Positions 1-64,000 of a DNA stretch of 64,000 nucleotides are shown one piece after another. Each line of letters opens with the position of its first letter. Positions within the stretch are counted from its first letter, which is position 1. Source of the DNA: an uncultured Myxococcales bacterium (GTDB taxonomy: Bacteria; Myxococcota_A; UBA9042; DTJE01). Below the pieces are notes generated by a model, which was not told where the DNA came from, made no database searches, and worked only from the letters and a program-made list of their open reading frames with translations. A program made the translations under genes and the position numbers. The DNA lies in the NCBI GenBank assembly GCA_937975765.1, contig CALJUR010000108.1, positions 1,574 through 65,573 on the forward strand, given 5' to 3'.

Positions 1-219
1 TTACAAGCGAATCGAGGAAGAGACATGACAACGGATCTGCCGGATGACGACCGCATGACCGTCCGGTGTCTCGCCATCCTGGAAACAGTTCCAGAAGCCG
101 ACGGCAAGCGGGACGGTACGCGCAACGACCCGTCGCCACGCCCGGCATCCGTCCAGCCTCCTCGACGCCCGGCCCTGCATTCCGGTATCCTCGCGGCCGG
201 TGGGTTCCGGAGGGACGCG

Positions 220-1488
220 ATGCGGCGCGATGGCGGGTTCCTGGCGGCGTTCCTGGCGATGGCGATCGGGGGGATGGCGGCCCTTGCAGGCTGCGGCGGC
301 GACGGCGGGTCGGGGCCGGCGAACGATGCCGTCGTCGACACGCCCGATGCCGCGGCCGAGGTCGCGACCGACGCCCTCCCCGACGCGGCCGAGGAGGTCG
401 CCTCCGACGTCCCGCACGAGCTCCCCCCGGCGGGCCCGGTGTTCGAGAAGGGGCTGGTCCTGCCGCTGGACTCGATCCCCTGCACCGCGAAGGACGGCCT
501 GCCCACGAACGCCTGCAACCACCATGGCTCGTCGGTGGCGGTGCAGGCCGACGGCACGGTGCTGGTCGCCTGGTACACCGGCCTGGGCGAGTACTCGATG
601 GACTCCCGCATCGTGTGGGCCCGCAAGGCGCCCGGCGAGGAGGCGTTCGGGGAATGGAGCGTGCTGTACGACGAACAGACCGTTCCCGAGGGCAACCCCG
701 TGCTGCACGTGGACGACCGCACCGGCGACCTGTGGCTGTTCTATGTCAAGGTGGATGGCACCAGCTGGAACGACGGCCTGATCCGCCTGATTCGCAGCAC
801 CGACGGCGGCGCGCACTGGAGCCCGCCGCAGACCCTGCGGTCGGAAAGGAACTGGATGACCCGGAACCACCCGATCCGGCTGCCCTCGGGCGAGATGCTG
901 CTGCCCTGCTACAACGAGACGTTCTATGTCCCGACGTTCCTGATCAGCCAGGACGACTTCCAGTCGCGGTGGGAGGAGGTGTCGCCGCCCGAGGAGACGC
1001 TGCTGCTGTACCTCGGCCAGATCCAGCCGACCGTGATCCTGCGCGACGACGACAGCCTGTTCGCGCTGATGCGCAACAGCGACGGCCCGCACCCTGGCCA
1101 CGCGATCCAGTCGATCTCGACCGACGACGGGCGTACCTGGACCGAGGGCGCCGCCAATCCCCTGCCCAACCCCGGCGCGGCGATGGAGATGGTCCGGATG
1201 CCGTCGGGCGCGGTGATGGCCACGTTCAACAACCACCCGGAGGCCCGGCTGCCGCTGGCGGTGGCGCTGTCCGACGACCAGGGCGCCACCTGGAGCGCCG
1301 TCGCGAACGTCGTGGAGGCCTGCGAGTCCGGCGAGTGCTCGTACCCGTCGATCGCGGTGGACCCGACCGACGGCACCGCCTGGGTCACCTACACGCACGC
1401 GCGGCGCTCGATCGGCTGGGTGCACGTCAGCGAGGCGTGGGTGCGCGCCAAGGGGGACGCGCTGGCCGCGATCCCGAACTCGTTCTGA
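220..1488 (+). CDS. BNR/Asp-box repeat glycosyl hydrolase-like (sialidase-like) lipoprotein
   Basis: ATG at 220 preceded by GGAGGGA. Lipobox in MRRDGGFLAAFLAMAIGGMAALAGCGG. Three SxDxGxTW Asp-box motifs (STDGGAHWS, STDDGRTWT, SDDQGATWS). The ORF track's earlier start at 25 lacks a signal peptide. Confidence 0.6.
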   Translation: MRRDGGFLAAFLAMAIGGMAALAGCGGDGGSGPANDAVVDTPDAAAEVATDALPDAAEEVASDVPHELPPAGPVFEKGLVLPLDSIPCTAKDGLPTNACNHHGSSVAVQADGTVLVAWYTGLGEYSMDSRIVWARKAPGEEAFGEWSVLYDEQTVPEGNPVLHVDDRTGDLWLFYVKVDGTSWNDGLIRLIRSTDGGAHWSPPQTLRSERNWMTRNHPIRLPSGEMLLPCYNETFYVPTFLISQDDFQSRWEEVSPPEETLLLYLGQIQPTVILRDDDSLFALMRNSDGPHPGHAIQSISTDDGRTWTEGAANPLPNPGAAMEMVRMPSGAVMATFNNHPEARLPLAVALSDDQGATWSAVANVVEACESGECSYPSIAVDPTDGTAWVTYTHARRSIGWVHVSEAWVRAKGDALAAIPNSF

Positions 1489-1525
1489 CACGCCGCCGGC
1501 GGGGTCCTTCGGGTCCGTCCCGGTC

Positions 1526-2029
1526 CTACCGGCTGCCGCGCTGCACCATCAGGTCCAGATCCTCGCGCAGGCTCTGCAGATCCTCCTCGTGCTCGACTTC
1601 CTGTTCGAGGATCGTCAGCGCCAGGTTGTACGTCACCATGTCCTTGCCCTGGGTGAAGTCCATCAAGGCCTTGTAGGTGTCGATGGCGCACTGCTCGCCG
1701 GCGATGTTCTGGTCCAGCAGCACCGCGACGTACGGGTCCTCCGGGGCGTCGTACGCGCACGGGCTCTGCGCCAGCCACCCGGTGGGGGTCAGGACCGGCG
1801 TGCCGCCCAGCTGGATGATGCGGCCGGCCAGCAGCACCGCGTGGTTCATCTCCTCGGTGGCGTGCAGGGTCAGTTCGGCCGCCACGGCATCCTTCATCGG
1901 CCCCTTGATGACCCTCGCCCCCAGCCAGTACTGGTAGTGGGCCAGCCACTCGCTGGCATACGCCGCGTTCAGCCGCTTCAGCAGTTCGTCCACGTCGATC
2001 CCGACGATCTCCCTTCCGCGCGTTCCCAT
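1526..2029 (-). CDS. bacterioferritin/ferritin-like diiron protein (167 aa)
   Basis: Ferritin-like helices: YQYWLGARV in the N-terminal part and TEEMNHAVLLAGRIIQLGG as the EExxH iron-site helix. Start codon at 2027-2029 with GGGAGGA 5 nt upstream. The upstream 1526..3526 ORF extension is an artefact. Confidence 0.6.
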   Translation of the reverse strand: MGTRGREIVGIDVDELLKRLNAAYASEWLAHYQYWLGARVIKGPMKDAVAAELTLHATEEMNHAVLLAGRIIQLGGTPVLTPTGWLAQSPCAYDAPEDPYVAVLLDQNIAGEQCAIDTYKALMDFTQGKDMVTYNLALTILEQEVEHEEDLQSLREDLDLMVQRGSR

Positions 2030-2043
2030 GGCATCCTCCCGTT

Positions 2044-3477
2044 TCAGCGCCCCGTGGCCGCCTTCCCCTTCCGTCCCGTCTTCGGGTCGGACCCGTATCC
2101 TAGCGCCTTCCAGTCCATCCGGATCCCCCCGTCGTGGCAGTCGGCACATTTCAGCGCATTCTCCTTCGGCACCACGCCGTGGAAGATGCCCATCATCCGC
2201 TCGGTCTCGACCCAGCCGATGTCCTGCACCTCGTGACCGGTCCATTCCTTCGCACCCGCCCGGACCGCCGCCATCGCATCGCCGGTCTTGAATGCCATGC
2301 CCACCTTGATGGGCAGCAGCTTCCGGGTGGCCGGGTCGAAGGGCAGGCGAGCCGTGTGGCGCTTGAAGGGGAAGATCCGCGCCGCGGGGTCCTTCCGGCT
2401 GCCCTCGGGGGTGTAAAGACGGACCCGCTCCCCGGGCCCGGTGTCCGGCAGGGGCTCGTCCAGCAGCACGATGCGGCCCCGACCGTTCCACCACGCGTAG
2501 GCCGGGGTCACGTCCTTCGCGAAGGTGATGGCAGGCTCGAAGCGGCCCTCGCCCTCGACGGGCTCGGTGCGGCTCCAGTCGCGATGCATGCCGGTAGCGT
2601 CCTTCCTCGCGAAGGTCGGAACGTGGCAGGTGGTGCAGTCGATGCGCCGGGCGTGCCGATCCAGATCCTCCCGGGCATGGATGGCCCCCCGGTGGCACCC
2701 CTCGCAGGCGGGCCGCTTCCCCTCCGGACGGTCGCTGCCGGCCATCTGGGTCCCGCTGCCCAGCACCTGGTGCCGTTCGAACTTGTGGCACTGGGTGCAG
2801 CTCATTCCGCTGCCCAGGTGCACATCGAAGTCCCTGCGGGCGCGGAAGAGCCCCGTTTCCAGGTCGCCCCGCTTGAAGTTCAGGCCGCCGCCGGCCCCCA
2901 CGTGGCACCGCAGACACGCCGCGTTCCCCGGCGAGACGGGGTGCTGGGCGATGTTCCGCATGGCCTCGGGGTTCTGCAGGGCAACGGGCTCCCAGCGCAG
3001 GGAACCGTCCTCCCGCTTCACCACGTGGCGGCGGTAGTTGTCGCTGTGGCAGACCAGGCAGTCGATGTTCTCCAGCTGCTCGCGGCTCTCCTGGGCGGCG
3101 GGCTTCAGGCCCAGTCCCGCGTGGCATTTCGAACAGCCGTTGGCGATGACCTTCCCCTCGTCGTTCTTGAGGATGGCGATCCAGGAGATCGACGGGTTGG
3201 TGCAGAAGTCGTTGGTGGAGTTGATCTTCCCGATCTTCCGCCCCCCGGCGTTGGTCACGTCGGGGGCGTCGCCGCTCCACTGGTAGTGCAGGGATCGAAA
3301 GACGTCCCGGGCCTCGTCCTCGTGGCACTCCAGGCACGTCCGGGTCCCCTCGAACTTCGGCACGTACTCCCGGTGGGGGTCTTCCCACAGCACCCCCTCG
3401 CCCCCCGACTGGGCAAGGGCCAGGACAGGCAACCACACGATGGTCCAGGCAAGGACCGGCAGGATGCGGGGCTTCAT
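2044..3477 (-). CDS. octaheme c-type cytochrome (8 CXXCH; tetrathionate/nitrite-reductase-like octaheme family), secreted
   Basis: Signal peptide MKPRILPVLAWTIVWLPVLALAQS. Eight CXXCH motifs: CLECH, CSKCH, CLVCH, CLRCH, CTQCH, CEGCH, CTTCH, CADCH. AAGGAGG RBS. 477 aa. Confidence 0.8.
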   Translation of the reverse strand: MKPRILPVLAWTIVWLPVLALAQSGGEGVLWEDPHREYVPKFEGTRTCLECHEDEARDVFRSLHYQWSGDAPDVTNAGGRKIGKINSTNDFCTNPSISWIAILKNDEGKVIANGCSKCHAGLGLKPAAQESREQLENIDCLVCHSDNYRRHVVKREDGSLRWEPVALQNPEAMRNIAQHPVSPGNAACLRCHVGAGGGLNFKRGDLETGLFRARRDFDVHLGSGMSCTQCHKFERHQVLGSGTQMAGSDRPEGKRPACEGCHRGAIHAREDLDRHARRIDCTTCHVPTFARKDATGMHRDWSRTEPVEGEGRFEPAITFAKDVTPAYAWWNGRGRIVLLDEPLPDTGPGERVRLYTPEGSRKDPAARIFPFKRHTARLPFDPATRKLLPIKVGMAFKTGDAMAAVRAGAKEWTGHEVQDIGWVETERMMGIFHGVVPKENALKCADCHDGGIRMDWKALGYGSDPKTGRKGKAATGR

Positions 3478-3566
3478 GCGACCTCCTTCTTCGGACAACG
3501 GCGACCCGTGAGGTGCATGATAGCATATGCCCGGAATGCGGAGTCCCCCGTTGCGGGATCGGGGGG

Positions 3567-4961
3567 TCACTGCTGGGCGCGGGAGCGCCATGCCTCCAGG
3601 GCGGCCCGGTTGGATGCGCCGTCGGGGGAACTCCACGGGTCGAAGCCCTGGTCGGCGACCCCCAGCGCCGCCATCAGGGCGTGCAGCGCCTCGTCCCGGA
3701 ACAGGGGCGGCGTCGCCGGGTCGGACATCAGGCCCAGCAGCCGGGCCGTCCCGTCGGCCCGCGCCAGTTCCAGCAGGCGCTCGGCCGCGACGAACCGGAC
3801 CTCGACGTCGGTGGCGGCGTCGGCCAGCCGCGCCAGGTCCCCGGCCGATTCCACCCCCCGCATCGCCCGGCGCTTCTCCACCAGGTCCAGGCCCGACAGG
3901 CGCTCGGTCAGCCCTGCCAGGCCGCCGGCATCCCCGGATACGCCGGCCTCCCCGGGTGCGCCCCCCTCGACCGGCGCGGCATGCCCGCGGGCATGGGCTT
4001 CCGAATCCGCGGCCCGTTCGTGCTCGGGCCCCTGGGCCAGGGCCGGGACGCCCGCCATGAAGCGGCCCGCCCCGGCGAATGCCAGGCCCAGGACGACCAC
4101 GACGGCGGCGCCCGCCACCACGTGGCCCAGCGCGCGCAGCCTTTCGGGGGCGCGGATCACGTACACCGCCAGCGCCGCCAGCAGCAGGGCCAGGCCGTAG
4201 AAGGCCACGACCGTGGGCCCGCTGGGCAGGTCGCCCCAGTAGCTGAACGCCAGCCCGATCACCGAGACGGCGGTCCCGACGACCCATCCGATGGCCAGTT
4301 GCAGCCCCATCCGGTCCGTCAGCATCACGCCCAGGATGGCCGGGACCACCAGGAACACGAAGACCAGCAGGACGCCGGCCGTCTGGACCGAGTGGGTGAT
4401 GACCAGGCCGAACAGCAGGTAGAACAGGAAGTCCCACCATCGCACCCGCAGGCCCTGGCGGCGCGCCTCCTCCGGGTCCTCGGAGATCAGGCGGAACGGC
4501 TTGCGGAACAGGAAGTGCAGGGCCCCCACCACGGCGTATGCGGCCGCGGCCTTCCAGACGTCCTCGGCGGTCACCCACAGCAGCGAGCCCGTCGAGATGT
4601 TCTGGATGTGCTCGGCTCCGTGCGGAGCCCCGTACACCGCCAGGATCCCCACCGACGCCGCCAGCGCGTACGACAGGCCGATGACGGCCTCCTGGGGCAC
4701 CCGGTCCTTGCGCAGGCGGGTCAGCGAGAAGACCGCCGCCCCCAGGAACGTGAAGGCCAGCGAGAACAGGTAGGCGCCCGTCGAGTGGGGGTTCAGGCCG
4801 AACAGGAACGCCACCGTGGTGCCCAACGCCGCCACCTGGGCCAGGGCGAGGTCCACGAAGATCACCCGCCGCCGGATCACGTGGAGTCCCAGGTACGAGT
4901 GGATGCCCACCAGGACCAGGCACTCCAGGAACGGCAGCGCCATCAGGCTGACGGCGTTCAC
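3567..4961 (-). CDS. metal ABC transporter permease (ZnuB/MntB/TroD, ABC-3 family) fused to a ~190-aa C-terminal soluble helical extension
   Basis: Polytopic N-terminal 270 aa typical of ABC-3 permeases (LALAQVAALGTTVAF..., GLSYALAASVGIL). GTG start overlaps the binding-protein stop (GTGA). An alternative ATG at 4943 is possible. Confidence 0.7.
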   Translation of the reverse strand: MNAVSLMALPFLECLVLVGIHSYLGLHVIRRRVIFVDLALAQVAALGTTVAFLFGLNPHSTGAYLFSLAFTFLGAAVFSLTRLRKDRVPQEAVIGLSYALAASVGILAVYGAPHGAEHIQNISTGSLLWVTAEDVWKAAAAYAVVGALHFLFRKPFRLISEDPEEARRQGLRVRWWDFLFYLLFGLVITHSVQTAGVLLVFVFLVVPAILGVMLTDRMGLQLAIGWVVGTAVSVIGLAFSYWGDLPSGPTVVAFYGLALLLAALAVYVIRAPERLRALGHVVAGAAVVVVLGLAFAGAGRFMAGVPALAQGPEHERAADSEAHARGHAAPVEGGAPGEAGVSGDAGGLAGLTERLSGLDLVEKRRAMRGVESAGDLARLADAATDVEVRFVAAERLLELARADGTARLLGLMSDPATPPLFRDEALHALMAALGVADQGFDPWSSPDGASNRAALEAWRSRAQQ

Positions 4962-6040
4962 TGCGAAACCTCCTTCGCGGCCCGATCCGCCGCTGCGAAC
5001 CCGTCGGCCAGGTGGCGGATCCAGTAGTCCACCAGGGCGAAGTAGTCATCGACCCCCGGCACGCCGGCCACGGACATGGGAACGATGACCGGGGTCGCCC
5101 CGACGGCGGCCGCGATGTGGCGAACCTTGTCCTCGTCGAAGTAGTTGGCGGCCAGGATCACCGGGACGCGCCGCTCCTTCATCAGCCGGATCAGGTCCTC
5201 GACGTGCTTCGGCGAGGGCGGGATCCCGGGCTTGGGCTCGACCTCGCCCAGGACCTCGACGCCGAAGACCCGCGCGAAGTAGATCCAGTTCTTGTGGTAG
5301 GTGACCAGCGAGCGGCCCCGGAAGGCCAGCGCCTGCTTCATCCAGCCGCCCAGCAGGTCCAGCATCGGGCGCCCCTGCACCGTCCGCGACGACAGGAAGG
5401 AGACCAGGTTGCCCGACTCGGCCAGTCGCTCCAGGGTGTCGCTGCCCAGCAGCGGCAGCAGGTCCGGACCGAACATGCGGCGGTCGATCTCGGCGGCGAA
5501 GGCCCGGGCCCGCTCCCGGTAATCGGCGGCGTGCGCGGCGTCCACCTTCGACAGGCCGGTCGCCAGGTTCCGGGCAACGATCTTCATGTTCAGCGGGTTC
5601 GTGTGGATGTGGGGGTTGCCGTAGATGTGCACCCCCCCCTGCCCGCGGTCCTTGATCTCGGGAATCTCCAGCAGCCGTACCCCGGCCGACACGGACACGT
5701 ACCCCTCCTGGCCCTCCATCACCCTGGGATTGGCCGCCTTGTCCAGCACCGACGGCGCCCACATTTCCAGGTCCAGGCCGGTGGTCACGAACAGGTCCGC
5801 CCGGCTGACCCAGATGGCGAAACTGGGCTTGGGCTTCACGAAATGGGCGTCCTGGTCGCCCTCGCAGATGGCCTTCACGTCCACCCGGTCGCCCCCGACG
5901 GCCCGGGCCACGGCGGCGTAGTCGGTCAGGGTGGTCACGACCTGGATCCGGCGCCCCTCGGCGCGGGCGTCCCCGGGCCCCGCGGCCAGGAATCCGGCCA
6001 CGGCCAGCGCCGCGACCCCGATGACAGCGTGCATCCTCAT
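4958..6040 (-). CDS. metal (Zn/Mn) ABC transporter substrate-binding protein, ZnuA/TroA family
   Basis: Signal peptide MRMHAVIGVAALAVAGFLAAG. TroA-fold hallmarks (HIYGNPHIHTNP, VTYHKNWIYFARVFG, ANYFDEDKV). GGAGGGAG RBS. Confidence 0.8.
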   Translation of the reverse strand: MRMHAVIGVAALAVAGFLAAGPGDARAEGRRIQVVTTLTDYAAVARAVGGDRVDVKAICEGDQDAHFVKPKPSFAIWVSRADLFVTTGLDLEMWAPSVLDKAANPRVMEGQEGYVSVSAGVRLLEIPEIKDRGQGGVHIYGNPHIHTNPLNMKIVARNLATGLSKVDAAHAADYRERARAFAAEIDRRMFGPDLLPLLGSDTLERLAESGNLVSFLSSRTVQGRPMLDLLGGWMKQALAFRGRSLVTYHKNWIYFARVFGVEVLGEVEPKPGIPPSPKHVEDLIRLMKERRVPVILAANYFDEDKVRHIAAAVGATPVIVPMSVAGVPGVDDYFALVDYWIRHLADGFAAADRAAKEVSQ

Positions 6041-6089
6041 GGCTCCCTCCTTCGTGCGCGGCCGGGAGCGTCCCCGGCCCGCCCCGCGA

Positions 6090-7520
6090 TCAGTACCGGT
6101 CGTGCTTGTGCGGCCCGGCGGCGAACACCACCTGCAGCAGGACCCGGTGGTCCCGCGGCCTCAAGTCGCCGTCCAGCAGGTCGTACTCCAGGTGCAGGCG
6201 CACGAACTCGCTGGGCTTGTAGTTGACGTAGGGCGCCACCTGCCACAGGTAGTGGCCCTGGTTGTCGGTGTCGAAGGGCTGGGTCAGGTCGCCCTGGATG
6301 CCCAGCATCCACCCCTGCCACACCTTCACGTCCAGCGAGGTGTAGCCGCCCATCCAGTGGATCGGTGCCTTGTTCAGCACCTCCTTGTACCCGTAAAGGA
6401 ACTCGGTCCGCCAGGTGACGCCCGCGTAGTGCGATCGGTTCGCGGGCTCCCAGGACAGCGTCAGGTCGGCGCCCCCGAAGGCCGTGTAGCGCAGGGCCTG
6501 ATCGGCAGGGGTCGCGGCCGGCTTTGCCGTCACCTGGACCGGGTTGCCGTCCTTGTCGTAGAACTCGATCTTCTTCCCGGTCGAGTCGTACACGTCCATC
6601 ACCGCGGCCGTGGCGGTCCGGCCCCGGCCGTGGTTGAACCCCAGGACCCCGGTCAGGCCCAGGTCCAGGTAGGTGTCGCGGTTCAGGTCCCAGTAGTTGC
6701 GCAGGCGCAGCAGGAAGGTCGGGATGCTGAAGAAGCTGCCCGAGAAGGCCCGGGCGTTCTCGCCGTTGGTGACCTGCAGCGTGACGGTCTCCTCGTGGGC
6801 CCACAGCGGCGGCAGCAGGACGTCCAGGGCGACGCCGGTCTGGTTCAGCCCGCCGGCGCCGAAGGGCTCCTGCAGCATCAGCGGGAAGTCGAACTGGTCC
6901 AGCGCGTGCTTGTGCCACCGGTTGACCACGCCCAGCTGCTGCCGGAAGCGGCCGGCGGTCAGGTTCACGCGGGGCAGCACGCTGGTCCAGGTGATGTAGG
7001 CCTCCCCGAACGAGAAGCCCTCGGGGGACATCGAGACGGCCACCTTGAAGAACGAGAAGGGGTCCAGGTTGGCCTGCAGGTGGAGTCCCACCCCGCGGAA
7101 GAAGATCCCCGAGCGCGTCGCGCCGACGTAATCGGCGCCGCTGCGGGTCAGCGCCCGGGCGTACTCCTTCCCGTCGCGGTTCACGTACTGGGCATAGATG
7201 TCGCCCGTGATGCTCAACTCGGGGTTCAGGGCCTGCAGGGCCCGTTCGCCTCCCTGGAAGACCCGCGGGCCGGTGTCGCCCTGGGGGCCCTCCTGGCGGG
7301 CGGCCGCGGCGGCGGCCTGGCGAAGGTCCTCCAGTTCCCGGGCCTCCTTCCAGGCCTTCAGTTCGTCGATCTGCTGCTGCAGCGAACGCAGGACGTCGGT
7401 ATCCAGGGCCGGGGCCGCGGGGGCCGCCGGTGCGGACGGGGGATTCTGCTGGGCCAAGGCGGCGGAGGCCGCCAGCGTGGCGACGGCCAGGACCGTCGCG
7501 CGTGACAGGAACGCGTGCAT
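6090..7520 (-). CDS. outer-membrane beta-barrel / porin-like protein with N-terminal coiled coil
   Basis: Signal peptide MHAFLSRATVLAVATLAASAALAQQ. Alternating amphipathic strands and aromatic-rich segments. Sits directly upstream of znuA-like gene. GGGAGGTAG RBS. Confidence 0.5.
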   Translation of the reverse strand: MHAFLSRATVLAVATLAASAALAQQNPPSAPAAPAAPALDTDVLRSLQQQIDELKAWKEARELEDLRQAAAAAARQEGPQGDTGPRVFQGGERALQALNPELSITGDIYAQYVNRDGKEYARALTRSGADYVGATRSGIFFRGVGLHLQANLDPFSFFKVAVSMSPEGFSFGEAYITWTSVLPRVNLTAGRFRQQLGVVNRWHKHALDQFDFPLMLQEPFGAGGLNQTGVALDVLLPPLWAHEETVTLQVTNGENARAFSGSFFSIPTFLLRLRNYWDLNRDTYLDLGLTGVLGFNHGRGRTATAAVMDVYDSTGKKIEFYDKDGNPVQVTAKPAATPADQALRYTAFGGADLTLSWEPANRSHYAGVTWRTEFLYGYKEVLNKAPIHWMGGYTSLDVKVWQGWMLGIQGDLTQPFDTDNQGHYLWQVAPYVNYKPSEFVRLHLEYDLLDGDLRPRDHRVLLQVVFAAGPHKHDRY

Positions 7521-7605
7521 GTCGCTACCTCCCGGCAGGGATTCCTCGGGGGCCCGTGCCGGGTGCCCGGTCCTTCCGGCACCCGCGTCGCGAACCCGGA
7601 TCGTA

Positions 7606-8031
7606 TCAGGCAGGAACCGGCCGGGTGGGGGGCGAGGCCTTCGGAGCGAGGTGCAGCCCCGGAATGCCGGGCACGTCGAGGGAGCGGGGGAAGAACCGCG
7701 GCAGCAGGGCGACGCAACCCGCCACGATCAGCGGCGGCGGGGCCGTCACGACCTCGACCGGGGCCTGCGCGAAGGCCATGACCGGGCAGCGGTGGTGTTC
7801 GCCCCCCCGGGGGTCCGCGGGAACGCCGTCCGGTTCGCCGGGATGCCGGTGCCCCGCGGCGGGCGGGGGCCGGGCCGGGTCGTCGTCCCCCTCGAACGCG
7901 CCGTGCCGCGCGCAGTACCGGTGCGGGAAGACCGCCAGGTGGACGAAGGCCGAGACCTGGGACACCAGCAGGTTCGCGGCAAACGCGACCGCCAGCCAGC
8001 GCAGCGTCCTCGACCCGGAACGACCGCCCAC
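7606..8031 (-). CDS. possible small two-TM membrane protein (141 aa, GTG start); weak call
   Basis: GC3-rich frame with two hydrophobic helices (LRWLAVAFAANLLVSQVSAFVHLAVF; LIVAGCVALLPRFF). Lies just downstream (minus sense) of conserved-element copy 1. Start uncertain and no homology recognised. Confidence 0.2.
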   Translation of the reverse strand: MGGRSGSRTLRWLAVAFAANLLVSQVSAFVHLAVFPHRYCARHGAFEGDDDPARPPPAAGHRHPGEPDGVPADPRGGEHHRCPVMAFAQAPVEVVTAPPPLIVAGCVALLPRFFPRSLDVPGIPGLHLAPKASPPTRPVPA

Positions 8032-8044
8032 GTTCCCTCGCACC

Positions 8045-8094
8045 CCCGGGGGAATGGGGGAATATTGGGCAAATGCGCAGAATCCGTCAAGGAG
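8045..8094. promoter_or_regulatory. conserved ~50-nt non-coding element, copy 1 (CCCGGG-GAATGGGGGAAT-ATTGGGCAAATGCGCAGAATCCGTCAAGGAG)
   Basis: About 80% identical to 19359..19412, including the identical core TGGGCAAATGCRCAGAATCCGTCARGA. Intergenic. Confidence 0.35.
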
Positions 8095-8123
8095 AAAAGG
8101 CGGGTGCCCGCGGGCCGGACCGG

Positions 8124-11100
8124 TCACGTGGCCGTGGTGCCCGCAACGGCCAGCGTCCAGTTCTCGCAGGACGACCCGCTGACGAACCGCACCTCGATCT
8201 GGATCGTGAAACTGTCGTTGTCCAGCAGGCAGTCGTCGTTGCCGGTCACGGTGACCTGGTCCGTCGCGCCCTCGCCGTTGGTGGAGTGGGCCATCAGCGT
8301 GCCGCACGGCTGGTAGACGTACAGGTCGTAGTTGACGCCCGCCGGGACCGTCAGCGTGACCCGCGCGTGCAGGTCGGTGCAGCAGCCCGAGCACTCCTCG
8401 ATCGTGGCGCTGTACCAGTAGCCGCCGCGGCCGTTCCGGGTCGCCAGCGTGGACCAGGACGTGGACGGGCACAGGAAGCCGGACGTCATGTCGCCGCACT
8501 TCGAGCCCAGGTTCGTCGCGCTGCCGCACGCGTTGGCGTAGGTGGACAGGCTGGCCTCGCACCCGTTGACGGCGTTGCCGTCGCAGTTCGCCCAGCCGCT
8601 GTCGCACGCCCCCAGCACGCAGGTCCGCGTCGCGCAGGATTCGGCGGCGTGGTCGCGCGCGCACGAGGTGCTGCACGCGCCGCAATGCGCCAGCGTGTCC
8701 AGCGACTGCTCGCAGCCGTTGTTCACGTTGCCGTCGCAGGTGCCGTAGCCGGTGTTGCAGTTCGGGGTGCAGACGGACCCCACGCAGGCGTTCGTGCCGT
8801 TGACCTGCTGGCAGACCGTGCCGCACGCCCCGCAGTTGTCCGCATCGCTGGTCAGGTCGCGGCAGACGTTGCTGCAGCAGGCCCCGGTCGCGCACTCGGC
8901 GCCGCTGGTGCAGGCCTGCCCAGCGTCCTTGCGGCACGTGCCGCCGATGCAACTGTACCCGGTCTGGCAGTCCGACGGCTGGCTGCATGTCGTCCGGCAC
9001 AGGCCGGTCGCCGGGTTGCAGGCGTACCCGATGCATGCCTGCGATCCGCCGTCCGAGCAGGTGCCGGCGCCGTCGCAGGTGTCGGCCAGGTAGCTGGTGT
9101 TGCCCGTGCAGGAGGCCGCCTGGCAGGTGGTGCCCGCGTCGTACAGCGCGCACGACCGGGACCCGGAACACGCCCCGGTCCGGTCGCACGAGGACACCCC
9201 GTCCACCGGGCACTCGTTGTCCAGGTCCTGGCCCGCGGGCACCGGGTCGCACCAGCCGGCGCGTCCCGCCAGGTCGCAGGCCTCGCAGGTGCCGCCGCAG
9301 CGCGCCCGGCAGCAGACGCCGTCGGTGCAGAAGCCGGATGCGCACTCGGTGTCCGCCGAGCAGGCCACGCCGGCGGATCGCAGGCAGGCCGTCCCGACGC
9401 ACTCGTGATCCGCCGCGCAGTCCGCGTTGGCGCCGCAGGCGGCCAGGCAAAGGCCCGTGGCCGGCGAACAGACATACGGCGCGCAGGTCTTCGTTCCCGC
9501 GTCCAGGCACGACCCGCCACCGTCGCACAGGTCCGCCAGGATGGACGTCCCGGTGCCCAGGCAGGTCGCGGGGGCGCAGGTCGTGCCCACGGGGTACAGC
9601 GCGCAGGCGGACGCCCCCGAGCACATCCCGGTGCGGCCGCACGTCGAGGTCGGCTGGTCCGTGCACTCGTTGTCGTAGTCGCTGCCGGCCGGCACGGGCT
9701 CGCAGAAGCCCGCGGTGCCCGGCAGGTTGCAGCGCGCGCAGATCCCGTCGCACGCGGACTCGCAGCAGACGCCGTCGACGCAGAACCCGGTGGCGCACTC
9801 GGTTCCCGTCGAGCAGCCCTGGCCGGTCGACAGCAGGCAGGCACCGCCCACGCAGGTGCGGTTGGTGGTGCAGTCGCCGCTGCCGGTGCAGGTCGTGCGG
9901 CAGGCGCCCGTCGCCGCGTCGCACGTGTAGGGCTGGCAGTCCACGTTCGGCGAGTCCACGCACGTGCCGTTCCCGTCGCACGCGTCGGCCGGGTCCGACG
10001 ACACGCTGCTGGCGCAGACGGCCGCCGCGCAACCCGTGCCCTCCGGCAGCAGCGCGCAGGACCGCTGGCCCGAACACTCGCCCGTCCGGCCGCATGTCTT
10101 GATCGCGTCGGCGGGGCACTCGCCCGCGGGGTCCGTGCCCGCCGGCACCGGGTCGCAGAATCCCTCGCGACCCGCCTGGTTGCAGGACTCGCAGGTGCCG
10201 CTGCACCGCGTCCCGCAGCACGTCCCGTCCCAGCATTCGCCGCTGGCGCACTCGGTCCCCGAGGCGCAGGGCTGGCCCTCGTCCTTCTTGCAGGTGGTTC
10301 CGACGCACACGTACCCCGTCGTGCAGTCGTCGTCGATCGCACAGGTGGTGCGGCATGCCCCCGTCCCGGCGTCGCACCCGTACGACCCGCAGGGGACCGT
10401 CCGCGCGGCGAGGCAGGTCCCCAGCCCGTCGCACAGCGCGGCCAGGGCCATCGTCGCGTCGTCCACGCAGTACCCCGCGGCGCAGACCTTCCCGTCCGGG
10501 GCCAGCGCGCAGGACCGCAGGCCGCTGCACGCGCCCGTCGTGCCGCACGACAGGGCGCCGCTGTTCGCGCACTCCCCGTCCGGGTCCTCGCCGGACGGCA
10601 CCGCGGCGCAGCGCCCCTCCTGGCCGGCCAGCGCGCAGGACTCGCAGAGGCCGTGGCACCGTGCGTCGCAGCACACGCCGTCCGTGCAGAACCCGCGGGC
10701 GCACTCGGCGTCCGCGCCGCAGGGCTGGCCGTCGGCCTTCAGGCAGGCCGTGCCGGCGCATGCGTATCCCGCCTGGCAATCCGCGCTGGTGCCGCAGGTC
10801 GTCCGGCACCCCCCGGTCACCGGGTCGCAAAGGTACGGCAGGCACTGCACGATGCCCGCGTCGATGCACGCCCCGGCGCCGTCGCACGCGTCGACCGGAT
10901 ACGACGCGTACAGCGAGGCGCACGCCCGGACCGAGCACGGGGTGCCCTGCCCGAACAGCCGGCAGCCTCCCTGCCCGTCGCACGTGCCCTCCGTGCCGCA
11001 CGTCGAGGCCTCCCGGTTCGGGCACTCGGCGTCGGGGTCGGTCTGGTCCGGCATCCACGTGCACGTGCCCTCGCTGCCTCCCAGGTCGCACGCCTCGCAC

Positions 11101-13439
11101 AGCCCGTCGCACGCCCGGTCGCAGCAGCGCCCGTCCACGCACAGCAGCGTGGCGCACTCCATCCCGTCCGCGCACGAGGCGCCCTCGACCTTCCGGCAGG
11201 CCCCCTGCGAGCACCGCGTGCCGGCCTGGCACTGGTCGTCCTGCACGCAGGCCGTCAGGCAGGTGCCGGTCGTGGTGTCGCAGACGTACGGGTGGCAGGC
11301 GGTGGTGCCGCCGTCGATGCACGCCCCCTTCCCGTCGCACTCGTCGGTGTTGGCGGAGGTCCCCGCGTCCAGGCACTCGGCCGGGTGGCACGTGGACCCG
11401 ACGGCCCACAGCGAGCAGGACCGGAAGCCCGAACAAGTCCCGGTCAGCCCGCAGCCCTCCGCACCCGAGGCCTCGCACTCGTCGCCCGGGTCCTGCCCCT
11501 CCGGCACGGCCAGGCACTCGCCGACGGCGCCCTCCAGGTCGCACACCTCGCAGGTCCCGTCGCAGCGCGACCCGCAGCACACGCCGTCGGTGCAGAAGCC
11601 GGACGCGCACTCGGCGTCCGCGCTGCACCCCTGGCCCTCGTCCCGCAGGCAGTACCCGTCGGCGCAGGCGAAGCCGGGCCCGCAGTCCCGGTCGAAGAAG
11701 CACGACTGCCGGCACAGGCCGGTCGCGGCGTCGCACGTGAACGGGGCGCAGTCGATCGTCCCCCGGTCCAGGCAGGCGCCCAGGCCGTCGCAGGTGGACG
11801 AGGCGTGCGCCACCGTCGCCGCGTCGCACGCGGAAGGCGCGCAGACCGTCCCCGCGGGCCACAGCGTGCAGGCGGACAGCCCCGAGCACTCGCCGGTCGT
11901 GCCGCACGTCGCCGGGTCGGCAGCCGCGCATTCCGCGTCCGGGTCGGTGCCGACAGGCAGCGGCGTGCAGGTCCCCTTCGTCTGGGCCAGGTCGCACCGC
12001 TCGCACGTGCCGTCGCAGCGGGAATCGCAGCAGACACCGTCGACGCACAGGCCCCGGACGCACTCGTCGTCCCCGCCGCACGGCTGGCCGGGGACCTTAC
12101 GGCACACGCCATCGTCGCACGTCCAGGGGGCCTGGCAGTCCTCCGGCCCGGTGCAGGACGCCAGGCACCCCTTCTGCGCCGTCGAGCACACCGTCGGGAA
12201 GCACTCGGCCAGCGTGTCCTCGTCGGTGGTGCCGTCGCAGTCGTCGTCCACGCCGTTGCACCGCTCGGTGGCCGTGGGCTTCACCGCGCCGTCGCCGTCG
12301 TCGCAATCGCCGCCCGTCGTCACGTCGTAGGGCGCCTCGCCCTGGCACAGGCACTTCGAGTCGCCGTCCACGCCGTAGCGATCCCGGTCCTCGTCCTTCA
12401 GGAAGTTCGTGCAGCCCGCGGCACCCTCCTCGTCCACCTCGCGGTCGCAGTCCTCGTCCAGCCCGTTGCCGCACACCTCCGGGGCCGCGGCCGTGCCCTC
12501 GCACAGCGGCTTGCCCCCCACGCACCGGGACGTGCCGGGGCACTCGCCATACGCGTTGACGATCGTGCAGGCCTGGCCGTCCAGCCCCTGGTCGGTGGCG
12601 CCGTCGCAGTCGTTGTCCGCCCCGTCGCAGGTCTCGGCGACCGGCGTCGCCGCGGTGCACGGCGCGTCGCAGGTGCGCTCGGCCGTGCAGGTCCAGTCGC
12701 CCACGGTCACCCGGCAGACCGTCAGCGCCCCCTCGTCCCGGTACCGGTCGGTGCACGGGCACGGTTCGCCTTCCGCCGGCCGGCACTGCTTCGCCGACAC
12801 GCGCCCGGAGGTCGCGTCGACGCAGTCGTACCCGTCCGGGCAGTCCCCGGCGACCTCGCACCCCGACCCGCAGAAGCTCCCCTCGGGACCCTGCTCGAGG
12901 CACAGGAACCGCCGGTTGCCCCCTCCGAGGATCTGGCAGTCCGCCGCAGTCCGGCAAGGGCGGCACAGGTTCGCGTGGCGGTCGATGCACCCGAAGACCG
13001 GCTCGTCGCCCACGCTGCTGATCTGCTCGCAGCCCCAGCCCGGCGGGCAGTCGATGCCCAGGCCGCACAGCTTCGAGCAGACCGATCCATCCCGGGTCAT
13101 CGTGCAGAAGCCGGACAGGCAGTCCGCGTTGTCCGAACAGGCACAGCCGAAGCCGTGGCAGTCCGCCGCGGAGTCGGCCTCGGCGTCCAGCGGTGCATCG
13201 CCGTCCGGCAGCGTGTCCCCGGGGGGCAGTTCGCCGCCCGGATCCGCGGGGATGCCGTCCTCCTCGGCCAGGTCGCACCGCTCGCAGCCGGGGTCGGCCA
13301 GGTCGGGCAACTCGCCGGTCCCGGGGTCCGCCACGGGGGTGTCGGGCTGGCCGGCGCCGTCGTCCAGCGCCACCTTCCCGTTCCCCTCGCACGCCGCCAT
13401 CGCCAGCACCAGGCCCAGCGCCAGGATCCCGCGTCGCAT
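8124..13439 (-). CDS. giant (1771 aa) cysteine-rich repeat lipoprotein; N-terminal MopE-like CxGxDDDCDG motifs followed by ~16 tandem ~100-aa Cys-rich modules (myxobacterial Cys-rich repeat type)
   Basis: Lipobox in MRRGILALGLVLAMAAC. Reiterated module ...CxxGxCxxGxCCxxxCxGxCExCxLxGxxGxCxxVPxGxDPxxEC.... GGGGAGG RBS. The opposite-strand 1491-aa and 1830-aa ORFs are artefacts. Confidence 0.85.
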   Translation of the reverse strand: MRRGILALGLVLAMAACEGNGKVALDDGAGQPDTPVADPGTGELPDLADPGCERCDLAEEDGIPADPGGELPPGDTLPDGDAPLDAEADSAADCHGFGCACSDNADCLSGFCTMTRDGSVCSKLCGLGIDCPPGWGCEQISSVGDEPVFGCIDRHANLCRPCRTAADCQILGGGNRRFLCLEQGPEGSFCGSGCEVAGDCPDGYDCVDATSGRVSAKQCRPAEGEPCPCTDRYRDEGALTVCRVTVGDWTCTAERTCDAPCTAATPVAETCDGADNDCDGATDQGLDGQACTIVNAYGECPGTSRCVGGKPLCEGTAAAPEVCGNGLDEDCDREVDEEGAAGCTNFLKDEDRDRYGVDGDSKCLCQGEAPYDVTTGGDCDDGDGAVKPTATERCNGVDDDCDGTTDEDTLAECFPTVCSTAQKGCLASCTGPEDCQAPWTCDDGVCRKVPGQPCGGDDECVRGLCVDGVCCDSRCDGTCERCDLAQTKGTCTPLPVGTDPDAECAAADPATCGTTGECSGLSACTLWPAGTVCAPSACDAATVAHASSTCDGLGACLDRGTIDCAPFTCDAATGLCRQSCFFDRDCGPGFACADGYCLRDEGQGCSADAECASGFCTDGVCCGSRCDGTCEVCDLEGAVGECLAVPEGQDPGDECEASGAEGCGLTGTCSGFRSCSLWAVGSTCHPAECLDAGTSANTDECDGKGACIDGGTTACHPYVCDTTTGTCLTACVQDDQCQAGTRCSQGACRKVEGASCADGMECATLLCVDGRCCDRACDGLCEACDLGGSEGTCTWMPDQTDPDAECPNREASTCGTEGTCDGQGGCRLFGQGTPCSVRACASLYASYPVDACDGAGACIDAGIVQCLPYLCDPVTGGCRTTCGTSADCQAGYACAGTACLKADGQPCGADAECARGFCTDGVCCDARCHGLCESCALAGQEGRCAAVPSGEDPDGECANSGALSCGTTGACSGLRSCALAPDGKVCAAGYCVDDATMALAALCDGLGTCLAARTVPCGSYGCDAGTGACRTTCAIDDDCTTGYVCVGTTCKKDEGQPCASGTECASGECWDGTCCGTRCSGTCESCNQAGREGFCDPVPAGTDPAGECPADAIKTCGRTGECSGQRSCALLPEGTGCAAAVCASSVSSDPADACDGNGTCVDSPNVDCQPYTCDAATGACRTTCTGSGDCTTNRTCVGGACLLSTGQGCSTGTECATGFCVDGVCCESACDGICARCNLPGTAGFCEPVPAGSDYDNECTDQPTSTCGRTGMCSGASACALYPVGTTCAPATCLGTGTSILADLCDGGGSCLDAGTKTCAPYVCSPATGLCLAACGANADCAADHECVGTACLRSAGVACSADTECASGFCTDGVCCRARCGGTCEACDLAGRAGWCDPVPAGQDLDNECPVDGVSSCDRTGACSGSRSCALYDAGTTCQAASCTGNTSYLADTCDGAGTCSDGGSQACIGYACNPATGLCRTTCSQPSDCQTGYSCIGGTCRKDAGQACTSGAECATGACCSNVCRDLTSDADNCGACGTVCQQVNGTNACVGSVCTPNCNTGYGTCDGNVNNGCEQSLDTLAHCGACSTSCARDHAAESCATRTCVLGACDSGWANCDGNAVNGCEASLSTYANACGSATNLGSKCGDMTSGFLCPSTSWSTLATRNGRGGYWYSATIEECSGCCTDLHARVTLTVPAGVNYDLYVYQPCGTLMAHSTNGEGATDQVTVTGNDDCLLDNDSFTIQIEVRFVSGSSCENWTLAVAGTTAT

Positions 13440-13593
13440 CGGATGCCTCCCCGCACCCCGGGCCGGGGCGCGTCCTGGACGGTCAACACTGCCGCATCGA
13501 GGCCATTCTACCGGCGAGGGGGCGAAAGTTCGACCGGGATCGCGCCGGGGTGCAGGCGCACGTAAGCACGGCGACGTCCGTCGGCCGGGGGGT

Positions 13594-14973
13594 TCAGAAC
13601 GTGTACGCCAGCGCCCAGCACAGCAGCATCACCAGCGGCGCGTGCACCAGCAACTGCAGGATCGAGAAGCCGGCCAGTTCGCGGGCCCTCGCGTTCAGCA
13701 GGCCCATCAGCGGCAGCATCCAGAAGGGGTTGACCAGGTTCGGCAGGGCCTCCGCGGCGTTGTAGATCTGCACCACCCAGCCGGCATCCGTGCCGTGCGC
13801 GCCGGCCGCGGCCAGCAGGTAGGGCGCCTCGATTACCCACTTGCCGCCGCCGGACGGCACGAACAGGCCCAGCACGGCCGAGTACGCCGCCGTGAACAGC
13901 GGGAAGGTGTGCGGCGTGGTCACCGACGTGAACGCATCGGCCAGCAGCGCCGACAGCGCGGTGCCGGTCAGGATCCCGAAGATGCCGCCGTAGAACGGGA
14001 ACTGCACCAGCACGCCGCCGGTCGCCGGGACCGCGCCCGACACGGCCTTCAGGAAGGACCGCGGCCGGCCGTGCAGCACCATCCCCAGCATCAGGAAGGC
14101 CAGGTTGTAGGTGTTCAGGTCCAGCGCCGCCAGGCCGCCCTTCTCGGCGAAGACGATCGCGAGGTAGGCGATGCCCAGCGCCGCGACGGACAGCGACAGC
14201 ACGCGGCTGTGCTCCAGGCGCTCGCCGGGCGTGGCGGGCGCGTCCACGGTGACGACCGGGGGCTGCAGGCGCACGTCCAGGTCCTCGGCGGTGCGGACGC
14301 GGTCCTCGGCGGGGTACGAGAACCAGGCGACGACGACCGACACGGCCACCAGCGCCACGACCAGGACGAGGTTCTGCCACAGGAACAGGGTGCGGGACAG
14401 CGGCAGCACGCCGGTGACGTCCTTCAGCGCGGCGGGCAGCGCGTCGGGCGTGGCCATCATCAGCGCGGCCGACGACGACAGGCCCAGCGCCCAGATGCTG
14501 CCCAGGCCCAGGTAGGCCGCGGCGCCCAGGGCGCGGAAGTCCACGCGGCGGTGCCGGGTCGCCAGTTCGCGGACCAGCAGGCCGCTGAAGATGAGGCTGA
14601 AGCCCCACGACAGCAGCGAGGCCAGCATGGCGAACAGGGCGGTGAAGGCGACGGCGCCGCGCGGCGTGCGCGGGATGCGGGCGATCCGGCGGATCAGGCC
14701 GTGCACGGGCGGCGACACGGCCACCACGTAGCCGCCCAGGATGACCATGGCCATCTGCATCGTGAACGGGACCAGCGACCAGAAGCCCTTGCCGAAGGCG
14801 CGGGCCATCTCCAGCGGGCCGGCGCCGGCGAGGAGGCCGCCGCAGAAGACGATCGCCACGGCCAGCAGGGCGAAGACGAAGGCGTCCGGGAAGTACCGTT
14901 CGGACCAGTCCGCCAGGCCCGCGCCCCACCGGGACAACCAGCCACCACCACCGGGATTCGTTCGCGTTTCCAT
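13594..14973 (-). CDS. short-chain fatty acid transporter, AtoE family
   Basis: N-terminus SERYFPDAFVFALLAVAIVF matches the AtoE family start. Polytopic, 459 aa. Confidence 0.7.
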   Translation of the reverse strand: METRTNPGGGGWLSRWGAGLADWSERYFPDAFVFALLAVAIVFCGGLLAGAGPLEMARAFGKGFWSLVPFTMQMAMVILGGYVVAVSPPVHGLIRRIARIPRTPRGAVAFTALFAMLASLLSWGFSLIFSGLLVRELATRHRRVDFRALGAAAYLGLGSIWALGLSSSAALMMATPDALPAALKDVTGVLPLSRTLFLWQNLVLVVALVAVSVVVAWFSYPAEDRVRTAEDLDVRLQPPVVTVDAPATPGERLEHSRVLSLSVAALGIAYLAIVFAEKGGLAALDLNTYNLAFLMLGMVLHGRPRSFLKAVSGAVPATGGVLVQFPFYGGIFGILTGTALSALLADAFTSVTTPHTFPLFTAAYSAVLGLFVPSGGGKWVIEAPYLLAAAGAHGTDAGWVVQIYNAAEALPNLVNPFWMLPLMGLLNARARELAGFSILQLLVHAPLVMLLCWALAYTF

Positions 14974-15275
14974 GCGGCGGTTCTACCACGAGGCCGGGCC
15001 GGGGGGCCAGGGCGGGCGAGGTCGGGATGTCGATGCCGCGGCGCCGTGCGGCGGCGACGGCACCGTGGAGATCCCGGACACCGGATGCGCCGACCACATG
15101 GCCACCTGCGCGGCCTCCCACTCCGACGCGGTCCAGCCGTTCCGAGGCGCGTCCGGTCGCGTTTTACGCCGAAGGTCCTGGCCCGCCTGCACGCTCGGGA
15201 ACTCGCACCCACCCCGGGGGGAGGGCAGCATCGGGGGCACAATGTTCCTGCCGGTCGTCGGTGCCTCGCGGGCGA

Positions 15276-15914
15276 TCACCGGACGGCCGCGATCTCCACG
15301 AGCACACTGCGCAGCTTGCCGAAGCTCCGGGAGGTGTTCCGAGCGGGCTCCATGCGTGCCGCGATTGCCCGGGCAGCTTCGATCTTGCGCAATCCGCCCC
15401 TGAAGTAGCCAGCCCTTTGCAGTTCGCGCTCGAATGCCTCCCAGGTGCCGCCCGCAACGGCATCGGGGTCGCGGAACCCCGCGCGCGAAGGGATCGTTGC
15501 CGGAACGTTCGGATAGGCGGCCCGAACCGCCGCCCAGTCCCCGAAATACCAGGCCTCAAGTTCCTCGATGGCAAGGCGGTTGACCACGGTCCATCTGGAG
15601 TTGGAACCGGGAGATCGGGGCACAAGGCCGACGTCCTTCACCATCCTGTCCAGTCGCTGCTTCAGCGCGACGCACTGGTCGTTGTCGCGATCGACCACGA
15701 CCACCACGCGAACGTGATCGCGGAACCAAGGGTCGCTCCGCATCCGGTTGGCATACCCCTGCATGCGCTGGGGCAGGCGCTCCAGGAGTTCGTCCTTGCA
15801 CTGGAAGGGGAAGACCTCGTGGGGCAGGTTTCCCAGGATCCTGGGCAGCAACAGGCGCAGCGCCGCCTCCATGGAGGGTTCTTCGACCAGGACCTCGACA
15901 TGATCGACGCTCAT
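15276..15914 (-). CDS. DUF4276-family protein (212 aa), putative TOPRIM-like effector partner of the upstream ATPase
   Basis: Length and pattern of DUF4276: N-terminal [23 protein letters not shown], central [11 protein letters not shown] (DxD), [13 protein letters not shown] 15912-15914 overlaps the ATPase TGA (ATGA). The track's longer start is in-frame upstream read-through. Confidence 0.65.
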
Positions 15915-17149
15915 CGCCCCTTCCCCGTCCCGGAAGGGGCTCCCAGACGCACCAGCGGATCGCCGACGCCGAATCGGCCCTCCATCCACAAATGGCCCAG
16001 CGTGGCGCCCGCCTCCACATGCTCCCGCACACCAGCGATGTCTCCTGCCTTAAGCGTCTGCGAGTATCCTTCCGGGTCTCGCCACAGGACCCGGACCTCG
16101 TCCGGCCGCAGAGCGTTCAGGAAGAACGGCGAGTGCGTCGTGACCAGCATCTGCGTCCGCTCGCTGGCCGCGCGACACTCCTCGGCCAGTTCCGGCAGCA
16201 GTCTCGGGTGCAGGAAGTTCTCGGGTTCCTCGATTCCGATGAATGGCGGAGGATTGGGGTCGTACAGCAGCACCAGGTATGCCAGCATCTTCAGCGTGCC
16301 GTCGGAAGCGAACCGGGCCAGGACCGGATTGTTGAACGGCGCGTCCTTGATCTGGAGAAGCAGCCGGCCGTCCGGCATGGTTTCGGACAGGACCTTCTCG
16401 ATCCGGGGCACCCGTCGACGAAGCACCTCGAAAATCCGCTCCAGGCGTTCCGGATGGCGTTCCGCGAGGAACTGGATCACGTTCGCAAGGTTGTCCCCGG
16501 TCTTCGCCAGGCGCTCCTGGGGTCCCGCCTCGGGCTGGCCGCGCATGCTCTCGGCAGCAAGGTAGGACACGTACCATCCCGTGATGAAATCCCGTAATGC
16601 CGCCACGCGGGGGTGTTCTGCGAACTGGCCAAGGGCATTCACTGCCAGCAGGTCCGGGGACTTCAGAGGGACCTCCGCGCGGTGGTCCTGCTCGTCGGGC
16701 AGTTCCCCGCTGACCGCCCTCCCCTGGCCCTCGCGATAGTCCAGGAACTTGAACGGCCGGCCGTGGGCACCCCGCTTCCACTGCAACCACTCCTCGACGA
16801 CGACAGGCGTCCCTGTACCGCGCTCGTCGATGGCGAGGTGGTACGTGATCAGGGGGAACCCGTGTTCGCGATACTTCAACTCGATCGATACGGGGCCTGT
16901 CGATCCCCGGCTCCGCAGTTCCTTCGCGCGTCCCCGCTTGTCCCAGGCGCGCCGAAGTCCCATTTCGAAGCACTCGGCCATGAATGCGAACACGTCAAAG
17001 ACCGTGGACTTGCCGCCGCCATTCGGGCCCAGGAGGACCGTCATCGGCGTCATCGTCTTGAACTCGACCTCGCGCAGGGCGCGGAAGTTCCGGACCTTCA
17101 GGTACTCGATCCGCGCCAGCGCCCGCGGTCGATCCGTGGCCGGTTTCAT
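15911..17149 (-). CDS. AAA_21-type ABC ATPase (OLD/AbiEii-like N-terminal ATPase), 412 aa
   Basis: Walker [13 protein letters not shown] signature, Walker B and D-loop [23 protein letters not shown]-loop TTHSP. GGAGGTGG RBS 5 nt before ATG 17149. Confidence 0.85.
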
Positions 17150-17609
17150 GGAACCACCTCCGGGAATCTCATCGAGTCATCGGCCTCCCACTCGTCCGAT
17201 GCAAGTCTCGGAACCGGCGAACAGCGCATCCACACGAACACCTCGGCGCTGCCTGGCCGCGTTGCGTCCGGGTTCAATGGCGAGTCTTACTTCAGAACGA
17301 TGACAGCGGTTTGATGATGACGGGTCACTGGGTGGGCCCCGATGGGCGCAGACAAAAGGGTTCGGCCCGACGGGTTCGAAGGCGGCGGCGACGCCCTGTC
17401 CACGGTCTGCCGGCCTGGCCGGAGCAATCGTCGCCACGGCTGCGGGAACCGGGACATGGTGTCACCACGGACCCCGGGATCGCGGCCACTCGCCGGAAGT
17501 TTCAGGTGCCCCTGAGCCATCACGCCGCAAGAGGTGATCCGGCAGGACGCGCGCTACGGGGCGGCCTCCGCGGGATGGTACGATGCGGCATCCCTGCATG
17601 GAGCCCGGC

Positions 17610-19241
17610 ATGCACCTTCGACCCGTGACCCTGGCAACCCAGGCGGCCGTCCTGATGCTGGCCGCGGCGTGCGGCGGCGGCGGCGACCCGTCGGGCCTCG
17701 TGCCGGCGGGGAAGGGACCGTTCGTGGAGGCGGCGCCGACGGCGGCCGAGGTGCAGGCCCGGCTGCAGGTGCTGGCGGCCGAGGGCGAGACGGCCGTGCC
17801 CGCGGACACGAGGGCCGCCCTCGCCGCGCACGTGCAGGACCCCGGGGAGATCACGCCGCCGATCGGGACCGAGCACCGCATCCCGGCCGACGCCGCCGGG
17901 TACTGGCACGGGCTGGGCGTGAAGGCCTTCGTGAAGGGGTCGGGGGCCACCGCGCTGTGGTGCTTCGCGCAGGCCGCGATGGCGAGGCCCGGCGACGGCT
18001 TCCTGCTGTCGCAGGCCGGTTTCGCGCTGGCGTACCAGGACCGGGCGGACGAGGCGCTGCCGCTGCTGCGGTACGCCGCGACGCGCGCCCCGGACGACGC
18101 GATCGTCCTGCAGAACGTCGCCTTCGCGTACCGGAAGGCCGGCGACCTGCCCCGGGCGACGTACTGGACGGCGAAGGCCCTGGCGGCGAACCCGGACGAC
18201 CCGCGGCTGCACCTGAAACTGGCGCGGCTGCTAAAAGAACGCGGCCAGCCCCAGGCGGCCCGGGCGCTGCTGGACGTGGCGGTCCGGCGCGCGCCGCGCG
18301 ACGAGGAGATCCAGGCGGCGCGCGAGGCGCTGCCGGCGGTGACGGGGGCGCTGGAGGCCGTGCCGCGGTCGTACGGCCGGGCGACGCGGGCGCTGGAGGG
18401 CGACGAAGGCGGTCCCGAGACGCTGCGCGAGGACGTCGCCGCCGCCGTCGCGGAAGCCGACGCGGACTACGAGGCGCAGTCGAAGCTGGCCGAGGACGAG
18501 ATCCAGCGCGAGACCGCCGCGCGACAAGCGGAGCACTACGACCACGTCGCCGACGCCGGGGCCTGCATGAACGGCTGCGGGGGCGGGGAGGGCTGCAGCG
18601 CGCAGTGCCAGGCGGCGTTCTGCAGCGCCGAGGAGGCGTCGCACGCCGCGTTCGCGGGCCTGGTGCCGAGGTATGCGCCGCGGCTGCAAGGCCTGGCCGT
18701 CGCGCACGCCGCGGCGGTCGAGGCCGCGACCTGGGACGCGGTGGCGCGCTGGCACGGCAAGGCGTCCGACGAGGCGCTGGCCGACGAGATCGACCAGATG
18801 GAGCGCAATGTCGCCGGGATGCACCAGGCGTCGACGATGTACTACCCGATGGTCGAGGGGTCGATCGCCGCGGACCGCGCGACGTTCGAGGCGTCCTGCC
18901 AGTTGGGCGTGCTGGACCTGGGGGGGCTCTGGGACGCCGAGGACGAGGACCCGCTGCAGTATGACGTCTGCTTCGACGGCTTCCTGTGCCTGGGCGTCAA
19001 CGACAGCACCGTCACGGTCGAGGGCGGCTTCGGGCCGCTGCAGGGCGAGGTCGGGTTCGACCTGGGCACCGGCGACTTCTCGCTGGGGATCGGGCTGGGC
19101 GCGCGGGACCCGACCGGCATGATCCGCGGGACGGCCCTGGTGAAGTTCCACACCGACAAGGGCGTCGGCGTCGGCGTGGACGTGAAGGTGGGCCCGGCGC
19201 TGGCGATCAAGGCGTCCCGCGACGTCTGGCTGACGGACTGA
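17610..19241 (+). CDS. TPR-repeat lipoprotein with C-terminal Cys cluster
   Basis: Lipobox in MHLRPVTLATQAAVLMLAAACGG. TPR-like helices (ALWCFAQAAMARPGDGFLLSQAGFALAYQDRADEALPLL...). Alternative ATG at 17598. Confidence 0.55.
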   Translation: MHLRPVTLATQAAVLMLAAACGGGGDPSGLVPAGKGPFVEAAPTAAEVQARLQVLAAEGETAVPADTRAALAAHVQDPGEITPPIGTEHRIPADAAGYWHGLGVKAFVKGSGATALWCFAQAAMARPGDGFLLSQAGFALAYQDRADEALPLLRYAATRAPDDAIVLQNVAFAYRKAGDLPRATYWTAKALAANPDDPRLHLKLARLLKERGQPQAARALLDVAVRRAPRDEEIQAAREALPAVTGALEAVPRSYGRATRALEGDEGGPETLREDVAAAVAEADADYEAQSKLAEDEIQRETAARQAEHYDHVADAGACMNGCGGGEGCSAQCQAAFCSAEEASHAAFAGLVPRYAPRLQGLAVAHAAAVEAATWDAVARWHGKASDEALADEIDQMERNVAGMHQASTMYYPMVEGSIAADRATFEASCQLGVLDLGGLWDAEDEDPLQYDVCFDGFLCLGVNDSTVTVEGGFGPLQGEVGFDLGTGDFSLGIGLGARDPTGMIRGTALVKFHTDKGVGVGVDVKVGPALAIKASRDVWLTD

Positions 19242-19358
19242 CCGTGGCGGGGGCCCCGTCCCCTGGCGGCGCCCACGATGGGCGCCGTACCTGTGCGGGA
19301 AGACCGCCAGGCAACGCAACGCCCGCCTGCCCGAACCCCCGGCCATGGCTTCCACGCC

Positions 19359-19412
19359 GGCCCGGGAAATGGCAGGATCGCTGGGCAAATGCACAGAATC
19401 CGTCAGGACGGA
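19359..19412 (+). promoter_or_regulatory. conserved ~50-nt non-coding element, copy 2, immediately upstream of a small secreted-protein gene
   Basis: CCCGGG-AAATGGCAGGATCGC-TGGGCAAATGCACAGAATCCGTCAGGACGG is followed by GGAAGGAGG-N5-ATG. Homologous to 8045..8094. Confidence 0.35.
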
Positions 19413-19423
19413 AGGAGGTCATC

Positions 19424-19720
19424 ATGCGCGCGCTCGTGACAGGGGCTGCATTCCTGCTGTTGTCGGGCGTCGCGAACGCCGACTCGCTTCACGGGAACTG
19501 CTTCCAGGAGAAGGGCGCCCCTTGTACCCCGAACCGGAAGATCACGACCGACGCGGGCACCGGAACGGCCCGGATCGATCCCCGCTATGGGAACTACGAA
19601 CTGGACCTGGGGGACATGGAGGATCGCATCGTGACCGTGTTCTGCGACGGAAGGAAGGTCGGTTCGCTGCGGGTGCAAGGACGGACGCTGTTCGTGGTCC
19701 GCTGCGACCCGTACCGCTGA
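19424..19720 (+). CDS. small secreted protein (98 aa)
   Basis: Perfect SD GGAAGGAGG 5 nt upstream. Signal peptide MRALVTGAAFLLLSGVANA. Four Cys. Confidence 0.5.
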   Translation: MRALVTGAAFLLLSGVANADSLHGNCFQEKGAPCTPNRKITTDAGTGTARIDPRYGNYELDLGDMEDRIVTVFCDGRKVGSLRVQGRTLFVVRCDPYR

Positions 19721-20008
19721 ACCGCGCCCTGTCCCTGGTCGGGACGTGCCGTGCAGGTGGGTCCCGCACGGAAGAACAAGGTGTCCCGGGACTCGTCCGT
19801 TTCGAACCGGCGAAGGGCCCTGCGGTTCTCGCCGCCTCGATGACCGTCCCGTCGCCGGCCAGCGCGCCGGCCATCGAGCCCAGCCGATTCCCGTCGCCGC
19901 GAGGAACCGATCCAGCCGCTGCGTGCCAGTGAACCGGACTTCATCCGCAATCCCGCAAGAAACCAGGACAGCGGTGCCCATTCGCGACACCTTCCGGGGC
20001 CCCCGACC

Positions 20009-21106
20009 TTACATCGGCGGCAGCGGCATCCGGTAGATCCCGCCGTCGTGCCAGTCGGCGTAGCCTTCCGTCACCCAGTACACCCAGCCGGGCGCGGCCG
20101 CGACCGCCGTCGGCTGCTCCTGCCCGCCGGCCAGCACCCGCGCGACGCCGGTACCGGGGACCATTCCGAGGATCGCGCCGCACTGGTAGGTGCCCGGGTC
20201 GTCGTCGGTCGTCCCGACCCACTCGCCCCAGTCCGCCAGAAGCAGGGTCCCGCCCTGCACCGCCAGGTCCGCGATCGATCGCGCCTGCGGGTCGCCCAGA
20301 TCCTCGACCGCCCCGCCTGCCGCCGGCACGCGATGCACCCGGCCCCAGGCGACGAAGTACAGGTACCCGCCGGACAGCGCCAGGTACCCGGGCCGCGCCC
20401 CGCCTGCCCCGCCGTTGTCCAGCAGCGTCGAGACCGTCCCGTCGGCCCGGGACATCGCCTGCACGTATGCGCGACGGCCCGCGTCGTCACCCGACGTGGC
20501 CACGGACCAGTACACCCGGTCGTCGTCCGCCAGCACCTCCCGCAGGTGCGTCAGCCCCGACCGCAGTACCACGGACGCGCCCCCGGTCGCCGGCATCCGG
20601 CGCACCTCGCCGTCCGGCGCGCCCTCCTGCAGGCCCCACTCGTCCGACAGCGTGAAGAACAGGTCGTCCCCGTGCACCGCGAACGCGAAGACCCGGCCCT
20701 GCACCAGCACGGTCGGCGTCCCGCCCGCGACGGGCACCGATACGATTCGCGCGCAGGTCGGCGCCGGCGTGGGGCAGGGGTCCAGCCAGAACGCCGTCCC
20801 GCCCGACACGACCAGGTGGTTTCGCAGCAGTGCTTCCGGGGCGTCCGAGGCCGCCAGCCGCTGCGCCGCACCGCCTTCCGCCGGGACGCGCATCAGCACG
20901 CCGCGCACGCTGCTGTCCGTGACGCGTTCGGGGTCCAGCCAGTAGACCCAGCGGTCCGACACCGCCAGGTCCCGGACCGGGTACGACACCCGCGCCAGCC
21001 GCGTCCCCTCGGGGTCGCAGGGGCCGCCCGCCCCGGAGCAGTCAGACAGGAATGAAAGTCCCGCCGCCGCCAGCAGCGGCGCGAAGCGGAGGATCCCCTT
21101 GTCCAC
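20009..21106 (-). CDS. lipoprotein, probable beta-propeller (repeated YWxD/YWV blades)
   Basis: GTG start with GGGGAGG 6 nt upstream gives VDKGILRFAPLLAAAGLSFLSDC (lipobox). Repeats RWVYWLD, TAFWLD, RVYWSV, YLYFVAW, WVYWVTEG. The track's TTG start at 21166 is less likely. Confidence 0.55.
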   Translation of the reverse strand: MDKGILRFAPLLAAAGLSFLSDCSGAGGPCDPEGTRLARVSYPVRDLAVSDRWVYWLDPERVTDSSVRGVLMRVPAEGGAAQRLAASDAPEALLRNHLVVSGGTAFWLDPCPTPAPTCARIVSVPVAGGTPTVLVQGRVFAFAVHGDDLFFTLSDEWGLQEGAPDGEVRRMPATGGASVVLRSGLTHLREVLADDDRVYWSVATSGDDAGRRAYVQAMSRADGTVSTLLDNGGAGGARPGYLALSGGYLYFVAWGRVHRVPAAGGAVEDLGDPQARSIADLAVQGGTLLLADWGEWVGTTDDDPGTYQCGAILGMVPGTGVARVLAGGQEQPTAVAAAPGWVYWVTEGYADWHDGGIYRMPLPPM

Positions 21107-21137
21107 GATCGGCCTCCCCGGACGTCTCCGACCGGAT

Positions 21138-21164
21138 TGTAGGGCGGGGGCCCTGTTTCCCGCC
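21138..21164. repeat. REP-like GC-rich palindromic element (TGTAGGGCGGGGGCCC...CCCGCC), variant copy
   Basis: Shares TGTAGGGCGGGGGCCC and the CCCGCC arm with the elements at 45205, 46625 and 58302. Confidence 0.4.
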
Positions 21165-21185
21165 AACGATCATCGCGTTTACGTG

Positions 21186-21222
21186 GAGTTGCATCATCAA
21201 TAATGGTGACTGTCCCTGAATT
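21186..21222. repeat. 35-bp inverted-repeat arm A (GAGTTGCATCATCAATAATGGTGACTGTCCCTGAATT) in a local AT-rich island
   Basis: Reverse complement matches 29265..29296 at about 30 of 35 positions. Its 3' 20 nt also match 29368..29386 in direct orientation. Confidence 0.55.
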
Positions 21223-21229
21223 GGGGGCG

Positions 21230-22459
21230 TCAGTCCAGGGAGCGGGGGCGGCCGGCGTCCTCCTCGTCGCGGGTGATGCAGCGGACGCCGCCCAGGTCCA
21301 TCGCGGCGACGCAGCGGTTGCAGTGGTCGCAGTCGGACCCGTCGGACTGGCCCCGGGCCATCCGGGACGGCAGGCCGGGGTCGCGGATCAGCGCCCGTCC
21401 CATCACCACGAACCCGAAGCCCGCCTCGCGGGCCCTCTCGATGTCCGCCCGGTCGCAGACGCCGCCGACCAGCGCCGCCGGAACCTTCAGCGCCTTCGCC
21501 ACCGGCGCGCCGTCGCGCAGGAAGAACGTGCGGTCGAACGGGTACTCGCGGACCACCAGCCGCCCGAAACAGGCCAGCCCCAGCCGGCGCAGCGGGTCCG
21601 CCTCGTTGCGCACCATGCGGCGCACCGGGACCTCGCCGCGCAGCATGTAGAACGGCGTGCGGCTGGTGAAGCCGCCGCTGGTCACGATCGCGTCCGCCCC
21701 GGCCGCCTCGAACCGCGTCGCGACCCCGACCGCCTCCGCCGGCGTCAGCCCGCCCCGGAAGCCGTCGTCCACGTTGGCCTTCACCAGCACGGCCATGCCC
21801 GGCCCCGCCGACTCGCGCACCCGCGTCACGACCTCGGCCGGCCAGCGGCACCGCGCGTCCAGGTCCCCGCCCAGCGCGTCGCGCCGCCGGTTCGTGTGCG
21901 GCGACAGGAACTGGCTCAGCAGGTACCCGTGCCCGGCGTGCACCTCGACCGCGTCGAAGCCCGCCTCGCGCGCCAGCCGCGTCGTCCGTACGAAGTCCCC
22001 CGCCACGCGTTCCAGGTCCCCCGCGCCCATCGCCCGCGGCCACGACAGCCGGAACAGGCAGAAGACCGCCGACGGCGCCACCGCCCGCCCCCCGATGACC
22101 CGCGGGTCCGAGAACCGCCCGCAGTGGCCGATCTGCAGGCTGGCCGCGCACCCCTCGGCATGCACCGCGTCGGTCAGCCGGCGCAGGTCCGGCACGATCT
22201 CGGGGCGCATCCACATCTCGGTGCCGTAGGAACGCCCGTCCGCGCTGACCGAGCAGTACGCGACCGTGGTCATCGCCGCGCCGCCCGCCGCCACCTCGCG
22301 GTGGTGTTCCCGCAGCGCCTCGGACGGCGCGCCGCCCGGGCACATCCCCTCGAAGCAGCCCGACCGCAGCACCCGGTTCCTCAGGCGCAGCGGCCCCAGC
22401 GCGGCCGGTTCGAACGCCCAGCCAGCCGCGGAGGTCCCGTCCGTCCCGCCCCCGCTCAT
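21230..22459 (-). CDS. NADH:flavin oxidoreductase, Old Yellow Enzyme family
   Basis: OYE signature HAGHGYLLSQFLSP. TIM-barrel motifs. ATG 22457-22459 overlaps the SDR gene's TGA. Confidence 0.8.
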   Translation of the reverse strand: MSGGGTDGTSAAGWAFEPAALGPLRLRNRVLRSGCFEGMCPGGAPSEALREHHREVAAGGAAMTTVAYCSVSADGRSYGTEMWMRPEIVPDLRRLTDAVHAEGCAASLQIGHCGRFSDPRVIGGRAVAPSAVFCLFRLSWPRAMGAGDLERVAGDFVRTTRLAREAGFDAVEVHAGHGYLLSQFLSPHTNRRRDALGGDLDARCRWPAEVVTRVRESAGPGMAVLVKANVDDGFRGGLTPAEAVGVATRFEAAGADAIVTSGGFTSRTPFYMLRGEVPVRRMVRNEADPLRRLGLACFGRLVVREYPFDRTFFLRDGAPVAKALKVPAALVGGVCDRADIERAREAGFGFVVMGRALIRDPGLPSRMARGQSDGSDCDHCNRCVAAMDLGGVRCITRDEEDAGRPRSLD

Positions 22460-23313
22460 CGCGCCGCCTCCCGGCCCATGCCCCCCCCGCCGTCCCGCCA
22501 GGCCCGCATCGGCGCCGCGAACAGCCAGCCCAGCACCCGCACGTACAGCCGGAACGACAGCCGCCGCAGGATCCACAGCGGCCACAGTTCGCCGGGCATC
22601 AGCACGTGCCGCCGGTTCCAGCGCACCGCCCGCACCACCTTGCGGGCCGCACGTTCGGGCGACGCCGAGTGGCGCGCCATCAGCCCCACCAGCCGGTCCC
22701 GCAGCCCCCCCGGCAGCGCCAGCCGCCCGTCGGACAGCACCCGCGTCCGCAGCGACCCCGGGCACACCACCGTCACCCCGACCCCGACCGGCGCGACCTC
22801 ACACGCCAGCGACTCGGACATCGCGACCACCGCGGCCTTCGTCGCGCAGTACGGCACCACGCCGGGCAGCGGCACCAGCCCCGCCATCGACGCGACGTTG
22901 ACGACGTGCCCGGACCGGCGTTCCACCATGCCGGGCAGGAAGGCCCGCACCCCGTGTACCGTCGCCCACCAGTTCACGTCCGTGATCCACCGCCAGTCGT
23001 CGAAGGGGATCGCCTCGGCCCGGCCCGCCACGCAGACCCCGGCGCTGTTGACCAGCACGTCCACGCGCCCCTCGTCGGCCAGGATGCGCCCGGCCAGCGC
23101 CTGGACCGCCTCCCCGTCCGCGCAGTCCGCGGCGTACCCCGCAATCGCCAGGCCCGCCGCGCGCCCCTCGGCCTCCAGGGCCCGCGCCCGGTCCACCTGC
23201 ACGTCCACGCCGTGCACCCGCGCCCCGGCCCGAGCGAATTCCAGCGCCAGGCAGCGGCCCAGCCCGGACCCCGCCCCCGTCACGACCACCACGCGCCCCT
23301 TCAGGTCCCTCAT
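22456..23313 (-). CDS. short-chain dehydrogenase/reductase (SDR)
   Basis: TGAGSGLG cofactor motif, NSAG, and YxxxK in VPYCATKAA. Confidence 0.8.
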   Translation of the reverse strand: MRDLKGRVVVVTGAGSGLGRCLALEFARAGARVHGVDVQVDRARALEAEGRAAGLAIAGYAADCADGEAVQALAGRILADEGRVDVLVNSAGVCVAGRAEAIPFDDWRWITDVNWWATVHGVRAFLPGMVERRSGHVVNVASMAGLVPLPGVVPYCATKAAVVAMSESLACEVAPVGVGVTVVCPGSLRTRVLSDGRLALPGGLRDRLVGLMARHSASPERAARKVVRAVRWNRRHVLMPGELWPLWILRRLSFRLYVRVLGWLFAAPMRAWRDGGGGMGREAAR

Positions 23314-23323
23314 CGGGTTCCCC

Positions 23324-24007
23324 TTACAGCCGGAACAGCAGGCCCAGGTTCAGCGCGAATTCGTGCGCCCAGAACTTCTGGGTGTCCTCGGCCGTCAGGA
23401 GCGGGAAGTCCGGATCCTTGTACTTGCCCTCGTGCTTCATCCAGTGGAAGGAGTAGCCGAACTCCAGGAAGATCCCGTACCGCTTCAGGAACGTCCACGA
23501 CGCGCCGGCCAGCACCCCGACGTTGGCACCTACCCCGGTGCGCCCCTCGGTGACGCCTCTCAGTTCCTCGACCACCGACACGGTCAGGCCCACCGGCACC
23601 TTGCCGTAGACCTCCAACCGGTCGTCCAGAAGCCGGTACTTGCCCTTGAACAGCGCGTCGATATCCACCAGCGTCCCGTGGTCCGCCATCGGCGTGCCCT
23701 TGGGCCAGGCCTCGTCCGCCTGCCACCACAGCGCCGCCACGCGCCCGCCCACGTCCAGGTACGGCAGCACCTCGTACAGCGCGTGCACGCCGAAGCCGCC
23801 CGTCGGGTCCAGTTCCGGGTCGTCCTCGGTATCGAAGAACTCGCTGGTGTAGGTCCCCTCGTCGCCGACGCCCAGCATGCCGGCGATGCCGATCTCGACC
23901 TTCGCGGGCGAGTCGGCCCGCGCGGGCAGGGCGGCCAGCAGCAGGGGCAGCAGCAGCGCCGGCAACGCGATCCGCGGCGCGAGGAAAAGGGGTTCATGAC
24001 GCATCAC
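23324..24007 (-). CDS. small outer-membrane beta-barrel protein (OmpW/OmpA-like)
   Basis: Signal peptide MMRHEPLFLAPRIALPALLLPLLLAALPARA. Alternating beta-strand pattern, C-terminal ...NLGLLFRL. Confidence 0.5.
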   Translation of the reverse strand: MMRHEPLFLAPRIALPALLLPLLLAALPARADSPAKVEIGIAGMLGVGDEGTYTSEFFDTEDDPELDPTGGFGVHALYEVLPYLDVGGRVAALWWQADEAWPKGTPMADHGTLVDIDALFKGKYRLLDDRLEVYGKVPVGLTVSVVEELRGVTEGRTGVGANVGVLAGASWTFLKRYGIFLEFGYSFHWMKHEGKYKDPDFPLLTAEDTQKFWAHEFALNLGLLFRL

Positions 24008-24140
24008 CAGGGCCTCCCGGGTCCAAGTTGGACGCGTATCCTAGCAGTCCGGATGCCCTCCCGGCAACGCATCGAGGTTGACTCAGCGCGTCATCCGGTT
24101 TACTGGAAACCCGGCCCCCCTCATGGAGGAAGTCACGCCC

Positions 24141-25916
24141 ATGACCGATCATCGCAACCCCCGCCGGGCCTTCGCGGCATGCGCCTTGCTTGCAGCAACC
24201 TGCCTGCTGGCGGCCGCGTGCTCCAGCGTCAGCCTCGAGGAATCCCCTCCCTACGACTACGCGACGAAGCCGATCGCGATCGCGAACCCGGACTGGGGCG
24301 TGATCCCGCTGCCGAACGACTTCCTGAACCCGGTGAAGCAGGCGTCCATCGTCCGCATCCCCGGCGTCGAGGCCCCAGCGGCGGCGCCGACCACGATGGC
24401 GATCCCGATCCTCGACAGGGCGGCGGCGGACAAGGCCCAGGACCTGGGCTACCCGATCGCCGAGGACGACCCGCTGTCGAAGGCCCTGCTGGCGGGCCAG
24501 AACCGGCTGGACGGCTTCATGGCCTCGTTCGCGCCGTCCATCCCGTTCTCGCGCAAGGTGGACATGGCATCGCTGGTGCCCTACCAGGGCGACAACGCGG
24601 CCGACGCCAACCTCTTCTTCCTGGACGTGACGGACCCGGCCCAGCCGGTCCCGATCGGCGCGGACGGCTATGCCCGCCTGTTCGACTGGCAGATGGCCGG
24701 GCAGATGCCCTACTCGCTCAGCCTGCGCCTGACCGATCCCGAGGCGTATCCCCCGACGAAGGACTTCACGCCCGGCCACTCGTACCTGGTCGTGGCGACC
24801 GGCTGGACCGACAAGGGCCTGAAGGCGCTGCCCGACGTCGAGGGCCAGCCCTCCGTGCCGTTCGTGTCCGACTCGCCGTTCCAGTTGTTCGCGGCGCCGG
24901 TCACGTTCCCCGACGACGCCGTGCCGGTCGGCGGGACCACCTACATCGGCCCCGACGGCGGCCCCCGCAGCGGCGTCGTGTCGGGCCTGGACGCCGCGCG
25001 CGAACTGGAGGGCGGCCGCCAGTTGACCGACTGGGCGCTGCAGGTCTGGGAGGCGCTGCCGGGCGTGAAGGACGCCTGGACCCGCGACCAGGTCGTGGTG
25101 GCGTACTCGTTCACGGTCGCCACCAACCCGATGCCGGACTACTTCGACCCGGTGGCCGCCTTCCTGGGCGGCAACGCCGTGCGGCCCCAGCCCTCCGACG
25201 CGGTGGACGGCAGCGGTGCGCTCCTGGCGGCCGACGCATCCTGCGACACGACGCTGGACTTCACGCTGGACAAGGAGATCGCGGTCGCGTCCGCGAACGG
25301 CGCGACGGTCCGGCTGTTCCGGTACGACGCGGCCGCGGCGAAGAAGTACACCCAGGTGCCCCTGGACGTCGTCGCGACGAACGCGCAGGGCACGGCGTCG
25401 GTCACCGCGACCCCGAAGGCGCCCCTGGCCGCCGACAGCCTGTACGTGGCGGCCATCACGAACGGCATCACGAACCCGGCCGGCACCCGCACCGCCGTGG
25501 ACCAGACCTATTTCGGCCTGACCCGCGCGGCGTACCTGCAGGCGGACGCGGTCACCGGCGCCGTGACCTTCCTGGACACGCCGCTGGTCGGGCAGGACAT
25601 CGAGTTCCCCGAGGATCCGACGAAGCTGACCTGGAAGTCGAAGTACCTGGACAGCCGGCTGGACACGCTGATCCTGAACGGGGTCACGGACACGGTGACG
25701 AAGGAAGACCGCGATGCGGCCGGCGCGACGCTGGTGCAGATCCTTTCCTACCTCGAACGGATGAGGGCGATCTACAAGCCGCACATCGACTGGCTGGTCC
25801 TGGGCGACGACGGCCGGCCCGGCCAGCCCGGCGAACCGGACGTCGACAACGTGGTCGCCCAGCGCGAGGACCTCGTGCTGGTCTGGACCTTCACCACCGG
25901 CGCCTGCGCGCAGTAG
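24141..25916 (+). CDS. lipoprotein of unknown function (591 aa)
   Basis: GGAGGAAG RBS. Lipobox in MTDHRNPRRAFAACALLAATCLLAAACSS. Confidence 0.55.
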   Translation: MTDHRNPRRAFAACALLAATCLLAAACSSVSLEESPPYDYATKPIAIANPDWGVIPLPNDFLNPVKQASIVRIPGVEAPAAAPTTMAIPILDRAAADKAQDLGYPIAEDDPLSKALLAGQNRLDGFMASFAPSIPFSRKVDMASLVPYQGDNAADANLFFLDVTDPAQPVPIGADGYARLFDWQMAGQMPYSLSLRLTDPEAYPPTKDFTPGHSYLVVATGWTDKGLKALPDVEGQPSVPFVSDSPFQLFAAPVTFPDDAVPVGGTTYIGPDGGPRSGVVSGLDAARELEGGRQLTDWALQVWEALPGVKDAWTRDQVVVAYSFTVATNPMPDYFDPVAAFLGGNAVRPQPSDAVDGSGALLAADASCDTTLDFTLDKEIAVASANGATVRLFRYDAAAAKKYTQVPLDVVATNAQGTASVTATPKAPLAADSLYVAAITNGITNPAGTRTAVDQTYFGLTRAAYLQADAVTGAVTFLDTPLVGQDIEFPEDPTKLTWKSKYLDSRLDTLILNGVTDTVTKEDRDAAGATLVQILSYLERMRAIYKPHIDWLVLGDDGRPGQPGEPDVDNVVAQREDLVLVWTFTTGACAQ

Positions 25917-25934
25917 GAAAGGAGGAACGTCGCC

Positions 25935-27233
25935 ATGCGGAAGCACGCAATCATCCTGGGCATCGCGGCGGCGGTCGGCCTCCTGCTGGAGGCGTCCGCG
26001 GCGCGGGCCAACGGGTTCTACATCCAGGAGATGTCCGCGGCGGGCATGGGCCAGGGCATGGCCATCGTGGCCGGCAACGGCCGCCCGACCGCCCAGTACC
26101 ACAACGCGTCCGCCCTGTCGTTCCTGAAGGGCGGCTACCTGGAGTTCAGCGGCACGACCTACCTGTTCACCGGCGGGTACGAGAACCCGCAGGGGCAGAA
26201 GACGTCGCCCACGACCGCCCCGATCTTCGTGCCGTCCTTCTTCGCGTCCTACAAGGTCAACGACTGGCTGGCGGTCGGCCTGTCCGAGTTCACCAACTTC
26301 GGCCTGAAGATCCGCTGGCCGAAGGACTGGGAAGGACGCACCATCGCCATCGAGTCCGGCATGGAAACCTTCACGATCAACCCGAACGTCAGTTTCGGGC
26401 CGTTCAAGGGCTTCGCGGTCGGCGTCGGCTTCAACGCCATGCACGGCTCGTTCCGGATCCTGCGCGCGCTGGCGCTGGGCCAGAACCCTACCGGCGAGGC
26501 GGACGTGCCGAACACCGTGGACATCCAGGGCGCGGCGTGGGGCTACGGGGTGAACGTCGGCCTGATGTACCAGCCGCTGGACTGGATGCGCATCGGCCTG
26601 GGCTACCGCTCGGGCATCAAGATCCAGGCCGACGAGGGCACGATGGACTTCGACGTGTCCTCGCCGTTCGCGTCGCGCTTCCCGGACCAGCGCTTCAAGG
26701 CGTCGATCCAGTTGCCGCACCTGGTGTTCGGCGGCATCCGGTTCTGGCCGAGGAAGAACCTGTCCCTGGAACTGGACGCCCAGTGGGTGCAGTGGTCGTC
26801 CTACGACAAGCTGCGCTTCGAACTTCAGAAGGGCCTGGTCGTCGGCCCGAACAAGAAGCAGATGGTGCTGGAGGAGGTCAAGGACTACCAGGACGCCGTG
26901 CAACTGCGCGTCGGCATGGACTGGGCGATCCTGGACGAGCACCTGTCCCTGCGCCTGGGCTTCCTGTGGGACCAGAACCCCGTGCCGGACAAGTCCGTGG
27001 ACCCGACGCTGCCGGATACCCAGCGCGTGATGCCGTGCATCAGCCTGGGCACCCAGTGGTCGGGCTTCTTCGTGGACGTCGCGTACATGCCGGTCATCGG
27101 CCTGGACCGCAAGGTCACGCTGAAGGACGGCGCCCCGATGGAAGGCACGTACACCAGTGTGACCCACGACTTCACGTTCACGGTCGGATACCATTGGGAC
27201 ACGGTCAAGTCGAAGCCGGTCGAGTCCCCGTAG
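25935..27233 (+). CDS. outer-membrane long-chain fatty acid / hydrophobic compound transporter, FadL/TodX/OmpP1 family
   Basis: Signal peptide followed by N-terminal hatch NGFYIQEMSAAGMGQGMAIVAG. AGGAAAGGAGGAA RBS. Confidence 0.8.
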   Translation: MRKHAIILGIAAAVGLLLEASAARANGFYIQEMSAAGMGQGMAIVAGNGRPTAQYHNASALSFLKGGYLEFSGTTYLFTGGYENPQGQKTSPTTAPIFVPSFFASYKVNDWLAVGLSEFTNFGLKIRWPKDWEGRTIAIESGMETFTINPNVSFGPFKGFAVGVGFNAMHGSFRILRALALGQNPTGEADVPNTVDIQGAAWGYGVNVGLMYQPLDWMRIGLGYRSGIKIQADEGTMDFDVSSPFASRFPDQRFKASIQLPHLVFGGIRFWPRKNLSLELDAQWVQWSSYDKLRFELQKGLVVGPNKKQMVLEEVKDYQDAVQLRVGMDWAILDEHLSLRLGFLWDQNPVPDKSVDPTLPDTQRVMPCISLGTQWSGFFVDVAYMPVIGLDRKVTLKDGAPMEGTYTSVTHDFTFTVGYHWDTVKSKPVESP

Positions 27234-27266
27234 CCTGGCCGGCGCCCGCGTCGAAAGGAGGAGAAC

Positions 27267-29261
27267 ATGCGCATCCAGAGACTGCGTCCGTTCCTGGCCC
27301 TGGCGGCCTTCGCGTGCCTGGCACTGCCGGCCTGCGGAGGCGACGACGACGACGGCAAGCCCGACGCCGCCGACGCGATCGGCGACGTCCCCGCCGAGGA
27401 GGCCCCGGAAGTCGTGTCGGAGACGGGAGCCGAGACCGTCACCGATGCCGTCACCGACACCCTCGCACCCATCGACTGGGACGCGTTCTTCGCGCCGCGC
27501 GGCTGGACCGACGACGGCAAGAAGCGGGTGGTGCTGCTGCACACGAACGACCTGCACTCGCACCTGGACGGCCTGGGCCCGCTGGCGGACTTCTCGCCGG
27601 ACGCGCTGGACTCCGACGGCACGCTGGGCGGCCTGGCGCGGCTGGCGGCGCTGGTCGAGAAGGAGCGCCGGGACCCGCGGCCCGGTGCGGCGGTACTGGC
27701 GGTGGACGGCGGCGACTTCACGTTCGGGTCGGCCTTCTCGGCGCTGTCGCGCAACCTGGGCATCGAACTGAAACTGATGGACGCGATGGGCTTCCTGGGC
27801 ACGACGCTGGGCAACCACGAGATGGACTGGACGCCCAACGGCACCGCGATGGTGGTCGACGCGGGCATCGGCACCGGCGACGGGCTGAAGGTGCTGGCGT
27901 CGAACCTGGTGATCCCGGACGACAAGGCGGCGGCGGACCTGAAGGCCCTGGTGGGCACGAAGATCCTGCCGTGGCGCGTGGTGACCCTCGACAACGGGCT
28001 GAAGGTGGGCCTGTTCGGGCTGCTGGGCACGGGGGCGTGGAAGCTGTCCCCGCACGCCGCGCCGGTCACGGTGCGCCCGCTGGCCGAGGCGGCGAACGAG
28101 GCGATCACGGCGCTGAAGGCCGAGGGCGTGGACCTGATCGTCGCGCTGTCGCACTCGGGCGTCACCGAGGGGGACGGCCCGACCGGCGAGGACGAGACGC
28201 TGGCCGGCGCGGTGGAGGGCATCGACGTCATCGTCAGCGGGCACACGCACACGCTGCTGCCGCAGCCGACCGTGGTCGGGAAGACGCTGATCGTGCAGGC
28301 GGGCTGCTACGGCCAGTACCTGGGCCGGCTGACGCTGGTGAAGGGCGCCGACGGGTTCGAACTGGAGTCCTGGGACACGCTGCCGATCGACGACGCGACG
28401 CCCGGCTTGCCGGACATCACGACGCTGATCGAGGCCGCCGAGGCCCACCTGGACACGACGATGTTCGCTGGGTCGGACTACGGGTACCAGACGCCGGTCG
28501 CGACGACGGGCTTCGACATGATGCCGCTGCAGTTCGCCGAGTCCAACCTGGGCGACTTCGTGGCGGACGCGGTGCGCTGGACGACGTCGAAGTACGACCC
28601 CGAGGGGCCGGTCGAGGTCGTCTTCGAGGCGAACGGCGTCATCCGGGACGGCATCCCGATGGGCCGCACCGGCGAGGTGCGCGTGGGCGACCTGGTGCGG
28701 GTGCTGCCGCTGGGCATCGGGCCGGACGAGGCGCTGGGCTACCCGATGCTGGCGTTCTACCTGTCCGCGGCGGAACTGGCCCAGGCGGCGGAGGTCATCG
28801 TGGGCCTGGCGCCGATCGTGGCCGACAGCTTCTGGCTGCAGGTGTCCGGCCTGAAGTTCGAGTTCGACCCGAACGGCGACCTGCTGTTCATGGTCAACAA
28901 CATCTGGCTGGGCGACGAGGTGGACGGGTACTCGGCCCAGCCGCTGGACTACTCGGCGGCCAACACGCGCCTGTACCGGGTGGCCGCGAACCTGTACATC
29001 GCCCAGATGCTGGGTGTGCTGGAGGACCAGACGGGCGGCATGGTCGCGATCGACATCAAGGACAAGGACGGCAACGTCATCGCGAACCCCGAGGACGCCA
29101 TCATCGACATCGACCCGGACACCGCCGGCGTGCAGGAACTGAAGCTGTGGCGGACCATGATCGAGTATGCCGCGTCGTTCCCCGTGGACTCCGCCACCGG
29201 CCTCCCGAAGATCCCCGACCGCTACGCCACCTCCCTCCAGCGCCTGAAGGCCGCGCCGTAA
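27267..29261 (+). CDS. bifunctional metallophosphatase / 5'-nucleotidase (UshA-like) lipoprotein
   Basis: Lipobox LALPAC. Metallophosphoesterase motifs LHTNDLHSHLDG, DGGDFTFGS, GNHEMD, SGHTH. AAAGGAGGAG RBS. Confidence 0.8.
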   Translation: MRIQRLRPFLALAAFACLALPACGGDDDDGKPDAADAIGDVPAEEAPEVVSETGAETVTDAVTDTLAPIDWDAFFAPRGWTDDGKKRVVLLHTNDLHSHLDGLGPLADFSPDALDSDGTLGGLARLAALVEKERRDPRPGAAVLAVDGGDFTFGSAFSALSRNLGIELKLMDAMGFLGTTLGNHEMDWTPNGTAMVVDAGIGTGDGLKVLASNLVIPDDKAAADLKALVGTKILPWRVVTLDNGLKVGLFGLLGTGAWKLSPHAAPVTVRPLAEAANEAITALKAEGVDLIVALSHSGVTEGDGPTGEDETLAGAVEGIDVIVSGHTHTLLPQPTVVGKTLIVQAGCYGQYLGRLTLVKGADGFELESWDTLPIDDATPGLPDITTLIEAAEAHLDTTMFAGSDYGYQTPVATTGFDMMPLQFAESNLGDFVADAVRWTTSKYDPEGPVEVVFEANGVIRDGIPMGRTGEVRVGDLVRVLPLGIGPDEALGYPMLAFYLSAAELAQAAEVIVGLAPIVADSFWLQVSGLKFEFDPNGDLLFMVNNIWLGDEVDGYSAQPLDYSAANTRLYRVAANLYIAQMLGVLEDQTGGMVAIDIKDKDGNVIANPEDAIIDIDPDTAGVQELKLWRTMIEYAASFPVDSATGLPKIPDRYATSLQRLKAAP

Positions 29262-29264
29262 ATA

Positions 29265-29386
29265 GGGGACAGTCACCATTATTCATTACGCAACTGCTCG
29301 ATTTCATGGAATATCCTGAAGCATTCATAATGAATCGTGGAAATACGAGGTGTTATCTCGCCAACCAGGGTGACTATCCCTGAATT
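29265..29386. repeat. MITE-like AT-rich element: 12-bp terminal inverted repeats GGGGACAGTCACC / GGTGACTATCCC enclosing ~95 nt of ~40% GC sequence with internal palindrome ATTCATAATGAAT
   Basis: Extreme GC drop in a 72% GC genome. Arm B1 (29265..29296) is the inverted partner of 21186..21222. Arm B2 (29368..29386) is a direct partial copy. Confidence 0.5.
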
Positions 29387-32300
29387 TCAGTCGGGCAGCG
29401 CCACGGCGCACGCCATCGGGTGGTGGTCGAAGTAGACGATGTCGGTGACGGCGGGATGGCCGTCGGTGACGCCGGCGGACCAGCACGACCCGGTCAGCAC
29501 GTCCGACAGCACGTGGTCGATGTTGAAGAAGCCGGCGTAGGTGGGCATGGCCTCGGGGCCGACCTCGTCCAGGAAGTGGAAGGCCTTGCCCGGCCCCGCG
29601 AAGTCGTTCAGCCGCGCCGCGCTGGGGTCCGCCTCGGCCATCCGCCCGGGGTCGGTGTTGAAGTCGCCCATCACCAGGTTCGTCGCGCCGTTCGCACCCG
29701 GCTGGCCGTCCCCCAGGCCCAGGTCCACGAAGACCCTTTCGAACTGCCGCACCCGGCACTGCTGGTCGGACGCCTCGATGCCCGACGAGCCGTGCACGTT
29801 GACCAGCGTCAGCGGGCCGGCCCCGTCCCACCGGTCGATCACGCCGCGGCCGATCCGCGTGCCGCTGCCGCAGCCCTCGATCGTCCCGCCTTCCATCCCC
29901 TCCAGGCACAGGTCCGAGTCGCAGCCCCGGAAGCGCCCGAACCGCCGGTGCACGCCCGCGCACTTGTCCGTCTTGGCCCGGTGGCACATCACCTGGTAGT
30001 CCCCGCCCAGGATCGTCTGCGCCACGATCGGCATGCCCGCCGCCCAGCCGTCGCAGACGAAGCCCGCCTGCGCCTCGACCGGGATCCCCGCGCACTCGTT
30101 CGGGTCGAAGATCTCCTGGAACGCCACCACGTCCGGGTCGGTCGCGGCCAGCCACGCCCGCGCCGCGTCGATGGACGGCACCCAGGACAGCCCGTTGCCG
30201 TACCACTGGTCCGTCCACTCGGCCTGCTGCGGCCCGTACCCCCCGGGGGGCGCCGACGGATCGACCGTGCCCGACGTGCCGGTGTTGAACGTGACCGCCG
30301 TCATCGTGCGCGCCGGCGCCGCCGTCGCCAGCCGCGCCCCGGTCGCGAAGTCCAGGTACAGCCGGTGCCCGTCCGCCTGCACGTCGTAGCGCGCCTCGTC
30401 GAACCGGGCAGCCACGAACGGGTTGTCGAAGCGCCCGTCCCAGCGCAGCGGGATCTCCTGCCCGGCCACCACCAGCGGGTCGTGCCACCCGAACGTCACC
30501 GTGCCGCGCCCGGGCGCCTCCCAGGTCACGCGGTACCCGTCGTCGAACCCGTCCGCGTCCACGTCGGGCACCGGTTCCGCCGCAATGGCCGACGCCGCCA
30601 GCGCCGTCGTGAAGGCCTCGAACGACCCCCACTCCCCCGCGTCGCCCACCTGCACCACCCAGGCGTTCCGCGCGCCGTCCGCCACCAGGTCGAACGGCAG
30701 CCCCGCGTTCTCGAAGACCTCGGGCTGGCCCGTCCGCCAGTGCGTCGGCTGGAAGGACCACAGCCCCACGTAGGCCGCGCCCTTGCGCCCGAACGTCCAC
30801 TTCCCGTCCTGCACCACCTGGTCGAAGTGCGCGTGCGGGAAGTACGCGTGCGTCTCGTCCCGGTAGTCGAACTGCGACAGGCCCAGCGGCTTCGCCTCGA
30901 ACTGCGGCGCGTACAGGATCACCGCCAGGTCCCGGTGCTGGCCGATCCGCGGCAGCGACGAGTCGCCCGTCCAGTAGCCCGCCCCGTGCTCGTCGCTCGA
31001 CTGCCAGTCCCACGTCGCGGGCACCGGCTCGCCCTCCTTCAGGGGCAGCGCGCCCGGATGCTGCGTGAAGACCACCGCCGTTTCGTCCAGCGTCGCCTGC
31101 CACGCGTGCACCTGCATCGCGTTGCTGCCCTTCCGGTAGTCCTGCACGCTGGACAGCATCGCGTGGGCCGTCCGGTACGTCTTCGTGTGGACCTCCTGCA
31201 GCAGGCCCGAGTTGAAGATGCGCCAGAACAGCTGGTACAGCGGGAAGATGTCCTGCATCAGCACGTCCACCGGCTGGGTCAGGTCCAGCAGGCCCGCCAC
31301 GATCGAGATGGACTCGAACTGGCCCTCCCACAGCCCGTACCGGGTCGCCACGTCCAGCGTCAGCGGCAGCAGCGGCCACGACGTGAACGCCCCCATCGAC
31401 CACCACAGCCCCAGGTTCGCCTCGTCGTAGGCCAGCCCGTACGGCGGCGGCGGCACCGGGTCGTCGTACGCCGCGGGCGGCTCCTCGGGCACCGGCAGGT
31501 TCATGCGCTCGCGGTCCTCCATCGGCCCGTCGTGCCGCGCCACGGCCCGGATCGCGTACGGCATCGCGTACTTCTCGGACCGCGCGAACAGCACCGTCGC
31601 CATCGGCGCGGCGTCCTTCCACGGCAGCACCGTGTCGTCGAAGAAGAACTTCGTCGCGTTGAACGTGTCCTCCTTCACCGCGGCCGGCTTGTCCTTGATG
31701 TACGACCGCCCGTGCGTGACGCCGAAGTTGCCGCGATGCACGTGCAGCGCGACGTCCAGCCAGAACAGGTCCAGCACCATCGCGGCCTTCTGCCGGACCT
31801 CGTCGTCGTCGGCCCACTCGACCAGCGTGATCAGCGGGTTCATGTCCCAGTTGTAGTAGACGTCCGAATGCCACTCGGTGAAGCCCCATCGGGCCCGTTC
31901 CTCCAGCCAGCGCAGGATCTCGACGCGCGCCCGGTCCCGGTGCCACGCGCCGGTCTGCCCGGTGACCTCGAAGGTGCGATCCGGAAATCGCTGGCCCATC
32001 AGGAACTCGACCGTCCGGAAGATCAGCTGGTGGTTCTCGGACCAGTACCACATGCCGTCCACGACGGGCTGGCCGCCGGACTCGCGCGCCGGCGTCGGGT
32101 CGGAGAACCAGTACTTGAAGGCCAGCAGGGCGTCCTCCAGGCGCGTCCGCAGCGCGGCGGGCAGCGCCGGGTGGCCGTCGGTCGCGTACAGCAGGTTGAC
32201 CAGCCGGCACGCGTCGAAGTCGCTGGTGTCCCGCAGCCGGTACATCTTGTCCAGCACGCCGTCGAAGGCGTCCAGGGGCACGACGTCGGCCGGCACCTCC

Positions 32301-32665
32301 GGGAAGCCCATCCGGTTCGCGCAGGCGAGGTGCGCCAGCAGGTGCATCGGGTCGCGGCCGTTCAGCGGCACGCTGCAGGAATGCGCCAGGAAGTCCTGCT
32401 GCCGGGCGCGCTGCCACGCGGGGATCCCGTCGGGCATCGCGGGCAGGTCCGGCGGGCCGGCGTCGGCGTCGGTCGCCTCTTCCAGGGTCTCCCCCGGGGC
32501 GTCCTCCCATTCCGCGGCATCGAAGGCGTCCTGCACCGCCTCCTCCGCCGCGTCCGCCCCGTCCCCCGAGGGGTCGGTCGCGGCATCCCGCGCGTCCTGC
32601 GAGCCGCCCCCGCAGCCCGCCAGCACGACCACCATCCCCAGCCACATCCCGACGCCACGTCTCAT
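29387..32665 (-). CDS. large lipoprotein (1092 aa) with C-terminal endonuclease/exonuclease/phosphatase (EEP) domain; N-terminal ~800 aa unassigned
   Basis: Lipobox in MRRGVGMWLGMVVVLAGCGGG. C-terminal EEP motifs VVAFQEI, LVNVHGSSG, GDFNTD, NIDHVLSD. Confidence 0.7.
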   Translation of the reverse strand: MRRGVGMWLGMVVVLAGCGGGSQDARDAATDPSGDGADAAEEAVQDAFDAAEWEDAPGETLEEATDADAGPPDLPAMPDGIPAWQRARQQDFLAHSCSVPLNGRDPMHLLAHLACANRMGFPEVPADVVPLDAFDGVLDKMYRLRDTSDFDACRLVNLLYATDGHPALPAALRTRLEDALLAFKYWFSDPTPARESGGQPVVDGMWYWSENHQLIFRTVEFLMGQRFPDRTFEVTGQTGAWHRDRARVEILRWLEERARWGFTEWHSDVYYNWDMNPLITLVEWADDDEVRQKAAMVLDLFWLDVALHVHRGNFGVTHGRSYIKDKPAAVKEDTFNATKFFFDDTVLPWKDAAPMATVLFARSEKYAMPYAIRAVARHDGPMEDRERMNLPVPEEPPAAYDDPVPPPPYGLAYDEANLGLWWSMGAFTSWPLLPLTLDVATRYGLWEGQFESISIVAGLLDLTQPVDVLMQDIFPLYQLFWRIFNSGLLQEVHTKTYRTAHAMLSSVQDYRKGSNAMQVHAWQATLDETAVVFTQHPGALPLKEGEPVPATWDWQSSDEHGAGYWTGDSSLPRIGQHRDLAVILYAPQFEAKPLGLSQFDYRDETHAYFPHAHFDQVVQDGKWTFGRKGAAYVGLWSFQPTHWRTGQPEVFENAGLPFDLVADGARNAWVVQVGDAGEWGSFEAFTTALAASAIAAEPVPDVDADGFDDGYRVTWEAPGRGTVTFGWHDPLVVAGQEIPLRWDGRFDNPFVAARFDEARYDVQADGHRLYLDFATGARLATAAPARTMTAVTFNTGTSGTVDPSAPPGGYGPQQAEWTDQWYGNGLSWVPSIDAARAWLAATDPDVVAFQEIFDPNECAGIPVEAQAGFVCDGWAAGMPIVAQTILGGDYQVMCHRAKTDKCAGVHRRFGRFRGCDSDLCLEGMEGGTIEGCGSGTRIGRGVIDRWDGAGPLTLVNVHGSSGIEASDQQCRVRQFERVFVDLGLGDGQPGANGATNLVMGDFNTDPGRMAEADPSAARLNDFAGPGKAFHFLDEVGPEAMPTYAGFFNIDHVLSDVLTGSCWSAGVTDGHPAVTDIVYFDHHPMACAVALPD

Positions 32666-32810
32666 GCCCCACCTCGCCCTGGAACGGTACGAACCCCGGC
32701 CGGAAGCATACCATCGGCCGGCCCTGCCCCGACGGCCCCGTGAAGCCCCGGACCCGCCACCCCGGCCGCTCGTGTGCTATCTTCCTCCAGGAACCAGGAG
32801 GTTCCCCGGA

Positions 32811-34442
32811 TTGCGCAAGCCTCACCTGCGGTTCTGGTCCATCCCGCTGGTCGTCCTGGCCCTGGCCGGGCCGCTGGCGATCACGACGCATGCCGAGCAG
32901 GAGCGCCAGTACGAGTCGCTGCGGGCCCTGTTCGAGGCCCACGCCCGCTTCGTCGGGAACCTGGTCCGGGAGGCCTCCCAGGAGGCCGCCTGGTCCACCA
33001 GCCAGGCCTACGAGATGTCCGCCGACAACGCCGCCCGGTGCCTGGGGTTGCTGGGGATTCCCGGCGCCGTCGAGGATTGCGCCGCGATCCGGTCCCGGAT
33101 CCCCGACCTGGTCGTGTGGGCGGCCGTCGATGGCACCGGGGTTCGCGGTTGCACGGGTCCCCTGGCCGCCCCGGAACGGGTCGCGTTCGTGGAAGGCGTC
33201 CTGGCCGCGCCCGACCCGGGTTTCGTGGACGACGACCGCACCCGGGCGGCCGGGGTGTTCTGCGTGGCGGATCCGTCGCCCGGCGTCGCCACGGTCCTGT
33301 GCCTGGACCGCCGCCCGCTGGACGAGACCCGGCGGGAGGTGGGCCTGGGCCCCCTGCTGGCCGGCCTGAAGGACCCGGGCCTGGACTACGTCGTGGTGCA
33401 GGACGCCGGCGGGCTGCTGGCGGCCTCCCCGGATCCCGGGCAGGTCTCGACCTTCGCGGAGGACCCGCTGCTGGAACAGGTCCTTTCGGGCCCCGACGAC
33501 GGCGTGCAGGGACGGCTGCTGGTCCGGGACGGGCGCACCACCTACGAAATCGTCGGGCCGCTGGACCTGGCGGACGGCACGCGGGCGCTGGTTCGGGCGG
33601 CGCTGGACGCAGGCGAACTGGATCGCCTGCGGGACCGGATCGCGCGCCGCATGACGCTGATGGCGGGGGTACTGGGGACCGCGGTGCTGCTGGGCGCAGC
33701 GCTGGCGTGGGTGCTGTCGTTCGCGTCGCGACGGAGGCGGGAGTTCGAGGCTGCCCTGCAGCAGCGCGAGGAGGAGTCCCGCCACTGGCAGTCCCTGGGG
33801 CAGATGGCGGCGACGGTCGCCCACGAAGTCCGCAACCCCCTGAACACGATCGGGATGGCCCTGCAGCGGCTGGCCCGGGAGGTCCGGGTGACCCCGGAGG
33901 ACGAGGCCGGCTTCCGGGAGCTGCTGGAACTGTCCGGCGGCGCCGCCGACCGGGTCGAACGGGTGGTGGGGGACTTCCTGGAACTGGGCAAGCCGCTGGA
34001 TCTGGACCTGCGGCGGCACCCGGCCGGGCCGCTGGTGTCGGAGACCCTGGCCCCGCTGGCGATGCGCGCCCGGTCCGAGTCCCGGAACCTGGTGGTCGAG
34101 TGCGATTGCCCCGGCGAGGTTCGCGTGGACCGGCGGCGGTTCCAGCAGGTGGTCGCGAACCTGGTGGCAAACGCGCTGGATGCCGTCGGGCCGGGCGGGA
34201 CCGTCCGGGTGTTCGCGTCCTGCGGCGACGAGGGCTTCCGGATGACCGTCGAGGACGACGGGCCGGGGATGGACGCGGCCACGCTGGACCGGGTGCAGGC
34301 CCCGTTCGTCACCACCAAGGCGCACGGGACTGGCCTGGGGCTGCCGCTGGCGAAGCGGCTGGTGGAGGCGCACGGCGGGCGGCTGGTCCTGGAATCGGCG
34401 CCGGGACGCGGCACGCGGGCCACCGTGACGCTGCCCCGGTGA
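32811..34442 (+). CDS. sensor histidine kinase (two TM, HisKA + HATPase_c)
   Basis: TTG start 9 nt after AGGAGG. H-box ATVAHEVRNPL. N, G1 and G2 boxes (VANLVANALDA, EDDGPGM, GTGLGL). Confidence 0.75.
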   Translation: MRKPHLRFWSIPLVVLALAGPLAITTHAEQERQYESLRALFEAHARFVGNLVREASQEAAWSTSQAYEMSADNAARCLGLLGIPGAVEDCAAIRSRIPDLVVWAAVDGTGVRGCTGPLAAPERVAFVEGVLAAPDPGFVDDDRTRAAGVFCVADPSPGVATVLCLDRRPLDETRREVGLGPLLAGLKDPGLDYVVVQDAGGLLAASPDPGQVSTFAEDPLLEQVLSGPDDGVQGRLLVRDGRTTYEIVGPLDLADGTRALVRAALDAGELDRLRDRIARRMTLMAGVLGTAVLLGAALAWVLSFASRRRREFEAALQQREEESRHWQSLGQMAATVAHEVRNPLNTIGMALQRLAREVRVTPEDEAGFRELLELSGGAADRVERVVGDFLELGKPLDLDLRRHPAGPLVSETLAPLAMRARSESRNLVVECDCPGEVRVDRRRFQQVVANLVANALDAVGPGGTVRVFASCGDEGFRMTVEDDGPGMDAATLDRVQAPFVTTKAHGTGLGLPLAKRLVEAHGGRLVLESAPGRGTRATVTLPR

Positions 34443-34488
34443 GTCACGCAGCCCGGCCCCGACCCGGGCCGGCGGAAGGAAGGACGCG

Positions 34489-35856
34489 ATGGAACGCCCG
34501 GACAAGCCGACCCTGCTGCTGGTCGAGGACGACGACGCCCAGCGGCGCATGCTGTCGGGATTCCTGAAGAAGGCCGGCCATGCCGTGCTGGAGGCGGGCT
34601 CGGCGTCGCAGGCACGCGCGGCGGCACGGGACCAGCCGATCGACCTGCTGATCACTGACCTGCGGCTGGGCGGTCCCGACGGCATCGAACTGCTTCACGA
34701 CCTCCGCGGCGATCACCCCGACGTGCAGGCCATCGTGGTCACCGCCTTCGGGACCGTCGAGGACGCGGTGCGCGCCATGCGCGCCGGGGCGTACGACTTC
34801 GTCGCGAAGCCGGTCGACCTGGAGCGGCTGGAGACGCTGGTCGCCAAGGCGCTGGAGAAGGTGGCGCTGGCCCGCGAGAACCGGACGCTGCGCCGGGCGG
34901 TCGAGGTCGCGGACGCCTTCTCCGACTGGGTGGGAGACAGCCCGGCGATCCGGCAGGTCAAGGAACTGGCGATCAAGGTGGCGCCCAGCCGGGCGTCCGT
35001 GCTGATCCTGGGGGAGTCCGGGACCGGCAAGGAGGTCGTGGCCCGCGCGATCCACCGGATGTCGCCCCGGCGGGACGGCCCGTTCGTCACGCTGAACTGC
35101 GCGGTGTTCAGCGAGACGCTGGTCGAGTCGGAACTGTTCGGCCACGAGCGCGGGTCGTTCACCGGGGCCTCGTCGCAGAAGATCGGGCGGTTCGAACTGG
35201 CCAAGGGCGGCACGCTGTTCCTGGACGAGGTCGGCGACATCCCCCCCGCGGTCCAGGTGAAACTGCTGAACGTGCTGCAGACAGGGACCTTCGAGCGCGT
35301 CGGGGGCACGAAGCCGCTGACGACGGACGCCCGGGTCGTCGCGGCGACGCACCGGGACCTGGCGGCCCGCATCGCGACGGGCGAGTTCCGGGCCGACCTG
35401 TTCTACCGGCTGAACGTCGTGTCGCTGCACGTGCCGGCCCTGCGGGACCGCCCCGGGGACATCCCGTCCCTGGCGGCCCACTTCCTGCGCAAGCACGCCG
35501 ACCTGTCCGCGAAGGGGGTGGCCGGCGTGTCGCGCGAGGCGCTGGAGAACCTGGCCCGACACCCGTTCCCGGGCAACATCCGCGAACTGGAGAACCTGGT
35601 CGAGCGGGCCCTCGTGCTGGCGGACGGGCCGATCCTGGAGGCGAGAGACTTCCCGCTGGCCGCGGCCGGATCACCCGGGCCCGCGGGGGACGCGATGGCC
35701 GGGGACGGTCTGGAGGCGCAGGTGGCGCGCCTGGAACGCAACCTGATCGCGCGGGCGCTGGCCCGCCACGGCGGCAACCAGAGTGCCGCCGCCCGCGACC
35801 TGGGCCTGACCGAGCGCGCGGTCCGGTACAAGATGCAGAAGCTGGGGCTGTCGTGA
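34489..35856 (+). CDS. sigma-54-dependent response regulator, NtrC/AtoC family
   Basis: Receiver domain with LITDLRLGGPDG. AAA+ domain with GESGTGKE, the sigma-54 contact motif ESELFGHERGSFTGA, and arginine finger. C-terminal HTH QSAAARDLGLTERAVRYKMQKLG. Confidence 0.9.
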   Translation: MERPDKPTLLLVEDDDAQRRMLSGFLKKAGHAVLEAGSASQARAAARDQPIDLLITDLRLGGPDGIELLHDLRGDHPDVQAIVVTAFGTVEDAVRAMRAGAYDFVAKPVDLERLETLVAKALEKVALARENRTLRRAVEVADAFSDWVGDSPAIRQVKELAIKVAPSRASVLILGESGTGKEVVARAIHRMSPRRDGPFVTLNCAVFSETLVESELFGHERGSFTGASSQKIGRFELAKGGTLFLDEVGDIPPAVQVKLLNVLQTGTFERVGGTKPLTTDARVVAATHRDLAARIATGEFRADLFYRLNVVSLHVPALRDRPGDIPSLAAHFLRKHADLSAKGVAGVSREALENLARHPFPGNIRELENLVERALVLADGPILEARDFPLAAAGSPGPAGDAMAGDGLEAQVARLERNLIARALARHGGNQSAAARDLGLTERAVRYKMQKLGLS

Positions 35857-35990
35857 CGACCCGGCGGATCGACGCGCGGGTCGAACGGTTCGACGAAAAC
35901 GTCGAAGCCCGGACGCCGACCCGCAACGGTGGTTGGTATTCTTCTTGTGTTCACCGCGGGTTGCAACCAGGCACAAGCCGGCAACCCCCG

Positions 35991-36005
35991 TGGCACGCCC
36001 CTTGC
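35991..36005 (+). promoter_or_regulatory. sigma-54 promoter (-24/-12): TGGCAC-GCCCC-TTGC
   Basis: Exact match to the TGGCAC-N5-TTGC consensus, 135 bp downstream of the NtrC-type regulator and about 60 bp upstream of ATG 36066. Confidence 0.7.
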
Positions 36006-36065
36006 GAAACGTCCTTCTCGTCGGCCCGATGGCGGGCCGCGACTCTTTCCTCGGGAGGTTCGATC

Positions 36066-36458
36066 ATGAAGAGGACGCTGAAGAACCTGATGCTGGCCGC
36101 CGCCATCGCGGCGATTCCTGCCGCGGCGTTCGCGCAGGACACCGGCACGGAGAAGGGCAAGGGCGTTGCGGCCCAGGACCAGGCCGGGGACCAGGTCGGG
36201 GACCAGCTCCGGGGCCGGGACCGCGACCGGCTGAAGGACGGCACGGGCCCGGGCTTCGTCGATGCCGACGGCGACGGCATCTGCGACAACCAGGCGACCG
36301 GCGGCCAGAAGCTGGGCCAGGGCAAGGGCAAGGGCAAGGGGCTGGGGAAGGGCCAGGGGGCCGGCAAGGGCAAGGGCCTCCACGGCGCCGGCTTCGTCGA
36401 TGCCGACGGAGACGGGGTCTGCGACAACGCCCGGAACCGCAAGGGCCAGGCCCGCTAG
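36066..36458 (+). CDS. small secreted Gly/Lys-rich protein with two Excalibur-like Ca-binding motifs (FVDADGDGICDN, FVDADGDGVCDN)
   Basis: GGGAGG RBS. Signal peptide MKRTLKNLMLAAAIAAIPAAAFA. DxDxDGxxCD motifs. Confidence 0.6.
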   Translation: MKRTLKNLMLAAAIAAIPAAAFAQDTGTEKGKGVAAQDQAGDQVGDQLRGRDRDRLKDGTGPGFVDADGDGICDNQATGGQKLGQGKGKGKGLGKGQGAGKGKGLHGAGFVDADGDGVCDNARNRKGQAR

Positions 36459-36479
36459 TCCGAACGTCCCTGGCGACGG

Positions 36480-36504
36480 CCCGGGGGAGCGAGTCTCCCC
36501 CGGG
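36480..36504 (+). terminator. perfect 10-bp GC stem hairpin CCCGGGGGAG-cgagt-CTCCCCCGGG between the two paralogous small genes (attenuator/terminator-like, no U-tract)
   Basis: Perfect inverted repeat seen directly in sequence. Lies 22 nt after the stop at 36458 and 14 nt before ATG 36519. Confidence 0.3.
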
Positions 36505-36518
36505 CATCGGGAGCGATC

Positions 36519-36872
36519 ATGAACGCCCGGATGACATTGCTGGTCCTGGCAGCCTCGGTGCTGATGCCCAGGCTTTCGGCAGCGGCCGACGAACCCCAGG
36601 CCCCGCCCCCGGCGGCCCCCGCGCCCCCGCCTGCCGAGGCGGTTCCTCCGACGAACCTGCCCCCGCAGGCCCACGCACCGCAGGACGCGGGGGTGTTCGT
36701 CGATCGCGACGGCGACGGCATCCAGGACGGCCAGGAGCACCGCTTCCGGAAGCGCGGCAAGGGCGCCCTGGGCAAGGGCGCGGACGGGTCGGGCGCGGGC
36801 TCCGGTTCCGGCGCCATGCGCCGGCTGCGGCTGGGCGCGGGCGGCGGCTCGCGGCAGGGTGGCGGGCAATGA
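36519..36872 (+). CDS. small secreted Pro/Gly-rich protein, paralog of the upstream gene (FVDRDGDGIQDG motif)
   Basis: Signal peptide MNARMTLLVLAASVLMPRLSAAA. Single Ca-binding-like DxDGDG motif. Stop overlaps the next ATG (ATGA). Confidence 0.55.
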   Translation: MNARMTLLVLAASVLMPRLSAAADEPQAPPPAAPAPPPAEAVPPTNLPPQAHAPQDAGVFVDRDGDGIQDGQEHRFRKRGKGALGKGADGSGAGSGSGAMRRLRLGAGGGSRQGGGQ

Positions 36873-37993
36873 ATCCCCGGAAACAACTTGCATCCAGGCA
36901 CGGCCTGCGCCGGGCGCTCGCGGCGTGCATCCTGCTGGCGGGGCTCTGGGCGTTCCCGGCGCATGCGCAGGAACTCTCGGTCGCCGGCTCGGTCGGCACG
37001 ACCTGGACCGACAACGTGTTCGTGATGAGCGCGCCGGAATGGGACGCGTCGATCCTGCCCGCCCTGCGCGCCGGCGTGGACTTCGCCACCTTCTGGACGC
37101 TGCGGTACGAGGGCGCGGCCGAGATCTACACGAACCACACGGACCTGACCTCGCACGACCACGCGCTGCGGCTGCAGGTCAACCCGGCCTTCGGTCCCGA
37201 CGACGCGAACGAGTTCCTCGTCGGGCTGGAGGTCGAGACGCTGCGCAACCTGGACACCTACGCGGCGCTGAACTACGTGGGCGGGCAGGCGGATGCCGCG
37301 ATCCGCCTCGAACCGACGCCCTGGTTCGCCTGGCAGGCCGGCGCGGACCTGCGGTACCGCCGCTTCTACGACGACCCCCAGGCCGACACGCTGGACGTGC
37401 TGGCCTCGACCGAGGCCCGGTTCACGCTGCAGTCCCGGACCACGATCACGCCGCGCCTCGGATACGGCTTCCGGTACAACCCCGGCCTGAAGGGGCAGGG
37501 GGAGGGACGGCCCGACCGCGACGACCACCAACTGGACGTCGGCCTGCACTTCAGCCAGGGTCTCTGGGAGAACGCGGGCCTGCAGGCGGACTACTCGTAC
37601 CGGCACCTGTTCTCGTCCAGCCAGGCGCTGGCCCGCAAGCTGACCCAGACGCAGTTCGCCTTCCTGACCGCCGACTTCCTGGCCGGGGGGCACCGGGCGT
37701 ACCTGAAACTGAAGCAGGTGCTGCCGCGGGGCTGGTCGCTGCTGGCGGGCGTCGAGTTCCGGGCCCTGCGCTTCCCCGGCTGGCCGGCCACGGAAGCCGA
37801 CGGGACCGCCACCGGCGAGGACCGCGAAGACCGGCGGCTGATCCCCTCCGCGACCCTGGGGTACGACCACCGCTTCGGCAGCCTGGGGCTGCAGGCGAGA
37901 CTGTCCTACTCGTACCTGCGCCAGTGGTCGAACACCGCCGACTACGACACGCAGGCCCACCAGGTCGCGCTCTCGATCGCCCTGGAGTACTGA
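36869..37993 (+). CDS. outer-membrane beta-barrel protein
   Basis: Signal peptide MNPRKQLASRHGLRRALAACILLAGLWAFPAHA. Amphipathic strands. C-terminal ...LSIALEY. Confidence 0.55.
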   Translation: MNPRKQLASRHGLRRALAACILLAGLWAFPAHAQELSVAGSVGTTWTDNVFVMSAPEWDASILPALRAGVDFATFWTLRYEGAAEIYTNHTDLTSHDHALRLQVNPAFGPDDANEFLVGLEVETLRNLDTYAALNYVGGQADAAIRLEPTPWFAWQAGADLRYRRFYDDPQADTLDVLASTEARFTLQSRTTITPRLGYGFRYNPGLKGQGEGRPDRDDHQLDVGLHFSQGLWENAGLQADYSYRHLFSSSQALARKLTQTQFAFLTADFLAGGHRAYLKLKQVLPRGWSLLAGVEFRALRFPGWPATEADGTATGEDREDRRLIPSATLGYDHRFGSLGLQARLSYSYLRQWSNTADYDTQAHQVALSIALEY

Positions 37994-38092
37994 CCGGGAA
38001 CCCGCGCCCGGCTCCTTCCCGAAACCCGCCCCGCGTCTCCCCGGGAGCGCCCCCGGAGGTATCATGGAGTCGAGAAGTCCAGGAGGTGCCCC

Positions 38093-38293
38093 ATGGAAAC
38101 GGCCATCGCGTCGCAGCCCGCCCTCACCCGGGACGAGTGGACGCAGATCGCCCTCCTGCTGAAGGAGGAACTGGACGGCCTGCAGACCGAGATCCACCAC
38201 ACCGATTCGCAGGCCTACCGGGACGACCTGCAGGCGCGCCGCCAGACGCTGGCCGGCACGCTGCAGAAGGTGGAGGCGGCGCTGAAGGGCTGA
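38093..38293 (+). CDS. small helical protein (66 aa), unknown function
   Basis: CAGGAGG RBS 7 nt upstream. GC3-rich frame. Confidence 0.4.
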   Translation: METAIASQPALTRDEWTQIALLLKEELDGLQTEIHHTDSQAYRDDLQARRQTLAGTLQKVEAALKG

Positions 38294-38467
38294 TGCCCGG
38301 GCACGCCGGCCGGGAGGCACCCCCGCCCCGGGCACGGGTTTCCCCGGCCCCCCGTCGCACGCCCCGGGCCCTGGATCCGCGACTTCCCCCCGCCCACCCG
38401 CGGGATTCCACGCCCCCGCGCCTTCGTGGTACGGTACCGCGTTCCCGTTCCCTCACCGGAGGCAGGC

Positions 38468-39841
38468 ATGGCGTCGCAGCGCGGCCACTGGGGCTCCCGT
38501 CTGGGCTTCATCCTCGCGGCGGCGGGTTCCGCGGTCGGCCTGGGCAACCTGTGGAAGTTCCCCTACCTGGCCTGGGAGAACGGCGGCGGGGCCTTCCTGC
38601 TGGTCTACCTGGTCGCGGTGGTGCTGCTGGGCCTGCCCATCATGATGGCCGAGATCCTGGTCGGGCGCCGGGCCCAGGCCAGCGCGGTGCCCGCCTTCAC
38701 GGCGCTGGGCGGGCGCGGCTGGTCGGTGGTCGGCTGGCTGGGCGTCCTGTCGGGCGCCGTGATCCTGTCGTACTACACCGTCATCGCCGGCTGGTCGCTG
38801 CGCTCGTTCTTCCAGTGCGTCCAGTGGTCCCTGGGCAGCTACCCGCCCGATGCCGGCGCGCGCTTCGGCGCCTTCCTGGCCGACGGGACCCAGCAGGTGC
38901 TGCTGACCACCGGCTTCACGCTCCTGACCGCCTTCATCGTCTACCGCGGCATCGGGTCCGGCATCGAGCGGGCCAGCAAGGTCATGATGCCCGTCCTGCT
39001 GTCCATCCTCCTCTACCTGGTCGTCACGACCCTGACCCTGCCCGGCCGCACCGCCGGCCTGTCGCACCTGTGGCTGCCCCGCCTCGACGCCCTGCCTCCG
39101 CAGGGGGCGCTGCTGGCCGTCGGGCAGGCCTTCTTCAGCCTGTCCCTGGGCCTGGGAGCCATGATCGCCTACGGTTCCTACCTGTCCCGCAAGGAGTCCC
39201 TGGCCGGATCGGCCGCGTGGGTGGTCGTCTGCGACACGATGGTCGCGCTGCTGGCCGGGACGGCCATGTTCATCATCATCCACTCCATCCCCGGCCTGGA
39301 CCAGCGGGTCTCCGGCTCGACCGTCGGGATGCTGTTCATCACCCTGCCGGAGCTGTTCTACACGCAGATGCCGGGCGGGGTCGTGCTGGCGCCGCTGTTC
39401 TTCGTCCTGGTCGCCTTCGCGGCGCTGACCTCGACCATCAGCCTGGGCGAGGTGGTCGCCTCGCTGCTGATCGACCGGAAGGGCTGGTCCCGGCCCCGGG
39501 CGACGCTGGCCAGCACCGTCGTCGTGTATGCCGGTTCGCTGCTGTGCGCCCTGTCGCTGGGGGCCCAGCCGGCGCTGTCCACCTTCGAGGTCTTCGCCGG
39601 CAAGGCGGGGCTCCTGTCCACCCTGGACCACCTGGCCGCCAACTGGCTGCTCCCGCTGGGCGGCCTGGGCACCACGATCTTCGTGGGCTGGCGGCTGGCC
39701 CGCAAGGACCTGCTGGAGGAACTGGGTCTGCGGCGCCCGACCTGGCTGTTCCACGCCTGGGTCTGGCTGCTGCGGGTGGTGGCCCCGCTGGCCATCGTGG
39801 CGCTGCTGGCGATGGTCGTCGCCGGGAAGGACTTGAGCTGA
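38468..39841 (+). CDS. sodium-dependent transporter, neurotransmitter:sodium symporter (NSS/SNF) family
   Basis: NSS signature GLGNLWKFPYLAWENGGGAFLLVYL. Twelve TM segments. GGAGG RBS. Confidence 0.85.
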   Translation: MASQRGHWGSRLGFILAAAGSAVGLGNLWKFPYLAWENGGGAFLLVYLVAVVLLGLPIMMAEILVGRRAQASAVPAFTALGGRGWSVVGWLGVLSGAVILSYYTVIAGWSLRSFFQCVQWSLGSYPPDAGARFGAFLADGTQQVLLTTGFTLLTAFIVYRGIGSGIERASKVMMPVLLSILLYLVVTTLTLPGRTAGLSHLWLPRLDALPPQGALLAVGQAFFSLSLGLGAMIAYGSYLSRKESLAGSAAWVVVCDTMVALLAGTAMFIIIHSIPGLDQRVSGSTVGMLFITLPELFYTQMPGGVVLAPLFFVLVAFAALTSTISLGEVVASLLIDRKGWSRPRATLASTVVVYAGSLLCALSLGAQPALSTFEVFAGKAGLLSTLDHLAANWLLPLGGLGTTIFVGWRLARKDLLEELGLRRPTWLFHAWVWLLRVVAPLAIVALLAMVVAGKDLS

Positions 39842-39842
39842 C

Positions 39843-41282
39843 ATGGACACCTTCAGCCAGGCGATCGGGTCCGTGCTGGACGCCTACAACACCTACGTGG
39901 GCACCTACGCGCTGATGTTCCTGCTGCTGCCCGTGGGCCTGCTGTTCACCGTGTGGCTGCGGGGCATCCAGGTCTGGGGCCTGAAACACTCGGCCCAGTT
40001 GGTCATGGGGAAGTTCGACCGCCCCGGGGACCACGGCGACGTCAACCACTTCCAGGCCCTGTGCACGGCCCTGTCGGCCACCGTCGGCACCGGCAACATC
40101 GCGGGCGTCGCGCTGGCCATCTACTTCGGCGGCCCCGGCGCGGTGTTCTGGCTGTGGATGACCGGCTTCCTGGGCATGGCGACCAAGTTCGCGGAATGCA
40201 CCCTGGCCCAGAAGTACCGCGAGATCCACGAGGACGGCAGCGTGTCCGGCGGCCCGATGTACTACATCGAGCACGCCACGAAGCACGTGCTGGGCCCGTT
40301 CGCGAAGCCCCTGGCGATCGTCTTCGCCGTCGGCACCATCCTGTGCAGCCTGGGCACCGGCAACATGGCCCAGTCCAACAGCATGGCCGACGCGGTGCAC
40401 GCCTTCACCCTGCCCATCGGCGACGGCTTCCACATCCCCACCTGGGCCACCGGCCTGCTGCTGGCCGTGCTGGTGGGCAGCGTCATCCTGGGCGGCATCC
40501 GGCGCATCGCGAACGTCGCGGAACGGCTGGTGCCGTTCATGGCCTTCTTCTACGTCACAGCCGCCATCGCGGTCATCGGCTTCGAGTACGACCGCGTCCC
40601 GGGGATGTTCCGGCTGATCCTCGAGGGCGCTTTCACCGGCACCGCGGCCACGGGCGGCTTCGTCGGGTCCACCTTCATCCTGACCGCCCGTTACGGCATC
40701 GCGCGCGGCCTGTTCAGCAACGAGGCCGGCCAGGGGTCGGCGCCGATCGCCCACGCGGCGGCAAGGACCGAGTACCCGGTGCGCGAGGGCCTGGTGGCGC
40801 TGATGGAGCCGATGGTCGACACCCTGGTCATCTGCACGATGACCGCCATCGTGATCCTGCTGTCGGGCGCGTGGGACGACGGCCTGATGGGCGCGGCCAT
40901 GACCTACGACGCCTTCCGCATCGGCCTGGACGTGACCGTGGGCGGCGTGCAACTGGGCGGCGCGGTGGTGTCGGTCTCGCTGCTGCTGTTCGCGTTCACG
41001 ACCGCAATCTCGTGGTCCTACTATGGTGACCGCGCGGTGGGCTACCTGTTCGGGCGGAAGTGGGTGACGCCCTACCGGTACATGTACTGCGTCTTCGTCG
41101 TCATCGGCGCCGTCTGGGCGCAGGAACTGGTCTGGAAGTTCGTGGACGCCGTCATCACGGTGATGGCGGTGCCGAACCTGGTCGCGCTGGTGATCCTGTC
41201 GCCGATGGTGGCCCGCATGACGCGCGAGTACTTCGCGATCGACCACCGGCCCACCGCCCCCCGCAAGGCCGCCGCCCTGTAG
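39843..41282 (+). CDS. alanine/glycine:cation symporter (AGCS) family transporter
   Basis: AGCS signature ALSATVGTGNIAGVALAIYFGGPGAVFWLWMTGFLGMATKFAE. Confidence 0.85.
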   Translation: MDTFSQAIGSVLDAYNTYVGTYALMFLLLPVGLLFTVWLRGIQVWGLKHSAQLVMGKFDRPGDHGDVNHFQALCTALSATVGTGNIAGVALAIYFGGPGAVFWLWMTGFLGMATKFAECTLAQKYREIHEDGSVSGGPMYYIEHATKHVLGPFAKPLAIVFAVGTILCSLGTGNMAQSNSMADAVHAFTLPIGDGFHIPTWATGLLLAVLVGSVILGGIRRIANVAERLVPFMAFFYVTAAIAVIGFEYDRVPGMFRLILEGAFTGTAATGGFVGSTFILTARYGIARGLFSNEAGQGSAPIAHAAARTEYPVREGLVALMEPMVDTLVICTMTAIVILLSGAWDDGLMGAAMTYDAFRIGLDVTVGGVQLGGAVVSVSLLLFAFTTAISWSYYGDRAVGYLFGRKWVTPYRYMYCVFVVIGAVWAQELVWKFVDAVITVMAVPNLVALVILSPMVARMTREYFAIDHRPTAPRKAAAL

Positions 41283-41374
41283 CCCGCCCGGGCCCCTACC
41301 GCAAACGCCCGATTTCCTGTACAGTCCGGCCCGCCGGGGCGCGGACCCCGGCTGCGAATTCGAGGGAGGCTGCG

Positions 41375-42400
41375 ATGCCCATCCGCGTGATCGTGACCCG
41401 CGATTTCGACCACCTCAGCGAGGTCGCCGCGGACGAGGTCGCCGGCGAGATCGATCGCCGGCAGGCCCACGGGCGGGACTGCGTGCTGGGGCTGGCCACC
41501 GGCGCCTCGCCGACCGGCATGTACCGGCACCTGGCCAAGGCGATGAACCAGGGCCGTCCCGACGCCACCCGCGTCCGGACCTTCAACCTGGACGAGTACG
41601 TCGGGCTGCCGGGGCGCGACCCGGTCCAGCGGGCGCTGCACCCGGAGTCCTACGCCTTCTTCATGGTCCAGGAACTGTTCGGCCTGCTGAACCGCAAGTT
41701 CCGGTCCACGCGGGTGCCCGGCGGCACGCTGGTGGACCAGGCGGCGTTGATCCGGGCGCTGGCCGAACACCCCGGCGACTGGACCGAGCGGGGCACCGAC
41801 GCCGGGCGCGCGATCGAGATCCGGCCCGACGCCGCGTCCGGGGTGCTGCAGGCGGTGCGCAACGACGTGCTGCTGGCCTACGAGGCCGACATCCGGGCCG
41901 CGGGCGGCATCGACCTGCAGATCCTCGGCGTGGGAGGCCGGGGCCACGTCGCGTTCCACGAGGCGGGGATCCCGTTTCCGGGCAGCCGCGTGATGCTGGT
42001 GCGCCTGGACGGCGTCACCATGAAGCACGCGGTGGCCGACGGCCACTTCCCGTCCGAGGACGACTGCCCGCGCTACGCCGTGTCGATGGGCGCCGAACTG
42101 GTCTTCGAGGCGCGCCGGGTGGTGGTGCTGGCCAGCGGGTCCCGCAAGGTCGGCCCGGTGACGCGGTCGCTGATGGACGACGTCACGCCCGCGCTGCCGA
42201 TCTCCTATGGGCAGGCCTATGCCGCGAAGGGCGGCGACCTGCTGTACATCGTCGATGCGGTCGCCGGCGCCGGCATCCTGGAACACCGCGCCCGCCTGCA
42301 CGCCCGGGGCGTCGAGATCGAGGACCGGTCCGGCGGGCGGGCCTCCATCGCCGTGCGCGACCTCCGGTTCTACCGGGACGCGCTGGGCACGCTGAACTGA
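41375..42400 (+). CDS. nagB: glucosamine-6-phosphate deaminase/isomerase
   Basis: GLATGASPTGMY, FNLDEYVGLP and ILGVGGRGHVAFHEAG motifs. GAGGGAGG RBS. Confidence 0.75.
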   Translation: MPIRVIVTRDFDHLSEVAADEVAGEIDRRQAHGRDCVLGLATGASPTGMYRHLAKAMNQGRPDATRVRTFNLDEYVGLPGRDPVQRALHPESYAFFMVQELFGLLNRKFRSTRVPGGTLVDQAALIRALAEHPGDWTERGTDAGRAIEIRPDAASGVLQAVRNDVLLAYEADIRAAGGIDLQILGVGGRGHVAFHEAGIPFPGSRVMLVRLDGVTMKHAVADGHFPSEDDCPRYAVSMGAELVFEARRVVVLASGSRKVGPVTRSLMDDVTPALPISYGQAYAAKGGDLLYIVDAVAGAGILEHRARLHARGVEIEDRSGGRASIAVRDLRFYRDALGTLN

Positions 42401-42499
42401 CACCCGTTCACGCGGCGCCATGCCGGCCGGGACGGTTTGCCGGGTCCCCGGGACGCGGCGCGGCGCGACAATGAGACATCCACCCGGCAGGAGGACGCC

Positions 42500-43456
42500 A
42501 TGTCGTTCGCACACCGGCACGAGGCCGAGGCAGGGCTGGACATCGTCGAGGGGGAGGGCCTGTCGATGCAGGTCCGGCGGCGCGGGGCCGAACTGATCTC
42601 GCTGGCGTGGAACGACGCGCAGCACGGGAAGGTCGGCCTGCTGTGGCGGGACGGCGAGAGGGACGACCCGCCGCGCTTCTGGAAGAGCCACGCCCCGATC
42701 CTGTTCCCGATCGTCGGGGGGCTGCACGAGAACGCCTCCCGCACCACCACCGGCGAGGAGGTGCGCTTTGGCGGTCTGCACGGCTTCGTGCGCCACCAGG
42801 CCCTGGCGCTGGTCGAGGCCGGCCCGGTGGAGGACGGTTTCGCCCTGCGCTACCGGCTGCTGCCGGACGAGGCCACCCGCGGGATGTACCCCTGGGAGTT
42901 CGCGTTCGAGGCCGCGTACTTCCTGCGCCGCACCCGGCTGGACGTGACGTTCCGGGTCGAGAACCGCGACGCCCGGCCGATGCCGTACCAGGTCGGCTGG
43001 CACCCCGGCTTCGCGACGCCGTTGCGGCCCGGGTCGGGCGACAAGGCGGGCTGCCACGTGCGCCTGCCCGCGTGCGGGTTCGACCGGCTGCTGAACGACG
43101 ACCGCTGCTTCCTGACCGGCCAGCGGGTGCCCACGGACGGCACCGGCGACTTCCCGTTCACCGAGAAGGGCCTGGACCTCACCTACATGTTCGACCTGTC
43201 GAGGGTGCCCGCGCGCGACCGCGCCGTCACGCTGCTGGACCCAGACGAATCGTTCGGCGTGCGCGTCGCGTTCCCGGACTTCCCGCACCTGGGGCTGTGG
43301 TCGGACGCCGGGGCGCCCTTCGTCTGCATCGAGCCGTGGCAGGGCATGGACGACCACGTCTCGCAGGAGCCCTTCGACCGCAAGCTGGGGATCGTGCTGC
43401 TTCCCCCCGGCGGCAGCGACACCCGGCATGCCTCGATCGATGTGCTGGCAGGCTGA
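42500..43456 (+). CDS. aldose 1-epimerase (mutarotase) family protein
   Basis: Beta-sandwich mutarotase pattern (ILFPIVGGL, YPWEF, GWHPGF, CIEPW). GGCAGGAGG RBS. Confidence 0.65.
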   Translation: MSFAHRHEAEAGLDIVEGEGLSMQVRRRGAELISLAWNDAQHGKVGLLWRDGERDDPPRFWKSHAPILFPIVGGLHENASRTTTGEEVRFGGLHGFVRHQALALVEAGPVEDGFALRYRLLPDEATRGMYPWEFAFEAAYFLRRTRLDVTFRVENRDARPMPYQVGWHPGFATPLRPGSGDKAGCHVRLPACGFDRLLNDDRCFLTGQRVPTDGTGDFPFTEKGLDLTYMFDLSRVPARDRAVTLLDPDESFGVRVAFPDFPHLGLWSDAGAPFVCIEPWQGMDDHVSQEPFDRKLGIVLLPPGGSDTRHASIDVLAG

Positions 43457-43554
43457 TCCCCGCCCGGACGGGCTTCATTCCTTCCGGGTCTGCTCGGCGG
43501 CGAACGCAGCGGGATGGAGGCCGATGGCAGGCCGTGGAATGCGTCGTCGCGACG

Positions 43555-45090
43555 CTATGCCACGAACAGCTTGTCGGACTCGAACGACGGCGCGGAGGTG
43601 AGGTTCATGCCCAGGCGCCGCAGCGCCTTCTGGTCGTTGGGCGACGCGATGTGCGTCAGGTGCACCTCGCAGCCGGACAGCCGGGGCAGGCTCTCCAGCG
43701 CCAGCCGCGCGGTGGGGTTCGCGTTGGACGAGATGCCCAGCGCGATCAGCGACTCGTCCACGTCCAGGGACGGGAACTCGCGCCCGTAGGCGATCCGCTT
43801 CACGTCCGCGATCGCGTCGAAGACGGCCGGGCTCAGCAGGTCCAGCGGCGCCGGGATCCCCGCCAGCCGCTTGATCGCGTTCAGCACCAGCGCCGCCGCC
43901 GCGTGCATCTGCGGCGAGTTGCAGGCCGTGACCATCTCGCCCGAGGGCAGTTGCAGCGCCGCGCCCACATAGACCCCGCGGTGGCCCTTCCCGGGCCGCT
44001 CCAGCGCGGCGGCGGCGGCCTCGCGGGCCGGGCGCACCACCGGGCGGTCCTCGGGCCCCGCGTCCAGTTCCTCCATCAGGATCTCGATGCGCCGCACCGA
44101 CTCGGCGTCCACCTGGCCCAGCGCCTGCTCGCACGCGTACCGGTAGTACCGGCGCACGATCTCCTGCCGCGCTGCCTGCCGCGCCGCCTCGTCGTCCACG
44201 ATCGCGAACCCGGCGCGGTTGACGCCCATGTCGGTCGGCGACCGGTACAGGTCCTTGTCGCCGCTGATGCGCGTCAGGATGCGCCGCAGCAGCGGGAACG
44301 CCTCGACGTCGCGGTTGTAATTGACGGACGTGATCCCGTAGGCCTCCAGGTGGAACGGGTCGATCAGGTTCACGTCGCGCAGTTCCGCCGTGGCCGCCTC
44401 GTAGGCCACGTTGACCGGGTGCCGCAGCGGCAGGCTCCAGATCGGGAAGGTCTCGAACTTCGCGTAGCCCGCGCGCACCCCCCTCCGGTGCTCGTGGTAG
44501 ACCTGCGACAGGCAGGTGGCCAGCTTGCCGCTGTTCGGCCCCGGTGCCGTCACGACCACCAGTGGCCGGCTGGTCTCGACGTAGGGATTCGACCCGTAGC
44601 CCGCGTCGCTGACCGTGCGGTCCACGTCCACGGCGTAGTTCGGGATGGCGCGGTGCAGGTACACGTGGACGTTGCGCCGCTCCAGCTGGTTCCGGAAGGT
44701 GTTCGCCGCGGGCTGGTCCGCGAACCGGGTGATCACCACCGCCCGGACCGGCAGGTCGCGCTCGCGCAGGTCGTCGATCAGCTTCAGAACGTCCGAGTCG
44801 TACGGGATGCCGAAGTCGGCGCGGACCTTGCGCCTTTCGATGTCGCCCGCGTGGATGCAGACGATGATCTCCGTCTTGTCCTTCAGCCGCTGCAGCAGCC
44901 GCATCTTCACGTTCGGGTCGAAGCCCGGCAGCACGCGGGCGGCGTGGAAGTCGAAGATCAGCTTGCCGCCGAACTCCAGGTACAACTTGTTGTCGAAGCG
45001 CTGCACCCGTTCGAGGATCGCGGCGGACTGCTCCTCCAGGTACTTCTCGTTGTCGAAGGCGATCGGGCCGTGGACGACCGGGCCGGGCAT
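43555..45090 (-). CDS. DUF1846 (UPF0371) family protein
   Basis: N-terminus IAFDNEKYLEEQSAAILERVQRFDNKLYLEFGGKLIFDFHAARVLPGFDP is characteristic of UPF0371. 511 aa. GGAGG RBS. Confidence 0.7.
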   Translation of the reverse strand: MPGPVVHGPIAFDNEKYLEEQSAAILERVQRFDNKLYLEFGGKLIFDFHAARVLPGFDPNVKMRLLQRLKDKTEIIVCIHAGDIERRKVRADFGIPYDSDVLKLIDDLRERDLPVRAVVITRFADQPAANTFRNQLERRNVHVYLHRAIPNYAVDVDRTVSDAGYGSNPYVETSRPLVVVTAPGPNSGKLATCLSQVYHEHRRGVRAGYAKFETFPIWSLPLRHPVNVAYEAATAELRDVNLIDPFHLEAYGITSVNYNRDVEAFPLLRRILTRISGDKDLYRSPTDMGVNRAGFAIVDDEAARQAARQEIVRRYYRYACEQALGQVDAESVRRIEILMEELDAGPEDRPVVRPAREAAAAALERPGKGHRGVYVGAALQLPSGEMVTACNSPQMHAAAALVLNAIKRLAGIPAPLDLLSPAVFDAIADVKRIAYGREFPSLDVDESLIALGISSNANPTARLALESLPRLSGCEVHLTHIASPNDQKALRRLGMNLTSAPSFESDKLFVA

Positions 45091-45204
45091 GGAAGGATCC
45101 TCCGGGTACGCTGGAAGGGTTCTACACGCCCCGGCGGACCGGCACAAGGGCGGCGTCCAGGATACAGGCGTTTCAGAGGGTTTGGCGTTGGTCCCGTCCC
45201 CCAA

Positions 45205-45262
45205 TGTAGGGCGGGGGCCCCGTCCCCCGCCATCGCAGTCGTGGGGCCCCGTCCCCCGCCAT
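45205..45262. repeat. REP-like GC-rich palindromic element, tandem copy (TGTAGGGCGGGGGCCCCGTCCCCCGCCAT + GGGGCCCCGTCCCCCGCCAT)
   Basis: Near-identical to 58302..58356. Lies in a divergent intergenic region. Confidence 0.45.
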
Positions 45263-45353
45263 GGGATCGCCAGGAACCGCCCTGCCCACCGGATCCGGTC
45301 GTTGACACCTCCCCGGGAAACGGGGGATACCTCGGACACCAGAGGAGGACGCC

Positions 45354-46406
45354 ATGCGCCAGATCCAGCAGACGCCGGACAGGATGGTCCAGGACGGCCG
45401 CGTGGTGCGCTGGGGCCTGTTCGCGACGCCTTTCCGGGACATCGACCTGGAAGGGCTGGACCTTCGGGTGGCCGGGATGAAGATCCCGCGGTGCCTGCGG
45501 AAGTTCCGGCTGAAGGAGTGGCAGCACGTCGCGATCGCGGGCGCGGACGTGATGATGGGCCTGGCGCTGGTGGACGCGCACTACCTGGGCAATTCCTGGT
45601 GCTGGATCGCGGACCGCGGCACGGGGACGTTCGTGGAGCACGCCCGGGAAGGGGCGGCGACGGCGGTGCGGACGGCCCGGACGCTGTGGGACGACGGGTG
45701 CACCTTCCGGGTGAAGGGCTACGAGGCCCGCATCGACAACCGGCTGTCGCAGGGGCGGCACCACGTGGAGGTGCGGATCGCGGCGCGGGGCGGGCGGCCG
45801 GCGATCGAGGCGGTGCTGGACCTGGACGCGGAGCCGGCCCGCATGCAGCCGCTGGAACTGGTGGAGCCCGTGGCCCCGGAACGGCCGCTGTACACGCACA
45901 AGTCGGCGTCGCCGGTCTCGGGCTTCATCCGGGTGGGCGAACGGCGGTACGACCTGGACCCCGCGCGGGACGCGGCGCTGCTGGACGTCCAGAAGACCTA
46001 CTACCCGTACCGGACCTTCTGGAAGTGGGCGACGTTCGCGGGGCGGGCGGCCGACGGGCGCCTGGTCGGGCTGAACCTGTGCCAGAACCTGATCGCGGAC
46101 GACGAGGCGTTCAACGAGAACGTGCTGTGGGACGGCGGCCGGATGACGCCCCTGTCCGCGGCGCGCTTCGAGTTCGACCCCGCGGACACGATGAAGCCGT
46201 GGAGGACGCGGACCACCGACGGGAAGGTCGACCTGGTCTTCACGCCGACCGGGAGGCGGGTCGGCCACATCAACGCGGGGATCCTGCTGTCCGACTACCA
46301 GCTGGGCTACGGGACCTTCGCCGGGACGCTGGTGCTGGACGACGGCAGCCGCTTCGAGGTGCAGGGCTTCCCCGGCGTCGTCGAGAACCACGTCGCGCGG
46401 TTCTAG
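45354..46406 (+). CDS. DUF2804-like protein (350 aa)
   Basis: GGAGGA RBS. Size and composition consistent with DUF2804. Family assignment made from memory only. Confidence 0.5.
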   Translation: MRQIQQTPDRMVQDGRVVRWGLFATPFRDIDLEGLDLRVAGMKIPRCLRKFRLKEWQHVAIAGADVMMGLALVDAHYLGNSWCWIADRGTGTFVEHAREGAATAVRTARTLWDDGCTFRVKGYEARIDNRLSQGRHHVEVRIAARGGRPAIEAVLDLDAEPARMQPLELVEPVAPERPLYTHKSASPVSGFIRVGERRYDLDPARDAALLDVQKTYYPYRTFWKWATFAGRAADGRLVGLNLCQNLIADDEAFNENVLWDGGRMTPLSAARFEFDPADTMKPWRTRTTDGKVDLVFTPTGRRVGHINAGILLSDYQLGYGTFAGTLVLDDGSRFEVQGFPGVVENHVARF

Positions 46407-46624
46407 GAAGTCCGGCGGGGGACGGGGCCCCCGCCCTGCATTTCGGCCCCGGCCGACCCGGAGTCCGGTCGCGAACCGAGACCCGTCGTCCGCGTTCCGC
46501 CACCCATGACGATCGTTGATCGCTGCCTGGGTTTGCAGGGCGCGGCCCCCGGGCACGCAGGCGGAGTCGACGGGTTTCCGCAGGAAACTCTCGACGCAGC
46601 CGGAGTCGCCTCGGGCGCGCCTGA

Positions 46625-46652
46625 TGTAGGGCGGGGCCCCCGTGCCCCGCCT
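46625..46652. repeat. REP-like GC-rich palindromic element (TGTAGGGCGGGGCCCCCGTGCCCCGCC)
   Basis: Same family as the elements at 21138, 45205 and 58302. Confidence 0.4.
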
Positions 46653-46729
46653 CCGGATCTCCGCGACCTGTCGGGCCCACGCGATCCCGCCCCGTTGACC
46701 CCGCCCGGTCGCGCGGGCAGAATCCGGCC

Positions 46730-47857
46730 ATGCTCGCGTCCATCCTCGCGCTGCTGCTGGCCCTTTCGTCCGTCGCGCTGGCCGTGCCCGTCGTCGCGGG
46801 CTGGCGGCGCGGCGGCCGGGTCGCGGCGCGCACGGTGACCGGGCGGTCCGCGCTGGTGGCGGTGCCGATCCCGCGCGGGGACGAACCGGGGCGGGCGCTG
46901 GCCCGGTCGATCGCGGCGACCGCGCACGACGGGCCGCTGTCGCTGCGGGTGGCGATCCCGGCGGGCGAGGAGGCGGGCGTCCGGTGGGCCGAGGAGGCGC
47001 TCAAGGCGGCGCCGGCCCTGGAGGCGCGGGTGCTGGGCGCGGCCCCGAGCGGGCGCAGCGTGCCGCGGGCCTGCCTGGCCGCGGACGCAGTGGAGGATCC
47101 CGCGGCGGACGTGATCGCGGTGATCGACCCGAGGTCCTGCCCGGCGTCCCGGGACCTGGCCCGGATGCTGGCCTGCCCGCGGGACGGGGACGGTGCCCTG
47201 GCGACGGCGGTGCCGGTGCCGGGCGGGGAGGCGCGGGCCCTCGGGGCGGCCGCGGCGCTGGCGGCGTCGGACCTGGCCCCGCTGGCGGCGGCCGCGTGCG
47301 GCCCGGCGGGCGCGTCCGGCCTGCTGGCGTCAGGCACCCGGACGGCGTGGGAGGCGGCCTCCCGGGACTCGCTCGCCCCGAACCGTCCTTCGCTGGTCCT
47401 GGCGGCGGCGCTGCAGGCGGGGCGGGACGCGGTGCTGGTGCCGGTCCCGGCGGCGGTCGCGGCGGGGCGCGAGGGCCGGGTGCTGGCCGAGTTCGGCAGC
47501 ATGCTGTGGCGGACGGTCCCGGCCCGGACAGCCTGGGTCGCGGCGGCGCTGGCGGCGCTGCCGGGGGCGCTGGCGGTCGCGATCCTCGCGCAGGGGACGG
47601 CGCGCACCGTCGCCTGGGTCGCGGTGCTGCTGGCCTGGACGGCCCGGGTCGCGGCGGCGCTGACGTGGTCCCGACGGGTGCGGGGCGCGGCCGCGGGCTG
47701 GGTGTCCGCGGCGGCGGCCCCGGTGCGCGACGCGGTCGCGCTGGCGCTGCTGCTGGCGTCTCTGGCGGTGCGGCGGGTGGAGTGCGGCGGCCAGCGGTTC
47801 GAGGTGCGCGGCGGCGGTGTGTGGGTGCCCTTCTCGGGCCGGCGCGGCGAGGGTTGA
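46730..47857 (+). CDS. hypothetical Ala-rich membrane-associated protein
   Basis: Best GC3 frame in this interval. N-terminal TM MLASILALLLALSSVALAVPVVAG. No recognisable domain. The competing minus-strand 684-aa ORF is low-complexity junk. Confidence 0.35.
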   Translation: MLASILALLLALSSVALAVPVVAGWRRGGRVAARTVTGRSALVAVPIPRGDEPGRALARSIAATAHDGPLSLRVAIPAGEEAGVRWAEEALKAAPALEARVLGAAPSGRSVPRACLAADAVEDPAADVIAVIDPRSCPASRDLARMLACPRDGDGALATAVPVPGGEARALGAAAALAASDLAPLAAAACGPAGASGLLASGTRTAWEAASRDSLAPNRPSLVLAAALQAGRDAVLVPVPAAVAAGREGRVLAEFGSMLWRTVPARTAWVAAALAALPGALAVAILAQGTARTVAWVAVLLAWTARVAAALTWSRRVRGAAAGWVSAAAAPVRDAVALALLLASLAVRRVECGGQRFEVRGGGVWVPFSGRRGEG

Positions 47858-47890
47858 CGGGGCGTTCCTTCGGACGGAACGGGAGGCGGC

Positions 47891-48970
47891 ATGGACGCGA
47901 CGCGGCAGGCGGTCATCGGGATCGACGGCGGCAATACCAAGACGGCGGCGGTGCTGGTGACGCGGGACGGGCGCCTGGCGGCGCACGCGCGCACCGGGTC
48001 GTCGAACTGGCAGACCTTCGGCGAACAGGGCGCCCGGGACGCGCTGCTGCGGGTGGCGCTGCCGCTGGCCCAGGCGGCCCGGGACCAGGGGCTGACGGTC
48101 GCGGGCTTCGGTTTCGGGCTGACCGGCCATGACCGGCCGCGGGACTTCGAGGTGCTGGAGCGGGTGACCGCGAGCATCGTCGAGCGGGTCGGCGAGGTGG
48201 TCCCGACGCTGCCGCAGGCGCCCCGCACCGTGCTGAACGACGCCTTCCTGGTGCTGCGGGCGGGCACGGACGACGGCGTCGGGCTGGCGGTGTCCTCGGG
48301 CACCGGCGGCAACACCGTGGGCATGGGCCGGGACGGTCGGCGGCTGCAACTGGGCGGCTACACCTACGAACTGGGCGACGGGGGCGGCGCGGGCGAGATC
48401 GCGCTGATGGGGCTGCGGGCCGCGGGGCTGGCCCGGGACGGCCGCGGCTGGCGCACCCTGATCACCGACCTCGTGCTGGCGGCGACCGGCCTGTCCGCGA
48501 TCGAGGACGTGATGGACTTCGCGATCCCCGGCGCGCTGCCGCCGCCGGAAGACCCCGAAGCACATCCGCCGCGCCTGGCGGACATGGCGCCGCTGGTCTT
48601 CGAGGCGGCCCGGCAGGGCGACATCGTGGCCCGCCGCGTGCTGGAGGACGTCGGGGCCAGCCTGGGCCGGCAGGCGGTCGCGGCCGCGCACCGGCTGTTC
48701 GCGCGGGACGACGCCTTCCCTCTGGTGCTGGGCGGAACGGTACTGATGAAGGCGGCCGTGGACAACTTCGCCCGGGCCATCGTGCTGGAGGTGCAGGCCT
48801 CGTTCCCGAACGCGGCCCCGACGATGCTGGAGTTCCACCCGGCGCTGGGCGCGGCGCTGCTGGCCCTGGACGGCGTGGCCGCGCGGCCCGACGGCGAGAA
48901 CCTGCACCGCGCCCTGGCCGACGGCACGCTGCGACGTGCGATGGGGCCCCAGGTCAACGACCGGTTCTGA
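47891..48970 (+). CDS. BadF/BadG/BcrA/BcrD-type ATPase (N-acetylglucosamine kinase-like)
   Basis: N-terminal IGIDGGNTKT phosphate-1 motif. ASKHA fold. GGGAGG RBS. Confidence 0.7.
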   Translation: MDATRQAVIGIDGGNTKTAAVLVTRDGRLAAHARTGSSNWQTFGEQGARDALLRVALPLAQAARDQGLTVAGFGFGLTGHDRPRDFEVLERVTASIVERVGEVVPTLPQAPRTVLNDAFLVLRAGTDDGVGLAVSSGTGGNTVGMGRDGRRLQLGGYTYELGDGGGAGEIALMGLRAAGLARDGRGWRTLITDLVLAATGLSAIEDVMDFAIPGALPPPEDPEAHPPRLADMAPLVFEAARQGDIVARRVLEDVGASLGRQAVAAAHRLFARDDAFPLVLGGTVLMKAAVDNFARAIVLEVQASFPNAAPTMLEFHPALGAALLALDGVAARPDGENLHRALADGTLRRAMGPQVNDRF

Positions 48971-49076
48971 CGGGGAACGGCCAGGCACGCCCGGGGGTCG
49001 AGGTCCGGTCGCCGGCAGGTGCGGCCCGTTGCCCCCGGACACGCCCCTCTGCGACGCATCCCCCGGTGCCTCTCGC

Positions 49077-50786
49077 CTACGGCGCCTCCCCCTTCCACCG
49101 AGCCAGCGTCGCGGCGTCGTGGCAGCGCATCGGCAGCGTCAGCTCCGCGCCCAGGATCGCGGCCGGCAGGTCCAGGTCGCCTTCGGCCTCGCCGTCGCCG
49201 GTCCGGCAGGCCATCGCCACCTGCAGCGCGAACGCGGGGTTCGTCGAGATGGCGTAGCCGTCCGCCTTCGCCTGCGCCAGCAGTTCCAGCCGGGGCGACC
49301 GCTGCACGGCCATCCACGCGGGCATGAAGACCGCCGCGTCCACGCGCGGCCCCGGGTCCCCGCCGTCGCCGGGACGCGGGGTGTTCAGCCCCATCAGGTC
49401 CACGGTGTGCCGCCGCCCGAAGTACCGGACCGCACCCGCGTCGGTGGACGCGACCACGCCGTCCGGCGGCAGGCTCCGGTCCAGCAGGCGCCCCAGCCGC
49501 ACCTGCACGTCGCTGATGTTCCGGCACCAGGCCGCGTGCCGCAGCGCCCACCCCGGCAGCCCGGCCGCCGCCATCGCCCCCGTGAACGCGGCCAGCGCGC
49601 CCGCCAGCACCACGGGAACCCAGGGCGGCATCCGGCGGCGCGACGGGACGCGGGGCTTCCCCGCGAGCCCGGTCGCCTCGCCGTCCTGCCGGGCTCCCGG
49701 CGGAACCGGCGACGCGTCGCTCGCACCCGGAGGCGCCCCCGCCACCCACACCGCCACCGGCAGCACCGCGCCCACCCACAGCAGCGGCACCGCCGGCAGC
49801 AGGTATCGCAGGAAGTAGAACGACTCGGCGTCCAGCGGCGCCACCATCGCCACGCTGGCCGCGGCGTGCGCGCCCCCCGCCGCCAGTGCCAGGCCCGTGC
49901 CCCGCGGCAGCCGCCGGCGCGCGACGACCCCCGCCGCCAGCGCCAGCACGAAGGCGGCCGGCAGCAGCGGCGGCTCGGCCAGCAGCATGCCCGCCCCGGT
50001 CGCCAGCCGGTCCAGCAGCGGCAGGATCTCGCCCGCGTTGACCTTGCGGTAGAAGGTCGCCGTCAGCGGCCTTCCCGTGGCCCACAGGTTCCACTCGACG
50101 AACGCGCCGCCCAGCAGGACCATCGGCAGCAGCATCCGCAGCACGTCGCCGGCCCGCCCCTTCCCGCGCGCGGCGCGCACCCCGGCGTCCGCCACGAACA
50201 GCGCGCCCGCCAGGCCCAGTTCCGGCCGCGCCAGCCCCGCCAGCCCCAGGAACAGCCCCGTCGTCCACGCGCGGTCGGCCAGGTGCCGATCCAGCGCCGC
50301 CGCCAGCAGCGCGCAGGCCAGCGGCACCTCCATCCCCGACACCGCCGCGACCGCCAGCGGCGGGCATGCGCCCAGCAGCAGCCCCGCGACCCCCGCGACC
50401 GCCCTCGACCCCGACGCCCGCAGCACGATCCGCGCGACCAGCGCCGCGGCCAGCGCGTGCAGCAGCAGGCCCAGGCCGCGCGTCCACGCCAGCACGGCCC
50501 CGCTCCCGGACGCCAGCAGGTGGATCCCCCCCAGCAGGTACGCCCACAGCGGCGACGTGGCGCCGGTGGACGGGACGCCGTCGTTGAACGCCAGCATCCC
50601 GCCCGCGGCCACGGCCCGCCCGTATACCTGGTGGATCCACGCGTCGTCCAGCGGCAGCCCGCCCCGCGCGTCCGCCCCCCCGGCCAGCAGCACGAACCAC
50701 CCGCAGGCCGCCGCGCCCAGGCCGACGCCCAGGCACGGCAACCACGCCCCGCCCCACGCTCGCCCCGGTCGATCCCGCCCCCGCAT
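49077..50786 (-). CDS. polytopic membrane protein, possibly GT-C type glycosyltransferase (ArnT/PMT-like)
   Basis: More than 10 predicted TM helices across 569 aa. GGAGGCGAGG RBS. Confidence 0.45.
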   Translation of the reverse strand: MRGRDRPGRAWGGAWLPCLGVGLGAAACGWFVLLAGGADARGGLPLDDAWIHQVYGRAVAAGGMLAFNDGVPSTGATSPLWAYLLGGIHLLASGSGAVLAWTRGLGLLLHALAAALVARIVLRASGSRAVAGVAGLLLGACPPLAVAAVSGMEVPLACALLAAALDRHLADRAWTTGLFLGLAGLARPELGLAGALFVADAGVRAARGKGRAGDVLRMLLPMVLLGGAFVEWNLWATGRPLTATFYRKVNAGEILPLLDRLATGAGMLLAEPPLLPAAFVLALAAGVVARRRLPRGTGLALAAGGAHAAASVAMVAPLDAESFYFLRYLLPAVPLLWVGAVLPVAVWVAGAPPGASDASPVPPGARQDGEATGLAGKPRVPSRRRMPPWVPVVLAGALAAFTGAMAAAGLPGWALRHAAWCRNISDVQVRLGRLLDRSLPPDGVVASTDAGAVRYFGRRHTVDLMGLNTPRPGDGGDPGPRVDAAVFMPAWMAVQRSPRLELLAQAKADGYAISTNPAFALQVAMACRTGDGEAEGDLDLPAAILGAELTLPMRCHDAATLARWKGEAP

Positions 50787-50853
50787 CCTCGCCTCCGGAC
50801 TCCCTCGGGAAGCCGCCAGGCCGCATTATCGGTCGTCCGGGCGAATCCTCTCC

Positions 50854-52677
50854 CTACCGCGCCAGGCATCCACCCGCCGCGATCCGCGTCGCCAGTTCCC
50901 TCGCATCCGGGAAGGCGCGCGCGGCGTCGGCGGCCACCTTCGCCTCGTCGCAGCGGCCCAGGCAGGCCAGCGCGACCGCGTGGAAGTACCCGAACATCGG
51001 CACGTCCGGACGCGATGCCGAAAGGTCCCCCAGCGCCGTCGCCGCGCCCGTGCACGCCGCCGGGTCGGACGGCCGCCGCAACGCGTCCGCCGGCGCCCAG
51101 GATAGCCCCGCCCGCCGCAGGCCCAGCAGCCCCGCCACCAGCCCCGTCGTCTCGGCGCCCCGGCCCGTCGCCCGCACCCGATCCGCCTCGACCGCCGCCT
51201 TCCCCGCGCCCTCTTCGTCCAGGTCGAACAGGTACCTCGGGTCCGTCCCCGCCCGCAGCACGTCGAACGCCGCGAGGTCCGGCCGCGCCGCCGCCGGTAC
51301 CCACACCGCGTACCGGTCGTCCAGCCACGCCATCCGGAACGCCGGGTCCTTGCGCAGCCCCTCGATCAGCCCCGGGAACGACGCGTCCTGCCGGTCCGCC
51401 ATCACGGTCGCGAACCCGTACCGCGCATGCAGCGCCAGGAACCCCTCGTACGTCTCCAGCGCCTTCAGGTACGCGTCCAGCGCCCCCGCGTCGTGGATGT
51501 AGATCCGCCCGTCGATGAACGGCTGGGCCACCGGCAGGCCCGCGAACGCCACGTACCCGCCCGCGTTGAACGGGTGGAACATCCGCCCGGCGAGGCCCGC
51601 CTCCCGCACGAACGCGACCGCCTCCTGCGGCTCCTCGGCGTAGGACACGCCGCCCCACCCGGACACCCCCGGCGGCACCACCGCCACCGCGGCCAGCAGC
51701 GCCGCCCCCGCGCCGCCCGCCAGCAGCGGCCGCCGCAGCGCGCCGACGCCGCGAAGGTGCGCCGCCAGCACCGGCACCGCCCCGACCATCAGCCCCGGCA
51801 CGAACTTCTCGGCCGACAGCGCCGGCGCCAGGAACGCCAGCAGCAGCACCATCTCGTCCACCGCCGCGCGACGCCCCCGCGCCAGGAACCCGGCCACCGC
51901 CCCGCCCGCCAGCAGCACGAAGCACGCGTCCCGGGCCAGGTCCTGCCCGAACGGCCACGGCGCCCACTCGCTCAACACGCGGTACACCGGCGCCCGGTGG
52001 TGCGCGACGGTCAGGTACAGCACCGGCCCCCACGGGTTCAGCAGCGTCGATGCCGCCACGATCCCCGCCGCGATCGCCCAGCCCGCCCGGTCCCGCCGCG
52101 TCTCGCCCGTCCCGGGCCGCAGCACCCGCAACCCCGCCAGCACCGGCGCCATCGGGAACGACCCGTGCACGTTCGCCCACAGCGCCGCCACCGCCCCCAT
52201 CGCCAGCATCCGGGCCCAGCCCGGCCGCCCCCGCGCCCACAGCAGGTGCACGAAGACCAGCGCCAGCACGTACGCCGGCACGTGCGGCCGCACGTCCAGC
52301 CACGGCCGCACCACCGGCAGCGCCAGCATCACCGCCAGCACCGCCGGCACCGCGCCCGCCCCCAGCCGCATCGCCAGCGCCGCCGACAACCCCGCCAGCA
52401 GCGCCGCCAGCAGCATCCGCAACCCCGTCCAACCCGCCGTGCCCGCCGCCTGGTGCAGTTCCCACAGCCCCAGGTCGTACAGCCACTCGTGGTTCGTGAA
52501 CGGCCGGCCCTCCGACACCGCGCAGACCGATTCCGTCGCCGGGATCCCTCCCAGTTCCTCCATCTGCCGGCCCAGCGCCAGGTGGAACCACACGTCCGGG
52601 TCCGCCGACGGGTACGCCGCCGCCGCGCCTCCCAGCAGCGCCGACACCCCGATCGCAACCGCCCATCGCCGGTCCAT
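50854..52677 (-). CDS. polytopic membrane protein with C-terminal soluble (TPR-like) domain
   Basis: ATG 52675-52677 (MDRRWAVAIGVSALLGGAAAAYP) with GGAGGGGG RBS. The track's 84-aa upstream extension is unlikely. Confidence 0.45.
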   Translation of the reverse strand: MDRRWAVAIGVSALLGGAAAAYPSADPDVWFHLALGRQMEELGGIPATESVCAVSEGRPFTNHEWLYDLGLWELHQAAGTAGWTGLRMLLAALLAGLSAALAMRLGAGAVPAVLAVMLALPVVRPWLDVRPHVPAYVLALVFVHLLWARGRPGWARMLAMGAVAALWANVHGSFPMAPVLAGLRVLRPGTGETRRDRAGWAIAAGIVAASTLLNPWGPVLYLTVAHHRAPVYRVLSEWAPWPFGQDLARDACFVLLAGGAVAGFLARGRRAAVDEMVLLLAFLAPALSAEKFVPGLMVGAVPVLAAHLRGVGALRRPLLAGGAGAALLAAVAVVPPGVSGWGGVSYAEEPQEAVAFVREAGLAGRMFHPFNAGGYVAFAGLPVAQPFIDGRIYIHDAGALDAYLKALETYEGFLALHARYGFATVMADRQDASFPGLIEGLRKDPAFRMAWLDDRYAVWVPAAARPDLAAFDVLRAGTDPRYLFDLDEEGAGKAAVEADRVRATGRGAETTGLVAGLLGLRRAGLSWAPADALRRPSDPAACTGAATALGDLSASRPDVPMFGYFHAVALACLGRCDEAKVAADAARAFPDARELATRIAAGGCLAR

Positions 52678-52777
52678 TCCCCCTCCGGAAATCCCCGTCC
52701 GCAAAGCCCGTACTGGCCGCGAGGTATGATACCATCCTCCCCGCGCCGGCACGCCGCCGGCACGGGATGACAGGACG

Positions 52778-53767
52778 ATGTCGACGACCCGGCTGGCCGA
52801 GAAAAGTCCCCTGGTGCGATATGTGTTCCCCTGGGTGCGCTCCGCCCGGGCGTTGCTGACCACCGCGATCCTGCTGGCGGTCGTCGCGGTCGGGTGGTTC
52901 GCCACCCGCGCCGGCTTCGTCGCCGTCACCTACGCCGCGCTGAACCCCGTTCGCGACGCCGGCCTGTGGCAGCGCATCGGCGAGGGCACCGCCACGCCGC
53001 AGGAACTGGAATCCTCCCGCGCGCTGGGCTCGCCGCTGGCCGCCGAGACGCTGTACCTGCCGCCCCCCGTCGTGCTGCGGTTCTTCTCGCTGGGGCACCC
53101 CGCCGCCCTGGCCGACCTGCTGTTCGTGCGGGCGCACGCCTACTTCCTGTCGCACTTCTTCGTGGACCGGCGCTTCGAGTGGCTGGACGTCTACATGGAC
53201 TCCATCACCGCGCTGGACCCCGACAACCCCCGCGTGTACCAGTGGGCCGCCCAGACGCTGCGGCTGGGCCAGATGATCAACGACGAGGTCGTCGCGCACG
53301 CCAACCGCTTCCTGGAGGCCGGCCTGGCCCGCTTCCCGGACGACTGGCGCCTGAACATGGACCTGGGCTTCAACCTGTACTTCGAGATGAAGGGCCAGGA
53401 CGACGCCGAGAAGGCCGCCTACCAGTTGAAGGCGCGCGACTGCTTCGTGAAGGCCGCGGGCCAGCCCGGGTCCCCGATCGACCCGAACTTCCTGGCCCAG
53501 TTGTTCGACGACCGGGACCAGGGCGCGCTGGCCATCCACTACGCGCTGCAGAAGTACTACGAGTCCAACGCCGAGCAGCGCACGCAGCTGCTGCGGCGCA
53601 TCGGCGTGCTGTCCGAGGTGATGGCGAACGGGCTGAAGGACGAGGAAGCACGCTGGCGGGCCGACTGGTCCTTCGTGCCGGTGTCGCTGTTCTCGCTGCT
53701 GGACGAGGGCAGCCGCCGCGAGGCGTCCCTCGCGAAGCCCCAGGCGAAGGCGGGAGGGACCCCTTGA
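52778..53767 (+). CDS. hypothetical protein with N-terminal TM and helical-repeat (TPR-like) domain
   Basis: GC3-rich frame. First gene of a plus-strand operon. Confidence 0.5.
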   Translation: MSTTRLAEKSPLVRYVFPWVRSARALLTTAILLAVVAVGWFATRAGFVAVTYAALNPVRDAGLWQRIGEGTATPQELESSRALGSPLAAETLYLPPPVVLRFFSLGHPAALADLLFVRAHAYFLSHFFVDRRFEWLDVYMDSITALDPDNPRVYQWAAQTLRLGQMINDEVVAHANRFLEAGLARFPDDWRLNMDLGFNLYFEMKGQDDAEKAAYQLKARDCFVKAAGQPGSPIDPNFLAQLFDDRDQGALAIHYALQKYYESNAEQRTQLLRRIGVLSEVMANGLKDEEARWRADWSFVPVSLFSLLDEGSRREASLAKPQAKAGGTP

Positions 53768-54723
53768 GCGGAAGCGGACGGATCCTGGTCACGGGCGGCG
53801 CGGGCTTCATCGGGTCGTCGCTGGCGGCGCGGCTGCTGGAAACGCGCGACTGCGAGATCGTGCTGCTGGACAACCTGCACCGGAACGCGCTGGCCGGCAG
53901 CCCGCTGCTGGATTCGCCGCGCGTGCGCCTGGTGCAGTGCGACGTGCTGGACCGCGAGGCCGTCCGGCAGGCCGTGAAGGGGGCGACCGAGGTCGTGCAC
54001 ATGGCCGCCATCGCCGGCGTGGACACCGTGATGCGGTCGCCGGTGCTGACGATGCAGGTCGCGCTGCACGGCACGCTGAACGTGCTGGAGGCGGCCTTCG
54101 AGGAAGGGAAGTGCCGGCGATTCGTGGACTTCTCGACGTCGGAGGTCTTCGGCCGATACGCCTACAAGGTCAGCGAGGGCGACGCGAACCAGCTGGGCGC
54201 GGTCGGCGAGGCGCGCTGGACCTACGCGGTCAGCAAGCTGGCCACCGAGCACCTGGCGCTGTCCTACCACCGGCAGCACGGCTTTCCGGCGTGCTCGATC
54301 CGGCCGTTCAACATCTACGGCGCGAACCAGGTCGGCGAGGGCGCCATCCACCACTTCATCGTGAAGGCGCTGGCCGGCGACGTGCTGCGCGTGCACAACG
54401 ACGGGGCGCAGATCCGGTCGTGGTGCTACATCGACGACATCGTGGACGGCATCCTGCTGGTGCTGGACAGGGACCAGGCGGTGGGCGAGGCCTTCAACAT
54501 CGGCAACCCCCGCAGCACGCTGACCATCTACAACCTGGCCCGCGAGGTCGTCCGGCTGGCGCAGTCGCCGTCGCGCATCGAGATGATCGAGTGGCCCTTC
54601 GCGGACGTCGAGCTGCGCATCCCGGACATCGGCAAGGCGCGGCGCCTGCTGGGGTACGAACCGAAGATCGACCTGGAGGAGGGCCTGCAAAGGACCATCG
54701 CCGGGTACCGGAGCCGCCTGTGA
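53764..54723 (+). CDS. NAD-dependent epimerase/dehydratase (UDP-sugar 4-epimerase/dehydratase-like)
   Basis: ILVTGGAGFIGS Rossmann motif and YAVSK catalytic YxxxK. TTG start overlapping the previous stop (TTGA). Start uncertain. Confidence 0.7.
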   Translation: MSGSGRILVTGGAGFIGSSLAARLLETRDCEIVLLDNLHRNALAGSPLLDSPRVRLVQCDVLDREAVRQAVKGATEVVHMAAIAGVDTVMRSPVLTMQVALHGTLNVLEAAFEEGKCRRFVDFSTSEVFGRYAYKVSEGDANQLGAVGEARWTYAVSKLATEHLALSYHRQHGFPACSIRPFNIYGANQVGEGAIHHFIVKALAGDVLRVHNDGAQIRSWCYIDDIVDGILLVLDRDQAVGEAFNIGNPRSTLTIYNLAREVVRLAQSPSRIEMIEWPFADVELRIPDIGKARRLLGYEPKIDLEEGLQRTIAGYRSRL

Positions 54724-55835
54724 TGGAAGACGACCGGACGATCCCGCTGGCACGCCCGTATGTCGGGTCCGAGGAACTGGACGCCGTGCGCCGCGTGCTG
54801 GCGTCGCGGCACCTGGCGCAGGGTCCGGAAACGGCCGCGCTGGAGGCCGAGGTGTCCGCGATGCTGGACGGGACGGGCGTGATCGCCGTCTCTTCCGGCG
54901 GGGCGGCCCTGCTGCTGGCGATGGAGGCGCTGGACGTCGGGCCGGGCCGCGAGGTCGTGGTGCCGTCCTTCGCCTTCCCGGCGGCGGCGCAAGCGGCGTT
55001 CTTCCTGGGGGCCGTGGCGGTGCCGGCCGACGTGGACGAGGCGACGATGGCCGTGACGCCGGAAACGGTCGCGCGGGCGCTGTCGGAGCGCACGCGGGCG
55101 GTCGTCGTCGTGCACCCGTTCGGGATCCCCGCGGACATCGAGGGGATCGTCGCGCTGTGCCGGGCCCGCGGCGTCGCGACGATCGAGGACGCGGCCTGCT
55201 CGCTGGGCGGGCGGACCTGGACGGGCTCGCCTTCCGGCACGGTGGGCGACATCGGCTGCTACTCGATGCACCCGCGCAAGCCCGCCACGGCGGGCGAGGG
55301 CGGGCTGCTGGCGACCCGGGACCCGGACGTCGGCATGCAGCTGAAGCGGCTGCGCGACTACGGTCGCACCGGGGCAGGGGCCGGCGACGTCTTCGGCGAG
55401 GTCGGCCTGAACTTCCGGATGGGCGACGTGCCCGCGGCGATCGGGCGGGTGCAGGTGGGACGGCTGGCGGCGTCGATCCGCGTGCGATCCATGCTGGCGG
55501 AGCGCTACCGCAAGCGCCTGGCGGGGAAGAACGGCGTGCGGATCCCGGGGGGGTACGACCGGCCCGGGCAGACGTGGCAGTCGATGGTGGTGCGACTGGA
55601 CCGGCCCGCGGACCCGGTGCGGCGGGCGCTTCTCGACGACGGCGTCCAGGCGGGCGTGACGGCCCACGCGCTGACGCAGCAGGCCTTCTGGCGGCAGCGG
55701 TGCCCGGACGGGCCCTCCTGCCCCGTCGGCGAGGCGCTGGCGGCGACAACGCTGGCCCTGCCCCTCTTCGACGAGATGACCGGCTCGCAGGTGGACCGGG
55801 TCGCTGATCGCCTGGCCGCGCGGCTGGCCGGGTGA
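54723..55835 (+). CDS. DegT/DnrJ/EryC1/StrS family PLP-dependent sugar aminotransferase
   Basis: Fold-type I aminotransferase with an ArnB-like N-terminus PLARPYVGSEELDAVRRVLASRHLAQGPE. ATG overlaps the previous TGA. Confidence 0.8.
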   Translation: MEDDRTIPLARPYVGSEELDAVRRVLASRHLAQGPETAALEAEVSAMLDGTGVIAVSSGGAALLLAMEALDVGPGREVVVPSFAFPAAAQAAFFLGAVAVPADVDEATMAVTPETVARALSERTRAVVVVHPFGIPADIEGIVALCRARGVATIEDAACSLGGRTWTGSPSGTVGDIGCYSMHPRKPATAGEGGLLATRDPDVGMQLKRLRDYGRTGAGAGDVFGEVGLNFRMGDVPAAIGRVQVGRLAASIRVRSMLAERYRKRLAGKNGVRIPGGYDRPGQTWQSMVVRLDRPADPVRRALLDDGVQAGVTAHALTQQAFWRQRCPDGPSCPVGEALAATTLALPLFDEMTGSQVDRVADRLAARLAG

Positions 55836-55872
55836 AGACGCGTTCGGGGCGGGGACGCCCCGGGGAGGCTCC

Positions 55873-56820
55873 ATGGACGACGTGATCGCCGTGGAGGGCC
55901 TGAGGAAGGTCTTCCGCACCCCCTTCCGGCGGCGCCGGGTCGAGGCCGTCAAGGGCGTCACCTTCCAGGTGCGCCGCGGCGAGATCTTCGGCTTCCTGGG
56001 CCCCAACGGCGCCGGCAAGACCACCACGCTGAAGATGCTGGTGGGCCTGATCCGCCCGACGTCGGGCCGCGCGCGGGTGCTGGGCGGCGATCCCGGCACG
56101 CTGGAGGTGATGGCCCGGGTCGGCTTCCTGCCGGAACAGCCCTACTTCTACGACTACCTGACGCCCGGCGAGCTGCTGGACGTGTTCGGGCAGGTGTTCG
56201 GGCTGCCGCGCGCGCTGCGGCGCCAGCGCATCGACAGCCTGCTGGACCTGGTGGGCCTGGGGGATGCCAAGGGGCGCGTGCTGCGCAAGTTCAGCAAGGG
56301 CATGCTGCAGCGCGTCGGCATCGCGCAGGCGCTGCTGAACGACCCCGAACTGGTCCTGCTGGACGAGCCGATGTCCGGCCTGGACCCGGTCGGGCGCAAG
56401 GAGATCATCGACCTGATGGCGCGGCTGAAGGACCAGGGCAAGACGGTCTTCTTCAGCAGCCACATCCTGGCCGACATCGAGCGCCTGTGCGACCGCGTGG
56501 TCATCCTGCACAAGGGCGAGGTGAAGCACGCGGGAACGCTGAAGGAACTGCTGACCCAGGGCGAGCGCAAGGAGATCCTGGTGGCCGGCGAGCTGCCCGA
56601 CGGGCTGTCGGGGCGTCCGGGCCTGCTGGCCACGGACCGGGTCGGGCCGGGCGTGACCCGGCTGGCGGTGGAATCGGCCGCGGCGGACGCGATGCTGCGG
56701 GCGTTGCTGGACGCGCGGCTGGAGGTGCTGCAGGTCGCGGATCGCGGCATCACGCTGGAGGAACTGTTCGTGAAGACGGCCGGCAGCGGGCCGGTGGGCG
56801 CGCGGGAGGTGGCGGGATGA
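55873..56820 (+). CDS. ABC transporter ATP-binding protein
   Basis: Walker A GPNGAGKTT. Signature FSKGMLQRVGIA. Walker B LVLLDEPMSGLD. Confidence 0.85.
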   Translation: MDDVIAVEGLRKVFRTPFRRRRVEAVKGVTFQVRRGEIFGFLGPNGAGKTTTLKMLVGLIRPTSGRARVLGGDPGTLEVMARVGFLPEQPYFYDYLTPGELLDVFGQVFGLPRALRRQRIDSLLDLVGLGDAKGRVLRKFSKGMLQRVGIAQALLNDPELVLLDEPMSGLDPVGRKEIIDLMARLKDQGKTVFFSSHILADIERLCDRVVILHKGEVKHAGTLKELLTQGERKEILVAGELPDGLSGRPGLLATDRVGPGVTRLAVESAAADAMLRALLDARLEVLQVADRGITLEELFVKTAGSGPVGAREVAG

Positions 56821-57623
56821 AGGGCCTCTTCGGATCCCCGCGTCGCGTGGCGGCCATCGCCCGCAACACGTTCATCGAGGCGGGACGCAACCGCGCCTTC
56901 ATCGGCCTGGGCATCGCGGCGATCGGCCTGGTCGCGTCGTCGATGGCGGTGTCGGGCCTGGCGATCGCGGACCAGATGGCGCGCGTGCTGGTGGACTTCG
57001 GCCTGTTCGCGATCTCCCTGCTGGAGGTCGTGATCGCCGTCACGATGGGCGTCATCCTGGTCTTCAAGGAGATCGACCGGAAGACGTTCTACGTGGTGCT
57101 GACCAAGCCGATCCGCCGGTCCGAGGTGCTGGCGGGCAAGTTCTTCGGGCTGGCCGCGATCCTGGCCATCGCGCTGGTGCTGATGGCGGCCGCGTGGGTC
57201 GGGTCGCTGCTGCTGCGGGACGTGCCGCTGCGCCACGACATGGTGCAGGCCCTGGTGCTGACGTGGATGCAGGCGCTGTTGATCACGTCGGTGGCGCTGT
57301 TCTTCAGTTCGTTCGCCAGCCCGGTGCTGTCCGGCGTCTTCACCCTGGGGGTGTACCTGGCGGGGACGTCGATCTACGTTCTGGAGGACCTGCTGGCGGG
57401 CCGCAAGGGCATGCTGGCGACCAACGAGGCGGCCCGCGCCGTGGCCAAGGCCGCGGTGGTGGGGCTGCCCGACCTGTCCGTCTTCAACCTGGGCAAGGAA
57501 CTGATCCTGGGCATCCCGATCGGCTGGGACTACGTCGCCGCCGCCGGGGCCTACTGCGCGGGCTGGATCGTGCTGTTCTGGGCGCTGGCCGCGCTGATCT
57601 TCGAGCGGAGGGACTTCGCGTGA
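56817..57623 (+). CDS. ABC-2 type transporter permease
   Basis: Six TM helices. ATGA overlap with the ATPase gene. Confidence 0.65.
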   Translation: MKGLFGSPRRVAAIARNTFIEAGRNRAFIGLGIAAIGLVASSMAVSGLAIADQMARVLVDFGLFAISLLEVVIAVTMGVILVFKEIDRKTFYVVLTKPIRRSEVLAGKFFGLAAILAIALVLMAAAWVGSLLLRDVPLRHDMVQALVLTWMQALLITSVALFFSSFASPVLSGVFTLGVYLAGTSIYVLEDLLAGRKGMLATNEAARAVAKAAVVGLPDLSVFNLGKELILGIPIGWDYVAAAGAYCAGWIVLFWALAALIFERRDFA

Positions 57624-58264
57624 CCCCGCGCCTGCTGCGCGCCGGGATGGGGGTGCTGGCGGCCGTGCTGGTGCTCGGCTGCGTGGCCGGGCTGCGCGTG
57701 GCGTTCTCGGGGCGGTCCGACCTGGCGACGGCACGGGAATGCCGGGACGCGGGGCTGCCCTCGACGGCGATCGACTTCGCGGCGCGGGCGGCGCGGTGGT
57801 ACCTGCCGGTCGGCGGGGTGTCGCGCGAGGGCCGAGAACTGCTGGCGACGCTGGCGGACGAGGCGGCGCGGACCGGCGACGCGGCGCTTTCCCTGCGGGC
57901 GTGGCAGGAACTGCGGGGCGCGATCCGGGCGACCCGCTGGCTGGCCCGGCCCGACGAGGATCTGCTGGACCGCGCCGACCACGCCATCGCGAAGGGGATG
58001 GCCGCGATCGACCGGCTGCCCGACGGGCGTCCCGGCCTGGACGAGGCCGGCCACCTGGAGTTCCTGCGGCGCGACTCGATGCCCCGCACCTTGCCCGCCG
58101 CGCTGGCCTCGCTGCTGTTCCTGGCATGGGTCGCCGTGACCGGCGTCGGCGCGTGGAGGTCGCTGACCCCCGAGGGCCGCCTGCGGGGCCGCGCCGCCCT
58201 CTCCTTCGGCCTCGCCTCCGCCGCCCTGCTGGGCGGCTGGCTGCTGTGCCTGTCGCTGGCCTGA
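57620..58264 (+). CDS. membrane-anchored hypothetical protein (GTG start)
   Basis: GTGA overlap with the permease gene. TM VLAAVLVLGCVAGL. Confidence 0.4.
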   Translation: MTPRLLRAGMGVLAAVLVLGCVAGLRVAFSGRSDLATARECRDAGLPSTAIDFAARAARWYLPVGGVSREGRELLATLADEAARTGDAALSLRAWQELRGAIRATRWLARPDEDLLDRADHAIAKGMAAIDRLPDGRPGLDEAGHLEFLRRDSMPRTLPAALASLLFLAWVAVTGVGAWRSLTPEGRLRGRAALSFGLASAALLGGWLLCLSLA

Positions 58265-58301
58265 CCCCCTCCGCCTCGCCGCTCCGCCTTCCCCTGCGCC
58301 C

Positions 58302-58356
58302 TGTAGGGCGGGGGCCCCGCCCCCCGCCATCGTATTGCCGGGCCCCGCCCCCCGCC
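58302..58356. repeat. REP-like GC-rich palindromic element, tandem copy
   Basis: TGTAGGGCGGGGGCCCCGCCCCCGCCATCGTATTGCCGGGCCCCGCCCCCCGCC. About 90% identical to 45205..45262. Confidence 0.45.
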
Positions 58357-58603
58357 TCCTCGAACCCGCCATCCCTGCCGTGCGCCGGCTGTCCCTGGCG
58401 GGGCACAAGGCCCCGCCCTGCATCGGGTCAGCCGTCGCCGAAGCAGCCCTTCGGGGCGACCTCGGCAAACGCCTCTTCAGGCCGCTTTCGATGGCCGCCG
58501 AGGGTCCATGCCCGGCTTCAGGGGCGCACCGGCCTTCCCGGACCTGCCGGGGGCCTTTCCGGGCGTCTCGTGGAATCGGGTGCAGGATGCGGTCGAAACG
58601 ACG

Positions 58604-58625
58604 GGTGCGGGACCGGTCCCGGGGG
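58604..58625 (-). terminator. palindrome CGGGACCGGTCCCG immediately 3' of parB, followed (minus sense) by GTCGTTTCG: candidate intrinsic terminator
   Basis: A 14-bp perfect palindrome seen in the sequence. The T-tract is weak. Confidence 0.3.
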
Positions 58626-59495
58626 TCAGCCCTCGCCCTTCTCCGCCAGCAGCCGCTCGCGCAGCCGCTTGAAGTCGGACAGGCTTCCGAACGACAGGTT
58701 CACGTGGCCGCGGTTGCCGCGGAAGGTCACCGTGACCGGCACGCCCAGCGCCGCCTCGATCTCGTCGCGGGACGACCGGAAGTATCCCGCCAGGGCCGGT
58801 TCGCCGGCGCGCGCCCGCTTCGACGTGCCCTTGCGCTGGCGCCGGACCTGCGACTCCACCTGCCGGACGCTCCAGCCCTCGGCGATCGCCTGCCGCAGCA
58901 GCGCCTCCTGGCCCGCCGCGTCCAGCGGCAGAAGCGCCCGCGCCAGCCCCTCCGACACCTGGCCGGCCTCCAGGGCCTTCAGCACGGCCACGCTGCACTT
59001 CAGCAGCCGCAGGCTGTTGGTGACCGTGGTCCGGTCCTTGCCGACGCGCTTCGCCACGTCCTCCTGGCTCATCGCGTGGTCGCGCACCAGCCGGTCGAAC
59101 GCGCGCGCCTGCTCCACCGGGTCCAGGTCCTCGCGCTGCAGGTTCTCCACCAGCGCCAGCACGAAGGCGTCCTTCGACGTCGCCTGCCGCACCACGACCG
59201 GCACCGCCGACAGGCCCGCCAGCCGCGCCGCCCGCAGCCGGCGTTCGCCCGCGATCAGCCGGTACCGGTCGCCGTCCTTCGACACCAGCAGCGGTTGCAG
59301 CACGCCCGCCTCGCGGATCGACGCCGCCAGTTCGGCCAGCGCCTCGTCCCGGAACCGGCGCCGCGGCTGGTCCGGCAGCGCCTCGATGCGGTCCACCGGG
59401 CACTCCAGCACCACGGGCCGATCGCCCGGCGGCGGGGCCGACACCGGGAACAGGGCCGCCAGGCCCTTGCCCAGGGCAGGGCGCTTGTCCTTCAT
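58626..59495 (-). CDS. parB: chromosome partitioning protein ParB (Spo0J)
   Basis: KGLAALFP N-terminus, GERRLRAARLAG ParB box, and HTH. ATG overlaps parA's TGA. Confidence 0.9.
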   Translation of the reverse strand: MKDKRPALGKGLAALFPVSAPPPGDRPVVLECPVDRIEALPDQPRRRFRDEALAELAASIREAGVLQPLLVSKDGDRYRLIAGERRLRAARLAGLSAVPVVVRQATSKDAFVLALVENLQREDLDPVEQARAFDRLVRDHAMSQEDVAKRVGKDRTTVTNSLRLLKCSVAVLKALEAGQVSEGLARALLPLDAAGQEALLRQAIAEGWSVRQVESQVRRQRKGTSKRARAGEPALAGYFRSSRDEIEAALGVPVTVTFRGNRGHVNLSFGSLSDFKRLRERLLAEKGEG

Positions 59496-60295
59496 TCTCG
59501 GCCCTCCATCGCCGGCAGGCGCGCCAGCACCTCCTCCGCCAGTTCCAGGTGCGCCCTGGCGCCCGGGGACTGCACGTCGAACAGGATCGCCGGCTTCCCG
59601 TGGGACGGGCTCTCGGCCAGCCGCACGTTGCGCGGGATCCGGGTCTGCAGCAGCAGGTCCGGGAAGTGCCGCTGGACCTCCTCGGCTACCTGGAACGACA
59701 GCCGGTTGCGCTTGTCGAACATCGTCAGCACTAACCCAAGGATCGCGAGGTCCGGGTTGTACGACCCCTGCGTCAGCCCGATGGTGTGCATCAGCCGGGC
59801 CAGACCGTCCAGCGCGTAGAACTCGCACTGCAGCGGGACCAGCACCCAGCGCGATGCCACCAGCGCGTTCAGCGTCAGGAAGCCCAGCGCGGGCGGGCAG
59901 TCGATCACGATGACGGGCGGGGGGTCCTTCTCCCGCGCGATCGCCTGCCGCAGCAGCACCGCGCGGTCCTCCTGGTCCACCAGTTCGACCTCGGCCGCCA
60001 CCAGGTCGGGGTGCGCCGGCACCACGGAGAGGTGGGGCAGGTCGGTCGGCCGGGCCAGGTCCGACAGGCTCCTCCGGCCCAGCATCGCCTCGTAGACGTG
60101 GGGCCCGTCGGCGCGGTGGTCGATCCCGAACGCCAGGCTGGCGTTGGCCTGCGGGTCCAGGTCCACCAGCAGCGTGGGGACCTCCAGGACCGCCAGCGAC
60201 GACGCGAGGTTGACGGCGGTGGTGGTCTTGCCGACCCCGCCCTTCTGGTTGGCGATGGCGAGGACCCGGGGAACCGAGGCGGGCGAACGTTTCAC
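59492..60295 (-). CDS. parA: chromosome partitioning ATPase ParA (Soj)
   Basis: Deviant Walker A ANQKGGVGKTT. GTG start lying inside parS. Confidence 0.9.
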   Translation of the reverse strand: MKRSPASVPRVLAIANQKGGVGKTTTAVNLASSLAVLEVPTLLVDLDPQANASLAFGIDHRADGPHVYEAMLGRRSLSDLARPTDLPHLSVVPAHPDLVAAEVELVDQEDRAVLLRQAIAREKDPPPVIVIDCPPALGFLTLNALVASRWVLVPLQCEFYALDGLARLMHTIGLTQGSYNPDLAILGLVLTMFDKRNRLSFQVAEEVQRHFPDLLLQTRIPRNVRLAESPSHGKPAILFDVQSPGARAHLELAEEVLARLPAMEGRE

Positions 60296-60302
60296 GTGAA
60301 AC
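60289..60302. promoter_or_regulatory. parS centromere site GTTTCACGTGAAAC
   Basis: Perfect 14-bp core of the conserved parS palindrome, overlapping the parA start. Confidence 0.8.
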
Positions 60303-60314
60303 CGTGGGTCGGGG

Positions 60315-60629
60315 TCACTCCCCCGACGGCTGGGCAGGCGCGCTGACCGGCGCGGGCGCCTCCTCGGGAGTATCGCTGGTGACGCTGCGCTCGGACCCGG
60401 TCAGGGCGATGGCCACCGACAGGATCATGAAGATCCCGGCCAGCACCCCGGTCGCCTTGCTGAGGAAGGTCGTCGCGCCCCGGCCGCCGAACACCGACGT
60501 CGAGGACCCGCCACCGAACACCGCGCCCATCCCGCCGCCGCCGCGCCCCGGCTGCAGCAGGATGATCACGATCAGCAGCACCGACACCAGGATGTGGAAC
60601 GCGATCATCAGGCCGAACAGGACTTCCAT
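60315..60629 (-). CDS. secG: preprotein translocase subunit SecG
   Basis: MEVLFGLMIAFHILVSVLLIVIILLQPGRGGG and a Gly-rich FGG region. Confidence 0.8.
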   Translation of the reverse strand: MEVLFGLMIAFHILVSVLLIVIILLQPGRGGGGMGAVFGGGSSTSVFGGRGATTFLSKATGVLAGIFMILSVAIALTGSERSVTSDTPEEAPAPVSAPAQPSGE

Positions 60630-60633
60630 GGCA

Positions 60634-61398
60634 TCACCCCGCGCATTCGACGATGCCCGCGAACGACTCCGCGGACAGGCTCGCACCCCCCACCAACGCC
60701 CCGTCCACGTCCTTCTGGGACAGCAGTTCGCGGGCGTTGCCCGGCTTCACGCTGCCACCGTACAGGATTCGCGTCCGCGCGGCGATCGTCTCGCCGAACA
60801 TCCCGGCGAGCAATTTCCTAATATATTCATGCACTTCTTCGGCCTGCTCCGGCGTCGCCGTCCGGCCCGTCCCGATGGCCCAGACCGGCTCGTAGGCGAC
60901 AACCACCCGGGCCATCTCCTCGGCCGTCAGCCCGTTCAGGCCCACCGTGACCTGCCTTTCGATCCGCCGGAAGGTGTCACCCGAGTCGCGCTCGGCCAGC
61001 TTCTCGCCCACGCAGACGATCGGGATCAGGCCCGCCTTCAGCGCCCGCCCGGTCTTCGCCCGCACCGACTCGTCCGTCTCCAGGTGGTACTCGCGCCGCT
61101 CGGAATGCCCGATGCACACGTACTGGCATCCCAGGCTCAGCAGCATCTTCGCGCTGACGTCGCCCGTGAACGCGCCCTCTTCCTCGGGGCTCAAGTCCTG
61201 GCCGCCGAATCCCACCGGGCTGCCCTCCAGCACCTTCGCGACCGTCCCGATCAACGGGGACGCCGGCAGCACGCAGACGTCCGCCGACCGCAGCCGCGAC
61301 GTCCTCTGCAGCACCTCCCGCGCCAGCGCGGCGGCGCCCGCCACGTCCAGGTTCATCTTCCAGTTGCCTGCGATCAGCGGTTTCCGGTTCGGATTCAT
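60634..61398 (-). CDS. tpiA: triosephosphate isomerase
   Basis: IAGNWKMN, AYEPVWAIGTG and ILYGGSV motifs. Confidence 0.9.
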   Translation of the reverse strand: MNPNRKPLIAGNWKMNLDVAGAAALAREVLQRTSRLRSADVCVLPASPLIGTVAKVLEGSPVGFGGQDLSPEEEGAFTGDVSAKMLLSLGCQYVCIGHSERREYHLETDESVRAKTGRALKAGLIPIVCVGEKLAERDSGDTFRRIERQVTVGLNGLTAEEMARVVVAYEPVWAIGTGRTATPEQAEEVHEYIRKLLAGMFGETIAARTRILYGGSVKPGNARELLSQKDVDGALVGGASLSAESFAGIVECAG

Positions 61399-61403
61399 CG
61401 CCC

Positions 61404-62606
61404 TCAATCCAGGTCCCGGAGCGCTTCCACCCCGGGCACGTCCCGTCCTTCCACCAGCGCCAGGGCCGCGTCCCCGCCCCCCGACACGTGCGTCAGGAAG
61501 GGCGTCAGGACCAGCCGCGTCACCGCCGCGACGGTGTCGGTGCCGGCTACGATGCTGGTCGCGCGCGAGCGCGCCAGCGCCTTGGCCACCTTCTCGGTCC
61601 CCTCGCGGAAGGCCGCCTGCTCGAACGCCCCCAGCGGGCCGTTCCAGAAGACCGTCCGCGACGCAGCCAGGACCTTCGAGAACGCCGCGACCGTTTCCGG
61701 CCCGACGTCCAGGATCTCCGCGTCCGACGGCACCTCGGCCACCGGCACCAGCGACGTCTCGATGACGCCGTCCTTCCCGGTGCCGACCACGACGTCCGTC
61801 GGCAGGATCACCTCGACGCCCCGCAGCCGTGCCCGCGACAGGAACTGCGTCGCGGCCTCGAACCGCTCCTTCTCCACGGGCGTCTTCCCCACCTTCATCT
61901 TCCGGGCCGCCAGGAACGTGGCCGCCGTGGCCCCGCCCACCAGCACGTTCTTCACCTTGCCCAGCAGGGTGTTCATCAGGCCGATCTTGTCGGACAGGCG
62001 CGCCCCGCCCACCAGCAGCGTGAACGGTGCCTCGGGCGTGCCCGCGATCCGGTTCAGGCAGGTCAGTTCGCGGTGCAGCAGCAGCCCGGCCGCCTTCTGG
62101 TTCACGTGCTTCGCGACCGACCGCGTGGACGCCAGACGACGCCCCGACGCCAGCAGGGCGTCGTTGACGTACACGTCGCACAGCATCGCCAGCCGCTGCC
62201 CGAAGACGTCGTCGTCCGCGTCCTCCTCGGGCTGGAAGGCCAGGTTCTCCAGCAGCACGACCTCGCCGTCCACGCGCTCCATCACGACCTTGCGCGGGCC
62301 GTCCCCGACGGTGTCCTCGGGCAGGAACACGTCCTGGTCCAGCATCTCGGCCAGGCGCTCGCCCACCGGGGCCATCGTCAGATCGGGCACGCGACGCCCG
62401 CCGGGCTGGCCCAGCGAGCCCGCCAGCACGACCTTCCCCCCCTGCGCGACGATGTGCCGCACGGTCGGCAGGATCGCCTGCAACCGGCTGTCATCCGCCA
62501 GCCGTCCCTCGGGCGTCAGCGGGCAGTCCAGATCCGCCCGGACCAGCACCCGGCGACCCTCCAGGGGCATCGATTCCAGCTTCGTGATTCCGCGCAGCAG
62601 GTCCAT
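61404..62606 (-). CDS. pgk: phosphoglycerate kinase
   Basis: PGK N-terminal RADLDCP, FWNGPLGAFE, and the C-terminal hinge. Confidence 0.9.
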   Translation of the reverse strand: MDLLRGITKLESMPLEGRRVLVRADLDCPLTPEGRLADDSRLQAILPTVRHIVAQGGKVVLAGSLGQPGGRRVPDLTMAPVGERLAEMLDQDVFLPEDTVGDGPRKVVMERVDGEVVLLENLAFQPEEDADDDVFGQRLAMLCDVYVNDALLASGRRLASTRSVAKHVNQKAAGLLLHRELTCLNRIAGTPEAPFTLLVGGARLSDKIGLMNTLLGKVKNVLVGGATAATFLAARKMKVGKTPVEKERFEAATQFLSRARLRGVEVILPTDVVVGTGKDGVIETSLVPVAEVPSDAEILDVGPETVAAFSKVLAASRTVFWNGPLGAFEQAAFREGTEKVAKALARSRATSIVAGTDTVAAVTRLVLTPFLTHVSGGGDAALALVEGRDVPGVEALRDLD

Positions 62607-62723
62607 CGAAGGCGCACCTCGCGCACGCAGGCATAGGGCCGGCGCGTTCGCGCAAGGTTACCAGAATCGCGCCCCGTGTCAATCCGCGGCCTTGCACGGC
62701 AGCCCGGGAGGATCGCGGGACGA

Positions 62724-63203
62724 TCAGTCCTTCAGCAGCGCGGCCCGGACCGCCACGACCAGGATGCCTCCCTCGTGCTTGCGGCCGGCCTGGAAGAAGA
62801 CGCCCCCGTCGTGGATGCGGACCTTGGTCCGGAAGTCGTCCATCTCGACGTTGATCCGCAGCAGGCCCTTCTCGGGCGTGACCCCGTTGTAGATCGCCGC
62901 GAACCGCTGGCCGTTCGGCAGCCGGACCTCCACCGGGCTGCCGGCGTCCACCTGCCGGGACGCCGTGTCCAGCACCTCGAAGTACGAGAACTTGTCCCCG
63001 AACGACTGCCGCAGCGTGTCCCACATCGGCTTCAGCGCGTCGTGCAGGTGCGGCGGCCCCTTCTTCGCGTGGATGACCGTCACCGACACCTTCGCCCTCG
63101 GTTCCGCCGCCGAGGTCGCCGGGAGGGCCGGCACCGCGACGAACGCGGCCGCCACCAGCCCGGCCATCATCGTCCGGATCGCCCGCGTGCCCGCGTTCCG
63201 CAT
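62724..63203 (-). CDS. secreted hypothetical protein (159 aa), last gene of ECF sigma operon
   Basis: Signal peptide MMAGLVAAAFVAVPALPATSAA. Only 3 nt separate the anti-sigma stop from this start. Confidence 0.45.
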   Translation of the reverse strand: MRNAGTRAIRTMMAGLVAAAFVAVPALPATSAAEPRAKVSVTVIHAKKGPPHLHDALKPMWDTLRQSFGDKFSYFEVLDTASRQVDAGSPVEVRLPNGQRFAAIYNGVTPEKGLLRINVEMDDFRTKVRIHDGGVFFQAGRKHEGGILVVAVRAALLKD

Positions 63204-63206
63204 GGC

Positions 63207-63683
63207 TCAGCCCTCCTCCTCGTCGACCACCCAGATCACGGTCGCCTGCGTCGGGTCGTCCAGGTCCTGGTCGACCAGGATTGTCCCCTTGTCGGCATCG
63301 TACGAGTCCACGAAACAGGTGTTGTCCGGCGCGGCCTCGCCGCCCGACAGCAGCGCCCAGCCCAGCGCCAGGGCCATGACCATCGCTCCCGCCGGCGCCA
63401 GCACCCACAACGGCCGGCTGCCCAGCAGGCCCGGCAGCCAGCCCCTCGCGCCCGCCTCGGCCGCCTCGCGCCGCAGCACCTCGACGCGCGCCTCGACTCC
63501 CGCGAACATCGCGTCGAAGTCCGGCATCCCCGCCGCCTGCGCCCGGGCGCCCTCCGCCTCCCGCACCTGCGCCGACAGCGCCTCGAACCGCCCGGCCTCG
63601 GCCTTCCCGGCCGCGTCCAGCGCGTCCCGGGGCAGCACGCCGTCGGCCGCCAGCATGGCCTTCCTCTTCCGCATCCCGAACAT
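63207..63683 (-). CDS. putative membrane anti-sigma factor
   Basis: Position directly after an ECF sigma gene. Single TM LWVLAPAGAMVMALALGWALL. GGGGAGGGG RBS. Confidence 0.5.
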   Translation of the reverse strand: MFGMRKRKAMLAADGVLPRDALDAAGKAEAGRFEALSAQVREAEGARAQAAGMPDFDAMFAGVEARVEVLRREAAEAGARGWLPGLLGSRPLWVLAPAGAMVMALALGWALLSGGEAAPDNTCFVDSYDADKGTILVDQDLDDPTQATVIWVVDEEEG

Positions 63684-63699
63684 GGCGCCCCTCCCCGTT

Positions 63700-64000
63700 T
63701 CAGCCTTTCCGCCCCAGCCGCTGCTCCAGGATCTCCCGGAGCCGCATGCGGGCGGCGAAGAGCCGGGACATGACCGTCCCGATCTTCAGTCCGAGGGTCG
63801 CGGCGATCTCCTCGTACGACTGGTCCTCGATCTCGCGCAGCACCAGGATCTCCCGGTGCTCCGGCCTCAGTTGTTCCATCGCCTCCGACACGATGACCAG
63901 CCGCTCCTGCGCCTCGACGGCCCGCGAAGGCTCCATCGGCCGGCCGATCGCCGCGCCCTCGGCCACCGACGCCTTCACGCCGTCGTCGAACTCCTTCTGG
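63700..64000 (-). CDS. ECF-type RNA polymerase sigma factor, C-terminal part (N-terminus beyond window)
   Basis: Sigma region 4 HTH ILVLREIEDQSYEEIAATLGLKIGTVMSRLFAARMRLRE. The ORF is open to the window edge. Confidence 0.7.
   Translation of the reverse strand, partial: QKEFDDGVKASVAEGAAIGRPMEPSRAVEAQERLVIVSEAMEQLRPEHREILVLREIEDQSYEEIAATLGLKIGTVMSRLFAARMRLREILEQRLGRKG

Follow-up and report, generated by a model that had tools for sequence, protein, structure and literature searches.

We consider it likely that the 27-nt core that occurs twice in the 64-kb stretch of DNA analysed here (the window) is the ordinary promoter of a minus-strand operon at one site and, at the other, a decayed partial duplicate of this promoter and of the start of the operon's first gene. 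The operon encodes a metal-uptake system, and its promoter is recognizable upstream of orthologous operons in other Myxococcota. The second copy is a relic and probably not an active promoter. The features of both loci are listed in Table 1.

Results

A scan of the window with the 27-mer pattern, allowing up to three mismatches, found two plus-strand sites (8066-8092 and 19382-19408), with a chance expectation of 0.00 in 100 dinucleotide shuffles. The scan placed both copies where the first-pass annotation had put them, and the difference between the cores at 2 of 27 positions was confirmed. Similarity upstream of the core was found as described, but its length had been underestimated, as collinear similarity reaches a 30-nt block at 7910-7939 and 19282-19311. 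On the plus strand, the core is preceded by a diverged block of approximately 60 nt (~63% identity, p about 0.03 against genomic controls) and, past a 57-nt gap in copy 2, by the 30-nt block with 28/30 identical positions, whose score was matched by none of 500 shuffles and none of 495 genomic controls. BLAST of the copies gave 105 nt at 72% and 30 nt at 93% identity, and no significant similarity between the copy loci was detected beyond the 30-mer. Identity is patchy, with 53/57 positions in the core and the 30-mer versus 37/59 in between (Fisher p = 1e-4).

Table 1. Coordinates of the features at the two copies and in the neighbouring genes.
Feature	Position	Strand	Basis
Copy 1, -35 hexamer TTGACG	8085-8090	-	sigma-70-like site call; orthologous position comparison
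Copy 1, 17-nt spacer GATTCTGCGCATTTGCC	8068-8084	-	alignment across lineages
Copy 1, 3' half of spacer GCATTTGCC, candidate operator	8068-8076	-	conserved across lineages
Copy 1, -10 hexamer CAATAT	8062-8067	-	promoter scan and ortholog comparison
Copy 1, predicted leader of ~24 nt with GAGGGA ribosome-binding site	8032-8055	-	sequence reading; identical in L010/L011
141-aa His/Cys-rich small membrane protein, first operon gene	7606-8031	-	identical public gene call
476-aa outer-membrane porin-like protein	6090-7520	-	homologues and structure prediction
ZnuA/AztC-like periplasmic metal-binding protein	4958-6040	-	Pfam ZnuA 9e-50; NCBIfam AztC/MntC-like, below equivalog cut-offs
ABC-3 metal transporter permease, 464 aa	3567-4961	-	public gene calls, NCBIfam search
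Copy 2, promoter block	19378-19408	-	pattern scan, alignment
Copy 2, -35 counterpart CTGACG (4/6)	19401-19406	-	
Copy 2, spacer, same as copy 1	19384-19400	-	
Copy 2, -10 position CAGCGA	19378-19383	-	
Copy 2, remnant of leader and 5' end of small gene	19282-19377	-	collinear similarity to copy 1
GGAAGGAGG ribosome-binding site and 98-aa secreted Cys-containing protein gene	19410-19720 (gene 19424-19720)	+	public gene calls

Read on the opposite strand, the 27-nt core comprises the -35 hexamer of copy 1 together with its spacer and the first two -10 bases. The promoter scan of 7900-8200 called a single promoter-like site, located on the minus strand within the element (TTGACG/AATATT, 0.0 expected). 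TTGACG matches TTGACA at 5/6 positions, and both hexamers together reach 8/12 consensus positions with the 17-nt spacer, or 9/12 with the 18-nt spacer that the tool assigned. Copy 1 combines a -35 near TTGACA, a 17-nt spacer and a -10 with A2 and T6, and it faces a real gene, the 141-aa gene, whose GTG lies 30 nt downstream of the -10. On these sequence features, copy 1 is likely to be a sigma-70-type promoter of the minus-strand metal-uptake operon. Transcription would start near 8055, as placed from the -10 position, and the transcript would cross the 24-nt leader into the operon genes. A conserved regulatory signal had been proposed before, with a promoter or transcription-factor site among the options, and this proposal holds; its description on the plus strand, however, was wrong for copy 1, whose functional strand is the minus strand.

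The motif was also found upstream of orthologous operons, where it reads, in gene orientation, TTGACGAATTCTGTGCATTTGCCCAATAT in L010/L011, TTGACGAATTTAGCGCATCTGCCCATTAT in L027 and TTGACAGGTTATTGGCATTTGCCCATTAT in L023-L026, a lineage of 49% G+C that lacks the small gene and shows TTGACA...GCATTTGCCCATTAT at the orthologous site. The -35 is TTGACG in L010 and L027 and TTGACA in L023; the -10 is CATTAT after 17 nt in L027 and L023, and A2 and T6 are constant in all three lineages. The best 29-mers shared 24/29 positions between the window and L027 and 23/29 between the window and L023, with control maxima of 21 and 19. TT and GCAT.TGCCCA are invariant in the alignment, and the spacer block GCATYTGCC, which abuts the -10, equals the hexamers in its degree of conservation between lineages and is kept at both 72% and 49% G+C. 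The positions varying between close strains are the same as those varying between lineages. The upstream neighbour is a different one in L010/L011, which lack the 5.5-kb giant gene and in which the end of a transporter gene lies 30 nt ahead of the -35; the motif has nonetheless stayed with the operon, and this counts for the promoter reading. In more distant orthologous operons (L030, L032, L033, L034 and L012), the sigma-70-like hexamers are different ones and the spacer motif is missing, so that the footprint rests on three lineages.

The operon encodes, in this order, the 141-aa small protein, an OprP-like porin, a ZnuA-like binding protein and an ABC-3 permease. The 141-aa minus-strand ORF, previously noted as possible, is real, as public gene calls yield exactly that product. 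In the alignment of the small-protein family, HLAxxPHRYC is kept and APKxSPP is invariant. The small gene is located upstream of the porin gene in L027, L030 (from our own translation, absent from the gene calls), L032, L033 and L034; in L012, it precedes the gene for a 516-aa protein of unknown type instead. The 476-aa protein had zero matches in Pfam or NCBIfam. It has 450 homologues, several of which are named by their source as Myxococcota, Polyangia or Deltaproteobacteria. Its AF2 model (pLDDT 82) found OprP (2o4v, E 1.9e-11) and OprO as best folds, and the predicted OprP/OprO-like barrel supports the earlier call of this gene as a porin.

Copy 2 lies inverted between a TPR gene and the 98-aa gene. 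The latter is equally real, with public gene calls yielding exactly the product predicted downstream of GGAAGGAGG, and is arranged head-to-head with the copy 2 remnant, which abuts its ribosome-binding site. From an ATG at 19346-19344, the minus strand of the remnant spells MAGGSGRRALRCLAVFPHRYGA, where copy 1 encodes VGGRSGSRTLRWLAV, 19 further residues and FPHRYCA. The remnant is thus without 19 codons of copy 1, and the 57 nt missing from it are those between two CTGGCGGTC repeats in copy 1. The 28/30 block corresponds to the codons of LAVFPHRYCA; in strain L003, a further 48 nt (19247-19294) are lost, which halves the 30-mer. The hexamer CAGCGA does not qualify as a sigma-70 -10, and the promoter scan detected no promoter-like site between 19200 and 19500 on either strand. 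The L018 homologue of the 98-aa gene, which comes from another organism, is 63% identical and begins 18 nt after a redoxin gene, has no such element, which also favours a duplicate. Parent coding sequence in collinear order together with the absence of an intact frame identifies copy 2 as a segmental duplicate. The two contexts, regarded as unrelated in the first-pass annotation, are therefore related, copy 2 being a partial paralogous copy of the copy 1 locus with its coding sequence included. Probably, an inverted partial copy of the promoter, the leader and the first ~40 codons arose and then lost 57 nt by slippage between the two repeats, plus its -10.

Discussion

Copy 2 resembles the gene-fragment relics of bacterial intergenic DNA, pseudogene remnants of segmental duplications, in that it keeps the order of promoter, leader, start and N-terminal codons, carries a deletion between short direct repeats, lacks an intact frame and has suffered a further deletion in a sister strain. 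It differs from them by its patchy identity, with 93% blocks flanking a 63% block, and by its position, as its -35 side directly adjoins another gene's ribosome-binding site, so that it may have acquired a regulatory role secondarily. Such patchiness is not expected from a simple recent duplication followed by neutral decay. To explain it, one has to invoke earlier selection on two paralogues that were both functional, gene conversion, or selection acting on copy 2 today.

From its conservation, we infer that the spacer block is a candidate site for the binding of a regulator, for which a metal-responsive repressor that would occlude the -10 is the most plausible choice. Fur-family repressors usually bind at a block abutting the -10. 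As in housekeeping (sigma-70/SigA-type) promoters with an overlapping repressor operator, known from metal-uptake operons such as znuABC (Zur) and mntABC (MntR), the operon is preceded by a -35 TTGACR, a 17-nt spacer and a -10 with A2 and T6 some 30 nt before the first gene, its products include a ZnuA-family binding protein and an ABC-3 permease, and a conserved block abuts the -10. In contrast to these systems, the block is G+C-rich, weakly palindromic (the dyad TGnGCAnnTGCnCA with 4-5/7 pairs) and unlike the AT-rich 7-1-7 palindrome of Fur boxes; moreover, the operon has no adjacent regulator gene, and its regulation by metal is a proposal here. The published Zur boxes of delta-proteobacteria (PMC545781) are ATGCAACnnnGTTGCAT and TAAATCGTAATnATTACGATTTA, and GCATYTGCCCA matches neither of them.

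The block may even act as an operator at both loci, in that a probably metal-sensing regulator binds GCATTTGCCCA at the operon and at copy 2. The block of copy 2, which precedes the 98-aa gene's ATG by 16-40 nt, would then have been co-opted from the pseudogene fragment and would place both loci under shared control. We regard this as unlikely, though it would account for the heterogeneous identity between the copies and for the intact spacer of copy 2 (TGACGGATTCTGTGCATTTGCCCA) next to a -35 with a changed first base and a -10 with four changed bases. The conservation of the block between lineages of such different G+C content points in the same direction, as do the metal-related operon and the homologues of the 98-aa protein, which sit with MopE-like and redoxin genes. 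However, the 30-mer is also highly conserved and is half deleted in the sister strain, so that high identity alone is no proof of present selection, and strains diverge by ~2% both in the genes and in the spacer, which does not point to constraint. Moreover, no Fur/DtxR-type domain was found among the ~30 window ORFs scanned, no known box is matched, and the block has just two sites in the 64-kb window and no further one in the fetched loci. More doubtful still is the combined reading in which GCATYTGCCCA is the operator of an undescribed metal-responsive regulator of this uncultured Myxococcota clade and the inverted pseudogene fragment was co-opted to place the 98-aa secreted Cys-containing protein under shared control with the porin/ZnuA-like uptake operon. 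Alternatively, copy 2 might serve the 98-aa gene directly as a plus-strand promoter with CAGAAT (19394-19399) as its -10 and a start ~18 nt before the ATG. CAGAAT has A2 and T6 and is common to both copies, a start ~7 nt past it would give a short leader bearing the ribosome-binding site, and no other promoter-like site was seen in the 182-nt spacer before the gene. This is nevertheless improbable, because the -35 region is poor (GGCAGG or TGGCAG, 2/6) and differs between the copies, the site was not called by the promoter scan, and CAGAAT falls in the lineage-variable part of the spacer. At copy 1, a transcript from the same hexamer would run antisense into the giant gene's 3' end, and there is no gene that such a promoter could drive.

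The remaining explanations, namely an ECF promoter, an RNA motif, an upstream ORF and the end of a mobile element, are not supported. An ECF promoter on the plus strand with CGTC as -10 had been the first option named in the first-pass annotation, and CCGTCA is indeed present in both copies. Of the ECF pattern (GGAAC-N16/17-CGTC), however, only the CGTC tetranucleotide is shared: neither copy has a GGAAC-like -35 at 16-18 nt from it, and the closest GGAAT/GGAAA lie at a distance of 21 nt in copy 1 and 31 nt in copy 2 and do not align with each other. The strand is the wrong one at copy 1, where it leads just to giant-gene antisense, and the tetranucleotide is not kept in orthologues, as the L023 hexamer TTGACA changes CGTC to TGTC, whereas it is a perfect sigma-70 -35. 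Taken together, an ECF promoter is scarcely credible. A cis-regulatory or small RNA, a conserved upstream ORF or a MITE/IS end would be compatible with the conserved sequence and the ATG within the core, and is nonetheless very improbable. No Rfam family reached the gathering score in the whole window, a relaxed search gave nothing at copy 1 and one sub-threshold match outside the core at copy 2, and folding did not exceed background on either strand (z-scores -0.86, -0.31, +0.12 and +0.35), so that the suggested RNA or leader motif found no confirmation. Besides, the core lies upstream of the predicted start of copy 1, and would hence be outside the operon mRNA. Nor is the upstream ORF conserved in length or peptide: it has 16 codons at copy 2, is a shadow ORF of 1830 codons at copy 1 and reads ATG CGC TAA at the homologous ATG of L027. 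As for a mobile element, exact scans of a species-representative genome collection and 241 million metagenome records revealed no dispersed copies; the one true match was copy 2 of a close strain, and the rest were chance matches in coding DNA. The repeat is present in two copies in 64 kb, has no inverted-repeat termini and runs collinearly with the small gene's 5' end. The first-pass annotation had named a position at the edge of a longer repeat as grounds against its own reading; this applies to a limited degree, as the core borders a two-copy duplication of ~130-180 nt, which is not an IS or MITE.

With the operon promoter as the preferred reading of copy 1, the strand and nature of the signal are fixed, the importance of which beyond annotation is small. 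The example illustrates how a gene-fragment relic can present itself as a conserved non-coding motif that recurs in two contexts. It also defines the head of a conserved Myxococcota operon, whose first two proteins are without family assignment. Should the spacer block turn out to be an operator, it would offer a first way into the metal regulation of this uncultured lineage.

The duplicated element

The first-pass annotation had described a non-coding element of about 50 nt, conserved in two unrelated contexts and read as a regulatory signal; the observation was confirmed, and its interpretation was supported in part. When up to three mismatches were allowed on both strands, the 27-nt core was found at its two known sites only in the window (72% G+C), with 0.00 copies expected. 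The similarity reported around the core is present and collinear, but MAFFT and BLAST alignments showed it to extend further than described, including a second near-identical block (the 30-mer). With the core left out, the 30-mer matched at 28 of 30 positions and outscored every one of 500 dinucleotide shuffles and 495 random genomic segments. Between core and 30-mer the similarity is weak (about 63% identity, p about 0.03), and a search for duplication past the 30-mer yielded nothing significant. Identity between the copies is patchy, with 53/57 positions in core plus 30-mer vs 37/59 between them (Fisher p = 1e-4).

Coordinates and sequences of the element, its neighbourhood and related loci
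Feature	Position	Strand	Details
Copy 1 core	8066-8092
Copy 2 core	19382-19408
BLAST match, 105 nt	7987-8089 vs 19302-19405		72% identity
BLAST match, 30 nt (30-mer)	7910-7939 vs 19282-19311		93% identity
Copy 1 promoter parts		-	TTGACG, CAATAT, GCATTTGCC in the spacer
Small-protein gene, window	7606-8031	-	141 aa
Small-protein gene, L027	2599-3111
Small-protein gene, L034	1389-1769
Small-protein gene, L032	2443-2898
Small-protein gene, L033	2557-2922
Small-protein gene, L030	2405-2845		no gene call there
Small-protein gene, P0003
Porin-like gene	6090-7520	-	476 aa, OprP/OprO-like predicted barrel
ABC-3 permease gene	3567-4961	-	464 aa
Giant gene	8124-13439	-	1771 aa, Cys-rich, MopE motifs, 453-nt (151-aa) tandem repeats
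Segment absent from L010/L011	8111-13593		giant gene and flanks
Segment absent from L003	19247-19294		48 nt
Sub-threshold P10 match	19309-19357	+	17.5 bits, E 0.074
Hairpin repeat (T)GTAGGGCGGGGGCCCCGTCCCCCGCC	21139, 45206, 46423(-), 46535, 46626, 58303, 58309(-)		related stretch 19246-19263
98-aa homologue cluster, L018	6898-10288		MopE-like (812 aa), AhpC/redoxin, 95-aa; homologue last
Upstream of first gene, L010/L011		gene orientation	TTGACGAATTCTGTGCATTTGCCCAATAT; close relative, about 87-96% nt identity
Upstream of first gene, L027-L029		gene orientation	TTGACGAATTTAGCGCATCTGCCCATTAT; porin 69% identical, 72% G+C
Upstream of first gene, L023-L026		gene orientation	TTGACAGGTTATTGGCATTTGCCCATTAT; porin 66% identical, 49% G+C, small gene absent

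Copy 1 is the predicted promoter of a minus-strand operon

Read on the minus strand, which also holds the giant gene and everything down to about 3500, the copy 1 element is CCTTGACGGATTCTGCGCATTTGCCCAATATTCCCCCATTCCCCCGGGGGTGCGAGGGAACGTG. It comprises, in order, TTGACG, 17 nt, CAATAT, about 24 nt with a GAGGGA ribosome-binding site, and the GTG at 8031 that starts the 141-aa ORF, exactly the ORF given by public gene calls. A consensus scan of 7900-8200 returned copy 1 as the sole promoter-like site (0.0 expected), parsed as TTGACG-18-AATATT. Because the minus-strand hexamers, the leader and the GTG of a real gene align there, the 27-nt core corresponds, on the opposite strand, to the -35 hexamer, spacer and leading two -10 bases of the predicted operon promoter.

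Several other functions considered for the element were rejected. An ECF promoter would have lain on the wrong strand, lacks a -35 at 16-18 nt and relies on a CGTC that is not conserved. MerR-type and sigma-54 readings were likewise rejected, the former by its spacer of 17 instead of 19-20 nt, the latter (TGGCAT..TTGCC) by a GG-GC spacing which on inspection is 7, not 10-12. As to a small RNA or leader motif, no Rfam family reached threshold, folding z-scores were -0.86 to +0.35, and the core lies upstream of the inferred transcription start. A match to the Pseudomonas sRNA P10 inside the copy 2 remnant, below the gathering score of 37, is taken as chance. The proposed upstream ORF is not conserved: copy 2 has a version of 16 codons, copy 1 a shadow ORF of 1830 codons, and the homologous ATG in the orthologous locus L027 reads ATG CGC TAA. 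The annotation had itself named the end of a mobile element as the case against regulation; there are two copies only, without termini, and few matches in large collections. An exact scan for GGCAAATGCNCAGAATCCGTCA in species-representative genomes, a collection that excludes the window's own genome, gave two chance matches in coding DNA of unrelated MAGs, and in metagenomes the one true match was copy 2 of a close strain.

Orthologous operons were retrieved from other contigs via the porin and the small protein. In the close relative L010/L011 the giant gene is wholly missing, and a short-chain fatty-acid transporter gene, directly followed by the operon promoter, stops 30 nt before the -35; the two differ by a strain-specific indel of 5.5 kb between flanks that are about 87-96% identical. 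The best ungapped 29-mers between upstream regions matched at 24/29 and 23/29 positions, against maxima of 21 and 19 for control segments from the same loci. TTGAC, TT, GCAT.TGCCCA and.TAT are invariant across the aligned regions, and close strains differ at two positions, both within the portion of the spacer where lineages differ as well. The distant orthologues L030, L032, L033, L034 and L012 have other sigma-70-like hexamers, e.g. TTGAAT-18-TAGCAT, without the spacer block. Conservation of the hexamers is accounted for by RNA polymerase. Since RNA polymerase does not explain the extra conservation of GCATYTGCC beside the -10, we infer from the alignments that this block is a putative regulator site. 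The block is a weak dyad and differs from the Zur boxes of delta-proteobacteria (PMC545781), with no match to them. No Fur/DtxR-type gene was detected among the window ORFs scanned. Direct-repeat half-sites (ATTCTGC/ATTTGCC) were dropped as inconsistent in L023. In L030 the stretch upstream of the operon (2330-2360) carries a -35 TTGACA and, after it, ATGCAAC; this heptamer is identical to one half-site of the Desulfovibrio Zur box ATGCAACnnnGTTGCAT, and the other half agrees at 4/7 positions.

The genes served by the predicted promoter

The 141-aa ORF is a member of a real protein family, with homologues at 75% and 33% identity and further members at the equivalent position on other contigs. 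HLAxxPHRYCxxHGxFE, a His-rich loop, CPxxAF and an invariant C-terminal APKxSPP are common to the family, whose members have about 120-170 aa, an N-terminal hydrophobic segment and a variable His/Asp-rich loop, and match nothing in Pfam or NCBIfam. Where present, the small protein is encoded by the first gene of the porin-ZnuA-permease operon in Myxococcota MAGs; it is missing from L023-L026. The 476-aa protein had no sequence match in Pfam, NCBIfam or PDB and 450 homologues at E<=1e-5, several from sources named Myxococcota, Polyangia or Deltaproteobacteria. Its AF2 model (pLDDT 82) is a beta-barrel with the porins OprP and OprO as top matches, and on this model the family is predicted to form an outer-membrane barrel of the OprP/OprO type that bears a long helix at the N terminus. 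The gene consistently adjoins the ZnuA-like gene. A ZnuA/AztC-like binding protein and an ABC-3 permease are encoded third and fourth, both on the minus strand; ZnuB/AztB-type models match the permease at residues about 14-263, not its C-terminal 200. Neither the operon nor its orthologous loci contain an ABC ATPase gene. Genes for a multihaem cytochrome and a ferritin come after the permease.

Copy 2 is a probable relic beside the 98-aa gene

The minus strand of copy 2 shows CTGACG, a spacer as in copy 1 and CAGCGA at the -10 position. A diverged leader precedes an ATG (19346-19344) and then MAGGSGRRALRCLAVFPHRYGA, whose counterpart in copy 1 is VGGRSGSRTLRWLAV, 19 residues and FPHRYCA. In copy 1, two CTGGCGGTC repeats exactly bracket the 57 nt that copy 2 lacks, a pattern typical of slippage deletions, and the copy 2 frame continues solely as an antisense shadow of the TPR gene. 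No promoter-like site was called on either strand of 19200-19500. The sister strain L003, whose sequence in this region is about 98% identical, has lost a further 48 nt, including half of the 30-mer. The flanks of this indel are GTGGCGGG/GTGCGGG, and in the window it holds an 8-bp hairpin, GGCGCCCA-CGA-TGGGCGCC, immediately past the TPR gene stop. These 48 nt, which adjoin copy 2, also contain an 18-nt piece of a dispersed G+C-rich hairpin repeat; this repeat is similar to REP elements and occurs seven times vs 0.4 expected, intergenically in the cases inspected.

A homologue of the 98-aa gene in another organism (L018), 63% identical, follows MopE-like and redoxin genes after an 18-nt gap and without the element; the motif is absent upstream of both this operon and the giant gene. 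The composition of the L018 cluster hints that proteins of the 98-aa type may have a thiol or metal-related periplasmic role. The TPR gene at copy 2 shows no homology to the one preceding the L027 operon. Given the remnant sequence, the deletions, the missing promoter call and the element-free L018 homologue, copy 2 is an inverted and incomplete duplicate, specific to this lineage, of the promoter, the leader and the 5' end of the small gene, lying head-to-head with the 98-aa gene.

Three processes could account for the patchy identity. Copy 2 possibly derives from a once-functional paralogue or a foreign copy, in which the promoter and the HLAVFPHRYC motif were selected before decay. Short gene-conversion tracts may also have kept the blocks alike; in the sister strain, the one polymorphic core position has its states swapped between the loci. 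It is possible, too, that the copy 2 core is selected at present, as a putative regulator site of the 98-aa gene; however, the 30-mer is partly lost in L003, so high identity by itself is no proof of present function. Strains diverge by about 2% everywhere, in genes and spacer alike, and their comparison can therefore not decide on constraint at copy 2. Taken as a whole, the feature is probably a promoter of ordinary type that may include an operator, together with the relic of a gene fragment.

Follow-up and report, generated by a model that had tools for sequence, protein, structure and literature searches.

The ATPase and the TOPRIM domain form a single polypeptide in OLD proteins of Classes 1 and 2 (P2 Old, Burkholderia OLD, Thermus OLD and GajA among them), and Class 2 OLD/Gabija loci encode a UvrD/PcrA-like helicase downstream. 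PARIS, a Class 4 OLD-like system composed of the AriA ABC ATPase and the AriB TOPRIM nuclease, is the closest split ABC-ATPase and TOPRIM system to the locus described here; it is often found on phages and satellites. PARIS is set off by anti-restriction proteins (PMC11464382; discussion in 10.1101/2024.01.29.577857). A published study places DUF4276 within TOPRIM and gives Mad4 as its homologue (PMC12065111); DUF4276 is also among the domain annotations of a tree of ABC-ATPase defence systems, MADS3-4 being listed as an ABC ATPase with a TOPRIM protein (PMC11464382). Furthermore, in Menshen NsnC variants and in RloA/RloB pairs within Type I R-M loci, a DUF4276 or RloB TOPRIM domain, the predicted nuclease effector, lies beside an AAA_15/21 ABC ATPase (PMC12065111). 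Finally, PADLOC-DB includes HEC-01, the Hma-embedded candidate 01 of Payne et al., which was described as an ABC ATPase plus a TOPRIM protein with a conserved metal site and itself has candidate status only (10.1101/2024.01.29.577857). The representative that Payne et al. placed in E. coli K-12 protected against none of the phages tested (10.1101/2024.01.29.577857), and another representative, in E. coli B, was protective against one or more of T4, T5 and T7 (10.1101/2024.09.26.614923).

The gene pair analysed here lies in a 64-kb window, by which we mean the whole stretch of DNA that was examined, and is a copy of the already catalogued candidate module HEC-01, not a novel system. As in HEC-01, an ABC ATPase comes first and a TOPRIM-like protein second; the pair matches both HEC-01 models over nearly their full length, and members of its family are embedded in other defence operons. 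It differs in that the window copy is solitary in a core region, not inside Hma, R-M, BREX or DISARM; embedding in another defence system was the route by which HEC-01 was discovered and is not required by the models. In contrast to PARIS, in which AriB is a DUF4435-type TOPRIM protein of ~300 residues, the partner protein here is a 212-residue DUF4276 protein without an AriB match, and the HEC-01 family is absent from phage records. Unlike Class 1 and 2 OLD proteins, the pair consists of two ORFs, with a short-chain fatty acid (SCFA) transporter gene downstream where Class 2 OLD/Gabija has its helicase, and the DUF4276 protein has no detectable sequence similarity to OLD or GajA. Menshen is a three-gene system in which NsnC variants carry DUF4276 as a fused C-terminal domain, whereas here DUF4276 stands alone in a two-gene system. 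For the window itself, one more copy of a widespread, catalogued candidate defence module matters little. Of possible use to work on HEC-01 are the comparative facts: the coupled operon, the stand-alone nuclease, the more conserved ATPase, the embedding in restriction and related operons, the scarcity of the family in phages and plasmids, and its passage between bacteria and archaea.

An intact, coupled HEC-01 gene pair

HEC-01A (15911..17149, minus strand) encodes a 412-residue ABC-type (SMC/Rad50/OLD-like) ATPase, and HEC-01B (15276..15914, minus strand) a 212-residue DUF4276 protein with an OLD-like TOPRIM and a helical domain, predicted to be a metal-dependent nuclease. The ATGA overlap noticed in an earlier, sequence-only reading of this DNA is present on the minus strand at 15911..15914, where the TGA stop of the ATPase gene (15911-15913) and the ATG start of the DUF4276 gene (15912-15914) share 4 nucleotides, an arrangement that points to translational coupling. 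Public gene calls in four independent assemblies give identical 412- and 212-residue products, and because they match the window at 100% identity over both junctions, the pair is not an assembly chimera. Both ORFs are intact: they are full length against the profiles, contain no frameshifts and keep every invariant residue. A GTG start giving a longer second ORF (15276-15989, 237 residues) was dismissed since the homologues all begin where the ATG at 15914 lies, and the public gene calls concur.

In the Pfam profile search that the sequence-only reading had proposed, both proteins scored above the gathering cut-offs. The ATPase matched AAA_21 (PF13304) at 9.3e-30, well over the cut-off, and its partner matched DUF4276 (PF14103) at 6e-29, with 102.1 bits against a cut-off of 30.2. 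With the PADLOC models, the ATPase matched HEC-01A (PDLC04182) at 3.2e-161 and 534.8 bits over profile positions 2-404 of 406, and the DUF4276 protein matched HEC-01B (PDLC04202) at 4.7e-77 and 256.7 bits over positions 2-201 of 204. These scores exclude a chance match for either protein. The two genes are neighbours on the same (minus) strand, as in HEC-01, and the second protein matched nothing in PADLOC but HEC-01 models and nothing in Pfam but DUF4276.

Other PADLOC models gave poorer agreement. Matches of the ATPase to AriA models are partial and far weaker than that to HEC-01A. The AbiLi model matched the ATPase at 1.3e-25, far below the HEC-01A score, and AbiLii did not match the DUF4276 protein; neither AbiL model is the best match. 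Pfam's inclusion of AbiEii in the name of AAA_21 is a misnomer. The mad3 model matched the ATPase at 3e-23 and the NCBIfam MAD3 model at 8e-34, but the 117.4 bits of the latter do not reach its equivalog cut-off of 420, the DUF4276 protein has no PADLOC mad4 match, and no methyltransferase or other mad genes are found in the neighbourhood of the pair. In these respects the pair differs from MADS, despite the reported homology of Mad4 to DUF4276. A match to the NsnB model was also detected (4.5e-15). Altogether, Pfam, PADLOC and fold comparison agree with the initial placing of the ATPase in the AAA_21/ABC type as kin of AriA, PtuA, GajA and OLD, and the Pfam search with that of its partner in DUF4276. 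The belief that such pairs had appeared in defence surveys was also right, since they are the PADLOC candidate HEC-01 (10.1101/2024.01.29.577857).

Conserved motifs and predicted fold of the ATPase

Every motif quoted for the two proteins in the sequence-only reading could be located in the translations. The Walker A motif (P-loop) of the ATPase, GPNGGGKST, spans residues 41-49 (17003..17029, minus strand) and includes Lys47; G41, P42, N43, G44, G46, K47 and T49 are invariant among 53 homologues. Residues 282-285 (16295..16306, minus strand) read SDGT, all four of them invariant, and the location of this sequence ahead of Walker B suggests that it is the ABC signature motif. Walker B and its trailing acidic residues, FIGIEEPE, follow at residues 303-310 (16220..16243, minus strand), with E307, E308, P309 and E310 invariant, and the H-loop TTHSP lies at residues 337-341 (16127..16141, minus strand), with T337, H339, S340 and P341 invariant. 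The structural model has an ABC head fold, its nearest relatives in structure comparison being SMC, Rad50, PtuA, GajA and AriA, and contains a central insert of low confidence. In the best 120 clusters the ATPase is at least 79% identical, and it is always more conserved than the nuclease. Such strong conservation of the presumed sensor is contrary to what would be expected of an arms race against variable phage proteins.

A predicted OLD-type TOPRIM fold in the DUF4276 protein

The AF2 model of the DUF4276 protein is of high confidence and supports the earlier suggestion that the protein is TOPRIM-like. It contains a four-stranded parallel sheet flanked by helices, with a glutamate after strand 1 and a DxD motif after strand 3, joined to a helical domain as in OLD. 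The best structural matches are the C-terminal region of Burkholderia OLD, AriB, Thermus OLD, GajA and the TOPRIM domain of retron Eco2, so that OLD, GajA and AriB, the comparisons proposed beforehand, are all among them.

The predicted catalytic glutamates, E11, E12 and E16, lie in the segment VEEPSME (15867..15887, minus strand), of which VEEPS makes up residues 10-14, and follow the strand formed by residues 5-10. E16 is invariant among 56 sequences, and conservation of E11 and E12 is 90% or more; the order of these glutamates suggests E400 and E404 of Burkholderia OLD as their counterparts (PMC6755086). The DxD motif, DRD at residues 75-77 (15684..15692, minus strand), is at the end of strand 3 (residues 68-75), and D75, R76 and D77 are invariant in the same 56 sequences. 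After strand 4 (residues 110-115) comes EELE, residues 117-120 (15555..15566, minus strand), with invariant E117, E118 and E120. This ExE-containing stretch is probably the second metal site, and its position appears to parallel that of T506/E508 in Burkholderia OLD (PMC6755086). An invariant lysine in the helical domain, Lys177 (15384..15386, minus strand), may correspond to the catalytic lysine of OLD, K562 in the Burkholderia protein.

The order of the acidic residues and the lysine thus matches the two-metal site of Burkholderia OLD (PMC6755086), a comparison of residue order and conservation only. Canonical TOPRIM domains also have an invariant glycine following strand 2 (PMC6755086); this glycine is absent from the DUF4276 protein, where Q38-C39-K40 is conserved instead. 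Because no sequence-level link of DUF4276 to solved TOPRIM structures was found at E values up to 10, the relationship is visible in the fold comparison only, and catalytic equivalence is argued from the fold and the order of residues.

A proposed split OLD- or PARIS-like mechanism

The comparisons show which genes these are, how their products are predicted to fold, that the catalytic residues and the coupled operon are conserved, that the pair has spread horizontally and that it often lies within restriction and related operons. The best explanation, in our judgement, is that the locus is an intact two-gene HEC-01, in which an ATPase is co-translated with a stand-alone OLD/TOPRIM-type nuclease to make a split OLD- or PARIS-like immune system, and that the pair was horizontally acquired into a core chromosomal region. 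We regard this explanation as probable, though well short of certain. We infer that the ATPase and nuclease would form a complex in which the nuclease is held inactive, and that a signal from a phage or other foreign DNA would alter the nucleotide state or the assembly of the ATPase. This could release or activate the predicted two-metal TOPRIM site (E12/E16, D75xD77, E118/E120 and K177), allowing cleavage of a nucleic acid. The target might be DNA, which OLD and GajA cut, or tRNA, the target of AriB. Phage replication would be halted, probably with a cost to host growth.

The phage protection conferred by one HEC-01 representative (10.1101/2024.09.26.614923) speaks for this explanation. Several observations count against it. 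These are the negative phage test of Payne et al. (10.1101/2024.01.29.577857), the solitary position of the copy within 64 kb, the unusually strong conservation of the presumed sensor, the low-confidence insert in the ATPase, the missing sequence link to solved TOPRIM proteins, and the near-absence of the family from phage and plasmid records.

Operon conservation and restriction contexts among homologues

In 77 of 80 loci from other species, the ATPase gene is directly upstream of the DUF4276 gene, and the remaining 3 are cut by a contig end. The stop and start codons overlap in 66 of 72 homologous loci, by 4 nucleotides in 45, 1 nucleotide in 18 and 11 nucleotides in 3. Of 1689 family representatives, the best 150 are without exception stand-alone DUF4276 proteins (120-342 residues), with no ATPase-DUF4276 fusion among them.

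The sequence-only reading had suggested asking whether homologous pairs sit in defence islands. About a quarter of the 80 loci do lie inside Type I R-M, BREX, DISARM or Dpd operons, but the window copy is solitary. Type I R-M genes surround 17 of the 80; the gene next to the pair on its upstream side encodes HsdS in 11 and HsdM in 8 of 68 loci, and the one on its downstream side encodes HsdR in 7 of 79, with PglZ, DpdE, DrmD and other candidate systems also found there. The restriction-embedded pattern is repeated in loci L005-L009 and on a Meiothermus plasmid.

These contexts raise an alternative, that the pair is an R-M accessory acting only together with Type I R-M or a similar system, perhaps as a back-up that comes into play once restriction has been inhibited. 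The window copy would then be an orphan, either inactive or reliant on a restriction system elsewhere in the genome. Besides the loci between hsdS and hsdR or within BREX, DISARM and Dpd operons, the response of PARIS to anti-restriction proteins (PMC11464382; 10.1101/2024.01.29.577857) is in line with this idea, and the high conservation of the ATPase would suit a conserved trigger. However, about three quarters of the 80 loci have unrelated neighbours, as in the window, indicating that the pair is kept without an adjacent restriction system. Both genes in the window are furthermore intact with all their catalytic residues, and PADLOC handles HEC-01 as a self-contained two-gene system. We therefore consider an obligate accessory role unlikely.

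A related idea, which we put forward as speculation and also think unlikely, is that HEC-01 is a guard of restriction-type immunity, in which the ATPase senses a conserved cue and the nuclease cuts a non-DNA target such as tRNA. The cue may be an anti-restriction protein that mimics DNA, restriction complexes that have stalled, or a specific kind of DNA end; an ATPase that is so similar across phyla would fit a conserved cue better than a variable phage protein. If this were true, solitary copies would guard restriction systems encoded elsewhere in the genome, and HEC-01 would be a second, independently evolved PARIS-like branch using a different TOPRIM family.

Distribution and horizontal acquisition

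The DUF4276 protein shows 50-77% identity to homologues across more than 10 phyla and in one archaeon, Methanosarcina, indicating that the pair family has moved between bacteria and archaea. Over hosts of 41-77% GC, the GC content of the pair regresses towards ~58%. In the window, the two genes have GC3 values of 0.82 and 0.81, ~3 sd below the mean of 0.94 (sd 0.04) for host genes. A pair that is patchy and widespread and has foreign GC3, rather than being syntenic in a housekeeping context, agrees with the horizontal acquisition first suggested from the spacers and base composition.

An apparent insertion had also been suggested. In the closest relatives, whose transporter protein is 85-88% identical, the pair is missing beside the orthologous transporter gene. 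However, no convincing flanking direct or inverted repeats were found at the locus that would mark a mobile element or target duplication, nor any tRNA, integrase or transposase. A clean empty site was not found in the relatives either: all of them have the transporter in a different gene order, so that the exact insertion point is not definable.

Compact two-gene organisation, tight translational coupling, wide horizontal spread and incomplete GC amelioration are also features of selfish cassettes. We thus considered whether the pair is an addiction or toxin-antitoxin-like element, in which loss of the ATPase frees the nuclease and there is no anti-phage benefit, as the one negative HEC-01 phage test might suggest. 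Addiction modules thrive on plasmids and phages, yet only 1 of 72,556 plasmid records carries the family, and it is absent from phage genome records. Both proteins are under strong purifying selection along their whole length, and one HEC-01 representative did protect against phage (10.1101/2024.09.26.614923), making a purely selfish cassette very improbable.

Local context of the window copy

The pair lies between a SCFA transporter gene and a TPR lipoprotein gene, among transport and core genes. Its 0.657 GC is below the window mean of 0.722, as had been noticed at the outset, and the kilobase 16001-17000 is the lowest in GC of the window. The non-coding spacers of 302 and 460 bp are real, although they are not atypical for the window as first thought, since other gaps reach ~560-770 bp; with the public gene call, in which the transporter starts 36 bp further in, the first spacer would be 338 bp long. 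Of the lower GC claimed for both, only the upstream spacer bears this out (0.672), the downstream spacer being host-like (0.752).

The upstream spacer (17150..17609, no strand assigned) is a divergent intergenic region presumed to hold the promoter, with a GGAGGTGG Shine-Dalgarno sequence 5 nucleotides ahead of the ATPase ATG, and has no sigma-70 consensus, Rfam match or homology to other loci. In the downstream spacer (14974..15275, no strand assigned), from the pair to the transporter gene, neither a terminator-like hairpin nor a repeat that pairs with the upstream spacer was detected. Comparison of both spacers with 95 loci by blastn and tblastx detected no hsd remnants or conserved non-coding DNA, only short GC-rich noise.

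There is no defence island around the pair. The 64-kb window contains no restriction (hsd) genes and, by PADLOC, no other defence genes apart from a false match to an ABC transporter. This match, at 55873-56820, had been a lead for a second defence-like ATPase through the mad3, mad8 and AriA models, and was dropped because it is an ordinary ABC-transporter ATP-binding protein beside an ABC-2 permease.

A solitary copy with codon usage unadapted to its host, and without a recognisable sigma-70 promoter or terminator, could be a decaying or silent leftover of a past transfer with no current function. We give this little credence, since the ORFs are full length without frameshifts and retain all invariant residues, the strong Shine-Dalgarno sequence and the ATGA coupling are preserved, and a sigma-70 promoter scan is a weak test in an organism of 72% GC. 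The ATPase model resembles Rad50, SMC and RecF heads and RecR bears a TOPRIM domain, but a housekeeping role in DNA repair or recombination like that of RecF (ABC ATPase) with RecR is hardly credible for a patchily distributed pair that is missing at this locus in the closest relatives, has near-identical copies across phyla and domains, carries foreign codon usage, is embedded in restriction operons and has a nuclease resembling OLD and AriB, not RecR.

HEC-01 membership and gene arrangement

The pair is an additional member of an already known candidate family, HEC-01. The ATPase matched Pfam AAA_21 (9.3e-30) and its partner matched Pfam DUF4276 (6e-29), the identities suggested by the sequence-only reading. 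PADLOC was more specific than Pfam, with HEC-01A (3.2e-161) and HEC-01B (4.7e-77) profiles covered almost whole and weaker matches to AriA, AbiLi, mad3, PtuA and NsnB, and NCBIfam gave only a sub-threshold MAD3 match (117 bits; cut-off 420).

Both genes lie on the minus strand, the ATPase ORF (412 aa) at 15911-17149 and the DUF4276 ORF (212 aa) at 15276-15914. As had been noticed from the sequence and put down to translational coupling, they share an ATGA that contains both the ATPase stop (TGA) and the DUF4276 start (ATG), and stop/start overlap is also found in homologous loci. A Shine-Dalgarno sequence (GGAGGTGG) precedes the ATPase start. A longer, GTG-initiated version of the DUF4276 ORF, reaching to 15989, is unsupported, with 55/55 aligned homologues beginning at the ATG position. 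Every motif quoted beforehand was found, namely GPNGGGKST (residues 41-49), SDGT (282-285), FIGIEEPE (303-310) and TTHSP (337-341) in the ATPase, and VEEPS (10-14), DRD (75-77) and EELE (117-120) in the DUF4276 protein. The same 412- and 212-aa products are called on four independent public assemblies, and because these are 100% identical to the window over both junctions with the neighbouring genes, the arrangement is no assembly chimera.

The proposal that ATPase-DUF4276 pairs are TOPRIM-type defence candidates was correct but already published. Payne et al. described HEC-01 as an ABC ATPase paired with a TOPRIM-like protein, embedded in Hma systems, and its alignment to Burkholderia OLD showed a conserved metal-binding site (bioRxiv 10.1101/2024.01.29.577857). 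[quoted passage not shown] In a cold-seep study one HEC-01 representative protected E. coli B from at least one of T4, T5 and T7 (10.1101/2024.09.26.614923), and HEC-01 is still an unvalidated candidate in other surveys (PMC12853721).

Predicted fold and putative active-site residues of the DUF4276 protein

The predicted DUF4276 fold is TOPRIM-like, as anticipated. It matched the C-terminal region of Burkholderia pseudomallei OLD (score 11.3, 159 residues aligned), PH0156 (10.6), AriB and Thermus OLD (8.2 each), GajA (7.7) and retron Eco2 (6.7), and in Foldseek the same Burkholderia OLD fragment was the sole convincing match (probability 1.0, TM 0.47-0.49). A profile search of PDB sequences with the protein returned no match, and kinship to solved TOPRIM proteins is therefore seen at the level of the fold only.

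In the DUF4276 alignment E16, K40, D75, R76, D77, R113, E117, E118, E120 and K177 are invariant, and E11 and E12 nearly so. The residues run in the order Glu and Glu+4 past strand 1, DxD past strand 3, ExE past strand 4 and a lysine in the helical domain. By this order and their conservation, they appear to parallel the two-metal site of Burkholderia OLD, formed by E400, E404, D455/D457, T506/E508 and K562 (PMC6755086).

Conservation, genomic context and a probable mechanism

A scan in which each species was represented by a single genome gave at least 540 loci, of which the best 80 were kept for analysis. Their hosts include Myxococcota, Acidobacteriota, Planctomycetota, several proteobacterial classes, Chloroflexota, SAR324, Latescibacterota, Verrucomicrobiota, Bacteroidota and others, with one archaeon, Methanosarcina sp. 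DH2. An ATPase homologue lies directly upstream of the DUF4276 gene in 77/80 loci, and the remaining three end at a contig edge. Overlaps recur among the 72 evaluable loci (4 nt in 45, 1 nt in 18 and 11 nt in 3), making translational coupling a conserved trait of the pair. After clustering at 50%, an exhaustive profile search for the DUF4276 family left 1689 representatives. Each of the best 150 is a separate protein (120-342 aa) that is not fused to an ATPase.

Close homologues (67-74% identity) sit between hsdS and hsdR in Type I R-M operons, and Type I genes surround the pair in 17/80 species loci. The immediate upstream neighbour in the family scan (n=68) was HsdS in 11 cases and HsdM in 8; the downstream neighbour (n=79) was HsdR in 7, PglZ in 2, and DpdE, DrmD, a Type II methyltransferase and three PADLOC candidates in single cases. 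Other immediate neighbours are unrelated metabolic or regulatory genes. None of the phage records searched held the pair, and one of 72,556 plasmid records did. In this record, Meiothermus taiwanensis plasmid pMtWR-220 (L095:1-11653), the hsdM and hsdR genes of a single Type I R-M operon are separated by three modules: a DUF262 protein, a DUF4433 and macro-domain (DarTG-like) pair, and the AAA ATPase and DUF4276 pair, whose DUF4276 stop overlaps the hsdR start. In two metagenome contigs (L008:7584-12613 and L009:7584-12613) the pair is flanked on one side by a 335-aa ORF with HSDR_N alone and on the other by a 399-aa ORF that has just the C-terminal domains of HsdR; the restriction subunit appears to be in two pieces, seemingly without its motor domain.

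The pair is probably a split OLD-like or PARIS-like system, in which the ATPase would bind and restrain the DUF4276 nuclease until an infection cue changed its state, whereupon the two-metal TOPRIM site would cut nucleic acid and halt infection. This model builds on what is shown of the pair, namely its parts and their folds, the catalytic residues, the coupling, the spread and the association with defence operons; the complex, trigger, substrate and outcome are those expected by analogy. The original observation is confirmed and its interpretation supported. There is also room for a role as a restriction guard, which would fit the frequent location of homologous pairs inside restriction operons and the unusually high conservation of the ATPase. 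In 75/75 loci (L010-L089) the ATPase varies less than its partner (mean identity 71% versus 59%), and in a large protein collection each of the best 120 ATPase clusters shares 79% identity or more with the window ATPase, across phyla. Such conservation is unexpected for a sensor in an arms race.

Acquisition and surroundings in the window

Horizontal acquisition, proposed in part from the lower GC of both genes, is supported by their composition, by the pair's GC across hosts and by its absence beside the relatives' transporter. The pair has 65.7% GC, with GC3 of 0.82 and 0.81 against a mean of 0.94 (sd 0.04) in 30 host genes, and the lowest-GC kilobase of the window falls within it. Across 62 loci its GC centres on ~58% regardless of host GC (41-77%), below the flanks in 54/62 and above them in low-GC Methanosarcina. 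In Methanosarcina sp. DH2 (L045:8802-10606; ATPase identity 78%) the pair has 54% GC against 41% in its flanks and looks like a recent bacteria-archaea transfer. In the closest relatives, identified through the transporter (protein 85-88% and gene DNA 82-84% identical), no pair lies beside this gene and the upstream neighbours differ in each.

Some results count against a simple insertion: no target duplication, terminal repeat, tRNA or recombinase was found around the pair in the window, and because every relative has a rearranged gene order next to the transporter, a clean empty site is not demonstrable. The 302- and 460-bp spacers exist but are not atypical, as similar gaps occur elsewhere in the window, and their supposed lower GC applies to the upstream spacer (0.672) and not to the other (0.752).

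As first described, the adjoining genes, a short-chain fatty acid transporter and a TPR lipoprotein, are functionally unrelated to the pair. Farther away are ZnuA, a giant Cys-rich MopE-motif protein, an FMN oxidoreductase and outer-membrane proteins, and parA, parB, secG and pgk also lie within the window. The 64-kb window contains no hsd gene, and its additional PADLOC matches come solely from an ordinary ABC-transporter ATPase, so this location is no defence island. This solitary context, like the phage panel of Payne et al. in which HEC-01 gave no protection (bioRxiv 10.1101/2024.01.29.577857), leaves room for the window copy being orphan, selfish or silent.

The additional matches, at 55873-57623 (mad3 8.9e-29, mad8 3.7e-13, AriA 2e-12), were rejected: the region encodes an ordinary ABC_tran protein followed by an overlapping ABC-2 permease ORF, a case showing that generic ABC ATPases can yield false defence matches.

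On the transporter side, a ~12 kb block (1489-13593) with ZnuA and ABC-3 genes, a 476-aa protein and the 1771-aa Cys-rich MopE-motif protein separates the transporter gene from a BNR_2 gene (25-1488). These two genes are directly adjacent in three relatives' contigs (L090, L092 and L094), and this side is thus also rearranged or insertion-bearing. Two of these contigs encode an identical transporter protein (L090:8563-10001 and L092:7702-9140) with a different gene immediately upstream, a DUF6036 gene in one and an HTH_26 gene with a 75-aa ORF in the other; downstream genes in L090 are MazG-like, HNH_2 and HipA_C. The transporter surroundings seem to be a strain-variable spot.

GC3-based calling gave no confident gene in stretches of 1.1-1.8 kb at 32666-34488, 36873-38425 and 41283-42436. 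Within 7606-13565 very long ORFs of up to 1830 aa overlap the 1771-aa Cys-rich gene (8124-13439, minus strand), both in the other frames of its strand and on the plus strand; they are artefacts typical of 75% GC DNA, and a coding appearance is limited to the frame with GC3 of 0.96.

Follow-up and report, generated by a model that had tools for sequence, protein, structure and literature searches.

TIRtrons consist of one small gene that encodes a tyrosine transposase associated with terminal inverted repeats (TIRs), the TIRYT, and lies between inverted repeats of about 45 nt; TIRYTs are HUH/Y1 enzymes of the RAYT/TnpA-REP lineage. Group 1, which corresponds to subclass 2.1, is the largest RAYT group, and we know of no TIRYT for which transposition or cleavage activity has been demonstrated. 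GGGGWSAS is the motif of the TIRs that bound TIRYT genes, and the members of a TIR family may stand singly, in dimers or in groups (PMC3733652). The signature of subclass 2.1 comprises NHVH, WQ and Y[IV]ELNP motifs and a median protein length of 238 aa (PMC6006769, Table 1); a C-terminal HTH-like tail (Bac_DnaA_C / HTH_23 / HTH_28) has been reported for this subclass, and it has been described as having no REP-like partners (PMC6006769). The 16-mers that flank group 1 genes were found to occur only about 12 times per replicon (PMC5581495).

Here we describe repeats of this kind in a 64-kb window (the whole stretch of DNA that was analysed) from an uncultured, high-GC, Myxococcota-like lineage. 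The system is of a known type, namely solo and dimeric TIR repeats of a TIRYT, and to it we add a family in this lineage, for which we provide the unit structure, the dimer form and the cognate gene. It is very probable that the three units in the window (A, B and C, each of ~43 nt) are non-autonomous copies of TIRtron TIRs, with A as a solo unit and B and C as a REPIN-analogue dimer, and that the block between A and B is the DNA that happens to lie between independent insertions. The features are as follows.

21180..21222, plus strand: unit A, solo TIR-type repeat, sequence TACGTGGAGTTGCATCATCAATAATGGTGACTGTCCCTGAATT
29260..29302, minus strand: unit B, left arm of the dimer, plus-strand reading AAATAGGGGACAGTCACCATTATTCATTACGCAACTGCTCGAT
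29344..29386, plus strand: unit C, the more diverged right arm of the dimer, with core GGTGACTATCCC
29260..29386, unstranded: B/C dimer, 125-bp, 42% GC, GGGG ends outward, REPIN-like or a miniature TIRtron without a gene

Like the TIRtrons (Di Nocera, De Gregorio & Rocco 2013, BMC Genomics 14:522), the family combines a RAYT-like Y1 gene with long inverted repeats located ~0-110 nt away, shares GGGGWSAS (here GGGGACAG), is scattered as singles, dimers or groups, and occurs in Acidobacteria, Planctomycetes and Proteobacteria. It differs from them in its host, an uncultured high-GC Myxococcota-like MAG, and in units A and C, which depart from the 8-nt motif by one base (AGGGACAG, 7/8) and two bases (AGGGATAG, 6/8), respectively; the motif is complete in unit B (8/8). 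Neither the 12-nt core GGGACAGTCACC nor the ~45-nt unit register is given explicitly in the text or supplements of Di Nocera 2013, and the core 12-mer was not found in the bacterial literature searched or in the supplements of two key papers.

With the REPIN-RAYT systems (Bertels & Rainey 2011; groups 2 and 3) and the E. coli REP/BIME-TnpA-REP system, the family shares a single-copy HUH/Y1 enzyme amid its own repeats and non-autonomous extragenic copies that form hairpins as inverted doublets and lie mostly downstream of genes. The inverted-doublet hairpin by which REPINs are recognised is present in B/C (z -3.1 as DNA and -3.4 as RNA), and the Acidobacteriota pairs are 60-70 nt apart. Unlike classical REPs and REPINs, the units here have no GTAG tag and single units are not stable palindromes, the folds within a unit being weak and inconsistent (-1 to -10 kcal/mol; alifold consensus ~0), while the protein bears the subclass 2.1 / group 1 signature rather than that of group 2 or 3. 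IS200/IS605 elements belong to the same catalytic family (Pfam Y1_Tnp) and presumably share a single-strand mechanism, but their ends are sub-terminal hairpins instead of long inverted repeats, their Y motif is Y---Q instead of Y---NP, and their gene copies themselves multiply.

The repeat is real and far beyond chance. A repeat search returned inverted arms at 21182-21216 and 29266-29300 (35 nt, 86% complementary, 8049 nt apart), 18-mer and 30-mer patterns matched at these sites only within the 64 kb and not once in 100 shuffles, and an nhmmer profile of the three units yielded no further copies in the window. Pairwise identities are 33/43 for A-B, 32/43 for A-C and 25/43 for B-C; unit A is thus nearer to B than B is to its own partner. 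The repeat sequences quoted in the earlier note were found where it had placed them, as was a third copy in direct orientation (a 43-nt match between 21180-21222 and 29344-29386, 74%), while its identity of about 30 of 32 positions between A and reverse-complemented B came down to 27/32 on counting. It had also described both arms as AT-rich (about 40-50% GC), which holds for the right arm (42% over 125 bp) and not for the left, where the intergenic region has about 58-60% GC and only the 37-mer is at 41%.

All three units lie beside stop codons, as had been reported for the arms. The outer end of unit A (CCCTGAATT) is oriented to the right, towards the stop of an OYE-family gene (21230-32) that is 7 nt away, and on its other side a lipoprotein-like gene on the minus strand (GTG start ~21105) begins about 75 nt from the unit, which is therefore upstream of that start. 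Unit A fits the sub-family register GTTG-N7-AATAATGGTGACTGTCCCTGAATT, and no degenerate or decayed partner was found to its left. The outermost A's of unit B abut or overlap the TAA stop of a 5'-nucleotidase gene (29259-61); since the orthologous proteins end at the same alignment column, the 5'-nucleotidase is not truncated. The terminal TGAATT of unit C directly abuts the stop (29387-89) of a minus-strand gene encoding 1092 aa.

The B/C dimer occupies the whole gap between these two convergent stop codons, forms the most AT-rich island in the 64-kb window, and has the same sequence in two independent assemblies (L001 and L002). Bacterial MITEs such as NEMIS/Correia, RUP and ERIC are likewise small, non-coding, TIR-bounded, hairpin-forming inserts next to genes, but they stem from DDE-type IS and have target-site duplications. 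The suggestion of solo or paired MITE ends in the earlier note was essentially right, with A as a solo and B and C as a head-to-head dimer of a dispersed non-autonomous family. The island also resembles a 125-bp element with terminal inverted repeats, as would be expected of a classical MITE that originated from a DDE-type insertion sequence, was moved by a DDE transposase and left target-site duplications. Such an origin is scarcely credible, as the sole gene found between the repeats encodes a HUH/Y1 enzyme, solo units are common, and no direct repeat is evident at the island borders, where CCGTAAATA precedes GGGG on the left and TGAATTTCAG follows CCC on the right.

The island folds as one long hairpin, with a free energy of -18.9 kcal/mol as ssDNA (z -3.1) and -37.7 kcal/mol as RNA (z -3.4). 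A fold better than those of shuffled sequences, in an island that spans the entire gap between convergent stops, is consistent with co-option of the dimer, and perhaps of the solo unit, as a 3'-end RNA element that stops or stabilises transcripts or insulates convergent genes. REPs are reported mainly from positions downstream of coding regions and are plausibly RNA elements (PMC3733652), and in other contigs, too, most units have an incoming stop no more than about 25 nt away. We consider this role unlikely on balance, given that a position just past a stop could merely reflect where insertions are tolerated and that the U-tract/intrinsic-terminator pattern is absent from both islands. Rfam returned nothing at the gathering threshold and a single meaningless 15.8-bit miRNA match at E <= 1; one weak promoter-like match in the islands was at chance level. 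An RNA role is compatible with a mobile-repeat origin and can hold in addition to it.

The window units are members of a widespread family whose core is GGGACAGTCACC and whose repeats occupy many unrelated loci, in most cases immediately after a stop codon. We scanned 185,579 species genomes, which do not include the source genome, with AANNANGGTGACTRTCCCNNANTT and obtained 38 loci; many of these, from Acidobacteriota and Woeseiaceae, are (-,+) pairs separated by 60-70 nt whose similarity extends into the flanks. A metagenome scan with the sub-type AATAATGGTGACTGTCCC gave 51 loci. The exact register of the window units, including the GTTG block and the TGAATT end, is common to high-GC metagenome contigs, and the 18-mer is carried by nine contigs from sample Ga0116157 and by five from ENA UOWO01. 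Among 21 sub-family units, 13 have the stop of a gene that reads towards them at a distance of -2 to 23 nt. The match between the metagenome contigs and the window is limited to the repeat itself, and no orthologous empty sites were found among them. The copies are dispersed as singles and dimers, with one solo and one dimer in the window and a TIRtron plus a solo on the MAG contig L094; in the presumed source genome, this amounts to copies at 4 loci in about 80 kb.

This distribution also bears on the possibility, raised in the earlier note, that the repeats are paired operator sites. The core is quasi-palindromic, and the 13-bp near-palindrome GGGGAC-A-GTCACC could be bound as an operator by a dimeric transcription factor that controls the flanking operons jointly; unit A is located about 75 nt upstream of the start of a gene. 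Of the three copies, two are between convergent stops, where there is no promoter to control, and in several phyla the core is found beside transposase genes and after the stops of unrelated genes. An operator function is therefore very improbable for a family that is dispersed and flanks a transposase gene elsewhere.

The core GGGACAGTCACC flanks, in inverted orientation, a gene for a HUH/Y1 REP-associated tyrosine transposase-like protein of ~230 aa, and such TIRYT genes are flanked by the family in several phyla. The repeat surrounds, in inverted orientation, a RAYT-like Y1 gene at loci L022, L029, L033, L063, L077, L087 and L099, and in the first three of these the gene between the inverted cores was identified as Y1_Tnp (Pfam). 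TIRtrons of the sub-type AATAATGGTGACTGTCCC are L087 and L094-L097. The first 21 nt of unit B (GGGGACAGTCACCATTATTCA) exactly match the left TIR of the L087 TIRtron, whose TIRYT reaches 81.1 bits against the NCBIfam model REP_Tyr_transpos (cut-off 80), with those of L022 (78.9) and L029 (65.5) both below the cut-off; its sole PDB match is E. coli TnpA-REP (4ER8). The aligned TIRYTs are 207-242 aa long and share NH(S/V/A/M/I)H, GHLWQ, RYVE(L/R)NPVRA and WSS. Judging from the NHVH-type, WQ and Y[IV]ELNP motifs and from protein length, the partners would be placed in TnpA-Y1 subclass 2.1 / RAYT group 1. A search for the C-terminal HTH of this subclass gave no Pfam HTH match at E <= 5, and the alignment contains a conserved C-terminal tail, R..T.TG(R/W)P ... 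LE ... GR. The same 12-nt core stands alongside TIRYTs that share only 41-58% identity with the cognate one, in several phyla.

The TIRYT taken here as the cognate one for the window's repeat sub-type, P0122 (229 aa), is 85% identical to the L087 TIRYT. Its gene is flanked by GGGGGACAGTCACCATTATT and AATAATGGTGACTGTCCCCGAATT (with the core duplicated), and a further solo unit is found 8.4 kb away; the ends of the cognate TIRtron are GGGGGACAG / CTGTCCCC. The HuH motif of the cognate TIRYT reads H-S-H, a Ser occupying the position that is usually hydrophobic. P0122 is encoded in ERZ724101 and SRR6007446, which are samples that also hold window genes, and a TIRtron of the same repeat sub-type is thus present in the same samples as the window. 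L094, a MAG contig that carries a TIRtron of this sub-type, has a tetranucleotide correlation of 0.94 with the window, compared with 0.92 between the two halves of the window and at most 0.90 for the other high-GC loci. A second repeat, GTAGGGCGGGGGCCC, has five copies in the window and, across the 98 loci considered, is otherwise confined to L094 and L096; it represents a genuine GTAG palindrome family that is separate from the A/B/C units. On the basis of shared samples, composition and this second repeat, the cognate TIRtron appears to share a genome with the window. Unit A (43 nt) and P0122 would provide a concrete substrate and enzyme pair for asking whether TIRYTs process TIRs.

The earlier note had proposed that the inverted pair brackets an 8.1-kb block of outer-membrane and lipid-related operons, possibly as a composite-transposon relic. 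A and B are indeed inverted, 27/32 identical and located at the outer stops of two divergent operons, as the ends of a composite or invertible segment that moves or flips these genes as a unit might be. Their GGGG ends, however, face into the block, opposite to the outward orientation in TIRtrons and in the B/C dimer. Gene content bears out the observation that no transposase or recombinase gene lies within the block, and its GC3 is native (0.89-0.97). Three of the six block genes are common to relatives, which keep only the three-gene lipoprotein-FadL-5'-nucleotidase operon, with other neighbours and without the repeat; with 68-71% aa identity, these orthologous loci have diverged too far to serve in a presence/absence test of the element. 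Given the inward GGGG ends, the lack of a transposase, the native composition and a block that is not conserved as a unit, the bracketing by A and B is incidental. The note had itself allowed that an element found at dozens of unrelated sites would have no specific relation to the block, and the unit recurs at many such loci. We therefore set aside the 8-kb segment as a mobile or invertible island; there is none here, and the odds on A and B being its ends are very long.

For the TIRtron-derived repeats that we favour, spread could proceed by a mechanism analogous to that of E. coli TnpA-REP on REPs, in which the TIRYT would recognise the repeat as single-stranded DNA and then cut and re-join it. 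Copies would thereby spread in trans into new intergenic sites and might be retained mainly just past gene 3' ends, either through tolerance or through target preference, where the hairpin of a transcribed dimer may serve as an RNA structure at the 3' end. A broader and rather doubtful reading is that group 1 RAYTs maintain REPIN-like populations on the core GGGACAGTCACC in at least four phyla (Myxococcota-like, Acidobacteriota, Planctomycetota and Gammaproteobacteria), kept no more than ~25 nt from stops as 3'-end elements of the host. If the repeats do serve the host in this way, the system would be a domesticated one rather than a decaying transposon.

The units can also be read as encoding a small peptide (...NNGDCP*), with a 25-codon ORF in the island. 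This candidate was rejected, as A lacks a start, B lacks a stop, and at many loci the sequence is non-coding. A tRNA/tmRNA search returned no hits. Pairing of N7 with GGTGA, or of GAATTC with TGAATT, can be drawn in some units, and not consistently. TGAATT / TGAATTTCA is a candidate target motif.

The three related sequences in the window can now be named as terminal inverted repeats (TIRs) of a TIRYT/TIRtron system, in which a TIR-associated tyrosine transposase (TIRYT) gene of the HUH/Y1 type is flanked by TIRs; systems of this kind are already known, and the repeats are a new family member. Unit A (21180-21222, plus strand) is solo, and units B (29260-29302, minus) and C (29344-29386, plus) form a dimer. 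The sequences quoted in the earlier note at 21186-21222 and, as reverse complement, at 29265-29296 were confirmed, and a repeat search of the window returned 35-nt inverted arms at 21182-21216 and 29266-29300 (86% complementary). The third copy, in direct orientation, proved longer than described (43-nt match, 21180-21222 against 29344-29386, 74%); the reported agreement of about 30/32 between A and B was too high, since we counted 27/32. Over 43 nt, identity between A and B (33/43) is higher than that between B and its partner C (25/43). Patterns of 18 and 30 nt occur within the 64 kb at these sites only (0 matches in 100 shuffles), and a profile of the three units found no further copies in the window. 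The description of both arms as AT-rich holds for the right island (125 bp, 42% GC), which is the most extreme AT-rich island of the 72% GC window, and fails for the left intergenic region (about 58-60% GC).

Genes around the units (GC3-based gene calls and Pfam)
Stop at 21230, minus strand, Oxidored_FMN (OYE-family)
22456-23313, minus strand, SDR
23324-24007, minus strand, OMP beta-barrel
24078-25916, plus strand, ~600-aa protein with no Pfam match (the "lipoprotein" of the earlier note)
25935-27233, plus strand, FadL
27267-29261, plus strand, 5'-nucleotidase

Unit A has the OYE-family stop on one side and, on the other, a lipoprotein-like minus-strand gene that starts with GTG at ~21105. The entire 125-bp gap that separates the 5'-nucleotidase TAA from the stop of a minus-strand gene of 1092 aa is occupied by B and C, which stand head-to-head and are predicted to form one long hairpin (ssDNA z -3.1, RNA z -3.4); single units have no consistent hairpin of their own. 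Two independent assemblies give the same sequence for this island. The end of the 5'-nucleotidase falls in the alignment column where its orthologues also end, and the protein is thus not truncated. A 25-codon ORF (MEYPEAFIMNRGNTRCYLANQGDYP, then stop) lies within the island (29306-29383, plus), and A and C both finish in-frame as ...G-D-(C/Y)-P-stop. We judged a coding reading of the units or this ORF coincidental, as A has no start and B no stop.

A species-level scan (one genome per species, 185,579 genomes) with AANNANGGTGACTRTCCCNNANTT gave 38 loci, many of them (-,+) pairs at 60-70 nt spacing in Acidobacteriota and one Woeseiaceae MAG, with flanks that are also complementary (e.g., CGAAATTGGGGACAGTCACCTTTTTTCGCC ... 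GGCGAAAAAAAGGTGACTGTCCCCAATTTCG). Inverted copies of the 12-nt core common to the family flank a ~210-240-aa ORF in L022 (Gammaproteobacteria), L029 (Planctomycetota) and a third locus, L033; this ORF matches Pfam Y1_Tnp, and its best NCBIfam model is "REP-associated tyrosine transposase". Three TIRYT homologues were chosen by protein similarity alone: L099 (58% identity) has the same core and the more distant L100 and L101 carry other TIRs; the core thus goes with a portion of the TIRYT family rather than with all its members. L101, a Bryobacteraceae-type gene, has a 33-nt pair that is 97% complementary (AAATCTGGTGACAGGATACTCATTCCCCGATTT; 2917-2949 / 3701-3733), and L100 is flanked by AGGGCCAGCCTCTCTTTTC (2905-2923 and 3825-3843); its sample, ERZ724100, is among those in which the cognate TIRtron occurs as well. 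Tandem core copies, 20-23 nt apart, are frequent at TIRtron ends on one or both gene sides (L094, the locus of the cognate TIRYT, 6528 and 6548; L022 7198/7221 and 7956/7979; L033 332/355), an arrangement reminiscent of multiple transposase-binding sites.

RAYT-like genes flanked by long TIRs instead of GTAG REPs, many sharing GGGGWSAS, were named TIRYTs and their units TIRtrons by Di Nocera et al. (2013; PMC3733652), who found moderately abundant TIR families, particularly in Acidobacteria, that occur as singles, dimers or groups; the motif of unit B reads GGGGACAG. Quentin et al. (2018; PMC6006769) place most TIRYTs in TnpA-Y1 subclass 2.1 (Bertels group 1), for which they give NHVH, WQ, Y[IV]ELNP as signature and 238 aa as median length, and these motifs were found exactly in the TIRYTs compared here. 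The 16-mers flanking group 1 genes occur about 12 times per replicon (Bertels et al., 2017; PMC5581495), which is consistent with a moderate copy number. The 12-nt core was not found in the bacterial literature searched or in the supplements of two key papers.

Scanning metagenomes with AATAATGGTGACTGTCCC, which A and B share, gave 51 loci, and the exact register of the window, [AAWTYC]-N5-GTTG-N7-AATAATGGTGACTGTCCCTGAATT, occurs in high-GC contigs of ENA UOWO01 (activated sludge) and JGI Ga0116157. Among the loci compared, L087 is a complete TIRtron of the window's sub-type, with a left end (GGGGACAGTCACCATTATTCA) that matches unit B exactly over 21 nt and a right end that reads ...GTTGAAGTCTCAATAATGGTGACTGTCCCTGAATT. 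The NCBIfam REP_Tyr_transpos score of the 229-aa TIRYT is 81.1 bits (cut-off 80), and the protein has E. coli TnpA-REP 4ER8 as its sole relative in the PDB. The outer flank of one unit at L079 (1172-1215) is duplicated (CCCTGAATTTCAC TGAATTTCAGTC), TGAATTTCAGTC also follows unit C (29378-29392), and many units have an inner GAATTC-like block; TGAATT might lie outside the element, as a motif for targeting or cleavage.

The window derives from an uncultured population, probably Myxococcota (the label of a named homologue with 51% identity), sampled in ENA ERZ724101 and Logan SRR6007446. Both samples also encode the closest database relative of the L087 enzyme, P0122 (85% identity), which is found on a contig of 138 kb in MAG GCA_036844845.1 too. 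Its gene is flanked by GGGGGACAGTCACCATTATT (left) and AATAATGGTGACTGTCCCCGAATT (right), with the right core duplicated 20 nt further, and a further solo unit lies 8.4 kb from this TIRtron between convergent genes. The tetranucleotide correlation of this contig with the window is 0.94 (window halves 0.92; every other high-GC locus lower), and a second, unrelated repeat (GTAGGGCGGGGGCCCCGTCCCCCGCC) is common to both and absent from the other loci fetched by then. Shared samples, composition and second repeat provide strong but indirect evidence that the P0122 TIRtron and the window belong to one genome. The HuH motif of this cognate TIRYT is H-S-H, not H-hydrophobic-H: residues 59-62 are N-H-S-H in P0122 and the L087 enzyme, both with the window's sub-type, Ser being replaced by V, A, M or I in relatives. 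No HTH domain was detected in the tail of the enzyme. Near its end, the ENA contig (L096 9440-9512 and 9622-9694) has two identical copies of the solo unit with its flank, 182 bp apart, and the NCBI contig (L094) has a single one; this is probably an artefact of assembling the repeat.

The TIRYT stop falls within the right TIR (L094 6486-6568; L087 815-875), which suggests that a remnant of the 3' end of the gene is retained in dispersed units (A, for example) and that these derive from the right TIRtron end. The stop TGA belongs to a conserved GTTGA block, the last codons (...ISTC-stop / ...ISAG-stop) lying in the AATATCC-N-GTTG region.

All TIRtrons (L022, L029, L087, L094, L099) and all short dimers, B/C included, have their GGGG ends directed outward (5'-GGGGACAGTCACC ... 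GGTGACTGTCCCC-3'). The order of A and B is the opposite (GGTGACTGTCCC ... 8 kb ... GGGACAGTCACC): their outer ends face the block between them. A and B are therefore not the two termini of a single element but belong to separate insertions, whose edges face each other. The bracketing reading is not supported: the GC3 of the block is native, no transposase lies inside it, and relatives (68-71% aa identity) lack the repeat and keep only the lipoprotein-FadL-5'-nucleotidase operon, among entirely different neighbours. The earlier note's alternative of solo or paired MITE ends was right, the repeats being solo and dimer MITE-like copies. The three-gene operon (window 24078-29261; L003 6963-11986; L004 6971-11896) runs from a ~590-aa protein without a Pfam domain through a FadL/TodX outer-membrane channel to a secreted 5'-nucleotidase/metallophosphatase and is kept in distant relatives with otherwise unrelated neighbourhoods; its unannotated first gene may encode a partner of the FadL channel.

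We established that the units are members of the family and that the family is physically associated with TIRYT genes and dispersed to unrelated loci. The units strongly tend to sit just past stop codons: for 13/21 sub-family units (10/18 outside the window), the distance to an incoming stop is -2 to 23 nt. HUH/Y1 enzymes such as IS608 and E. coli TnpA-REP offer mechanistic precedents. By analogy, the single-copy TIRYT would recognise the repeat on single-stranded DNA, its tyrosine would cleave and then re-join it, and non-autonomous copies would be propagated in trans. A transcribed hairpin with a putative secondary role at mRNA 3' ends is possible; searches at the hairpin for a terminator pattern and an Rfam family found neither.

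A separate family of GTAG-tagged, GC-rich palindromes of the classical type, (T)GTAGGGCGGGGGCCCCGTCCCCCGCC, is also present.

Copies of the GTAG palindrome
Window, 21139-21165
Window, 45206-45232
Window, 46413-46439, minus strand
Window, 46626-46652
Window, 58303-58329
L094, 65-91
L094, 14808-14834

With up to two mismatches allowed, the window has five occurrences of the 15-mer GTAGGGCGGGGGCCC, where 1.1 are expected. A degenerate copy lies ~15 nt left of unit A, and the solo TIR unit of L094 is flanked by two GTAG copies. This suggests that GTAG and TIR repeats accumulate in the same intergenic spots.
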